NCBI GenBank assembly: GCA_018656065.1
Contig: JABHZY010000010.1
Coordinates: forward strand, 4,638-68,637
Origin: Candidatus Komeilibacteria bacterium
GTDB taxonomy: Bacteria; Patescibacteriota; Patescibacteriia; UBA1558; GWA2-36-10
Reading direction: 5' to 3'
DNA length: 64,000 bases
Made by a program: the position numbers and the translations under genes. Each line of letters opens with the position of its first letter. Position 1 is the first letter of the stretch. A model generated the notes under the pieces. That model was given only the letters and a program-made list of their open reading frames with translations. It was not told the origin of the DNA and did not search any database. This document shows, in pieces, positions 1-64,000 of the stretch.

Positions 1-360
1 TACAAAGTTGATCTATCATCAATTGACGAGCTTCTGGATCACAAAAAGATTCTAACATTAATTCTGCTTCACCAGTTACGGCCCCTTGATTATTGTTAGA
101 CTGTTCAGAAACTTGTCCTAGGTTTTGTAATGTAGCTGGTAAATTTTTAAAAATTGGATTGAATATCTTAACATAATCTTTTAAAATCGGCGTTAGATAA
201 ATAGCACCAATAATTATTGGCGCTAAAATAAAAGCTGTTTTTATAAAGCCAAAAATAGTATTCCAAACAAATTTTCTTTCAATACGATGCATTCTCTTAT
301 CAATATCATCCAAGATTTGCTTATTTTCCTTAATAATTTGCCTTAATTCTTCATCTGTCA
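1..360 (-). CDS. hypothetical membrane protein (C-terminus runs off the window start)
   Basis: Own minus-strand translation from the ATG at 358-360: MTDEELRQIIKENKQILDDIDKRMHRIERKFVWNTIFGFIKTAFILAPIIIGAIYL... The frame stays open to position 1. One hydrophobic helix. Absent from the ORF track because there is no in-window stop. Confidence 0.45.
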
Positions 361-443
361 TAATTATTATGATTTAATCTTTATTTCTTTAATTATACCA
401 AAAAAATAGCCCTTAGACTACGCCAAGGGATATTTTATAAATA

Positions 444-1007
444 TTACCACCATTTATACCACTTTTTCTTTTTATGGTGGATTAATAAATTGAGTAAAGG
501 TAATTTCTTGGGTTTTGATTTTTTCTCAAAAATAATCACAATTAAATGAGCTAAACCCAAAATTATTAATAAGCCAAAAAATACAAGTAAAAATATCAGC
601 GGCCCAGACCAGATAAAATAACTTTCGCTGATATAAATAGTCAAAGGTATCTTTATGCCCGATATAGCATTAAAGCTTCTTTTATCTAAAGCTTTAGATA
701 AAACGGATATATGAGTTTTTTGGACACCTGGAGAAAAATTTTCAAAATCTGTAGTAATTTTAACTGGGCTAACTTGATCTGGCCAAAGTTCAAATTCATT
801 TGGCTCTATTAATAAATTATTAGAAAAATCATCTGCGTAAACACGTATTATTATTGGTTCTTGGGAAATATTTTTTACACTAATACTTTTTTCAAAAACG
901 TTTGGAGATAATAGATCAACAGACGATGGACTAACCGAAATTCCCACTGCCTGAGAAGGCAGAGGAAATAGAAACAAAATGAGTAATAGTAGTTTAAAAA
1001 ATTTCAT
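444..1007 (-). CDS. secreted/membrane-anchored hypothetical protein, second gene of the riboswitch-controlled pair
   Basis: Signal peptide MKFFKLLLLILFLFPLPSQA, C-terminal TM helix plus Lys-rich tail. 2-nt gap to the upstream gene. Confidence 0.6.
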   Translation of the reverse strand: MKFFKLLLLILFLFPLPSQAVGISVSPSSVDLLSPNVFEKSISVKNISQEPIIIRVYADDFSNNLLIEPNEFELWPDQVSPVKITTDFENFSPGVQKTHISVLSKALDKRSFNAISGIKIPLTIYISESYFIWSGPLIFLLVFFGLLIILGLAHLIVIIFEKKSKPKKLPLLNLLIHHKKKKWYKWW

Positions 1008-1009
1008 GA

Positions 1010-2776
1010 TTATTGATTAATACCCCAAAATATAAGTTGTCCATCTTTTTGTCCAATTGAATCAAAAGAATTTGGAATAGCTAAACTTACATTAACTGCT
1101 TGTGAATCTGATATTGGTAAATTAAGATTATAATCTTCCCAAACATTTTGATCTAAGCTCGTAAAATCTGTAAAAATTTGATCCCCTAAAATATTAGCTT
1201 CTATATAAACATCGACATTACCTGTATTAGACAAAGAAATAATAGTCTCGGATGATTGTCCAGGTCTAAGAGTGCCGAAATCAACAGCCGATTGATCTAC
1301 ACTAAAAGCAATCACATCATCACCTCCGGAGCTACCTGTCTCAATATTTACAGATAAATCCACACTATGAGACACGCCATTACCAACTATGATATATTCT
1401 TTATTACTTCTAATATATTGATCAGCTTGTGTAGAAAAGATAGGATAAACTCCATCGCTATTCAGAACCAAGGTAATTTGACCAGAGCTATCTGTTTGAT
1501 ATGTATCTGCTCCTAATATAATATCAGCGTCAATCAAAGGCAACCAAATTTCTCCATCATAATAATTAAAGCTAGCTATTAAAGTCTGCCCTGAATCAAA
1601 ATGAGTATCATTAAGTTCTAACTTAACTGGATAGAAAGGAAAACCTCCATAAGCCCATAATACTTCTTGACTACCTTCTAAATTATAATCCGTTACAGCT
1701 ACCATACCTGCTTGCCAATCAACAAAATATTGCCAACCTTCCATACCCTCTCCAGCAATACCGCCAATAGACGATACATAAACGCCATAAGCGCTATCCT
1801 CGGTAACATATTCAAAATCACAGACACTAGAGCCTACTTCAAGAAGTTCTAAAACTGTATCGGCTTCTAAATTATCAGCTAAACAAATAGTGTTATCTGG
1901 ACCTTCAATACGTAGACTATGACCAATAACTGGATCCTCTTCATCTAAAATTTCTATATAATTAACTGGGTAAGTACTATTAGTTAAAGCTAATAGGGCA
2001 TAGGCTGTAACCATAGAAGAACCTTGTTCATCACTAGGCATCCATAAAAATGAACCGTCATCTTGCCTTAAGCTTTCCAAAAAACTAACTGGATTATTAG
2101 AGTTTTTCTCCCAAGCACTAGCATCAATGCCAAATTTATTTAAAGCTGCAATAATCCAAGCTGTAGAAGCTCCATCGGACTGACTAGCTGTATCATAAGC
2201 AAAACCTCCATCATCGTTTTGAGTATTTTGCAAATATGCTAAAGCGCTAATAATTTCTGGTGATGAAGAATCGTAGCTTAAATCATATAAAGCCATAATC
2301 GCAGCTGCTGTATCATTACTATCAGATTCGCCACCAGCTGACCAAGACCAACCCCCGTCATTGTTTTGATTATTTAAAATAAAACTTTCTACATCTTCGT
2401 GTCCCGTCAGTTCACCAACTGAAGCCAAGGCCATAATTGACCAAAAATCATCATTAACTAAATCTGATGAACCAAATTGTCCGTTTTCTTTACTATCCTC
2501 TACTACAGAAACTAGCTGAGTTAGATTCTCGGTATCTTCAGAATTAATAGCTGCTAAAGTCAAAATATATTTTGCTGCTGTCATTAGATTGTCTGTTTGA
2601 TAATTCATATAGGAAATATCAATATCCGATACTTCAGCTGCAGCTAAAGCTTGGCTAATCCAAGTATTCTGACTCTGACCTTGCAAATAAGTAATAGTAT
2701 TATTGTTGTCGGCTAAAATTAAGCTTGGACTAACAAAAATTACTAAAGCAAAGATGATTAGAATAAGTTTTTTCAT
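1010..2776 (-). CDS. surface protein with alpha/alpha-toroid (prenyltransferase/transcobalamin-like) repeats plus a DUF4430-like beta domain; putative extracellular cobalamin-binding protein
   Basis: Signal peptide. Repeated NDGGWSW / DDGGFAY / QDDGSFLW motifs typical of alpha6/alpha6 toroid repeats. GWQYFVDWQ motif typical of DUF4430 (transcobalamin beta-domain-like). C-terminal Ig-like region. Sits directly behind a cobalamin riboswitch. Confidence 0.6.
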   Translation of the reverse strand: MKKLILIIFALVIFVSPSLILADNNNTITYLQGQSQNTWISQALAAAEVSDIDISYMNYQTDNLMTAAKYILTLAAINSEDTENLTQLVSVVEDSKENGQFGSSDLVNDDFWSIMALASVGELTGHEDVESFILNNQNNDGGWSWSAGGESDSNDTAAAIMALYDLSYDSSSPEIISALAYLQNTQNDDGGFAYDTASQSDGASTAWIIAALNKFGIDASAWEKNSNNPVSFLESLRQDDGSFLWMPSDEQGSSMVTAYALLALTNSTYPVNYIEILDEEDPVIGHSLRIEGPDNTICLADNLEADTVLELLEVGSSVCDFEYVTEDSAYGVYVSSIGGIAGEGMEGWQYFVDWQAGMVAVTDYNLEGSQEVLWAYGGFPFYPVKLELNDTHFDSGQTLIASFNYYDGEIWLPLIDADIILGADTYQTDSSGQITLVLNSDGVYPIFSTQADQYIRSNKEYIIVGNGVSHSVDLSVNIETGSSGGDDVIAFSVDQSAVDFGTLRPGQSSETIISLSNTGNVDVYIEANILGDQIFTDFTSLDQNVWEDYNLNLPISDSQAVNVSLAIPNSFDSIGQKDGQLIFWGINQ

Positions 2777-2796
2777 AATATTTTATTAATTGATAT

Positions 2797-3000
2797 AAAA
2801 AACTCTGCCAAGAAAAGCAGAGGTAAAGTTATTATTTATAATAATTTCAGCTCTTCTCTCCTTAGGAGAAAGCAAATATCTCAGGTGTCGGACTTTCTCT
2901 CTAGGAGATTACCGTAGCTAGGACTGCGGAGGATTTTCACCTCACTTCCCTGATTTGATTGTCAAATATTATGCAAAGCATAATGTGCAGACCCTGAATA
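2797..3000 (-). promoter_or_regulatory. cobalamin (B12) riboswitch with an intrinsic-terminator expression platform
   Basis: Minus-strand read: AAUCAGGGAAGUGAGGUGAAAAUCCUCCGCAGUCCUAGCUACGGUAAUC (plus 2911-2958) matches the conserved GGGAA..GGUGAAAAUCC..GC..CC..GCUACGGUAA core. GAAAGUCCGACACCUGA (plus 2881-2897) matches the B12 box (AGYCMGgAgaCCUGcc). 7-bp hairpin AUUAUGC-UUU-GCAUAAU upstream. Terminator CUCUGC-UUUUCUUG-GCAGAG-U6 at 2797-2822, about 20 nt before the ATG at 2776. Confidence 0.75.
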
Positions 3001-3062
3001 AAACTGAATGGGTCAAAGTATCTTGAGCTTATCACAAAAAAAATTGAACGACAAGTGTATAA

Positions 3063-3530
3063 CTATTTTTTACTAATCTTCTTTTTAAGTAATTGATTGA
3101 GTTCTTTTTGAAAAGTCTTAGCGTCCTTAAAAGATCGATAAACAGATGCATAACGAATATAAGCTACTTGATCAAAAGACTTTAATTTCTTCATTACAAT
3201 CTCTCCTAACTGCTTAGAAGTTATCTCGTTTTTAGCTTTTTTTTGAATATCCCTTTCAGTTTCGTTCACTAACTTATGAAAATCTTCTTCTAAATATTGT
3301 CTTTTTTCTAAGGAAGTTCTAAGACCCCTGATCAACTTATCTTTACTATAGTTTTCTCTATGTCCATCACGTTTAATAACTATCAAGTCTAAAATTTCCA
3401 TTTCTTCAATAGTAGAAAAACGAAAATCACATTTTTGACATGAACGACGACGACGAATACTAAAACCCTCGCCGCCTAGACGAGAGTCTACTACCTTAGT
3501 ATCTTTATGGTTACAAACTGGACAGTTCAT
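3063..3530 (-). CDS. nrdR: transcriptional repressor NrdR
   Basis: MNCPVCNHKDTKVVDSR zinc ribbon followed by an ATP-cone; typical length of 155 aa. Confidence 0.9.
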   Translation of the reverse strand: MNCPVCNHKDTKVVDSRLGGEGFSIRRRRSCQKCDFRFSTIEEMEILDLIVIKRDGHRENYSKDKLIRGLRTSLEKRQYLEEDFHKLVNETERDIQKKAKNEITSKQLGEIVMKKLKSFDQVAYIRYASVYRSFKDAKTFQKELNQLLKKKISKK

Positions 3531-4712
3531 TTATCGATTCTTTAATTTCTTGCGTAAGAAAGCTGGAATATCAAGCTCTTCTTCTTTTTTAGTTTTTGGA
3601 ATATCCTCTACCTCTTCTATTTTATCTTCTCTTGGTTTTTCAAAAGCTTGTTTAACTTTCCTCTCTTCAGATTTTTTAGCAAAAGTTTCTGGATGACTCA
3701 TAATTGGCTCTGAGGAAATATTAGCTTTTACTGGCGCATCATCACCAGCTTTAAATCCAGTAGCAATTACTGTCACCTTCACTTCATCTCCTAAAGATTC
3801 ATCAATCACAGTACCAAATATAATTTTAGCCTCTGGATCACAATTTGAAGTTATTACTTCTGCAGCTTCATTAACCTCAAACATAGAAAGGTCTGAACTA
3901 CCAGCAATAGTAAATAGTACTCCTGTAGCACCATTAATAGATAATTCCAAAAGTGGACTATCAATAGCGGCTTTAGCAGCATCACAGGCTCTATTTTCAC
4001 CACTAGCATTGCCAATTCCCATCAAAGCACTACCTGATTGATTCATAATAGCCTTAACATCTGCAAAGTCTACATTAACCAAGCCTGGAACAGTGATTAC
4101 TTCTGAAATTCCTTGAACACCTTGTTTTAACACTTCGTCAACAATTGAGAAAGCTTCTAAGAGGGATGTTTTTTTATCAATAATTTGTAACAATCTATCA
4201 TTAGGAATAGTAATAATAGTATCTACCTTATCCATTAATCTCTCTAAACCTCTTTCTGCTATATCTTTTCTATGCACTCCTTCAAATGTAAATGGTTTGG
4301 TAACTACAGCCACAGTCAAAGCCCCTGCTTCTCTAGCTAAATCAGCTATCAATGGTGCAGCTCCTGTCCCAGTACCACCACCTAATCCACAAGTAATAAA
4401 AACCATGTCAGCTCCATCAATCTTCTCTATAATATCTTGTTCATTTTCTTCGGCACTCTTAAGGCCTAAATCTGGATCCATGCCAGCTCCTAGACCTTTG
4501 GTAGTAGTTTTACCAATGTGAATTTTACTTGAAGCAATAGAACTATGTAATGCCTGAGCGTCGGTATTTACCGCAATAAAATCAACACCTCTAATTTTAG
4601 CAGCCACCATACGATTGATAGCCGATCCACCAGACCCACCAACTCCAACTACTTTTATGTTAGCAAAAGTCTCTACTGGAGGCACTATTTCTTTGATATT
4701 CTTTTTAACCAT
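3531..4712 (-). CDS. ftsZ: cell division protein FtsZ
   Basis: Tubulin signature [15 protein letters not shown]; NTDAQAL; C-terminal DIPAFLRK peptide. Confidence 0.97.
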
Positions 4713-4757
4713 TATTTTATAATTTTAAATAAATATAATATTACACTTAGATGAAAT

Positions 4758-6008
4758 CTAAGCGGAAGGCCATAAAGATTTAAGCCATCTTTTCATTTTA
4801 TCTGTAGTTTGACCAATTGCCGAAATATCAGTCAAAAAATTACCACCACTTTCCATATTTTTGTCTGCCCAAAGTACTAAGCCTAGAGCTGTAGTATATT
4901 CTGTATCATTTAATTTATCAATAGGAAAATTACTATCTACTGGCATGCCCAAAAATACTGGAAGTTCTAATGTCTCTTTGGCTAAATCAACTATCAATGG
5001 CATTTTAGCTCCCCCGCCGGTTAACACAATACCTGATGGTAACTTACCATCTCGATTAATGCTTTTCAGTTCATCTTTAATTAAAGAAAATATTTCTTCT
5101 AACCTAGCCTCACTTATTTCAGCTATATCTTTTTTATAAACATAAGAACCCTTCTTTTCATCTTCAGAATATTTATGAAGATCAACTTCGTCTCTTTTAG
5201 AAATACCATCGCTTATTGCTTGACCATGATCTCTCTTAACAGCCTCAGCTACATCTACCGAAGTTTTTAAGCCAATAGCCAAATCATTAGTAATATGTCC
5301 GGCTCCAACTGGCAAAACAGCTGTATGTAATATATTCCCTTCTTCAAAAATAGCTAAAGAAGTAGTGGCTGAACCAATATTTACTACCGCCACACCTAAT
5401 TCTTTTTGCTTGGCAGTTAAAACTGCTTCGGCTGTAGCTAAAATTGAAAAAACAATAAATTCTATATCTACTCCTGTTCGATAAATTACCTTGGTCATAT
5501 TTTTGACCTGAGATGATAGAGCCATTACTATTTGTGTGGCTACCTCTAAACGCACACCACTCATACCCTGAGGCTCTTTAATATCTTTTTGATCGTCTAA
5601 ATTATAACTAATAGGTAAAACATGTAATATCTCATAATTTGGCATAGTAGTAGTACTCTCAGCAACCTCTAAGGCTCTTTCTACATCGGAATCTTCCACT
5701 TGTTCATTGGCTTTAGCTACGGCTACAACACCTTTACTAGCCACTGTCTTAATATGAGCACCTGAGATACCTACTACTATCTTATCAATGCGCACACCTG
5801 TCATGCGTTCACATTTTTCTATAGTTTCAGAAATAGAAGAAACAGCATCTTCAATAGAATTAATGCTTCCTCGAATGATTCCCTCGGAAGGTGTATCTGC
5901 AGCACCAATGATCTTAAGGCGGCCATCGGGCATCTTTTGCCCCATGACTATCCTAATGGCGTTAGTGCCAATATCTAAACTGGTTATTATGTCTTTATTG
6001 CTGGCCAT
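4758..6008 (-). CDS. ftsA: cell division protein FtsA
   Basis: Actin-like ATPase motifs (LDIGTN..., GGGA), directly upstream of ftsZ. Confidence 0.9.
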   Translation of the reverse strand: MASNKDIITSLDIGTNAIRIVMGQKMPDGRLKIIGAADTPSEGIIRGSINSIEDAVSSISETIEKCERMTGVRIDKIVVGISGAHIKTVASKGVVAVAKANEQVEDSDVERALEVAESTTTMPNYEILHVLPISYNLDDQKDIKEPQGMSGVRLEVATQIVMALSSQVKNMTKVIYRTGVDIEFIVFSILATAEAVLTAKQKELGVAVVNIGSATTSLAIFEEGNILHTAVLPVGAGHITNDLAIGLKTSVDVAEAVKRDHGQAISDGISKRDEVDLHKYSEDEKKGSYVYKKDIAEISEARLEEIFSLIKDELKSINRDGKLPSGIVLTGGGAKMPLIVDLAKETLELPVFLGMPVDSNFPIDKLNDTEYTTALGLVLWADKNMESGGNFLTDISAIGQTTDKMKRWLKSLWPSA

Positions 6009-6062
6009 TTTATGTCTTATGATTATTAATTATAACTAAATTATCTCTATTTGCCAAATTAT

Positions 6063-6404
6063 TTACGCTAAGAATACTATAAAACCAATTGCTGCCGCGA
6101 AAAGTGAAACTAAGAGCACCATGGCTGCTAATAAATCTTTCACTTCTTTAGCAAATTTATGAGTACGTGGCGCTAACATATCTACTAGTCTTTCAATGGC
6201 TGAATTAAAAATCTCCAAAGCCATAACCAAAGCAATAATCATCAAAATTACTACCCAATAAATTTTTTCAATACCCTGATACCAGGAATAAGCGACTACT
6301 AAAATGGCAATTATAGTATGTAAACGAAAAGTTTTTTCAGTAGAGAAAACTGTTTTCAATCCCCGAAATGCGAACCTGAAATTTTTATAAAATTGCCAAT
6401 CCAT
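6063..6404 (-). CDS. dgkA: diacylglycerol/undecaprenol kinase family protein
   Basis: 113 aa, three TM helices, NSAIERLVD motif. Confidence 0.75.
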   Translation of the reverse strand: MDWQFYKNFRFAFRGLKTVFSTEKTFRLHTIIAILVVAYSWYQGIEKIYWVVILMIIALVMALEIFNSAIERLVDMLAPRTHKFAKEVKDLLAAMVLLVSLFAAAIGFIVFLA

Positions 6405-6406
6405 AA

Positions 6407-6832
6407 TTATTTATTTAATTTACTCAATATCTCCTGCTCAACTCGTTCCTGTTTTTTAGCTTCCTTATTATTTATTTCGTGATCATAGCCTAATAAATGT
6501 AATATCCCGTGAACTGTCAAAAGTTGTAATTCAGCTTTGTAGGTATTATTCTTTTCTTTCGCCTGGCGGCGAGCCTGGCTTAGGCAAATTAATACTTCTC
6601 CCAAAATATAATCATCATCTAAAACAAAAGATAAAACATCAGTTACTTTATTTTTCTGGCGATAAACCTGATTTAAGTTAGTTATTTCTTTAGCATCTAC
6701 CAAAGCTATGGAAATTTGTTTTTTTAATTTATATTTCTGTATAACAATTTTCTCTAACTCAGCTAACCAAGAAAAATCTATTGACAATCCTCTCTTATTT
6801 ATATTTAATAATTTATTCTTCGTCATCTTCAC
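6407..6832 (-). CDS. ybeY: rRNA maturation endoribonuclease YbeY
   Basis: HGILHLLGYDH zinc-binding motif. Confidence 0.9.
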   Translation of the reverse strand: MKMTKNKLLNINKRGLSIDFSWLAELEKIVIQKYKLKKQISIALVDAKEITNLNQVYRQKNKVTDVLSFVLDDDYILGEVLICLSQARRQAKEKNNTYKAELQLLTVHGILHLLGYDHEINNKEAKKQERVEQEILSKLNK

Positions 6833-7967
6833 CAGAATTATTATTTACCGCTGACCATTCAAAACTATTTAACATCATTTCAAAAATACTATCAAAATTA
6901 GCGCTACCCAAAGAACCTGTATCATAAGAAATGATGTGTATATAATCACCGTGTATACTTATTACTTTCCTACCATCTCTGGATCGCAACGCTCCTTCTC
7001 CAGCTAAGCTATAGTTATCAAAATTAGCTGATGACCCTAAAATATCTGCATTTTGAACTAAGGCTTCGCTAAGTGAAAGATTACCTGAATTATTTACACT
7101 TGATACAGAAAATGACTCGCCAGTTTCTGTATTTGGAATTACTAATATTTCTGCTAAATTACCACCATCTGCTTTAGCTATCCAAGTCTTTGGCCTAAGT
7201 AATAAATAACCATAAATACTATTACTAAATCGTATTACTAAACCAGAAGTTAGCAAGTCTTTACCTGGAAGTAATGGATTAAATAAATTTACTATTTCTT
7301 GACCATCTTTATAACCATCTTTATCAGTATCTTCTAAATTTGGATTTGTTGAAAAAACCAATTCTTCCTCATAGCTCAAACCATCATTATCAGAATCAAA
7401 AACTATTAAATCCTCTGGATTATCATTTGTATTTTCATTTATATTCTCGTTTTGATTAATATTTTCGTTAGTATTCTCATTAGTATTGGTGTTTTCATTT
7501 ATATTCTCGTTTTGATTAATATTTTCGTTAGTATTCTCATTAGTATTGGTGTTTTCGTTAGTATTTATATTTTCATTCTGATTAGTAGGCTCATTGGTGT
7601 TTTCATTTGTAACTACTGGTTGATCATTATTTAAAAATGGAACACTCTTATTAGCAAAAAATAAAACGCCTGCAATTACTACTATAATTAATAAAATTAA
7701 TCCAATAGCAATTAACAACACCTTTTTACCAGAACCACCACTAGGACCAGGGCTAGCTCCGCCAACATTTTTTTGTTGACTGGCTGCAACAAATTTACCA
7801 GGCATAGAATGAACATTGATACTTTCTTTTTTAACTCCCATTTCTGCCTTCAGTTCATCCATACTTGTTTTCTCACCAGCCAAATCTCCACTGGCCTTAG
7901 GCTTGATATCTTCTGAACCAGCTAAGTGATTCATTACTTCTTTTTTTGATTCTTGTTCATTTATCAT
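6813..7967 (-). CDS. membrane-anchored surface protein with an Asn/Glu/Thr-rich repeat tract and thrombospondin type-3-like Ca-binding repeats
   Basis: I moved the start to MINEQESKK (ATG at 7965-7967), so the gene no longer overlaps the upstream gene's stop at 7972. One TM helix. NENTNTNENTNENINQNENI repeats. DSDNDGLSYEEE / DTDKDGYKDGQE motifs. Confidence 0.65.
   Translation of the reverse strand: MINEQESKKEVMNHLAGSEDIKPKASGDLAGEKTSMDELKAEMGVKKESINVHSMPGKFVAASQQKNVGGASPGPSGGSGKKVLLIAIGLILLIIVVIAGVLFFANKSVPFLNNDQPVVTNENTNEPTNQNENINTNENTNTNENTNENINQNENINENTNTNENTNENINQNENINENTNDNPEDLIVFDSDNDGLSYEEELVFSTNPNLEDTDKDGYKDGQEIVNLFNPLLPGKDLLTSGLVIRFSNSIYGYLLLRPKTWIAKADGGNLAEILVIPNTETGESFSVSSVNNSGNLSLSEALVQNADILGSSANFDNYSLAGEGALRSRDGRKVISIHGDYIHIISYDTGSLGSANFDSIFEMMLNSFEWSAVNNNSGEDDEE
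7441..7560. repeat. 2 x 60-bp near-perfect tandem repeat inside the Asn-rich coding tract
   Basis: 7441-7500 and 7501-7560 are identical except at 2 positions. Confidence 0.95.
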
Positions 7968-7971
7968 AATT

Positions 7972-8901
7972 TTATATATTTTCGTTAGTATTTGATGAAC
8001 CATCCTCTTCGTCCTCTTCTCCATTGTCTGGTAATTTTCCATTACCTAATGGATTATAGCCATTAGACACCTCCATGCCGTCTTGATAAGTATCTCCATC
8101 GGTATCTGGATCATTTGGATCTGTCTGATATATAATTATTTCTTCATGATCGCTAAGGCCATCATTATCAGTATCACTAGACAATGGATCCGTATAATAT
8201 GTTTCTATTTCATCTTGATCAAAGACACCATCATTATCAGTGTCAGCCTCCATTGGATTAGTGCCGTACACCCTCTCCAATCCATTACTTAAACCATCAT
8301 AGTCGTCATCAAGATCGTCATCATTAGCAACTGGCTCATCATCATCGATTATATCTTCTTCATTAGTATTCTCATTATCATTAACTAAAACTTCTGTATT
8401 TATATTATCATCTACAGTACTACTAAAATCTTTATCTTTTAAGAAAAAATAATAAACTGCCCCACTTACTATAGCCAAAAGTGCAATCACTAAAACAGCT
8501 ATTATGATTTTCCTTATAGGACTAGATGCTCTATCATCAGTAACCATCATAGAACTAGCCGGCGGAATATTTGGTGTCTGGGCCATTGCTTTTGGCGCTA
8601 CTGGCTGAGGAGCCGGTGTTGCTGGCTGAGCACTCGCCTCTGGACTAGGCGCACTAGTTTGAGAAACCGGTTTAATTTTACCAGATTGAATAGCGCTAGG
8701 CTTATTTGGATCTACTGCCCCATGATTAGCAGGCGTTGGATCTACATCACCAAACATATCATCAATCTTAGCTGGCTGAGGAGTAGAAGCTGGTGTTGCT
8801 GGCTGAGTACTCGCCTCTGGACTAGGTGCACTAGTTGGAGGCGTAGGCACCGCAGGCTCTGGCGCCGTTTGATTATTGTCTTTTTTTAAATCATCAAACA
8901 T
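7972..8901 (-). CDS. Pro-rich membrane-anchored protein with thrombospondin type-3-like repeats
   Basis: Repeated APSPEAS(T/A)QPATPA, one TM helix, DTDNDGVFDQDE / DTDNDGLSDHEE / DTDGDTYQDGME motifs. Confidence 0.65.
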   Translation of the reverse strand: MFDDLKKDNNQTAPEPAVPTPPTSAPSPEASTQPATPASTPQPAKIDDMFGDVDPTPANHGAVDPNKPSAIQSGKIKPVSQTSAPSPEASAQPATPAPQPVAPKAMAQTPNIPPASSMMVTDDRASSPIRKIIIAVLVIALLAIVSGAVYYFFLKDKDFSSTVDDNINTEVLVNDNENTNEEDIIDDDEPVANDDDLDDDYDGLSNGLERVYGTNPMEADTDNDGVFDQDEIETYYTDPLSSDTDNDGLSDHEEIIIYQTDPNDPDTDGDTYQDGMEVSNGYNPLGNGKLPDNGEEDEEDGSSNTNENI

Positions 8902-8925
8902 ATTTAAAAGTTAATTTATAATTTA

Positions 8926-11900
8926 TTAATCACAAGATCCAACTGTACAAGAATTACTACAACATTGACCATTAATTGTACAACCGCCACCAGGACCTAT
9001 ACAAGGCAAAGTGCAATCCATGTGCCCATCTGGCCCACCATTTGGCATACTAACATCTGAACCACCAGCACCATCACAAATAGTAGAATTAATAACCGTC
9101 ATGGTTTCTACACGCCAATCAGTAGTACTATCTGTAAATAAACCACCTGTGTCTGCAGCAATTGCCTCACCTATATCCTCAAGAGTAACTCCACCATTTA
9201 TAAGTACTGGATTTATAAATACAGGATTATCTTCATCTAAATTACAAGCAGCTACAGCATCTATTAAAACATCAGCATCAGGTAATTCTTCAATGTAATT
9301 ATCATATGTATCCATTCCACTACCGCATGAAGCATGCTCATCACTAACAGGAATAACCACTCTATGATAATCTGGCAACCAAGCATAACTTTCGGCTATT
9401 CTTTTAATAGCGTAACCCCAATCCTCTAAAGATCCATTACTACTACAATCCTGATAGTTAATATCATCGCCAGATCTATAATTACCATATCCTCCACTAG
9501 TATCTACAAGAACACCTCCGTCTATTTCATTAGTAGCATTATCATAAAAACTCAAATATCGAACTTCTGGAAATTGTAATTCATCAGGATCTTCACTTAC
9601 ATCTACCAAATCAGTACAATTTGTATATAAAGCGTTAAAGACGCTCTCACTCTGACCTGATACAAAACCTCTGATATTGTCTGTTTGGGTGGCTGTTAAT
9701 TCCGCACTCACACTTCCATCACCTAAGACAAATATGCTTATTCTATAATTTATGTCCGCATTCTCTGGTAAATCTAACTCTTGAACTACACCATAGGTAG
9801 AATTACATAAATCAGTTGCTTGCGAACTCATACTACCAGACATATCAAATATATAGACAATATCTACATCTTTATTCACTACATAAGCTGGATCAAATCC
9901 ATTATCACAATCTTCATAAGCAGTAAATGCTCCACCTTCATCATTACATTCAAATTCTGTACAATCATACCGACTAGTAGCAAACCATGTTTCGCCAGCA
10001 TCGGTACAATCTGTTTCATTTCCAATAGCGAAATCACTACACTGCCAACTACTACAATTAACACTACACTCACCATCTATTTGTCCATCACCACAATAAC
10101 CGCCCTGATTTATACAATCACTACAAGCATATTGCCAACTCTCAGTAGCAAATTGAGAAAGACTAGATCCACGAGGCCATGGATAATATGATGTATCTTC
10201 TGGATCTCCCCAATCACAACCTTCGTAGTATTGTTGACTCTTTACGCCATCACCACAATAACCACCGGCCATGCCAGGAACTTGACTTATACAGTCTGCT
10301 GCACAAGTGTAAGTATCAATTGGATCAGAATCAACCGGCAAAGGTCTAGTAGGGAAATCTTCTCCATCACAAAGTTCACCATAAATTGTTTGAGCTTCAC
10401 CATCATTACAATAACCACCAGTAGTGCCAACACAATCTACATCACAAGTATACTGATTTGCTATACCACTAGCATCTGGTGCTGGAGGTAATGGATTTTG
10501 TGGTATTCCATCCCAAGGAGTACCCGGATCACACTCTTCGCCATAGTCAGAGAAAGCTACTCCATCTTGTATATCTCCATCACCACAATAACCATCTAAA
10601 GTAGCTGTACAAGCCTCATGGGAGCTACCATTAGTAGCATTATAAGTACCTACATCTCTACAGAGGTATTGATTATATTCATCAGAGAATAATGGCTGAG
10701 GAGTGGTATAAGCAGGTAATCCATTAACATCTAAACCATAATCACACATCTCTTGATCTTCGTATTGTTCTATACCATCGCCACAATATGTATTATCAAA
10801 CTCACAAGACAAAGTACAGCCATAACTAGGTAATGGCAATGGCCCAGTTAATACTGGTACTGGCCCTTCATAAGAAGCATAATCACATGCTTCAACCGGA
10901 TTCCAAACACCTCCTACTGCAATACAATGAGCGGTATTAATTACCTCCTCTTCATTAGGATCACAGTCAGAACAATATACACTACACTCTCCATTTACAA
11001 CTCCATTTCCACAAAGTCCGGGGTAAGGAACTCCTGCTGTACAGGTACGCTCACAAGAATTATTACATTGAATACTACCGCTTAATGTACAGTCCCAACC
11101 TGCTAGACCAGTTGGATTAGCACTAGCATCACATTGTTCCATTCCTTCTGACCAAATGCCGTCACCACAAAGAGCTGCTGGATAAATACCTGCACTATCA
11201 TCACACATTACTTGGCAACCAATACCACAAGACAAATCAGCTGGATTACCATCTACACAAGTATAGCCACTTGGCACTGGTAAGCCCGGTTCACAATTTT
11301 CATAATATGGTTGTAATGTAGCATCACCACAATAACCACCACATTGATTGGCTGTTAATACTGGATCAGGTTCATACCAAGTACACTCTATAAGAAGACC
11401 TGTATCTGTATCAATAGTCCCTGCTGAATAACAACCAACAGTTTGTTCGTTCCACCAAGCTTGCGCGCCTACCACTGGGTAAGCTGGATGAGACCCTGGA
11501 GGAGGAACAGAACAAGCAAAATTCCAAAATTCATTATCACACTCTTCTGTAGGAACCCAATTACCCCCAGCAGCATTACAATTTGCTTGAGCTACTGCTA
11601 TATTAGGATCATCGCATCCTGCACAATCCATTGAACAATGCTCTGGATCAACTACGCCATTGCCACAATACGGACTGGAATTTGCACCAGGGGCATCTAT
11701 TGATACGAAATCACAATGTCCTGCATTATTAATATTCAAATCCATAGTGACTGCTGATCCAGCTAAATTCCCGCCAAAAGTAATTCCAGGCGGTGGATTT
11801 ATACTATCATATTCAAAATTGGCACCTAAATAATAACTTTGTCCAATTCCTTCTATATTATACATATATACTAAAGAATCAGTTGGGCAAATAAAGTCTA

Positions 11901-14900
11901 AAGCCTCTTCATTCCAGCAAGTATCTGCATTATAATCGGGCAAGGTAGTGCCTTCGCCACAAGCATTAAACAAACCTATTGGATCTGACGGCGCAGACAT
12001 AGCAATAGTATTAGAGAATGCTCCTTGCCAAGAAGGCCAAGAACTATTAGTTAAACCATTTAAATAAGATCCTGCATTTAATGGCGGATAATAAGGAACA
12101 CAAGGCAAACCACTTGGACAATCCGCAGGTATTTCACAAGAAATCAGACTATTATTTTCACAAGCTTTATTAGCTTCGCCATAAGCCAATATAGCATTAT
12201 TTATATTTACTAAATCACTAAGACGCTTAGTATCACGACGTAATTTAAGCATTGGTGAATCACATGTATCTGAAAGCCAAGTTGCTGGTGCTGTACAATC
12301 TAATTCATCAGCTCCGCTAAAATCATCACAATACCATGGACAATCAAAATCACTACTACAACTTCTAGCAACTTGACCATTACAGAAATTTTCAGTACCT
12401 CCTGTTAAATTAGTATTTAATTTAAAATTACTTAACATTTGACTATACATATTAAGTGTAGTAGGTCTAGCACCTATATTGTGAGCAATAATATATATAT
12501 TAGTATACATATGTGTTTCTGCATTAGCAGCTGCTATATAAATTGTACTACCAACCTGCAGAGCTTCGTAGCCATCTACCTGTACTAAACTTCCTACTTG
12601 GTCTGAATTTGGTGCATATTCATTATACCAATCCCTTACAGATAAATGATCATCATTTCTCATTACTCTAAAAGCAATAATATCAACTACCGCATCATCT
12701 GCAGATGTATTAGCTATTAACAGTGGGTGATCAGATATTGGCGGCCAGAAAGTAGGACTACAAGCGCTGTTTTCTGCTACTATCCTATATCTGTAAGTAT
12801 GGTCTAAAGCAACTGTATTGTCAGTATATACATAAAGACCATGTTCATTAGGATGGGCACGAGCAGGCACATCAGCTAACGGTTGCCAACCAGCTGGATC
12901 ACCAACTTGTAATCTCCTTATTTGAAAACTTGTTGGATCACCACAGCCTGTTGTACAATCTGGTTGGTTCCAACTAAATTCTAAAGTATTTACTCCATCG
13001 TAAGTATAATTTAAGCTATTTGGACGATTGGCTAAACAAAGTGGCATCGGCTGCCCTTTAGCCTCTTCTGTTCTAAATAAAAATGTAATTTTATCAACTA
13101 AAGAATCTTTATCTTCTTCCTTTATTTCATTATAATAAGCCAAACTACCTAAATAAGGGTGCTGTTCCCCGCTATCAGCATTAGAATAATGGATAGTGGT
13201 TATAAATTCTTCTAAAACATTTGGATCTGGGGATGGCGTAGTATGTGGAACATCAATATATGGAAGCTCTGCCGGAGACGAAGCGTCATAATTTTGACAA
13301 TAGTAAGTAGAAAAATTCCAACCCTCACCGTCATTCCATAGATTACCTAAACTTGGCCATGGTACTTCACAAGTATTTACTTGTAAAGATGCGGAAGTAG
13401 TTAAAACGTTAGTTGCGTCAGAAACCAAGGAAGCTTCTACGCTCAAATTAGTACTACCATTACTATTAGCTGTGCCATATATATTAGCATTAATTAAATT
13501 CTCTGGATGAACCACAGCATCATCAGATGACGCCCAAGCATAAGTCATTGGCGAAGTAGCTAATAAATTACCACGTATATCATAAACAAGGGCTCTGTAT
13601 TGATGTTGGTTACCAGCTGTGCCTGCAGCATCTCCTTCGCAGCCTGCAGAATCTATACAAGTGAAAAGCTCTGCGCCTTCATCATAATCAATTTCTACAC
13701 TATGAATAGTACAAGCTTCAGTACCGGTATTAAACTGAATACTTAGAGAATTACCACCCCCCGGAGGCTGCCCAAACCATAAAGGTGGTATGATTGTATC
13801 TGTAGTAACAATAGTTCCATCTTCACTAGTTATTAAATCTCTATCATCAATTAAAAATCTATGAGTTTTATCGTGATTCAAAAGTTCATCTGGTTGAAAA
13901 TACACTCGAGTAATACCACCTCCCTCAACAAATTGAAGATCGCCACTTATCTCACACCATGAACCCATAGGCAAGCAATCTTCAAATAATTTTACTTGAG
14001 TTCTAAAACTATCTCGGTGTAGTCTACCACCAGATGTATCAAACTCAAGCATTGGCACTGTATTATAACAATAGGTATCTCCAGCTACAAACTCTGGTGG
14101 ATAATGATTTATCAAAATAGACTCATCAGCTACTGAAGCTCCAATTGAAACTTCTAAATCTCCATAGTCTGTAAAAGTAACTCCTTGATCTACTACATCT
14201 ACTTCTATTTCAGTAGCTTGTCCATCTAACACTGTGGCGTATGTAGTAAATATAGGATCTTCAAAAGTAGCATTGTTAAAAGTTCCTAAATCTAATACAT
14301 CATCATTCCAAATATAACTACAAGTGTCACAATAAATTGGCATATCGCCACAACCTGGCATAGAAGTAATTTGTGTCACTACATTATAATCAGTTCCTTG
14401 ACTAGCTCCGACTGACACAAAATTAGGATCCACAGCAACCGCATCAATACGACATTCATTAGTACCGACAGTAAATTGATAAACAGTATCTACACCTAAA
14501 GTGTCTAAAGCTACACTTGTTATACCAGCTCTAAAAGTAATTTCATATGTTTCACCTAAAGTCAGACCTGGATCATTAAGGATCAAAGTTCTCAGGCCAC
14601 CAGTCAATGTATGTCCAGCAGTAATAATAGCTCCATCTGACATCCTGCGAATTTGATATTGACCTCCTAATAAAGTTTCCTCTATTTGTTCATCAAACCT
14701 AGCTCCTATTTCTGCATTAGTACAAGCATTATCTGCCAAACAATCTGGCCAATATTCTAAAAGATTTAAATCACCAGTTGGTGGAATAACTATTGTAATG
14801 CCAGTATCAATAATGAATAGACCACTATCATCTGGTACAGCTACTCCATCATCATTAGTTAAAGTAGCTATGACATCTGTTTGATCGAAGTCAGTAGTCA

Positions 14901-17900
14901 TATCATCTGTTACTTCTATGGTTTGTATATTTGCAGCACTAGTAATACTAGCAATAGTATTGTCTGCTAAGGTCCAAGCATAGGAACAGAACTCACAATA
15001 GACTGGCATATCACCACAACTTGGAGAATGATAAGTGGCGTCAACATTGTAATTCCAAAATCCTCCGGCAGTAGTTAAACGATAAGAGCCTGGACTGACA
15101 TCGGCTCCGTCAGCATAACATTCATCATGGTTTGTACCAAAGTTCCAGGTATATGGATTCTGCAAAGCATGAAGATCAGCACTATTAAATGTATTTGGAA
15201 TAGTTACTGTAAATGTTTCTGCAAAAGGTAAAACGCCAGTATCAAGAATTAATCTTCTTGGATTGGCTAAAGATACAGTAAGGCCTGTTAGATGTTCTCC
15301 TCCTCCACTATCTCTAATGTGAAAATCTGCAAAAACCGCATCTACATTAGCCTGAACTTGATTTTCATCGAAATAAATACTAACTATTGGAGTATTACAA
15401 GACTCAGAACAGTTTGGTTCATAATCATCTACTGTCATGTAATCTGTACTACCTGGAGGTGTTGTACCACTAACATCAACTGTCAAAGGTGTAGTACCTG
15501 AACCAGTGCCATAAGTAAGAGCCGTACCATCAATAGTTAAATTTATATCTATAGGTAATATAGTATTAACCAGTGGTGTAGCATAGACTGTTTGTGCGCC
15601 AAGACCACCTGAATCTATAGTAGCATAAGTAACATCACTACTACTCCAATTCCAAATACAACCTTCACATTGAATAGCTTGCTCACCACAAATTCCTCCA
15701 TCAGCTACAGCATAGCCTTTATAACGAATATCATTAAAAGAATGTGTAGTATAATTATCTGGTAAAATATTTGCTCCAGTAATCTGACAATTAACATCGC
15801 CCACACCGAATGTCCAATCATAGTCACCTACCAAAGAATAACCATCCGTATTTACAAGAGAATTATCAAGATTTTCATTAATAATTACTTTATAATCTTC
15901 ATTTGGTAACAAAGGATCGCCCACATGATCAATTATAATATCTACTCTATAGGCGTCACCTGGTATTGGATAAGGGACACTTAAATTATCTGTATAACTA
16001 TGGCCTGTATCCCAAGCACTACAAGTAGCGTCAAGACATCTATAAATAGCAAAGTCATCTATATTAAGAGGTGTTTGTAAATTAGTATTAAAATCTACAT
16101 AAACTGCCACATTGATACATGAATCATCACAAGTTGGATTATGCCCCTCTACTCTAAGTACGGGAGCTAGTATTACTGGCTCAGTTTGACCAGTTATTGC
16201 GAAATCATTATTAGTAGCTTCTAAAGTGACATGATTTGGCGCAGCAGTATTTTCAGTAGTTGCAGGACCACCTTCTAATCTAGTATATCCTCTATTAACA
16301 TCCATATTTGCAACTGGACCTATGATACTAGCAAAATCTCCTGGCGGAACATAGGGAGGAATTTCAACTGGCTGAGTCAAATTCCATTGCCAATCATAGC
16401 TACCACCACAAACATTACAATTATCTGCTAAAGGAGAGGCATTAAAATTCTTTTCTCTGCCTGGATACATATTGGCTGATGTAGGCTGTGGAGTAACTGC
16501 AACAGTGGTAACTTCACAAAGCAAACCACTATCTCTAGTTTTAAAAGTCCATTCATCAGCTGCTGTAGGAGTCCACTCATCCGCACCAATTTCTGCACCA
16601 AAAGTGCCTAATAATACTTCATACCAAGTGTCTGGCAATAAATCTCCATCTGGAGTATCTGGATTTAAATCAGCATCTGGATTAAATACAAACCCTTCTC
16701 TATCACTATTATGATTTATAATACTGATTATACCCGGCAAAGGACCACCTATATAAGCTGTACAAAATTCATCATCACATTGACGTAATATTATATTAGT
16801 ATCATTAAAATCAGCATCCTCTACATCACGTGTAAATAAAGCTGAAATATTTGAATCCACAAAAGCATCTAGAGACGCTGGCCATTCTGGAAAACCTGTT
16901 TCTGGATTAGTCCACTCATGCTGATCTGGCCATGGGCTTGGAGATTGTAAGCCAGTAGCACAACTATAGTTATAAATTAATTCAAAAGGAGCAGCTTCCG
17001 TACTAACATCCCAAGAATATGAACATGAATTTAAAGTAATCCCACAACTAGCTGCGGCAGTACAATAATCTCCAAATTCTCCTTCACAACATACATTGCC
17101 AGCACCACACTGAACATCTCCAGTACAGGCGCCCACATTAAATGGCAAACCATTACTATCATTACCATCTGCATCTGTAACTACCACTGGACCAGTACTA
17201 GCTCCAATCGGTATTCCAACATCAAGTACTTGATTAGCATTCCAAGCTGAATAACTTGCATTAACACCATTATAAAAATTTACAGTACCAGGTACAGAGC
17301 CTAGATTTTCACCAAAAATTCTAACGTTATTATTAATTGGACCATTATCTGGATTAATAGCACAAATCTGTGGCCCTACCAAAGCATTTGTAACAGTGAA
17401 ATTATCAAAATTATTACTATTAGCTAGATCACCATTTCTTTCTACTCTAATATAGTATGAATCCCCTATTGTCAGAGTATCAGGCACTCTCACAATGATG
17501 TGATCATCAAACCAATAATCTCCACACATAGCTGGAAAATCAAATAAACCTAATTCTTCATCAGCAAGTACGGCAGGATCTGGATCAAAGAATAATCTAC
17601 CTTCATTATCTCCAAAATTTGATCCCATAATAGTAACGTAAGAATCCATTGGACCATTATCTGGAGACAATTCTATAATAACTGGATTTCCTCCTGTGAC
17701 AGACAAAGCTGAAAAAGGAAATGGATTACTAATTATTGGAGTGGCGTCATTTGTACGCATGGTAACACCAATATCACCAACAATATTTGGTACCTGAGCA
17801 TCAGCATCATTTGGTGGAACTACATTAGTGATATGACTATATACTGTATCAAAATAGGCTGTATCAGTAATTGAAAAATTTACACCTTCTATATTAATAA

Positions 17901-19473
17901 CATCCCCATGGGAACCATCGGGTACATCCAGAGCACAAATACCCGGACGACTAACTGCATTTTTAGTAAAACCTAAGAATGGATCACTGGTTTCTCCCCC
18001 ATAGATTGAAGCCTGAATGACTTCTATACTTAATAATTCATCGGCCGCCCCCATAGGTACAGCCATAATAATATAATCATCTGTCCATGTGTCTACACAG
18101 GCTCCATTAATACTAGATGGTAAAGTTCCTGGAATGTCTCCGGCAGTATCTCTAAAAATAACACTACCTCTTTCATTGACGTTAGGATTGCCTAAATCAG
18201 CGTCATCGCCAAAGTCATAACCAAAAATAGTGACTAAAGTTTCGCCTTGTCCATCTTCTGGAGATATAGATTGAATCACTGGAATATCCGCACTAGGGAC
18301 AACTACTGAGCTTTCACAAACGCTATATGGCCTACAAGAATCACTATCACAACAACCAGAATCACAATCTGCATCAGCTGCACAGGTAATATCAAAATAA
18401 TCCCAATCTGCATCACCACCTACATCCACTATTATGTTACTAGCTAAAGCATTAGTTGGCACTGACATATTAATTTGTAAATCAGTCCAAGAACTAACAA
18501 TTAATTCAGCTGGATTAGTTAGGACAGCTTCTGCTCCAGCTACCCAGCCGTCCATAGCTAAACTATCCTCTGTATTTGTAAAACCTTTACCTAAAATTTG
18601 TATATTTCTTGGTAAATCGCCAGTTGGACCGGCAGTAGCCTCATCTGGCACTAAACAATCTACAGTAACACCAGCTGTACCTGCTGTAACTGTAAAACTA
18701 AAGTGAGGTGCTTCAACACTTTCTACACCAGCTGGCAACACATCATTATATAAAATTACTTCATAGAATCCTTCTGCTAAAGTATCTGGGATTTTAACTT
18801 TTACCTTTCTATCTTCCCACATTGGTGAACCATCACATTCTACTATTTCAGCAACTACGCCATTTATCTCCACTCTACCAACTCCTGGTGAGTCATCGCC
18901 ATCTGTATCAAATTGCCAACCACGAATAGTTAAGTTACTACCTACCGGTCCGCTATTTCTATTTAAAGAACAAACTATAGGTTCATCAGGATTTCCTGGT
19001 GCAGAACAAGTAGTAGGTATTGTAGGACAAGTTCCGCAAGTATTACCATTACAACAATCACCTGGTGGGCAATGTATATCTAGCGTACACTCAGGCCCTG
19101 AACCACCTGGGTCTGTAACATCGTATAATTTACTCAGTATAAATCTAGAAATAGCATAGGCAGATAATATAATGACTAATCCAATAACTGCACTAGCAAT
19201 AAGCAATTTAGCCTTCTCTACCTTCTCAGCATTACCTTTAGAGGTCATCCATAAATAACCAGCGTATAACAGTAAAAGAGTCGCTAATATTCCCAAAAAG
19301 CCGAGAAATATATTAATAATTCCTCCAATAGTGTCTCGTATAGATCGCGTACCTAGGACAACTCCTGCATCCGCCAAATCATTAACACCAAACTCTTCTT
19401 GGGCAAAAGCCTTATTAGCAAAGGTTATTGCCAAAATAAGGTTGCTTATTAATAGTGAAAATACTTTTTTCAT
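8926..19473 (-). CDS. giant (3515 aa) multidomain surface adhesin with an N-terminal T4SS-pilin-like two-helix anchor
   Basis: Single uninterrupted ORF. N-terminal signal peptide plus IFLGFLGILATLLLLYAGYLWMTSKGNAEKVEKAK...SAYAISRFIL (TrbC/VirB2-like pilin module, DNA about 19135-19395). Several IPT/TIG-like units (GPVGSNLTIRGWQF, GETLVTIFGYDFG, GPMDSYVTIMGSNFG, GPINNNVRIFGENLG). Many Ig-like modules. An FN3-like unit. A long run of Cys-rich YCGDG/CGNGV..E.CD repeats (DNA about 9900-11700). VWA domain with MIDAS DIVYIFDMSGSMS (DNA about 9300-9880). Cys-knot-like C-terminus. Confidence 0.9.
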   Translation of the reverse strand: MKKVFSLLISNLILAITFANKAFAQEEFGVNDLADAGVVLGTRSIRDTIGGIINIFLGFLGILATLLLLYAGYLWMTSKGNAEKVEKAKLLIASAVIGLVIILSAYAISRFILSKLYDVTDPGGSGPECTLDIHCPPGDCCNGNTCGTCPTIPTTCSAPGNPDEPIVCSLNRNSGPVGSNLTIRGWQFDTDGDDSPGVGRVEINGVVAEIVECDGSPMWEDRKVKVKIPDTLAEGFYEVILYNDVLPAGVESVEAPHFSFTVTAGTAGVTVDCLVPDEATAGPTGDLPRNIQILGKGFTNTEDSLAMDGWVAGAEAVLTNPAELIVSSWTDLQINMSVPTNALASNIIVDVGGDADWDYFDITCAADADCDSGCCDSDSCRPYSVCESSVVVPSADIPVIQSISPEDGQGETLVTIFGYDFGDDADLGNPNVNERGSVIFRDTAGDIPGTLPSSINGACVDTWTDDYIIMAVPMGAADELLSIEVIQASIYGGETSDPFLGFTKNAVSRPGICALDVPDGSHGDVINIEGVNFSITDTAYFDTVYSHITNVVPPNDADAQVPNIVGDIGVTMRTNDATPIISNPFPFSALSVTGGNPVIIELSPDNGPMDSYVTIMGSNFGDNEGRLFFDPDPAVLADEELGLFDFPAMCGDYWFDDHIIVRVPDTLTIGDSYYIRVERNGDLANSNNFDNFTVTNALVGPQICAINPDNGPINNNVRIFGENLGSVPGTVNFYNGVNASYSAWNANQVLDVGIPIGASTGPVVVTDADGNDSNGLPFNVGACTGDVQCGAGNVCCEGEFGDYCTAAASCGITLNSCSYSWDVSTEAAPFELIYNYSCATGLQSPSPWPDQHEWTNPETGFPEWPASLDAFVDSNISALFTRDVEDADFNDTNIILRQCDDEFCTAYIGGPLPGIISIINHNSDREGFVFNPDADLNPDTPDGDLLPDTWYEVLLGTFGAEIGADEWTPTAADEWTFKTRDSGLLCEVTTVAVTPQPTSANMYPGREKNFNASPLADNCNVCGGSYDWQWNLTQPVEIPPYVPPGDFASIIGPVANMDVNRGYTRLEGGPATTENTAAPNHVTLEATNNDFAITGQTEPVILAPVLRVEGHNPTCDDSCINVAVYVDFNTNLQTPLNIDDFAIYRCLDATCSAWDTGHSYTDNLSVPYPIPGDAYRVDIIIDHVGDPLLPNEDYKVIINENLDNSLVNTDGYSLVGDYDWTFGVGDVNCQITGANILPDNYTTHSFNDIRYKGYAVADGGICGEQAIQCEGCIWNWSSSDVTYATIDSGGLGAQTVYATPLVNTILPIDINLTIDGTALTYGTGSGTTPLTVDVSGTTPPGSTDYMTVDDYEPNCSESCNTPIVSIYFDENQVQANVDAVFADFHIRDSGGGEHLTGLTVSLANPRRLILDTGVLPFAETFTVTIPNTFNSADLHALQNPYTWNFGTNHDECYADGADVSPGSYRLTTAGGFWNYNVDATYHSPSCGDMPVYCEFCSYAWTLADNTIASITSAANIQTIEVTDDMTTDFDQTDVIATLTNDDGVAVPDDSGLFIIDTGITIVIPPTGDLNLLEYWPDCLADNACTNAEIGARFDEQIEETLLGGQYQIRRMSDGAIITAGHTLTGGLRTLILNDPGLTLGETYEITFRAGITSVALDTLGVDTVYQFTVGTNECRIDAVAVDPNFVSVGASQGTDYNVVTQITSMPGCGDMPIYCDTCSYIWNDDVLDLGTFNNATFEDPIFTTYATVLDGQATEIEVDVVDQGVTFTDYGDLEVSIGASVADESILINHYPPEFVAGDTYCYNTVPMLEFDTSGGRLHRDSFRTQVKLFEDCLPMGSWCEISGDLQFVEGGGITRVYFQPDELLNHDKTHRFLIDDRDLITSEDGTIVTTDTIIPPLWFGQPPGGGNSLSIQFNTGTEACTIHSVEIDYDEGAELFTCIDSAGCEGDAAGTAGNQHQYRALVYDIRGNLLATSPMTYAWASSDDAVVHPENLINANIYGTANSNGSTNLSVEASLVSDATNVLTTSASLQVNTCEVPWPSLGNLWNDGEGWNFSTYYCQNYDASSPAELPYIDVPHTTPSPDPNVLEEFITTIHYSNADSGEQHPYLGSLAYYNEIKEEDKDSLVDKITFLFRTEEAKGQPMPLCLANRPNSLNYTYDGVNTLEFSWNQPDCTTGCGDPTSFQIRRLQVGDPAGWQPLADVPARAHPNEHGLYVYTDNTVALDHTYRYRIVAENSACSPTFWPPISDHPLLIANTSADDAVVDIIAFRVMRNDDHLSVRDWYNEYAPNSDQVGSLVQVDGYEALQVGSTIYIAAANAETHMYTNIYIIAHNIGARPTTLNMYSQMLSNFKLNTNLTGGTENFCNGQVARSCSSDFDCPWYCDDFSGADELDCTAPATWLSDTCDSPMLKLRRDTKRLSDLVNINNAILAYGEANKACENNSLISCEIPADCPSGLPCVPYYPPLNAGSYLNGLTNSSWPSWQGAFSNTIAMSAPSDPIGLFNACGEGTTLPDYNADTCWNEEALDFICPTDSLVYMYNIEGIGQSYYLGANFEYDSINPPPGITFGGNLAGSAVTMDLNINNAGHCDFVSIDAPGANSSPYCGNGVVDPEHCSMDCAGCDDPNIAVAQANCNAAGGNWVPTEECDNEFWNFACSVPPPGSHPAYPVVGAQAWWNEQTVGCYSAGTIDTDTGLLIECTWYEPDPVLTANQCGGYCGDATLQPYYENCEPGLPVPSGYTCVDGNPADLSCGIGCQVMCDDSAGIYPAALCGDGIWSEGMEQCDASANPTGLAGWDCTLSGSIQCNNSCERTCTAGVPYPGLCGNGVVNGECSVYCSDCDPNEEEVINTAHCIAVGGVWNPVEACDYASYEGPVPVLTGPLPLPSYGCTLSCEFDNTYCGDGIEQYEDQEMCDYGLDVNGLPAYTTPQPLFSDEYNQYLCRDVGTYNATNGSSHEACTATLDGYCGDGDIQDGVAFSDYGEECDPGTPWDGIPQNPLPPAPDASGIANQYTCDVDCVGTTGGYCNDGEAQTIYGELCDGEDFPTRPLPVDSDPIDTYTCAADCISQVPGMAGGYCGDGVKSQQYYEGCDWGDPEDTSYYPWPRGSSLSQFATESWQYACSDCINQGGYCGDGQIDGECSVNCSSWQCSDFAIGNETDCTDAGETWFATSRYDCTEFECNDEGGAFTAYEDCDNGFDPAYVVNKDVDIVYIFDMSGSMSSQATDLCNSTYGVVQELDLPENADINYRISIFVLGDGSVSAELTATQTDNIRGFVSGQSESVFNALYTNCTDLVDVSEDPDELQFPEVRYLSFYDNATNEIDGGVLVDTSGGYGNYRSGDDINYQDCSSNGSLEDWGYAIKRIAESYAWLPDYHRVVIPVSDEHASCGSGMDTYDNYIEELPDADVLIDAVAACNLDEDNPVFINPVLINGGVTLEDIGEAIAADTGGLFTDSTTDWRVETMTVINSTICDGAGGSDVSMPNGGPDGHMDCTLPCIGPGGGCTINGQCCSNSCTVGSCD

Positions 19474-19517
19474 TTTTATATCTTATTTATTGAAAATAAA
19501 TTTTATAATTAGATTTA

Positions 19518-21203
19518 CTATGACTCCTCTCCTACACAGTCTGTTCCTGGACAATTAAGTCCTTCGGCAGGATCATTATTAGTACAAACACAAGAAGCAT
19601 CTCCTGCAGCACAAGCACAAGGAAACCAACAATTTTGTCTGGAATCTTTAATGCCAGATCTTATTGTAGGAGTATAATAACTAGAAGGATCAAGCTTATC
19701 ATGCCTAATACTAATAGTATCTCCACCTAACAAACGCATCCAATAATTAACTGGCACAACTCCATCTAAATCGATATTACTAGAATTGACTGAACTACTT
19801 AATAATTCTTTATCGAAAGTAACTTCTATTGGATCTGTTAGTGAAATATCATTTGGATCTTGCATACTAGAAATAGTTGGTGGAGTAAGATCAATTTCAT
19901 CGGTAGTAGCAAAAGTCCAAGTGTAATCTCCTCCTGCAGTGTCATCATCATCGCCGTCTAATATATTGTCAGCCATATCAGCTATCATATCTCCAGCTAC
20001 AATTGTGCCCGTTCCATCTACTATAGCAACAAAATCATCGGGACTAGTAATATTACTAGCTGGCAAACAAAATACATCTCCACCACAAGAATTCACACCA
20101 CATAAATTATCGGTAATTAATTCTACAGTCCTATATTGATTAGATATTTTATATTCTCCCTGGACTATATATGGCCCAGGAACGATTGGCAGAACACTGG
20201 TATCATCATCGTTATTTGTAACTCTAATATTTAAAAACCCAGTACTTGTATCACCCGTAGCTAAAGCTGGATTTATTGATTCTGAAAAATTAATTTTCAC
20301 GACACTATTTCTAGGATTATCTGTAGAACCTGTTACAGGTCTAACTGATACTACCTTAGGTGGTGTAAAATCAAAATCTGTACCTGTAGTAAAAACCCAA
20401 TGGTAAGAATTAGAATGTGGAAAAGCCACTGAACCATTTTGAGTTTCCAAATCTCCTAGCTCCATACGATAACGAACATCAGATGTACCACTGCCTAAAT
20501 CAGGTGGATTTAATTGAAAAGTTCTAAAACCAGTATTAGGATCTGTACTATAGCTAACTAATAAATTAGCACCTGTAATAGGTAAAGCATTGCCCTGCTC
20601 CCATAGATCTACCATGCCAGTACGAGCCGTACAATCAACCCCTCCACAAGCTCCTGAATTAGTAACAATCATATCCACATCCATTGGCTCCTTGAAAGTC
20701 AAATAAATATTAGTATTTCTAGGTATATCAGTAGCATAACGAATCGGATAATGACTATCTAAAGCACCTGCCCCCAAGCCTACTCCCGCACTAAAACCAC
20801 CGCCTGAGCTGCCACCGCCAGTTCCAAAAGCACCATCATAACCTTCACGTAATATAAATCTAGCTATAGCGTATGATGAAAGCACAATCGCCAAACCAAT
20901 AACGCCGTTTATTAAGATTTTCTTGGCTTTATCTATTTTTTCAGCATTACCTTGAGAGGTCATCCAAATAAATCCACCATATAGCATGGTTAGCGTAGCC
21001 AGAATCCCCAAAAAGCCGAGAAATATATTAACTATACCGCCGATTATATCTTTAAGATCTCTAGTGCCGAGATTGACTCCCGCTTCAGCCAAATCATTAG
21101 TACCAAAGACATCTGCTGCTTGAGCTAAAACCATCTCAGGCAACAAAAAAACAACTGTCAAAAATATAATAAACATAACAGTTATCTTCTTATTAATTAG
21201 CAT
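19518..21203 (-). CDS. 561-aa surface protein; its N-terminal pilin-like anchor is paralogous to that of the giant adhesin
   Basis: N-terminus IFLGFLGILATLTMLYGGFIWMTSQGNAEKIDKAK...SSYAIARFIL aligns at roughly two-thirds identity with the giant protein's N-terminus. Ig-like (SbsA-type) domains follow, then a Cys-rich C-terminus. Confidence 0.85.
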   Translation of the reverse strand: MLINKKITVMFIIFLTVVFLLPEMVLAQAADVFGTNDLAEAGVNLGTRDLKDIIGGIVNIFLGFLGILATLTMLYGGFIWMTSQGNAEKIDKAKKILINGVIGLAIVLSSYAIARFILREGYDGAFGTGGGSSGGGFSAGVGLGAGALDSHYPIRYATDIPRNTNIYLTFKEPMDVDMIVTNSGACGGVDCTARTGMVDLWEQGNALPITGANLLVSYSTDPNTGFRTFQLNPPDLGSGTSDVRYRMELGDLETQNGSVAFPHSNSYHWVFTTGTDFDFTPPKVVSVRPVTGSTDNPRNSVVKINFSESINPALATGDTSTGFLNIRVTNNDDDTSVLPIVPGPYIVQGEYKISNQYRTVELITDNLCGVNSCGGDVFCLPASNITSPDDFVAIVDGTGTIVAGDMIADMADNILDGDDDDTAGGDYTWTFATTDEIDLTPPTISSMQDPNDISLTDPIEVTFDKELLSSSVNSSNIDLDGVVPVNYWMRLLGGDTISIRHDKLDPSSYYTPTIRSGIKDSRQNCWFPCACAAGDASCVCTNNDPAEGLNCPGTDCVGEES

Positions 21204-21221
21204 GGGATTTTTATTTAATTA

Positions 21222-21659
21222 TTATAAATTCATTTTTTGTTTAACTTTCTCCTGGACCATCTTACCATCTGCTTGACCCTTACTTCGGGCCATTACTTCT
21301 TTCATTATCAAACCAAAATTATCATACCCTTCGGATATGACATCGTCTACTATTTTATCTAGCTCTTCTTCACCAAGCATCGCTGGCATATATTCTTCTA
21401 ATATTTTGGCTTCTGCTTCTTCTATAGCCAATAAATCGTCTCGGCCAGCTGTCCTAAAAGATTCCATAGAATCCTTTCTTTTTTTAAGCTCCTGCTTGAC
21501 AATAGACAAAGCGTCTTCATCTTCTAAAACGTCTATTTTTTTGTCTATTGCCAAATTTTTTAGAGCACTCTTAAGCATCCTCAAAGTGGATACTTCTACC
21601 TCTTGCTTGGCTTTTAAAGCCACTATTAATTTTTTTTCTATATCTTGTTGTAAAGACAT
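21222..21659 (-). CDS. GatB/YqeY domain protein
   Basis: 145 aa; the pattern MSLQQDIEKKLIVALKAK...LRMLKSALKN...EEYMP is typical of YqeY. Confidence 0.75.
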   Translation of the reverse strand: MSLQQDIEKKLIVALKAKQEVEVSTLRMLKSALKNLAIDKKIDVLEDEDALSIVKQELKKRKDSMESFRTAGRDDLLAIEEAEAKILEEYMPAMLGEEELDKIVDDVISEGYDNFGLIMKEVMARSKGQADGKMVQEKVKQKMNL

Positions 21660-21683
21660 TTACAAATATTTTGAAAATAAAAA

Positions 21684-21929
21684 TTATCGCCTTTTTCCAC
21701 GTCTTAACTCAAAATCATCTAATTTACCAATCTTTTTCAGATAATCAAAACGCGCTGTAATATTTTTACGACGTAAAGCTCCATCTCTAGCTTCTTTTTT
21801 ACTCTTTGTCTTGCTAAAAAATCTAATTTTTTTAGCCTGTAAAATCTTACCGCTTTGAATTGTTTTTCTAGTAAATCTACGAATTAAGCTTTCAAACGAT
21901 TCTCCATCTTTACGCTTAACCTCTAACAT
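21684..21929 (-). CDS. rpsU: 30S ribosomal protein S21
   Basis: VKRKDGESFESLIRRFTRK..., basic C-terminus. One of the few core genes here with a clear SD (GGAGGTG). Confidence 0.85.
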   Translation of the reverse strand: MLEVKRKDGESFESLIRRFTRKTIQSGKILQAKKIRFFSKTKSKKEARDGALRRKNITARFDYLKKIGKLDDFELRRGKRR

Positions 21930-22065
21930 GTGAACACCTCCATTTCTTGTTTATTAAAACTTGTTATTAGTGTCAAAAGAATAACGGCCCAAAGCAATTA
22001 TTCTTACTATTATAATGACAGATTCTTATACAAAAGTCAATAAAAAAATAAGCCCCATCTGGGGA

Positions 22066-23385
22066 TTATTTTTTGAGTTTTAAATTTTTAGTAATATTCT
22101 TATCTAGACGTTTCCGTATCTCCGATTTTATCTTTTTATAATCTACAATCTCTTGAACTCCACTCTCCATATCCCTTATTAGTATCGTCTCATCAGCTAT
22201 TTCTTTTTGCCCCATAATCAGAGTAAAAACTGCTCCTTTTTTATTAGCCATTTCCAACTGATCTCGAAGTCCTTTTTTAGACATGTTTTCTGTGACAGAA
22301 AATCCTGCCAACCTTAATTCTTCAAAAAGATGCATAGCTTTTTTTCTAGCTTCTATTCCTAATTGAGCAATATAAATATCAAATTTCTTACCTTTGTCTA
22401 ATTCAACCTTAGCTTCTTGCATCTTCATTATTACTCTTTCCACTCCAATGGCGAATCCAATAGCTGGCGTTTCTCTACCGCCTAGCATATCTACTAAATT
22501 ATCATAACGACCACCGCCACCTAAAGCGTTAAGCTTGCCATCCTTACTTGAACATTCAAAAATTTCCCAAGCCGTACGAGTATAATAGTCTAAGCCTCTA
22601 ACTATTTTTGGATTAAGACTATATTTAATATCTAACTCATCTAAATATTCTAAAACCGCCATAAAATGCTCTTTACTGTCTTCTGATAGATGGTCTACCA
22701 TCTGTGGAGTCTCTTCAGATAATTCTTGGCATTTTTTATTCTTACAATCTAATAAGCGTAAAGTATTTTTATTTAATCGCAAACTACAATCTTTACAAAG
22801 AGACTTTTTCTTATCTTGATAATATTTTTTAAGCACTTTAATATATTCTGTTCTAGAAATACTATCACCTACGCTATTTACTTGTATTTCAATATCTAAA
22901 CCCAAATCTTTAAGGATAAAATAAGATATAGCTATCATTTGAGCATCAATCACTGGATCGTCGTCTCCAATGGCTTCAAAGCCAAATTGCCAAAACTGAC
23001 GATAACGACCAGCCTGAGGATTGTCATGACGAAATTGCGGACCAATATAGAAAAGTTTAACCGGCTGCGGCAAATTAAGCATGCCATGCTCTATATATGA
23101 CCTAACTACAGAGGCTGTATTTTCGGGACGAAGTGATAGTTTATCACCACCCTGACTAACAAAAGAATACATTTCTTTACTGACTACATCAGTGTCTTCA
23201 CCTACTGTTCGTTTAAACAAGTTAGTAAATTCTACTATCGGAGTATCAATACGAGAAAAACCATAATTTCTAGCGAAATTTTCTACTTTCTCTCTAATAA
23301 TATTCCAATACAATTGCTCATCAGGCAATATGTCTTTCATGCCTTTAACTAGTTGTACTTTTACTTTTTTCTTTTTAGCTACCAT
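22066..23385 (-). CDS. hisS: histidine--tRNA ligase
   Basis: Class II aaRS motifs, LRPENTASVVR, GGGGRYD, C-terminal anticodon-binding domain. Confidence 0.93.
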   Translation of the reverse strand: MVAKKKKVKVQLVKGMKDILPDEQLYWNIIREKVENFARNYGFSRIDTPIVEFTNLFKRTVGEDTDVVSKEMYSFVSQGGDKLSLRPENTASVVRSYIEHGMLNLPQPVKLFYIGPQFRHDNPQAGRYRQFWQFGFEAIGDDDPVIDAQMIAISYFILKDLGLDIEIQVNSVGDSISRTEYIKVLKKYYQDKKKSLCKDCSLRLNKNTLRLLDCKNKKCQELSEETPQMVDHLSEDSKEHFMAVLEYLDELDIKYSLNPKIVRGLDYYTRTAWEIFECSSKDGKLNALGGGGRYDNLVDMLGGRETPAIGFAIGVERVIMKMQEAKVELDKGKKFDIYIAQLGIEARKKAMHLFEELRLAGFSVTENMSKKGLRDQLEMANKKGAVFTLIMGQKEIADETILIRDMESGVQEIVDYKKIKSEIRKRLDKNITKNLKLKK

Positions 23386-23398
23386 ATATCTAAATTAT

Positions 23399-24049
23399 TT
23401 ACTGACTAATATTTTCATAAATGGGCACATTAAAAGTATTGACTCTATTTATAGGCCAACCCCTAACCCATACCCTACCTATAACATATTCCTGATGCAC
23501 AGGACCAATTTGACGAGAATCTAAACTATTAGATCTATTATCTCCCATCATAAAATATTCATTCTCATTTAAAATAATAGCCTCATGTTTATCAGAGGAA
23601 AAATTCTCTACATAAGATTCTTCTAAAATCTCTCCATTAATATAAACCCTGCCATCATCTACAGAAACCTCTTCTCCTGGCAATCCTATTATCCTTTTTA
23701 TAAAATAGGATCTAGTATCTTTTGGGTTTTTAAAAATTATTACCTCACCTCTTTGTTTTTCATTAAATCTATATGATATCTCATCTATAATTAAATATTC
23801 ATTTTGATAAAAATTTGGTTCCATTGATGCTCCTTCCACATAAAAAGGTTGCACTAAAAATAATCTAATTGGCAAAATAATAGCTAAAGAAATTAAAACT
23901 ACTTTTACTATTTCAAAAACTAATATACCAAATTTCTTCATCCAAGATAAAATTAAAGAATCTTCATCATCTTCTGAGAAATTACTCATGTCCATATCAG
24001 CATTTTCAGGCACTGAATTATCTTGTTCTAGGTTTTTATTTTCTTCCAT
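23399..24049 (-). CDS. lepB: signal peptidase I
   Basis: GASMEP Ser box, KRIIGLPGE, GDNRSNSLDSR. Confidence 0.9.
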   Translation of the reverse strand: MEENKNLEQDNSVPENADMDMSNFSEDDEDSLILSWMKKFGILVFEIVKVVLISLAIILPIRLFLVQPFYVEGASMEPNFYQNEYLIIDEISYRFNEKQRGEVIIFKNPKDTRSYFIKRIIGLPGEEVSVDDGRVYINGEILEESYVENFSSDKHEAIILNENEYFMMGDNRSNSLDSRQIGPVHQEYVIGRVWVRGWPINRVNTFNVPIYENISQ

Positions 24050-24141
24050 AAAAGATATAAAATTATATAATTGATACGATTATTATACATAATACAAAAA
24101 TTAAAATCAACCACATAAAAGCCTATAAATTATGGGCTAAA

Positions 24142-25791
24142 ATGGACTTTAGAGAGTTGACTGATGCTTATTTTATTAGTATAATTGATATACTTCAGGA
24201 ATGTAATAAAATGGATTTTAAGAAAAGAAAAATAAACCTTCTAGAAGAAGATTTACATAATAATTTTGATAACCAGCCACAGCCAAGCAAGCCAAAGCTA
24301 AATTTCAAAAGAAAACACAAAGCAGACTCAAATGAGCCGACCAGAGAGCATTCTGGTAAACGTCGAGGAAAGAAAAAGCTTCCCTTGTTTTTTATAATAT
24401 TAATCATCGCCTTTTTAGGCATGGCCAACTTACTAGCCGCTGACAATGACGGTTTTTTATCTGGTGTAAAAAATTCTTATTTAGTCAGACAGATTACTCA
24501 TATTATATCTAGTAAAGAACAATATCTTGCTGGCGAACAAGAAGATAGAATTAATTTTGTATTACTGGGTATGGGTGGCGCTGGACATAATGGACCATAT
24601 TTAACAGATACAATCATGATAGCTAGCTTCAAACCATCAAGTAAGGAGGCTACTATATTCTCTTTACCTCGAGATATGATTGTGCCAATTGATAGTAATA
24701 ATTATAGAAAAATAAATTCTGTATATACCATTGGCCAAAATAATGGTGTTGGCGGTGGTGAATTAATGAAAAAAATACTAACTAACACTTTTAACATACC
24801 TGTCCATTATTTTGCTGCTGTGGATTTTAATGGTTTTATAGAAATGATAGATGCCATAGATGGTGTAGAAATAAATGTAGATACAGGATTTGTAGACAAT
24901 CAATTTCCAACTTATGATGAAAAATGGCAGAGCGTTTCTTTTGACGCTGGTAAACAAACCATGGACGGCTTAACAGCACTTCGCTATTCTCGCTCTCGTC
25001 ATGGTAATAATGGTGAAGGATCTGATTTTGCCCGCATTAAAAGACAACAAAAAGTAATATTGGCTGCTAAAGAAAAACTTACTTCTTTCAATACTCTAAT
25101 AAACCCTTCTAAAATTACTAGCCTATTTTCATTATTTACCAAATATACTTCTACTGACCTTGAACCATGGGAGGCAGTTAAACTAGTACACATGGGCAAA
25201 GAATTAAATACCCAAAATATAGTCACCCAATCAATTGATGATCGACCTGGCGGATATCTCAAAGCTGGTATCGCTGAAGATGGCGCTTATATATTACAAC
25301 CTGTCACTGGTAACTATAGTCAAATAAATTTATTAATAAAAAATACATTTGATCTTCAACAGGCTAGCCAAGAAAAAGCTAAAATAGTAATCCAAAATGG
25401 CACTATAGTACCTGGCCTAGCTCTGGAGGCGGTTAATTATTTAGATCAAATAGGGTATAATATAATAAGGTATGGTAATGCTACTACTCAGGATAAGATT
25501 AGTACCATAATATATGACTATACTAATAATAATCCCAAAACTAAAGAATCACTAGAAAATGTTTTTTCAATAAAATCAAAAGACAATATTCCATTAGATT
25601 ATGATAGTTCTGTTGTAGCCTCAAACTGGGGAATAAGAGATGATAATGGAGAACTAGCCCAAATAGATTTTTTAATTATTTTGGGCCAAGACCAAATAAT
25701 AGATGAAGGAATAGAAATAATAACTACTATTGATCCTTCCTTACTACTAAGTAGTTCCACAACAACTAGTACAGAGGAAGAAATAGAATAA
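24142..25791 (+). CDS. LytR-CpsA-Psr (LCP) family cell-envelope transferase
   Basis: TM anchor, then LLGMGGAGHNGPYLTDTIMIASF and RYSRSRHG...DFARIKRQQ. The start is uncertain; an alternative ATG is at 24211. Confidence 0.8.
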   Translation: MDFRELTDAYFISIIDILQECNKMDFKKRKINLLEEDLHNNFDNQPQPSKPKLNFKRKHKADSNEPTREHSGKRRGKKKLPLFFIILIIAFLGMANLLAADNDGFLSGVKNSYLVRQITHIISSKEQYLAGEQEDRINFVLLGMGGAGHNGPYLTDTIMIASFKPSSKEATIFSLPRDMIVPIDSNNYRKINSVYTIGQNNGVGGGELMKKILTNTFNIPVHYFAAVDFNGFIEMIDAIDGVEINVDTGFVDNQFPTYDEKWQSVSFDAGKQTMDGLTALRYSRSRHGNNGEGSDFARIKRQQKVILAAKEKLTSFNTLINPSKITSLFSLFTKYTSTDLEPWEAVKLVHMGKELNTQNIVTQSIDDRPGGYLKAGIAEDGAYILQPVTGNYSQINLLIKNTFDLQQASQEKAKIVIQNGTIVPGLALEAVNYLDQIGYNIIRYGNATTQDKISTIIYDYTNNNPKTKESLENVFSIKSKDNIPLDYDSSVVASNWGIRDDNGELAQIDFLIILGQDQIIDEGIEIITTIDPSLLLSSSTTTSTEEEIE

Positions 25792-25795
25792 TAAT

Positions 25796-27154
25796 ATGGC
25801 AAGTTTATACAAAATAGCTATAGTCGGAAGAGTAAATGTAGGTAAATCTACATTATTTAATCGTTTGATCTCAGATCAGAAGGCTATCACTTCTCACGTA
25901 GCTGGCACAACTAGAGATAGAAATTATGCTGTCTGCTCATGGAAAGACATGGACTTTTCGTTAATTGATACTGGTGGCTTAGAAAGACAATCTGACGATG
26001 ATATAGATGAACAAATTATAAAACAAGCTCAAATAGCTATTAAAGAGGCTGATCTTTTACTTTTCGTAGTAGATACTAAAACTGGTATTATGCCAGCTGA
26101 CCTTGAATTAGCTAAAGAGTTTAGAAAAAATAAAAAACCTATTATTCTGGTAGCCAATAAGACTGATAATAATAAACTTCGCCAACACACAGCTGACTTT
26201 TATAAACTTAATTTTGATAAACCATGGCCTATTTCAGCTATCAATGGTGTTGGAACTGGTGATTTATTAGATGAAGTGGTGGTTCGACTTAAGAAATTAA
26301 AAAAGAAAAAAAGACTTAAAGAAGCTCCAGTTGATGAAAAAATTGTCAGGGTAGCTATAGTAGGCAAGCCAAATGTAGGCAAGTCCTCTATTATCAATGC
26401 TATCTTGGGCGAACAAAGAGTCATAGTATCTGCCACAGCCCACACTACTAGAGATTCTCAAGATATAGAATTTATTTTTGAAGGTCAAAAAATACTTTTT
26501 GTAGATACGGCTGGTATGAGACGTCGCAGTAAAAAATCAGCCGATGCTTTTGAAAAACAGTCCGTTGATCAAAGCGTAGAAAGTATAAAAAAAGCTGATA
26601 TAGCTATTCTAGTAACAGATGTAAATAAAAAACTCAGTTGGCAAGATAAACATTTATTAGATGAAGCCGATGAAGCTGGCGTAGGTCTTATTATTTTAGC
26701 TAATAAGTGGGATATGATTCCTGATAAAACTACTGACACCGTCAAAGAATTTGAGATGTATTATAAAAGATTCTTTCCATTTATCAAATGGGCTCCATTA
26801 ATATTCTCTTCCGCTACTAAAAAAATACGTATCAAAAAAATATTAGATAGCGTTGTGTCTATTTATGCCGAAAAAAATAAAGTTATTAGTGAAAATGCTC
26901 TAGATAAACTATTAAAATCTATAGTTAAAAAACATAAACCATCTAGAGGTAAAGGCACCAAACACCCTTATATCTATAGCCTCAAACAACTTCGCACTAA
27001 TCCTCCAATTTTTACCATTAAAATTGACTTTAAGGCTGATTTACATGATTCCTATCTTCGATTTATAGAAAATAATTTACGTTATAAGTTTGGTTTTGAA
27101 GGCACTCCTATTCATATCCGAGTACTCAAAAGCCAAAATACTAAAGATAGATAA
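25796..27154 (+). CDS. der: ribosome-associated GTPase Der (EngA)
   Basis: Two GTPase domains (GRVNVGKST, GKPNVGKSS; DTGG/DTAG; NKTD/NKWD) plus a KH-like C-terminus. Confidence 0.93.
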   Translation: MASLYKIAIVGRVNVGKSTLFNRLISDQKAITSHVAGTTRDRNYAVCSWKDMDFSLIDTGGLERQSDDDIDEQIIKQAQIAIKEADLLLFVVDTKTGIMPADLELAKEFRKNKKPIILVANKTDNNKLRQHTADFYKLNFDKPWPISAINGVGTGDLLDEVVVRLKKLKKKKRLKEAPVDEKIVRVAIVGKPNVGKSSIINAILGEQRVIVSATAHTTRDSQDIEFIFEGQKILFVDTAGMRRRSKKSADAFEKQSVDQSVESIKKADIAILVTDVNKKLSWQDKHLLDEADEAGVGLIILANKWDMIPDKTTDTVKEFEMYYKRFFPFIKWAPLIFSSATKKIRIKKILDSVVSIYAEKNKVISENALDKLLKSIVKKHKPSRGKGTKHPYIYSLKQLRTNPPIFTIKIDFKADLHDSYLRFIENNLRYKFGFEGTPIHIRVLKSQNTKDR

Positions 27155-27167
27155 AACAAAAACAAAT

Positions 27168-27722
27168 ATGAAATTAATAATAGGTCTTGGGAATCCAGAT
27201 AAAGAGTACGAGGCAACACGACATAATTTTGGTTGGTTAGCTTTAGATTCTTTGGCTGCTAAAAAAGAAATTAGCTGGACCAAACATAAACAAAGTAATA
27301 GCCTGATTGCTAGTTGGCAAGGAAAAAAAGAAAAAATTATTTTTGCCAAACCTTTGACTTATATGAACAACTCTGGCAAAGCAGTTAAAGCTCTAAAACA
27401 ATATTATAAAACTCCTGTTAATAGAATCATTGTGATCTATGATGATATAGATTTACCTTATGGAAAAATAAGAATATCCAAAAATCGTAGCGCTGGTGGG
27501 CACAAGGGAATAGATTCAATGATAGCTCATCTTAAATCAAAAGACTTTAAAAGAATACGTTTAGGTATTGGCCCACAAAAAGGTAAAGCTGAAGATTATG
27601 TCTTGAAAAAATTCTCCAGTACCGAAAAGAAGAAACTAAATGAAATATTAGATACTAGTCATCTGATACTAGAAGATATATTATCTAAAAGCTTTGATCA
27701 AGCAGCTAATAAATATAATTAA
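27168..27722 (+). CDS. pth: peptidyl-tRNA hydrolase
   Basis: MKLIIGLGNPDKEYEATRHNFGW. The start was trimmed from the track ORF (27090) to the ATG at 27168, after the der stop. Confidence 0.9.
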   Translation: MKLIIGLGNPDKEYEATRHNFGWLALDSLAAKKEISWTKHKQSNSLIASWQGKKEKIIFAKPLTYMNNSGKAVKALKQYYKTPVNRIIVIYDDIDLPYGKIRISKNRSAGGHKGIDSMIAHLKSKDFKRIRLGIGPQKGKAEDYVLKKFSSTEKKKLNEILDTSHLILEDILSKSFDQAANKYN

Positions 27723-27727
27723 AAATC

Positions 27728-27765
27728 AAAAAAACCCCCGTCCAATTGACGGGGGTTATATTTTT
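27728..27765. terminator. bidirectional intrinsic terminator between convergent pth and pepA
   Basis: CCCCCGTC-caatt-GACGGGGG (27735-27755), flanked by an A-run and a T-run. Confidence 0.8.
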
Positions 27766-27767
27766 AT

Positions 27768-29258
27768 TTAAATATTTCTAAGCCAATTAAGTATAGTACG
27801 CACCCCAAAACCTGCGCCACCAACTGGTGTATATGAATTTATAGATTTTTCTATATAAGCTGGGCCAGCGATATCAATATGAGCCCACTCTACCCCTTCT
27901 TCAATAAAATAATCAAGGAACCAGGCAGCCATAATAGAACCACCACCCTTAGTATTAGAAATATTTCTAATATCAGCTACCTTAGACTTATTCATCTCTT
28001 TGTATTCCGGAGCTAAAGGTAATTGCCACATAGTTTCTCCTGAACTTTCAGCTTGTTTTAATATATCTTTAGCTAGTTTATTATTATTAGCAAAAAACCC
28101 AGCATATTGTGAACCTAGAGCTACAACTACAGAGCCTGTTAAAGTGGCCAAGTCAACTATTTTATTAATACCTTGCTTTTGAGCATAGGCTAATGAATCT
28201 GCCAACGTTACCCTGCCCTCAGCGTCAGTATGAGCTATTTCAATACTTTTGCCCTGCATATTTTTGACTATATCGCCTGGTTTTACAGCATTGCCGGATG
28301 GCATATTTTCACAGGCAGCTATAATACCATGCACTTCTACCTTTGGATTACTGACTGCTAGAGCCTCAAAAACACCTAGGACAGTAGCTGCACCGGCCAT
28401 ATCAACTTTCATATCATACATACCTTCCCAAGGCTTAATATTAAGACCACCACTATCAAAAGTAATTCCTTTGCCGACTATGGCAATTTTATCTTTGGCC
28501 TTCCCTATAGGTTTGTAGATCAAATGAATAAACTTTGGAGCTTCATGCGAACCTTTGGCAATAGATAGAAAGGCATCCATTTTTAACTTAGCAATCTTGT
28601 CCTCTTCTAATATTTTAACTGTTATATTTTTATTAGTTTTGGCAATTTCTCTGGCAGTATCAGCTAAAAATTGCGGAGTCATGGTGCCAGCTGGCTCATT
28701 TACTAAATCACGAGCTAAAATTGTACCTTCAGCCAAAGATTTACCAAGTTCCCAAGCTTTAGTAAATTTTACTTTTTGACTAGCAAGTAAATAAACATAA
28801 AGCTCTTTGATATCTACTTTAATAGCTTCTTTGTCTGTTTTTTTGTATTTATCAAAATTATAATTAGCCAAATATATTCCCTCAGCCAGTGATTGTGCTA
28901 AAAGACTAATATCACTACTTCCTTTAAGCCAATGTTTAGAAATTAAGCCAATCTTATTAGCTTTATATTTTTTAAGATAAGCTATAATATGCCCTGCTGT
29001 TTTTCTAAAATCTTCAGTAGTTAATTTCTTGGCTTGCCCAGTACCAATAAAAACTAATACTTGTTTATCATCATGAATCACAAATACTTGGCCTTTATTG
29101 CCTTTGAAATTTTCTTTCTTAACGCGAGCCAAAACATCCTTTTCGTCTTCATAATCAAAAGACTTTATTAAATTAGTAATAGCTTTATCATCTTTTAGAG
29201 TAGGCACAAAAAGTACCTCTTCTTCTTGATTTTCTTCTTTTCTAAATATTAATTCCAT
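27768..29258 (-). CDS. pepA: leucyl aminopeptidase (M17)
   Basis: VGKGITFDSGG, HTDAEGRVTLAD (NTDAEGR-type signature). Confidence 0.9.
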   Translation of the reverse strand: MELIFRKEENQEEEVLFVPTLKDDKAITNLIKSFDYEDEKDVLARVKKENFKGNKGQVFVIHDDKQVLVFIGTGQAKKLTTEDFRKTAGHIIAYLKKYKANKIGLISKHWLKGSSDISLLAQSLAEGIYLANYNFDKYKKTDKEAIKVDIKELYVYLLASQKVKFTKAWELGKSLAEGTILARDLVNEPAGTMTPQFLADTAREIAKTNKNITVKILEEDKIAKLKMDAFLSIAKGSHEAPKFIHLIYKPIGKAKDKIAIVGKGITFDSGGLNIKPWEGMYDMKVDMAGAATVLGVFEALAVSNPKVEVHGIIAACENMPSGNAVKPGDIVKNMQGKSIEIAHTDAEGRVTLADSLAYAQKQGINKIVDLATLTGSVVVALGSQYAGFFANNNKLAKDILKQAESSGETMWQLPLAPEYKEMNKSKVADIRNISNTKGGGSIMAAWFLDYFIEEGVEWAHIDIAGPAYIEKSINSYTPVGGAGFGVRTILNWLRNI

Positions 29259-29326
29259 ATACTTTATAAATAATGATTTAATACAGCTAATTTAACATAC
29301 GCCTTAAAATATGGCAAATATAAGCG

Positions 29327-29355
29327 TTGACAAAAGCACCTATAAAACATAAAAT
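29327..29355 (+). promoter_or_regulatory. consensus sigma70-type promoter of GC-rich islet A
   Basis: TTGACA (29327-29332), 17-nt spacer, TAAAAT (29350-29355). Confidence 0.6.
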
Positions 29356-29383
29356 ATATACGGACACTATCAAAGGGGTTGAT

Positions 29384-29656
29384 ATGAAGTCCGTAACAAT
29401 ACCCAAACCTATTGCCGATAAGGTAACCTGTGGCCATTGTATCTCGGCCTTTGCTAATCCTGACACTGCTACACACCTTGAACGCACTCGTCAGTCGCAC
29501 TACTCAGTGCATGAAGGATTGCAATATCCGCAGACAACTAATGAACCTCGCAGGTACCCCATCAGCTCGTCATCGGGTCACTACCTCATGACTGAAGGCC
29601 TGTCTCCACAAGGAGACAGGCCGCCAATTTTTTACAAAACAAAAAACCGCCCGTAA
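29384..29656 (+). other. GC-rich islet A: 90-codon ORF (MKSVTIPKPIADKVTCGHCISAF...) or a roughly 290-nt structured RNA; coding status unresolved
   Basis: Markedly more G+C than the flanks. Own promoter. The GGGG SD-like motif 5 nt before the ATG sits in the loop of a nested 5' hairpin (ACGGAC..TATCAA-AGGGG-TTGATA..GTCCGT). The stop codon lies inside the terminator loop. The protein is low-complexity apart from one CGHC motif. No homolog recognised. Confidence 0.35.
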
Positions 29657-29667
29657 GGGCGGTTTTT
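29641..29667. terminator. bidirectional intrinsic terminator (ends islet A on + and the rplA operon on -)
   Basis: A6-CCGCCC-gtaa-GGGCGG-T5. Confidence 0.85.
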
Positions 29668-29677
29668 AAAATAAATT

Positions 29678-30364
29678 TTAGTTTATACTTACTTTAATAC
29701 TGGGTCCCATTGATGAAGAAAGAAAAAGTGACTTAATATAAGTACTCTTCAAACTAGATGGCTTAGCTTTTTTCAAAGAATCTACAAAAGTCTCAAAATT
29801 TTCAATTAACTTAGCTTCATCAAATGATACTTTACCAATAGTCAAATGAACATTAGCAGTACTATCATTTTTATAAGATACTTTACCTTTTTTAAGTTCG
29901 CCAATCATTTTAACTAAATCTGGACCGATAGTACCAGTCTTTGGATTAGGCATTAAACCTTTTTGTCCAAGCACTTTAGCAATCACTGCTAATTTTGGCA
30001 TCATTTCTGGTACAGTCACCGCAATATCAAAATCTGTTTTGCTAGTTTTTTTAATTTCAGCAATTAACTCTTCACTACCAACTAAATCACCACCAGCATC
30101 TTTAGCTTCTTTCATTCTATCTTCTGGTACAAAAGCAGCTATTTTAACAGTCTTACCAGTGCCATGTGGAAGTACCACGGAAGCTCTGATAATTTGATCA
30201 CCTTTCTTTGGATCAATTCCTAATCTAGCATGCACCTCTATAGAAGCATCAAATTTTACTACACTAGTTTCTTTAACTAATTTAATAGCTTCAGCAATTG
30301 GATAAATCTTATCACTTTCGATTTTAGATCTAGCTTCTTTTAATCTTTTACTTACTTTTGACAT
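29678..30364 (-). CDS. rplA: 50S ribosomal protein L1
   Basis: Typical L1 sequence (VEVHARLGIDPKKGDQIIRASVVLPHGTGK). Confidence 0.95.
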   Translation of the reverse strand: MSKVSKRLKEARSKIESDKIYPIAEAIKLVKETSVVKFDASIEVHARLGIDPKKGDQIIRASVVLPHGTGKTVKIAAFVPEDRMKEAKDAGGDLVGSEELIAEIKKTSKTDFDIAVTVPEMMPKLAVIAKVLGQKGLMPNPKTGTIGPDLVKMIGELKKGKVSYKNDSTANVHLTIGKVSFDEAKLIENFETFVDSLKKAKPSSLKSTYIKSLFLSSSMGPSIKVSIN

Positions 30365-30372
30365 AATTATTT

Positions 30373-30421
30373 GTTATTACGAGGTTCAAACGCTCAGCCG
30401 ACTAGCTAAGCTCCCTCAAAA
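30373..30421 (-). promoter_or_regulatory. 49-nt structured leader element, copy 1 (immediately upstream of rplA); candidate L1 autoregulatory site
   Basis: Exact copy of 30859-30907. The RNA AUUUUGAGGGAGCUUAGCUAGUCGGCUGAGCGUUUGAACCUCGUAAUAA folds as GAGG/CCUC outer helix, asymmetric internal loop, and 7-bp helix GCUUAGC/GCUGAGC with a hexaloop. Confidence 0.45.
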
Positions 30422-30424
30422 TAT

Positions 30425-30850
30425 TTATTTTTCCGTTTTAACTCCCATTTGACGAGCAGTACCAGCAATTATCTTTTTTGCTTGTTCTACATCATCAGTA
30501 TTCAAGTCTGGCATTTTAGCTTCAGCAATTTCAGTAAGTTGTGCATCGCTTAATTTAGCAACTTTTTCTTGCAGTGGACTACCAGAACCTTTTTTTAGAT
30601 TTAGCTTTTTCTTAATCATGTCAGATGCCGGAGCAGTCTTGGTCACAAAATCAAAAGAGCGATCTTCATAGATTGTTAATTCTACAGGTACTACTTCACC
30701 CATACGTTCTTTTGTAGCTGCATTAAATTGAGTACAAAAAGCTTGAATATCTAAACCATGGGGTCCTAAAGCTGTACCAACTGGAGGGGCCGGAGTAGCT
30801 TTACCAGCTTGGATTTGCAGCTTAACAATTTGTTTTACTTGTTTTGCCAT
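30425..30850 (-). CDS. rplK: 50S ribosomal protein L11
   Basis: [32 protein letters not shown]. The start was trimmed to the ATG at 30848-30850. Confidence 0.93.
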
Positions 30851-30858
30851 ATTATTTA

Positions 30859-30907
30859 TTATTACGAGGTTCAAACGCTCAGCCGACTAGCTAAGCTCCC
30901 TCAAAAT
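30859..30907 (-). promoter_or_regulatory. 49-nt structured leader element, copy 2 (immediately upstream of rplK)
   Basis: 49/49 identical to 30373-30421. Confidence 0.45.
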
Positions 30908-30910
30908 TAT

Positions 30911-31456
30911 TTATGTTTTCTTAATTTGTAAAAAATCTAATTCAACTGGAGTTTCACGACCAAACATAGAGACAAGCACCTTGGCCTTTCCTCTGGCTTC
31001 ATCAACTTCTGAAATCTTACCTTCATATTCTTTAAATGGACCATCGGTAATCTTAACCATTTCACCAACTTCAATATCAACTTTAAATTCTGGCTCTTCA
31101 GCTCCCATTCTTTGCATTAATTGTTTTATTTCTGCTTCAGATACAGGAGTAGGTGTAGTACCAGAACCCACAAAACCAGTTACGTTTGGAGTATTCCTAA
31201 CTACATACCAAGAAGCATCAGTTACTACCATGGATACTAAAACATAGCCTGGAAAAATCTTTTCTTTAACAGTCTTTCTTTTTCCATTTTTAATTTTAAT
31301 CTTAGTCTCGGTTGGAATAATAACATCAAAAATCTTATCTTCCATATCCATAGATTCAATACGTTGTCTCAAATTACGACAAACATTTTCTTCATAACCA
31401 GAATAAGTATGTAATACATACCACCTTCGACCCTGTTGCGCGGTTTGTTTTGGCAT
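30911..31456 (-). CDS. nusG: transcription termination/antitermination factor NusG
   Basis: NGN domain (RWYVLHTYSGYE) plus KOW (GEMVKITDGPFKEYEGKISEVD). Confidence 0.93.
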   Translation of the reverse strand: MPKQTAQQGRRWYVLHTYSGYEENVCRNLRQRIESMDMEDKIFDVIIPTETKIKIKNGKRKTVKEKIFPGYVLVSMVVTDASWYVVRNTPNVTGFVGSGTTPTPVSEAEIKQLMQRMGAEEPEFKVDIEVGEMVKITDGPFKEYEGKISEVDEARGKAKVLVSMFGRETPVELDFLQIKKT

Positions 31457-31472
31457 ATGTTTATAATTAAAA

Positions 31473-31655
31473 TTACTTAATTAAACTTTCTACTACCTTA
31501 GAAAGACCTAAATCAACTACTCCTAAAAAAATAGCTACGGTAATAGAAACACCAATAACCATCAATGTATGATTGATAGTAGTTTGTCTTGTTGGCCATA
31601 CAACTTTAGATAGTTCTTCTTTAGCTCCCTTAAAATAGTTTAGTATTTTGTTCAT
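31473..31655 (-). CDS. secE: preprotein translocase subunit SecE
   Basis: 60 aa, single TM, KVVWPTRQ motif, sits upstream of nusG. Confidence 0.85.
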   Translation of the reverse strand: MNKILNYFKGAKEELSKVVWPTRQTTINHTLMVIGVSITVAIFLGVVDLGLSKVVESLIK

Positions 31656-31710
31656 ATTATCAAAATAAAGGTTTTTTAAAACAGCCCTTGCAGCTGTCTA
31701 TAACGCAATT

Positions 31711-31739
31711 ACTATAGCACAAAAAAATATCTGAGTCAA
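31711..31739 (-). promoter_or_regulatory. promoter of the secE-nusG-rplK-rplA operon
   Basis: Minus strand: TTGACT (31734-31739), 17 nt, TATAGT (31711-31716). Confidence 0.55.
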
Positions 31740-31747
31740 TAGTATAA

Positions 31748-31777
31748 CAAAAAAGCCCTAAATTTAGGGCTTTTTGC
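31748..31777 (-). terminator. intrinsic terminator after the 31792 gene
   Basis: AGCCCTA-aatt-TAGGGCT with flanking A/T runs. Confidence 0.75.
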
Positions 31778-31791
31778 TAACTTTCTTATAA

Positions 31792-32457
31792 TTAATCTGG
31801 AATTACTCCTCCGGGATAACTAAATTTAAAATTATTTATTATTGAATCAATAATATAATGATGCTTTTCCTTAACAGATTCATCTTCAAAATTAAATTCA
31901 AATTCAAATTTATAAATAGTATCTTTTGTTGGTATGTAATACCTTTCAATTATTCCTAGATCATAGCGCCCCTGTTTATATGCTTCCACTCCTGATATTT
32001 TTAGATAGCTATCTTCATACTGATATCCATAAGTATCATTTGCATAATAATTTTCTTTTACGCCCTCTGCATCTAAATTATTCAAATTTTGCTCTTCACT
32101 AACTTTAAGATATCCCTCGTCATTTGCAAATAAGCCGGGCTGCTTATCATTCCAATCAATTGGGTAACTAAAGGAAAACATTCCGCCTGGATTATAATAA
32201 CTACGCCAACCACTAGGTCTTTCTTTTACCTTTTCTTGCTTTTCTATTAACTCTTCTTCTAGCTCTACAATTTTATCATCCAACTTATCAATTTGTACTT
32301 GAGCTTGTGTTTTCACATTACTTGTAGTTTCTTCAACTGCTTTTGTAATTTGTTTTTCTGATTGATCTTGAAGCACAACATAAGTACCACCAGCCGCCAA
32401 ACCAGCTGTAATTATTATTAGCAAAATAATACCTATAAAACCATCTTGTTTTTTCAT
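31792..32457 (-). CDS. hypothetical N-terminally anchored protein
   Basis: N-terminal TM helix, coiled-coil stretch, Tyr/Glu-rich C-terminal domain. No family recognised. Confidence 0.55.
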   Translation of the reverse strand: MKKQDGFIGIILLIIITAGLAAGGTYVVLQDQSEKQITKAVEETTSNVKTQAQVQIDKLDDKIVELEEELIEKQEKVKERPSGWRSYYNPGGMFSFSYPIDWNDKQPGLFANDEGYLKVSEEQNLNNLDAEGVKENYYANDTYGYQYEDSYLKISGVEAYKQGRYDLGIIERYYIPTKDTIYKFEFEFNFEDESVKEKHHYIIDSIINNFKFSYPGGVIPD

Positions 32458-32510
32458 ATTTTTATTTTAGTATTTAATAAAGCCATTATAACATATAATG
32501 GCTTTTATTT

Positions 32511-34568
<2,058 letters not shown>

Positions 34569-34618
34569 TTAGTACTTTTTAATATGAAATTATGTCTTTA
34601 TTTTATCATAAAATAAGC

Positions 34619-34648
34619 AAAAAAACAACCAATTTTGGCTGTTTTTTT
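34619..34648 (-). terminator. intrinsic terminator downstream of the pheST/insertion transcription unit
   Basis: Minus-strand RNA ACAGCC-aaaauu-GGUUGU followed by a U-run. Confidence 0.6.
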
Positions 34649-34668
34649 ATATAAATATTTTAGCTAGT

Positions 34669-34715
34669 ATTAGCGTAAAACTGCCTCAAATTTTTTCTGT
34701 AAAATTACCAAAATA
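34669..34715 (-). repeat. displaced copy of the pheT 3' end (direct repeat 1 of 2)
   Basis: 34669-34707 is identical to 36745-36783 (39/39). A further 6 of the next 7-8 nt also match. It still reads as a pheT-like C-terminus: ...ILVILQKKFEAVLR-stop. Confidence 0.9.
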
Positions 34716-34727
34716 TCCTCTAGCAAC

Positions 34728-35486
34728 CTATTTACATTTTCTAAAAAAATTTCTAATAAAATTAGGCGTGTTTAAGACAAATTCAAAGCCCGCTTTCAAT
34801 GTCCCTAAAGGATCTGGTTTTAAATTTTCATTCCATACTACCCGCCATTCAGAAGCTTCTGGATTTTTAAGATGCCCAACTTCATGCCTAGCTATATTAT
34901 TTGTAGTCCTTTCTGAAAAACCATCAGCAACATATGCAATTTTTTTATCCATTTGAGCTCTACCTGGACCATAAAGAGGTCCTGGCCATTTTTTTTTATC
35001 TATATATACTACACGAGCTTTTTCATCATCACTCAAATCTTCTTCTCCTAATCTAGTAATAGATTCTAAATGTTCATTATCTCTTCTATCCTCAATTAAT
35101 TGTTCTATCAAACTCGCTTCGTCTAATTCACTGTGTAAACTAAAAAAGTCTGTCATAGACTTAAATTCTGTAAATCCCATACCCCTATCAGTAAACGAAC
35201 CTCTAGGACTTACAAAATCTTCAATCATCGTATATCTCTTAGCGGGCCACCCAACCCCCTCTCTAGCCTCTTCAATAACCGAGGAAGGTGCCTCAGAAAC
35301 ATTTCCATCATCTAAACTATCTATGGTATCCCTAACTTTTTCTAGTCTTAACTCAGTTTCTTTTTCTTGTTCAATCTCTATTTCAGGCGACACACTTAAA
35401 ACATCAGCTTGCTCAATATTTTGAATGGGCTGTTCTGCCTTTTCCGGCTCTATGGGTACTTGATTTTCAAAATTATCTTCAAACAT
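34728..35486 (-). CDS. hypothetical acidic protein with an HEXXH zinc-metallopeptidase-like motif
   Basis: NIARHEVGHL near the C-terminus; acidic, disordered N-terminus. Confidence 0.55.
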   Translation of the reverse strand: MFEDNFENQVPIEPEKAEQPIQNIEQADVLSVSPEIEIEQEKETELRLEKVRDTIDSLDDGNVSEAPSSVIEEAREGVGWPAKRYTMIEDFVSPRGSFTDRGMGFTEFKSMTDFFSLHSELDEASLIEQLIEDRRDNEHLESITRLGEEDLSDDEKARVVYIDKKKWPGPLYGPGRAQMDKKIAYVADGFSERTTNNIARHEVGHLKNPEASEWRVVWNENLKPDPLGTLKAGFEFVLNTPNFIRNFFRKCK

Positions 35487-35503
35487 GCATAAATAAAATT
35501 TAC

Positions 35504-36175
35504 CTACATTTCATCAATGACATTTCGAACCTCTTCTAAACGCGCCTCTGTGGCAACCTGATCCTGTGCTTCTAAGACCTCAGCTAGTTCTTGATCCGCT
35601 CCCCCTTTAGCGAATTCGATTTTTGCTGGCCGAGAATACTCAAAACTTTGACCATAATCACCAACTTGAGGCTCTCTGTTTTCAGCTGGTTGCCGAGGGT
35701 CTAAATCATTACCATGAGTTTCCTGATTTAATTCAACGTCTTCTAAATCTGTGCCTATTTCTTCAATATCTGCCCTAGGACTTTCCAGATGTTGTTCACC
35801 CTCTCTAACTTCATCTTTTGAATCTAAAAACTCAGAATCTGTGCCTATTTCTTCAATATCTGCCCTAGGACTTTCCAGATGTTGTTCACCCTCTCTAACT
35901 TCATCTTTTGAATCTAAAAACTCATAAGAGGTGACTGCCCTATCTCTCATGTCTCTAAGTTTTTCTCTAGCTTCCTCAGGAGAAAGGCCATCTAGCTCTC
36001 TTTTGAGCTTTTCATATTTTTCGTCTGATTTATCAGAAATAATTGTTCTGTCCCTTACGTCTCCAAGCCTTCTTCTCTCAGCTTCATCACTTCTTTCTTT
36101 TTCACGCCTTGCTTCAGATCTATCTCCTATAAATTCAGGTGTTGCCCCTAATTCAAATCCACGTCCAAATCCCAT
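35504..36175 (-). CDS. hypothetical highly charged protein with a 2 x 30-aa tandem repeat
   Basis: EFLDSKDEVREGEQHLESPRADIEEIGTDS occurs twice. Its end (LEEVRNVIDEM) resembles LEKVRDTIDSL in the adjacent gene. Confidence 0.55.
   Translation of the reverse strand: MGFGRGFELGATPEFIGDRSEARREKERSDEAERRRLGDVRDRTIISDKSDEKYEKLKRELDGLSPEEAREKLRDMRDRAVTSYEFLDSKDEVREGEQHLESPRADIEEIGTDSEFLDSKDEVREGEQHLESPRADIEEIGTDLEDVELNQETHGNDLDPRQPAENREPQVGDYGQSFEYSRPAKIEFAKGGADQELAEVLEAQDQVATEARLEEVRNVIDEM
35746..35925. repeat. 2 x 90-bp tandem repeat (89/90 identical)
   Basis: 35746-35835 versus 35836-35925. Confidence 0.95.
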
Positions 36176-36179
36176 ATAT

Positions 36180-36737
36180 TTATAAATTTAATATTTTATC
36201 TTGATATATATAAATAATTTGTGTCTGGCCTATTCGTTGTATGGCCTCACTATTATCGGGATAAGTATGTCCGTGTAAAAAATATTTAGGTTGATTTTTT
36301 TCAATGTATTTTTTTAAAGCTACTAGCCCCGTGTGCGTAGGATCGCCTGGTTCGTCATTTATACCATAAGGAGGACTATGTGCTAATAAAACATCTACTT
36401 TGGGAAAATCTTCTAGCAAGCGACTAGCTTCATCCTGTGTATACATGATTGCATTACTATTTTTATATTTTAGTGAACCTTCAAAACCACCAAAAGTAAT
36501 TCCTTGAAACTCCCAAGTTTGTAAATGCATATTCTTAATACCTAGACTCTCAAAATACTTACCTGAGCAATGATTACCATAGACGCCTATCTTAGGAATA
36601 TCATTTATATCTTTTAATTCTTTAAGATCAAAAAAATCCAAATCACCTAATGTAATAATTAAATCTACTGAATCAGAAGACAGTATTTTATTTATACTTT
36701 GTTTTGGTGGTCTGTCAGCGATTGCTAAAATTTTCAT
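36180..36737 (-). CDS. calcineurin-like metallophosphoesterase (YfcE/MJ0936-like)
   Basis: MKILAIAD..., GDL.D, GNHC, AHSPP, HGHTY motifs. Confidence 0.75.
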   Translation of the reverse strand: MKILAIADRPPKQSINKILSSDSVDLIITLGDLDFFDLKELKDINDIPKIGVYGNHCSGKYFESLGIKNMHLQTWEFQGITFGGFEGSLKYKNSNAIMYTQDEASRLLEDFPKVDVLLAHSPPYGINDEPGDPTHTGLVALKKYIEKNQPKYFLHGHTYPDNSEAIQRIGQTQIIYIYQDKILNL

Positions 36738-36744
36738 AAATTTA

Positions 36745-36791
36745 ATTAGCGTAAAACTGCCTCAAATTTTTTCTGTAAAATTAGCAAAATG
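36745..36791 (-). repeat. functional pheT 3' end (direct repeat 2 of 2)
   Basis: See 34669-34715; the two copies are offset by 2076 bp. Confidence 0.9.
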
Positions 36792-39175
36792 TCATCCATT
36801 AATTTATCAACATCTTCTGCTAATAAAGTACGATCATTTGATCTAAATTCGAGATGCCAAGCAATAGATTTTTGACCTTCTTCAATACCTTTTCCAGAAA
36901 ATACATCAAATGGCTCTAAATGACGGATCAATGGTGATATTTTAACTATCTCAGCCTCTAAATCAGCCCATTTAAGGCCTTTGTCCACTACTACGGCCAT
37001 ATCTCTATAAACTGCTGGAAATTTAGCTAAAGTGGCATATTTTTTGACTTTATTAATATATTTGAGAAACAGGGTAAAATTAATCTGCCAAAAGGCTACA
37101 TTAACCTTATTATCGCCGCTATCAAACAAATCATCTTCTAATAAACCAAATTGACCTAAGTTAATATCCTTATACTTTATATCATAAACTATTGAAGCAT
37201 AGGCAAGGTCTGATTCTTCAAAATCTAATTCTACATTGAGATGTTCCATTAAAGCACCAAGCATTCCCTTAGTTGATAAAAACAATTCTTCTTTATTTTT
37301 CTTGCTAACCTCAACGCCCACTAAATATTTATCCTGCTTTGGTAAAAATTTCTTTCTAGTATTATCCGTCTGATAAGTGCCTTTACTAATTTTATCAAAA
37401 GTACGTTCTAGCTCATACATTTTAAATTCATCATACCAACGCATATTCTCTTCTGCTCTAGCTAATAAATTTGGCAACAGAGAAATATTTAAATACACTT
37501 GCTCAGGACTAAGAGCATTTTTTACTCTCAAATGATTATTTAATTCTAGACCTAATTTTTTAGCCCAGGCTTGATTAGTAAATGGATAATTATAAATCTC
37601 ATAATATTTTTGAGATAAACTCAACCACCTTCTGATATCTTTAGCAGCCAAATAATCTAAATTAACAATGGGACTATCAATATTTACTTTTGGTAACTCA
37701 AACTTAATATTGTCATAACCATAAATCCTAGCTACTTCCTCTACTATATCTTCGGGAATTGAAATGTCTTTTGTGGCTCTAAAACTTGGTACGCCAATAG
37801 TAAAAGTTTTAGCTTTATATTTTAAATCAAATTGTAATCTATGAAGAGTATCTTTAATTTCGGCCGTAGGAATAGTTAAGCCAAAACGATTATTAATTAA
37901 TTCTTCTGACACCTCCAAAGTAATTGGCTTGAATGGATTATTATCTATATCCACTAGATTACTAGCGATATAAGCATCTGGACATAATTCTAATATCAAC
38001 TCCGCTGCTCGCCTAATAGCCATGCCAGCCATTACTGGGTCAAGAGATTTTTCAAAACGAGCTGAGCTTTCAGAGCGTAATCCCACAGCTGTAGCTGTGC
38101 GTCTAACACTAGCTGCTCGAAAACTAGCTGATTCTAAAATAACTTCCGATGTATCTATGCTAATTTCACTATTTTGACCACCCATTACACCAGCTAAAGC
38201 TACATATTTCTTAGCATCAGCAATCATTAAAGCGCCTTCGGGTAATTTTCTATTTTCTCCATCTAAAGTAACAAATTTTTCTCCTTTACCTGCTTGTTTC
38301 ACTTTAATATGAGCACCTTCTATATGTGTAGCATCAAAAGCATGCATTGGCTGACCTAATTCGTACATTACATAATTAGTCACATCTACAATATTATTAA
38401 TAGGTCTAATTCCAACTGCTTCTAATCTTTTCTTCAACCACCAAGGAGAATCCTCTACCTTAATATTTTTAATAGCTAAACCAAGATAACGAAAACAATT
38501 ATCTTTATCTTCGACTGTTACTTTTAACTTAGTTTCATTTTTTCCTTTTAATTCAAAATTTGGATAATCTTTTAACTTCAACTTATAAATAGCTGCCAAT
38601 TCACGAGCTAAGCCATATTGACCCCAAAGATCAGGACGATGATTAATGGATTTATTATCAATATCGATAATAGTATCATTCAATTCTAAAGCTTCGGCTA
38701 ATTCATCGCCTACTTTTAATTTCATAGCTGATAAATCGAGAATTTCTTTATCAGACTTTTGAGGAAATAAATTTTCTAAGCCAATTTCTTCAGCAGCTGC
38801 TATCATGCCATTAGACTCTACACCTCTAATTTTAGTCTTGGCCATAGTTACTAGATCACCTTCGCCGTGCCATTTAACACGAGAACCAACCTTAGCAACA
38901 GCTACTAACATGCCTTTACTAAGATTTGTGCCGCCACAAACTATTTGTTCTATTTTCTCTCCAACATCAACTTGGCAGACCTGCAATCTATCAGCGTCTG
39001 GATGTTTAGTTACTTCACTAACTTTAGCAACTACTATATCTTTGAGATTAGCGGATCGCTCAATTACCTCTTCTACTTCTACTATAGCCATAGTAAAATC
39101 TAAAGCCAATTGCTTTGTTTCCAAATCTTTTGGTAATTTTATCCAATCTTTAGCCCAATCAAGTGATAAATACAT
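36746..39175 (-). CDS. pheT: phenylalanine--tRNA ligase beta subunit
   Basis: 809 aa. N-terminal tRNA-binding domain, B3/4, B5 and FDX-ACB regions. 1-nt gap from pheS. Confidence 0.93.
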   Translation of the reverse strand: MYLSLDWAKDWIKLPKDLETKQLALDFTMAIVEVEEVIERSANLKDIVVAKVSEVTKHPDADRLQVCQVDVGEKIEQIVCGGTNLSKGMLVAVAKVGSRVKWHGEGDLVTMAKTKIRGVESNGMIAAAEEIGLENLFPQKSDKEILDLSAMKLKVGDELAEALELNDTIIDIDNKSINHRPDLWGQYGLARELAAIYKLKLKDYPNFELKGKNETKLKVTVEDKDNCFRYLGLAIKNIKVEDSPWWLKKRLEAVGIRPINNIVDVTNYVMYELGQPMHAFDATHIEGAHIKVKQAGKGEKFVTLDGENRKLPEGALMIADAKKYVALAGVMGGQNSEISIDTSEVILESASFRAASVRRTATAVGLRSESSARFEKSLDPVMAGMAIRRAAELILELCPDAYIASNLVDIDNNPFKPITLEVSEELINNRFGLTIPTAEIKDTLHRLQFDLKYKAKTFTIGVPSFRATKDISIPEDIVEEVARIYGYDNIKFELPKVNIDSPIVNLDYLAAKDIRRWLSLSQKYYEIYNYPFTNQAWAKKLGLELNNHLRVKNALSPEQVYLNISLLPNLLARAEENMRWYDEFKMYELERTFDKISKGTYQTDNTRKKFLPKQDKYLVGVEVSKKNKEELFLSTKGMLGALMEHLNVELDFEESDLAYASIVYDIKYKDINLGQFGLLEDDLFDSGDNKVNVAFWQINFTLFLKYINKVKKYATLAKFPAVYRDMAVVVDKGLKWADLEAEIVKISPLIRHLEPFDVFSGKGIEEGQKSIAWHLEFRSNDRTLLAEDVDKLMDDILLILQKKFEAVLR

Positions 39176-39176
39176 A

Positions 39177-40187
39177 TTAAAATTGTTTTAAAAATCTAAG
39201 ATCGCCTGATTGAAGTAATCTAATATCATCAATCTTATAACGCATCATAACTAATCTAGTAAACCCTAAACCAAAGGCAAAGCCAGAATATTCTTTTGGA
39301 TCAAGGTTAGCTGCTTTAATTACTTCTGGATGTACTAAGCCGCAAGGCATTAATTCTACCCAACCAGACTGACTACAAACAGAACAGCCTTTGCCATCAC
39401 AAATAAGACACTTAATATCTAATTCAAAACCAGGTTCTACAAATGGAAAAAAGCCAGGTCTCAATCTAACGTCTACTTCAGTATTAAAAAATGTAGACAA
39501 AAATGATTTCATAACTGCAATTAAATTGCCAATATTAATATCTTTATCAACCATTAAACCTTCCAGTTGATAGAAAGTATGATCATGACTAGCGTCTGTA
39601 GCTTCATTTCTAAATACACGTCCTGGAAATATACCTCTAAACGGTGGTCCATATTTTTCTAACATTCGTACTTGAAGATTTGAAGTCTGTGATCTTAATA
39701 ATAATCCTTGCTCCAACCAAAAAGTATCTTGAGAATCTCTAGCCGGATGATCTTCTGGAGTATTTAAAGCTGTAAAATTATAATATTCAGATTCTACTTG
39801 CGGACCATCATAAACTCCAAAGCCCATTTGTGCAAAAATATCTTCTATTTCATATTGAACAATTGTAGAAGGATGAAGATGCCCGGTTTCTTCTCTAATT
39901 CCAGGCATAGTCGGATCAAAATTCATTCCGCCACCAGATTGTTTATTCTTTATTATTCGTTCTGTCTTAGAAAAAATAACCGCTAATTCATTTTTTACTT
40001 CATTAGCTAATTTACCAATCTTTGGTTTTTCTTCAACTGCTAAATCTTTTACTTCTTTTAGCACATTAGTAAGTTCACCTTTACGTCCTAAATATTTAGT
40101 TTTTAAATCTGACAAAAGCTTAGAGTCTTTAGCCTCCTCTACTTCTCTTAAAAACTGCTCTTTAAGATCTTTTAATTTCTTTTCCAT
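39177..40187 (-). CDS. pheS: phenylalanine--tRNA ligase alpha subunit
   Basis: [41 protein letters not shown]. Confidence 0.95.
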
Positions 40188-40191
40188 ATAA

Positions 40192-40593
40192 TTAATTTTT
40201 TACTCGCTCATCATTTTGACGAAAAACTAATATCACAAACTCTACTACGGTAGCTAATATAATCAACAAAGCCATATTCCACCAAGTAAGTATCCTAGCT
40301 GCTTGAAGCATCAAAGCCAAGATAAGTACTGCGGAAAATATAATAGCCTGACGAAAAGATTCTATGGCCATTATTCTTGGCCTACCTCTTTTTTTATTAA
40401 AAAGACTACGTGATAAAAATCCTAATAAAGAAAGAGTGCCTAAAATGCTCAAAAATAGAATACTGTAAAACATAGCATAAACTAACCAAGAGCCTTCTGT
40501 AGGGTCAAAACTTCGAATAATTATAAAAAAGCCAAACCACGCTAATGCAGTGGCCAGTAACATTATTAGATTATAGCTTCTGATACTCATCAA
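40192..40593 (-). CDS. hypothetical integral membrane protein
   Basis: 133 aa, four predicted TM helices. Confidence 0.55.
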
Positions 40594-40690
40594 TATAAAT
40601 AATACTAAAAAAAGGCCGAAAAATCAACCTCTACCCGTTCGCAGTCTATACTGCTCCGAACCTACGGCAAAATACTTTTAGAAAGGGACG

Positions 40691-40717
40691 AAGCTGCGCT
40701 GTTGCAGCGCAGCTTCA
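40691..40717 (-). terminator. 11-bp GC-rich hairpin in the 3' region of islet B (terminator-like, no adjacent U-run)
   Basis: GAAGCTGCGCT-gttgc-AGCGCAGCTTC. A further structured GC-rich stretch ends in a U7 run at about 40611-40617. Confidence 0.4.
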
Positions 40718-40743
40718 CCACGCATCACGAAATGTACCAGAGG

Positions 40744-58857: not shown

Positions 58858-59676
58858 TTATTCTAAATTAAATAATTTAATAGCATTTTTGCCAGTAATT
58901 TCTATAATCTCTTCTGTGCTCATATTTTTGATCTCTGCTACTTTGGCTGCTACATATTTGACGTAGCTTGGCTCATTGCGCTTGCCTCTATTTGGTACTG
59001 GTGTGAGATAAGGCGCGTCAGTTTCTATGAGCATCTTATCGACTGGGATCCACTTGATGATCTCTTCTAGCACGCCTGTCTTGTCAAAAGTGACTATGCC
59101 AGTAAAACCAAGATGAAATCCAAGCTCTACAAACTGCTTGGCTTCTTCTAGATTGCCGCCATAACAATGCACTACTCCTCGATTTACTCCTTCGTCTTTG
59201 AGCACATTGTATATATCAGTATAAGCAGCTTTATCTTCTTTACCATTTCTACCATGAATTATCAAAGCCAGATCATTTGCCTTAGCTAGCTTGATATGAG
59301 CTCTAAAAACTTTTTCCTGTTTGGCCTTTGCTTCTTCTACTGACTTACCATGTTTTTCCATGGCTTGCCAAAGATGAAAATAATCAAAGCCAGTCTCGCC
59401 TATAGCCACTACTCTATCTTTACCACTATTGATTAAGTCCTGAAAATTGTCTGACTCAAATTCTTCATCATAGACATGTATAGGATGCAGACCAAGTGAA
59501 CTAAAAAAGCTTGGTTCGGCCAAGGCTAAATTTACAGCTTTGAGACTAGTGTCGTAAGCTGCTCCGACATTGATGACTTTCATTTTCTCCTGAAGACAGC
59601 GACCTATCACTTCTAACAGGTCGTCTTGATAAGCTTCAAAATTTAAATGCGCGTGGCTATCAATTAACATTTTCAA
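58858..59676 (-). CDS. tatD: TatD family metal-dependent hydrolase
   Basis: MLIDSHAHLNF, IGETGFDY, HCYGG, ETDAPYLTP. Confidence 0.9.
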   Translation of the reverse strand: MKMLIDSHAHLNFEAYQDDLLEVIGRCLQEKMKVINVGAAYDTSLKAVNLALAEPSFFSSLGLHPIHVYDEEFESDNFQDLINSGKDRVVAIGETGFDYFHLWQAMEKHGKSVEEAKAKQEKVFRAHIKLAKANDLALIIHGRNGKEDKAAYTDIYNVLKDEGVNRGVVHCYGGNLEEAKQFVELGFHLGFTGIVTFDKTGVLEEIIKWIPVDKMLIETDAPYLTPVPNRGKRNEPSYVKYVAAKVAEIKNMSTEEIIEITGKNAIKLFNLE

Positions 59677-60178
59677 AAATAGATTTTAATTCTTTAATTG
59701 CCCCCGGAACAAATGGCTTAACTACAAAAGCAATATTAAGGGCCATATCTGCCAATTGAGAATTTAATATTTTATCTGATAAAACAGTATTAAATGGTAA
59801 AAGAGACATGATATAAACTATAGCTGAAACAGCCAAGGCTCCTGTTATAAGACCTACTACAGCTCCCAATAATTTATTAAGTAAATCAATAAAAGGAATA
59901 ATGTGAAAGACTCTATTGATAACTGAAACAATAATGCTAACTGCAATATTAACAGCTGCAAAAATTACCAAAAACCCAATAATGGTAGCTAGATATTCTT
60001 GCTTCATTTCCGCTATTTCCATTATCCAAGCACCAACTTGTTGCATATAATGAGACCCTGCCCAAATACCAAAGATTACACCGAAAAATCCACCAATAGC
60101 TCCAACTAGCCCAGCTCTAAAGCCTTTCCAGGTAAAGATGAATACTATTACGATTAAGAAAATGTCAAACCAATTCAT
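59660..60178 (-). CDS. cvpA: CvpA family membrane protein
   Basis: MNWFDIFLIVIVFIFTWKGFRAGLV, four TM helices. Confidence 0.8.
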   Translation of the reverse strand: MNWFDIFLIVIVFIFTWKGFRAGLVGAIGGFFGVIFGIWAGSHYMQQVGAWIMEIAEMKQEYLATIIGFLVIFAAVNIAVSIIVSVINRVFHIIPFIDLLNKLLGAVVGLITGALAVSAIVYIMSLLPFNTVLSDKILNSQLADMALNIAFVVKPFVPGAIKELKSIFENVN

Positions 60179-60218
60179 AAATTATATTTTATTAATTTTA
60201 TATATAATACACTAATAT

Positions 60219-60437
60219 TTAATCTCTCTCAATCTCATCCAATTTGAAGTCATTGATGAATAACAAAAGTATACCAACAATAGCTGATACTGCAAAACTA
60301 ATAGCTTGATTTTCTGGAAACATATATACGTCTGCCAGTCCCCAAATGCCTCGCCAATAAAGTATAATAGCCATACCCACAATCAAAGCATATAGATTTC
60401 TGTGTGTTTCTTTTAATTTTACAAATGGATTTATCAT
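60219..60437 (-). CDS. small hypothetical membrane protein
   Basis: 72 aa, two TM helices. Confidence 0.45.
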   Translation of the reverse strand: MINPFVKLKETHRNLYALIVGMAIILYWRGIWGLADVYMFPENQAISFAVSAIVGILLLFINDFKLDEIERD

Positions 60438-60448
60438 ATATTTTATAT

Positions 60449-61879
60449 TTATAATCTAGGAAATAATGGTTCACTAGGTTTTGTAACTTTTTTAGCTGTA
60501 ATAATATCTAAAATCTCTTTAGATTTATTAGGCATAAAAGGTTTAAGAGCTAAAGCAATATTATACAAATCTAGACTCAATTCTTTTAATAGACTTTTTA
60601 ACTTATCTTTATTAGCTTCATCTTTGGCAAGCTCCCATGGTTTCTCTTGATCTATCAATGAATTGTCTTTAGCTATTACTTGCCAAATAGTTAAAAGTGC
60701 TTCTCTAAAACGAAGTTGTTTTAACTCTTCACTGCCCAGCCCCATATCTTTTGTATCAATTTCAATTTGTCCATCAAGATATTTTTCTATCATATTAGTA
60801 ACTCGATTTACTAAATTACCAAGACCGTTTACCAAATCTGCATTATACTTAACTGGAAAATCCTCTACCCTGATATCTGACTCTTGTCCAAAAGAAAATT
60901 GAGATAAAATTAAATATTTACTTACTTCTGCTCCATATTGCTCTACCAATTCATTAGGATCAATGACATTGCCAAGAGTCTTACTCATCTTCTGACCATC
61001 TATAGTAAAAAATCCATGAATATAAAGCTTGGGCATTGGCAAATCAAGGGCCATGAGTATAGCTGGCCAATAAAGTGCATGAAACTTTAAAATATCGAGT
61101 GCCATAAACTGAGCATCAGCTGGCCAATACTTCTTAAAATCTTCCCCCTTGGGATAATCAAGAGCTGTAATATAATTAGATAGCGCGTCCACCCACACAT
61201 AAGTCTTTTGATCATCATCCCAGGGTAAATCTACTCCCCAAGGTACAGATTTCTTGGACCTAGAAATAGAAAAGTCTGGTACATGTTGTTTGTCTATCAA
61301 GCCAAGTACTTCATTTTTTCTAGACTCTGGATAAATAGCTAGTTCGCCTGATTCAATAGCTGCTTTTATTTTTGGTAAAAAATCAGATAATTTGAAAAAC
61401 CAATTCTTTTCTGTGACATTATCTGGTTCTTTATTATGATCTGGACATTTGCCATCTACTAGCTCGCCTTCAGTGATAAACTTTTCACAACCTACACAAT
61501 AAAGACCTTCATAATTATCTTCATACAAAACACCTTTGTCTTTTAGGGTGTTTAAAATATCAGTAATAATTTTAACATGCTCTTTGTCAGTAGTACGGAT
61601 AAAATGATTATAATCAATCTCCATATTTGACCAAGCATCTTTAAACTTTTGCGATACCTTGTCTGTGAAAGCTTGTGGTTCTATGCCTTCTGCTTCAGCA
61701 GCTTCGGCAATCTTAGCGCCATGTTCATCTGTGCCAGTCAAAAAATAAACATTATCCTCTCCAATTTGTGCACGCCAATATCTAGCTAAAACATCAGCCA
61801 CTATAGTAGTATAGGCGTGGCCGATATGTGGTTTATCATTTACATAATAAATCGGTGTGGTTATATAAAATTTTTCCAT
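60449..61879 (-). CDS. metG: methionine--tRNA ligase (short form without a C-terminal tRNA-binding domain)
   Basis: HIGHAYT, CxxC...CPDH zinc knuckle, KMSKTLGN. Confidence 0.95.
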   Translation of the reverse strand: MEKFYITTPIYYVNDKPHIGHAYTTIVADVLARYWRAQIGEDNVYFLTGTDEHGAKIAEAAEAEGIEPQAFTDKVSQKFKDAWSNMEIDYNHFIRTTDKEHVKIITDILNTLKDKGVLYEDNYEGLYCVGCEKFITEGELVDGKCPDHNKEPDNVTEKNWFFKLSDFLPKIKAAIESGELAIYPESRKNEVLGLIDKQHVPDFSISRSKKSVPWGVDLPWDDDQKTYVWVDALSNYITALDYPKGEDFKKYWPADAQFMALDILKFHALYWPAILMALDLPMPKLYIHGFFTIDGQKMSKTLGNVIDPNELVEQYGAEVSKYLILSQFSFGQESDIRVEDFPVKYNADLVNGLGNLVNRVTNMIEKYLDGQIEIDTKDMGLGSEELKQLRFREALLTIWQVIAKDNSLIDQEKPWELAKDEANKDKLKSLLKELSLDLYNIALALKPFMPNKSKEILDIITAKKVTKPSEPLFPRL

Positions 61880-61882
61880 TTT

Positions 61883-62095
61883 TTATACTAAAATTAATGC
61901 CCAAATAGCTAAAGCAAAGGCTAGGGTAAAAAATACTGCTCCCGTAAAACACTTAGATTTAAATGGGCTTTGATGTAAACCGATAGAGCAAGTGTCACAT
62001 TTATTAGCTACTACTTTATAAAATTGATACCAGGCATAAAGAGTGCCTAGCGCTAAAACTCCATTTAGCAAATATAATACATTTTGTAAATCCAT
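61883..62095 (-). CDS. small hypothetical membrane protein
   Basis: 70 aa, two TM helices flanking a Cys-containing loop. Confidence 0.45.
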   Translation of the reverse strand: MDLQNVLYLLNGVLALGTLYAWYQFYKVVANKCDTCSIGLHQSPFKSKCFTGAVFFTLAFALAIWALILV

Positions 62096-62110
62096 ATTTT
62101 ATTTATTTAA

Positions 62111-62599
62111 TTATTTATTTTTTCTTTTACATTCCCGATCAGGGTCTTTAACAAAATTTAATTTCATACAAATATCATGATTTTTAAAACCTGATTTTTC
62201 GTAAAAAGGAACTAAACATTCTCTACAATCCAAGATTATCTTATAACAATTATCCTTTTTAGCAATTTCAATAGCCCTGCCAAGCAAAGCTTTAGCTAAG
62301 CCATTACCTTCAAAGCCCTCTCTAGTGGCTACGTCTTCTATGTGGCCAGTTGATCTACCGCCATAAAAAAACTTTGGCTCAACAAATAATTTCACAGTAG
62401 ATACAATTTGCTCTTTATCACCTTCTTCGTCAGAAACCGCTACCAAAATATAAACTCCTTTTCCACTGGCATTACGAAAAACTTTTTTCCTAGTAGCAAT
62501 ATCCAGATCTTTTATCTTAACTAAATTAGACATGGTCTCAAAAAAACCACTACCATCTACCAAATCTTCTTCTTTTAATTGTCTAATTTTAAATTTCAT
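62111..62599 (-). CDS. GNAT acetyltransferase, glucosamine-6-phosphate N-acetyltransferase (GNA1)-like
   Basis: HIEDVATREGFEGNGLAKALL...CYKIILDC...FYEKSGF. Confidence 0.7.
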   Translation of the reverse strand: MKFKIRQLKEEDLVDGSGFFETMSNLVKIKDLDIATRKKVFRNASGKGVYILVAVSDEEGDKEQIVSTVKLFVEPKFFYGGRSTGHIEDVATREGFEGNGLAKALLGRAIEIAKKDNCYKIILDCRECLVPFYEKSGFKNHDICMKLNFVKDPDRECKRKNK

Positions 62600-62865
62600 T
62601 AATCAGTAATAATTACACTCTTAGCTACTACACCATACAGCTTATCGAGTTGTTTAGTTAAGGCTGTAATCTCTCGAGCGCTACCCTCAACTGTTAAAGT
62701 GATAATTCCCGTACACTTCTTGGCACAAGTACGTGCTGGATTAATTCCCATTCTAGCCATAATTAAATGACCATTAGCAGTTAGTATCTCCTGCACTTCT
62801 GTTACATAACTATGTCTATCTTTCATCAAAATACTAATAGTGCCTAAGTGTTTTTTTACTGGCAT
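62599..62865 (-). CDS. TM1266-family ACT-like small regulator
   Basis: 88 aa; the pattern ISILMKDR...VQEIL...ARMGI...GIITLTVEG...ITALTKQLDKLYGV resembles that family (recalled from memory). Confidence 0.45.
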   Translation of the reverse strand: MPVKKHLGTISILMKDRHSYVTEVQEILTANGHLIMARMGINPARTCAKKCTGIITLTVEGSAREITALTKQLDKLYGVVAKSVIITD

Positions 62866-62869
62866 ATAA

Positions 62870-63532
62870 TTATTTGTTTACTATTATTACAAATTCTCCT
62901 TTTTGCTGACTCTTGTCACTATTTAATGTTTCTAAAATCTCTTTAGCTGTACCTCGATAAATAGTTTCAAATTTCTTAGTTAGCTCACGACCAACTATAA
63001 GTTGTTTATCACAGTCTGATAATTGATCCAAAGCTTTTAATATGCGATGAACTGATTCAAAGAATACTACCGGCCGTTTACTTTCCTTAATTTCGGTCAT
63101 TAAAGTCTGTCTACCTTTTTTGTGTGGTAAAAATCCTAGAAATAAAAATCTATCTATGGGAATACCAGCCACCGATATCAAAGCTGTCAAAGCTGAGGCA
63201 CCAGGAATTGGTACAATTTTTGTATCTGGAAAATTGGTCAGAACCAATTCAATCAACTTACCACCTGGATCTGAAACACCAGGGCTACCAGCGTCAGTAA
63301 TCAAAGCAACATCTTTTCCTTCTTCAAAATATTTAACTAATTTACTAAAGTCTTTCTCATTACTATGTTGATGCCAAGAAATAAGTTTGGTATCAATATT
63401 GTGATGAGTAAAAAGCTTTTTACTCACTCTAGTATCCTCAGCCAACACAATATCTACATCTTTTAAAGTATCAATTGCTCTGAATGTAATATCCGCTAAA
63501 TTTCCAATTGGAGTTGCTACTATATAAAGCAT
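62870..63532 (-). CDS. rsmI: 16S rRNA (cytidine1402-2'-O)-methyltransferase
   Basis: MLYIVATPIGNLADITFRAIDTLKDVDIVLAEDTR; tetrapyrrole-methylase fold. Confidence 0.9.
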   Translation of the reverse strand: MLYIVATPIGNLADITFRAIDTLKDVDIVLAEDTRVSKKLFTHHNIDTKLISWHQHSNEKDFSKLVKYFEEGKDVALITDAGSPGVSDPGGKLIELVLTNFPDTKIVPIPGASALTALISVAGIPIDRFLFLGFLPHKKGRQTLMTEIKESKRPVVFFESVHRILKALDQLSDCDKQLIVGRELTKKFETIYRGTAKEILETLNSDKSQQKGEFVIIVNK

Positions 63533-64000
63533 TTATTTCTTCTTTTTATTATCCATTAAACTCTCAACATAAACTGCAATAGCTAAAGCTACTGGTACAG
63601 CAAGTAATGCTCCTACTATGCCACCCAAACGAGCTCCAGTCATTATTGCAATAAGTACTACCAAAGGATTAAGGCCTGTACTCTTGCCCATAATTTTTGG
63701 CACCATTAGATTGTTTTCTAACTGCTGCACTACAAAATACATAATAGCTACCATTAAAGCCTTACTTGGACTATGAGAAAAGGCAAAAAATACGCCAGGA
63801 ATAGCTGCAATCCAAGGACCAATAAATGGCACTATCTCAAATATTCCAGCAATCAAAGCTAAAATTAAAGCATATTTTATTCCCAAGGCAAGTAAACCGA
63901 TATAAACCATAATGAAAACTATCAAAGACAATAACAGCTGTCCTCTAAGCCAATAACCCATACGATGTTGCATAGTTGTAATCAACTTAGAAACATGAGT
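63533..64000 (-). CDS. AI-2E (PerM) family transporter, C-terminal part (N-terminus beyond the window end)
   Basis: Multi-TM sequence with FEIVPFIGPWIAAIPG and ENNLMVPKIMG. The frame is still open at 64000. Confidence 0.75.
   Translation of the reverse strand, partial: THVSKLITTMQHRMGYWLRGQLLLSLIVFIMVYIGLLALGIKYALILALIAGIFEIVPFIGPWIAAIPGVFFAFSHSPSKALMVAIMYFVVQQLENNLMVPKIMGKSTGLNPLVVLIAIMTGARLGGIVGALLAVPVALAIAVYVESLMDNKKKK

Follow-up and report, generated by a model that had tools for sequence, protein, structure and literature searches.

A Conserved Operon of Patescibacteria Encodes T4SS-Pilin-like Modules Fused to Large Predicted Surface Proteins

Introduction

Much of the diversity of uncultured bacteria belongs to the Patescibacteria, whose cultured members live attached to host cells. 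Among the systems described so far, the closest to the locus considered here are the small pilins of their type IV secretion system (T4SS), which belong to the PF18895 family. Southlakia epibionticum is the sole genetic model of the Patescibacteria; the study of this organism places six small PF18895 genes, SEML1_0014-0019, in the T4SS cluster, those with a listed size measuring 381–417 nt. SEML1_0017-0019 were scored as essential there, and the T4SS and the whole pilin array are called essential in the same text. Free pilins of Patescibacteria are 100–170 aa in length, stop just past the second helix and are often arrayed near virB4 (PMC12102498). The modules described below share with them the HMM family, the leader, the two helices and the charged loop; however, the fused units add 440 or 3400 residues and belong to a housekeeping operon at a distance from T4SS genes.

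The TrbC/VirB2/TraA pilins of Gram-negative bacteria (PF04956) have the hairpin architecture and signal peptidase processing in common with the fused modules. These modules, however, score below the PF04956 cut-off, and no solved pilin is found with the module profile. In some pilins of the PF04956 family, head-to-tail cyclisation leaves no room for a C-terminal fusion. Another related group is formed by the pilin-like proteins of Mycoplasma ICEs (NF045849; Mbov_0395/MMCAP2_0565). The module of the giant protein passes the cut-off of this family, whereas the 561-aa protein remains below it, and the family describes 80-residue proteins of mobile elements, unlike the fused proteins of 561 and 3515 aa. 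At least one homologue of the 561-aa type, P0137, bears the NF045849 name at NCBI.

In modular type IV pilins, such as PilB of Streptococcus sanguinis, a VWA module is grafted on a pilin module. They likewise combine an N-terminal polymerising pilin unit with an adhesive module; however, they represent another superfamily, whose pilins have one N-terminal helix, with a class III leader and a prepilin peptidase; their modules are also far smaller. No class III leader or prepilin peptidase-type motif was detected in the window or in the loci. The fibrillar adhesins of monoderm bacteria, including PrgB of the enterococcal T4SS, resemble the giant protein in their long beta-sandwich stalk, their head and their acidic calcium-binding character. 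They use an LPXTG/sortase anchor, whereas the polarity of the giant is reversed, with an N-terminal anchor and a C-terminal head, and the anchor is a pilin hairpin instead of a sortase signal or an SLH domain.

Here, we analyse a locus found in a window, that is, a stretch of DNA of 64,000 nucleotides from a Candidatus Komeilibacteria bacterium (contig JABHZY010000010.1). No published description of a fusion between a pilin and a giant surface protein was found in the literature, and the conserved arrangement, present in many related species, does not seem to have been described before. We propose that its four genes make up an operon that is old and has been inherited vertically within one Patescibacteria lineage, and that it builds a predicted membrane-anchored, calcium-dependent surface fibre or adhesin complex, a reading on which our confidence is evenly balanced.

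Results

Gene Order and Conservation of the Operon

The cluster occupies positions 6813–21203 on the minus strand and encodes, in this order, proteins of 561, 3515, 309 and 409 aa. A first-pass annotation had described it as four consecutive genes for envelope proteins, and the ORF check confirmed each of them in its place and on that strand. In the relatives examined, of which those with a checked classification belong to the GTDB class ABY1, the same order recurs: lepB, hisS and yqeY are followed by the pilin–Big_5 gene, the pilin–giant gene and two TSP3 genes, and then by ybeY, dgkA and ftsA. A first pilin-fused gene followed by a second, larger one was found at 64 of the 67 species-level loci, and in nearly all the loci read the slot lies between lepB-hisS-yqeY and ybeY-dgkA-ftsA-ftsZ. 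The pilin-type anchor on a giant adhesin had been called unusual. This does not hold, since the four-gene operon is syntenic and conserved within the lineage among the relatives examined, and C-terminal extensions are present in 49 of the 150 nearest relatives of the module, 28 of them exceeding 1000 aa.

A 10.5-kb open frame cannot arise by chance in DNA of 36–41% G+C. In a few distant relatives (L005/L066, L040, L061 and L074) the giant is split into two ORFs, a point in favour of the frame being a chimera or a fused pseudogene produced by assembly or annotation. This is extremely improbable, given that uninterrupted, end-to-end collinear orthologues of 2.3–3.5 thousand residues are present in dozens of independent assemblies, and the giant is conserved at its start, in its signal peptide and at its C-terminus.

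No T4SS genes (virB3, virB4, virB6 and related ones) were detected among the large ORFs of the window or within 10 kb in the loci of the relatives, which fits a system functioning by itself.

Pilin Modules and Their Relatives

In the giant, a signal peptide (aa 1–24, positions 19402–19473, minus strand) with a hydrophobic segment at aa 4–22 aligns with the leaders of free pilins and ends at AFA-Q; A24 is invariant across the orthologues. The pilin module follows at aa 25–120 (19114–19401, minus strand), with predicted TM1 at about aa 47–77, the loop TSKGNAEKVEKAK and TM2 at about aa 84–116. The corresponding parts of the 561-aa protein are a signal peptide with a cleavage-type site, VLA-Q, read from the sequence (aa 1–27, 21123–21203, minus strand), and a pilin module recognised by PF18895, alignments and topology (aa 28–125, 20829–21122, minus strand). 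The two N-termini, noted earlier as about two-thirds identical, indeed share 64 of 97 residues (66%, E 7e-46).

Both proteins pass the Pfam gathering threshold of PF18895 (26.6 bits), the 561-aa protein with 36.8 bits and the giant with 32.6 bits at full length or 36.0 bits for its first 480 aa; the T4SS-pilin-like module proposed for each of them is thus recognised by the family profile. With NF045849 of NCBIfam (cut-off of 40 bits), the isolated module of the giant scores 43.3 bits and the 561-aa protein 33.5 bits. The similarity to PF04956 is weak (13.7–18.1 bits, below the Pfam cut-off of 27.9 bits). An exhaustive search yielded 29,602 cluster representatives of the T4SS-pilin family, in agreement with the earlier remark that the module is abundant as small stand-alone proteins of CPR bacteria; the fused proteins, with 561 and 3515 aa, are outside the stand-alone size of PF18895. 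In a full-length alignment, the fused modules are collinear with 22 free pilins and consist of a leader, two hydrophobic helices and a short basic loop. The free pilins end about 10 residues past TM2, and the fused module aligns with them end to end. Single chains of concatenated hairpins, from 2 to 12 per chain, also occur in the family.

Giant-type modules are 71–83% identical to each other among the closer relatives and 54–61% identical to the most distant one, L004; for the short-type modules, these values are 80–89% and 62–63%. The closest free pilins found are 53–60% identical to the module. Within the giant, the pilin module is 67–83% identical to those of the orthologues, and the remainder of the protein 24–65%; the pilin unit is therefore the best-conserved part of the giant, and the word “anchor” may understate its role.

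Such conservation of the hairpin would also fit genuine pilus incorporation, in which the T4SS extracts both fused hairpins and builds them, as tip or rare subunits, into the pilus of free PF18895 pilins, making them modular VirB2-type pilins. We find this possible, but on the unlikely side. The fused modules are complete pilins and resemble free ones (44–69% identity to either type) no less than the giant-type and the short-type modules resemble each other (56–68%). One operon-carrying relative has an array of four free-pilin genes, one of which encodes a pilin 53% identical to the module of the giant, and the Southlakia study describes PF18895 pilins as essential members of the T4SS cluster. 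The existence of concatenated hairpins means that the fold tolerates a C-terminal continuation outside the membrane; cyclised VirB2/TrbC pilins, however, could not bear one, and passage through the wall and helical packing are doubtful for an ectodomain of 3400 residues, except at a tip. There is no solved pilus structure in this family, and the profile search with the module revealed no related solved structure. The operon never adjoins T4SS genes in the loci read. Elsewhere in their genomes, four operon-carrying relatives (L009, L013, L038 and L045) are VirB4-positive according to Table S1 of PMC12102498; with VirB4 found in about 80% of the assemblies of all Patescibacteria, a positive result in each of the four is weak evidence. 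The T4SS survey reported no PrgB-like adhesin in Patescibacteria, so if the fused hairpins do enter the pilus, it bears its own adhesin, the “missing adhesin” of the Patescibacteria T4SS, and would be the counterpart, in the VirB2 world, of the modular type IV pilins of Gram-positive bacteria.

A broader version concerns a large branch of the Patescibacteria. There, the VirB2-like fold would be a covalently extendable block, with hairpins attached to giant adhesins, Ig-domain proteins or one another, and fused and free hairpins would co-assemble into a T4SS-dependent filament with a host-binding head. We regard this as unlikely. If true, it would supply the adhesin reported missing by the surveys and would be the first case, in a bacterium lacking an outer membrane, of a conjugative-type pilus that has modular adhesins built in.

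The 561-aa Protein

The gene of the 561-aa protein (19518–21203, minus strand) encodes Big_5 Ig-like domains (68.8 bits) and a Cys-rich C-terminus besides the signal peptide and the pilin hairpin. The Big_5-type region extends over about aa 150–525 (19629–20756, minus strand), with two stretches matched by Pfam, the best at aa 440–524. Full-length homologues are present across the Patescibacteria, with 30–74% identity.

TSP3 Membrane Proteins

The 309-aa protein (7972–8901, minus strand) is a predicted single-pass membrane protein with a TM segment at aa 124–156 and TSP3 repeats at about aa 195–290 (8032–8319). It scores 51.3 bits with TSP3_bac (PF18884, cut-off of 25 bits) and has an orthologue in L004 with 40% identity over the full length. 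In the 409-aa protein (6813–8042, minus strand), also a predicted single-pass membrane protein, the TM segment is at aa 101–138 and is separated by an Asn/Glu-rich spacer from a TSP3-like region at about aa 211–261; there is also a C-terminal domain. The TSP3-like region scores 22.8 bits, just below the cut-off, but over 52 aa it shares 52% identity with its counterpart in the 309-aa protein. The protein is 38% identical to L004_438. Each of the two proteins has one strong hydrophobic segment, and their earlier description as TM-anchored TSP3-like proteins agrees with these values. Because of a 71-nt overlap between the 409-aa gene, as listed, and the gene upstream, the protein may in fact begin further downstream.

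Stalk of the Giant Protein

The giant gene (8926–19473, minus strand) encodes a protein of 3515 aa and 377 kDa with a pI of 4.05 and a net charge of about −407 outside the pilin module. End-to-end orthologues are P0156 (52% identity), P0157 (45%) and P0163 (40%). Past the module, about six IPT/TIG units with short Cys-rich linkers occupy aa 165–800 (17074–18981, minus strand), the unit starts being placed by motif. TIG (PF01833) was found above the gathering threshold, with 36.5 and 58.8 bits, and PDB profiles matching this region are those of CGTase domain D and an IPT/TIG protein. The Ig-like stalk at aa 801–2030 (13384–17073, minus strand), delimited by Pfam and motif search, contains Big_5 (PF13205) at aa 1361–1447 and 1571–1668 (49 bits, above threshold) and three repeated two-domain units, each ending with CxxCxYxW (aa 1269, 1493 and 1715). 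An FN3-like unit at about aa 2151–2240 (12754–13023, minus strand) was found by comparing the orthologue profile with the PDB, where it matches FN3 of titin and myomesin (E 1e-4 to 1e-2, with 1e-4 for titin); the giant of the window itself has no Pfam match to FN3. The IPT/TIG, Ig-like and FN3-like units listed in the first-pass annotation are thus all recovered.

Distal Part of the Giant Protein

The last 1400 residues of the giant have no Pfam or NCBIfam match. They include a conserved core module at aa 2256–2560 (11794–12708, minus strand), which is 54–65% identical to those of the orthologues, is present in 20 of the 24 complete giants and also occurs in stand-alone secreted proteins of about 400 aa (P0301-P0312). 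The stand-alone module is encountered near the wall gene yceG. The core has no Pfam, PDB or fold match, and its structure model, like that of the VWA-like domain, is of low confidence (pLDDT 52–53 for the two). When it was compared with the head of the T2SS pseudopilin GspG (PF08334), Pfam T2SSG matched only 3 of 14 members, with a best E of 0.07; hhalign with approximate GspG sequences gave a P of 0.002 and a probability of 14% over 31 columns, and Foldseek found nothing. The core is not placed in this family.

Cys-rich CG[DN]G repeats were located by motif at aa 2600–3140 (10054–11676, minus strand). The motif search gives 8–9 copies, and one more, YCGDA, can be seen by eye at aa 2713; the count is therefore about 9–10, not clearly above 10 as claimed earlier. 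No Pfam or NCBIfam match to these segments was found at E values up to 1. The Myxococcus-type Cys-rich repeat (DUF4215/TIGR02232) was considered and rejected, as the likeness is by eye only, with no HMM match.

The region of about aa 3200–3470 (9064–9876, minus strand) was modelled with AlphaFold (AF2) at low confidence (pTM 0.60, mean pLDDT 52). Almost all of the top 40 Foldseek matches of the model in the PDB are VWA domains, with E from 4e-4 and probabilities of 0.9–1.0, among them integrin beta I-like, PTMP1, BatB and vWF A1, at TM-scores of only 0.3–0.5 for a model with a pLDDT of 52. A DxSxS motif (DMSGS, aa 3210–3214) is invariant in six orthologues; a T and a later SDE (aa 3377–3379) are conserved too, their assignment as MIDAS ligands coming from the low-confidence model. 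No VWA domain was found in the giant by sequence profiles of Pfam, NCBIfam or the PDB. Support for a C-terminal VWA-like domain that bears a conserved DxSxS is thus moderate; of the earlier claim of a VWA domain with an intact MIDAS motif, the predicted fold and the DxSxS motif stand, whereas sequence profiles do not recognise the domain. With TIG, Big_5 and FN3 supported and VWA moderately so, the extracellular regions can be described, as before, as adhesin-like in their make-up.

A head of the window type occurs in only 4 of the 24 complete giants, so ligand binding through VWA is not constant in the family, and giants of different species differ strongly at their distal ends. The protein ends with a six-Cys tail (aa 3487–3515, CIGPGGGCTINGQCCSNSCTVGSC; 8929–9015, minus strand), read from the sequence and modelled with a pLDDT below 50. 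Its Cys spacing is C-x6-C-x5-CC-x3-C-x4-C; the tail is present in P0156 and P0157 and absent from P0162, P0163 and P0165.

The conserved housekeeping context, with the fixed slot in nearly all relatives, and the near-universal presence in the clade could mean a structural role in the envelope instead of adhesion. The Ig-domain and TSP3 proteins would then form a calcium-stabilised S-layer-like layer, a spacer or a wall-spanning scaffold on which cell integrity or division in this lineage would depend. Big_5 is the SbsA-type Ig-like domain known in S-layer proteins, the very high acidity and the calcium-binding TSP3 proteins are consistent with such a role, and the proximity of the stand-alone core module to yceG points the same way. 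Strongly varying distal ends, however, are expected of ligand-binding heads and not of lattice proteins. Adhesins typically have features such as a VWA/MIDAS head and Cys-rich repeats. There is one giant protein per operon, and a scan for the very strong expression signals that an S-layer gene should have, itself uninformative, showed no sign of them. We find a structural role quite unlikely.

Discussion

According to the surface fibre or adhesin complex that we propose, both large proteins would be exported by Sec and cut by signal peptidase I after AFA24 in the giant and VLA27 in the 561-aa protein. The two-helix pilin hairpin would remain in the cytoplasmic membrane, with its lysine-rich loop in the cytoplasm and its C-terminus outside, so that the 3400 (giant) or 440 (561-aa protein) extracellular residues would begin exactly where a free pilin ends. 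From there, the giant would reach outwards as a strongly acidic stalk built from some 20 or more beta-sandwich units (IPT/TIG, Big_5-type and FN3), bearing the core module, the Cys-rich repeats and, at its far end, a VWA/MIDAS head that may bind a ligand on another cell or surface. The 561-aa paralogue and both TSP3 membrane proteins would be obligate partners. No other part of the giant is conserved as strongly as the hairpin, which would thus be more than a passive anchor; besides holding the protein in the membrane, it probably makes specific contacts, most likely packing against other hairpins, namely those of the paralogue, of free pilins or of the type IV secretion machinery. An attachment organelle for an epibiotic lifestyle, as suggested earlier, is plausible in view of the VWA/MIDAS head and the Ig-like stalk predicted from the sequence and the model.

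In this operon, a pilin fold and an adhesin-like protein of 377 kDa are covalently joined, and this junction is conserved in the relatives examined. The operon is a concrete candidate for a contact structure in lineages without a cultured member. The reading of every PF18895 protein as a pilus subunit is called into question, as its members include giants anchored in the membrane and chains of concatenated hairpins. Thanks to its fixed slot between yqeY and ybeY and to its highly conserved module, the operon is easy to find in metagenomes, and the variable distal heads could mark host or substrate specificity.

Organization of the Operon

Four minus-strand ORFs, closely packed, lie at 6813–21203, which confirms the four consecutive genes of the first-pass annotation. 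They encode a 561-aa protein (19518–21203), a giant protein of 3515 aa (8926–19473), and two single-pass membrane proteins with TSP3 repeats, 309 aa (7972–8901) and 409 aa (6813–8042) in length; the genes are separated by gaps of 18–44 nt or overlap. If translated from its listed ATG, the 409-aa ORF shares 71 nt (7972–8042) with the end of the 309-aa gene; its true start may instead be a downstream in-frame Met codon. At 7425–7556, the same gene contains a 60-bp unit repeated 2.2 times with 97% matches, which codes for the Asn/Glu-rich spacer adjoining the membrane helix on its outer side.

The operon is embedded among housekeeping genes of the same strand: lepB (signal peptidase S26), hisS, and yqeY on the high-coordinate side, and ybeY, a diacylglycerol-kinase-like gene, ftsA, and ftsZ on the low-coordinate side. 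The remaining window also encodes ATP synthase, pheST, gyrB, metG, and other core genes, and the best matches come from Candidatus Komeilibacteria and other Patescibacteria. No tRNA gene was found in the 64-kb window, and the promoter and terminator scan gave a signal no better than that of shuffled sequence. Nearly all long ORFs of the window (1–64000) are on the minus strand. The GC skew is negative in all 2-kb bins except 24001–26000, the site of two plus-strand genes, and the cumulative curve has no turning point; thus, the window lies inside one replichore with strongly co-oriented genes.

The Pilin-like Module

The N-termini (about 120 aa) of the giant and the 561-aa protein are 66% identical over 97 residues, in agreement with the roughly two-thirds identity claimed in the first-pass annotation. 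Their proposed likeness to type IV secretion system (T4SS) pilins also holds, since the two proteins score 32.6–36.8 bits with PF18895 (T4SS_pilin), above the gathering threshold of 26.6. The isolated module of the giant matches NCBIfam NF045849 (Mycoplasma ICE pilin-like protein) at 43.3 bits, and the 561-aa protein, at 33.5 bits, is under the cut-off of 40. Matches to TrbC/VirB2 (PF04956) are weak (13.7–18.1 bits, below 27.9), and the module profile found no solved pilin among PDB sequences, its matches to P-type ATPases being due to chance. No pilin module other than the two fused ones was detected in the window, and the scan of the window and the relatives' loci gave no type IV prepilin leaders.

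The module begins with a signal peptide closed by an AxA-type site (AFA↓Q in the giant, VLA↓Q in the 561-aa protein). Some 25 exposed residues come next, and then two hydrophobic helices joined by the loop TSKGNAEKVEKAK. When aligned with 22 free pilins (stand-alone PF18895 proteins), the fused modules proved to be collinear with them from the leader through helix 2. The free pilins end about 10 residues past helix 2, which is the point where the fused extensions start; given the basic loop inside, the extension is expected to be extracellular.

Giant-type modules of closer relatives are 71–83% identical among themselves and short-type modules, those of proteins like the 561-aa one, 80–89%, while the identity of either type to the most distant relative compared (L004) falls to 54–63%. 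Between the two types, identity is 56–68%, and free pilins share 44–69% with either. In sequence, the fused hairpins have thus remained ordinary pilins, with an ancient split between the two types.

The module is also the best-conserved part of the giant. Its identity to five orthologues is 67–83%, compared with 42–57% for the TIG region, 29–49% for the stalk, 24–38% for the FN3-like unit, 54–65% for the core module, 47–61% for the Cys-rich repeats, and 45–59% for the VWA-like part. Such conservation of about 100 out of 3515 residues is unexpected for a passive anchor and is the main ground for proposing that the hairpin makes specific contacts.

Extracellular Regions and Partner Proteins

The giant (377 kDa, pI 4.05) has 500 acidic and 93 basic residues outside the module. 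About six IPT/TIG units occupy aa 165–800 (up to 58.8 bits in Pfam; PDB-profile matches to CGTase domain D and an IPT/TIG protein), followed by an Ig-like stalk (aa 801–2030), where Big_5 domains are recognized at aa 1361–1447 and 1571–1668 within three repeated two-domain units. Searches of overlapping 480-aa segments against Pfam and NCBIfam gave no match in aa 1726–3515. An FN3-like unit at about aa 2151–2240 matches titin FN3 in a profile search against the PDB (E 1e-4).

The most conserved extracellular portion is the core module at aa 2256–2560 (window 11794–12708), which has no Pfam or PDB match; its structure prediction is poor (pLDDT 53), and Foldseek gave no significant match. A short stretch of it resembles the GspG pseudopilin helix with a 'YP' motif; the reading of its second half as a GspG-like pseudopilin head received marginal support in tests and was not adopted. 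The core is also found on its own, in secreted proteins about 400 aa long (P0301–P0312; loci L088, 8001–9191, and L089, 7611–8900) in the conserved context htrA-pfkB-fpg-[core]-...-yceG-rplJ-rplL, and the proximity of yceG is the sole functional lead in these neighbourhoods.

About 9–10 Cys-rich CG[DN]G repeats with no family match occupy aa 2600–3140. The region at about aa 3200–3470 was unrecognised by any sequence profile; the top PDB fold matches of its AlphaFold model (six input sequences, pTM 0.60, pLDDT 52) are VWA domains nearly without exception, including integrin beta I-like, PTMP1, BatB, and vWF A1 (E from 4e-4), and the DxSxS motif is invariant across six orthologues. The VWA domain assigned in the first-pass annotation is therefore retained, on the predicted fold and the motif, with moderate confidence. 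The six-Cys tail (aa 3487–3515), noted from sequence only, is absent from three of the five orthologues.

The 561-aa protein contains Big_5 domains (68.8 bits) and a Cys-rich end. The TSP3 repeats are clear in the 309-aa protein (51.3 bits), which has a single membrane helix; in the 409-aa protein, they score 22.8 bits, just under the cut-off, in a region 52% identical to that of the 309-aa protein.

Distribution of the Fusion and Inheritance of the Operon

An exhaustive search with the 125-residue module (E up to 1e-3) matched 29,602 cluster representatives. The best 150 of them comprise 35 free pilins, 66 chains of 2–12 concatenated hairpins, and 49 proteins with an N-terminal module and an extension, which exceeds 1000 aa in 28 cases (one reaches 6060 aa). 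Thus, the fusion, previously considered unusual, is not so within this lineage. The concatenated chains (e.g., P0158, P0160, P0161, and P0166) have a single signal peptide at the front and linkers mostly of 8–29 residues, with one of 40; a survey of Patescibacteria (PMC12102498) reports pilin arrays as separate genes and does not describe single-chain concatenation.

Full-length homologues of the 561-aa protein (490–970 aa, 30–74% identity) occur throughout Patescibacteria, all but a few having both PF18895 and Big_5. End-to-end orthologues of the giant include P0156 (3426 aa, 52%), P0157 (45%), and P0163 (40%), and more distant giants have the module, TIG region, and core in common.

The neighbourhoods of four homologues show an identical order: lepB, hisS, (rpsU), yqeY, the pilin–Big_5 gene, and the pilin–giant gene. 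In L004, the genes that come next code for a TSP3 protein sharing 40% identity with the 309-aa protein and for a 438-aa protein sharing 38% with the 409-aa one, and ybeY comes after them. With each species represented by a single genome, relatives of the 561-aa protein were detected in 179 genomes, and the best 80 loci retain the gene order almost without exception. In 64 of the 67 loci with sufficient downstream sequence, the first pilin-fused gene is followed by another, larger one. The 24 complete giants in those loci have a median length of 2764 aa; 20 contain the core, but only four have the VWA end of the window type, which indicates constant proximal parts and a variable distal end. Distal ends differ by species (giants in L008–L087; P0180, P0189, P0191–P0210, P0242, P0247, P0297); by eye, others carry a canonical VWA (e.g., VFVSDRSSSM...FMTDG), lectin-like, or further modules.

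The operon is a core one, inherited vertically, and is neither a mobile element nor a recent fusion. Horizontal transfer was rejected, as the housekeeping synteny is kept; the slightly raised G+C of the operon (0.36–0.41 versus 0.31–0.36) fits its Gly/Asp/Ala/Pro-rich composition. The synteny also answers, as far as assembled sequence allows, the concern that the giant ORF might not be intact, and an assembly or annotation artefact is very unlikely. In some distant relatives (L005 and L066, both Uhrbacteria; L040, L061, L074), the giant is split into a pilin–TIG–Ig ORF and a core–repeats ORF without its own leader, which could be a genuine split or the product of a frameshift or sequencing error. 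L005/L066 and L064 have a small free pilin gene between the two fused genes. Many records in which the operon shows the synteny typical of Patescibacteria bear the titles 'uncultured Gammaproteobacteria', 'Methylomirabilis', 'Chlamydiae', or 'Planctomycetota' (among them L012, L015, L019, L023, L024, L037, L059, L060, and L062) and are probably mislabelled or contaminated bins.

Relation to Type IV Secretion and Proposed Function

VirB4 is present in 2,417 of 3,035 Patescibacteria assemblies and VirB2-like pilins (including PF18895), often arrayed near virB4, in 1,948; no PrgB-type adhesin was detected in Patescibacteria by the same authors (Quinonero-Coronel et al. 2025, PMC12102498). In Southlakia, the T4SS and pilin array were shown to be essential (Wang et al. 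2023, PMC10633639); in the supplementary tables, PF18895 is assigned to SEML1_0014–0016, 0018, and 0019, and 0017–0019 are listed as small essential genes. The operon-carrying L009, L013, L038, and L045 are listed under class ABY1 and as VirB4-positive (Table S1 of PMC12102498).

The fused hairpins might be extracted and become modular pilins of a VirB2-type pilus. Joint assembly with a T4SS pilus is possible; however, gene linkage gives no indication of it: in the relatives' loci examined, the 10 kb around the operon are free of T4SS genes, and the window's large ORFs include no type IV secretion ATPase. We consider such modular pilins somewhat unlikely. The operon-carrying relative L006 (GCA_018819405.1) has four free PF18895 pilin genes (8919–10813; 211, 106, 116, and 131 aa), adjoining genes for a solute-binding protein and polysaccharides, away from T4SS genes. 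A structural role of the operon products in the envelope appears quite improbable.

Some members already carry pipeline-assigned database names, 'pilin' or 'Ig-like domain-containing protein'. Fusions of PF18895 or VirB2-like modules to large proteins are unmentioned in the literature found, which covers few subscription journals, and absence there is not proof. The pilin kind itself is known; what appears new here is that, within a conserved operon, it forms the N-terminus of giant surface proteins. In the reading that we favour, with an about even chance of being right, the operon product is a fibre or adhesin complex anchored in the membrane and dependent on calcium. In such a complex, the processed pilin hairpin would retain the proteins in the membrane and make specific hairpin contacts, and the giant would carry a variable binding head outward on its Ig-like stalk.
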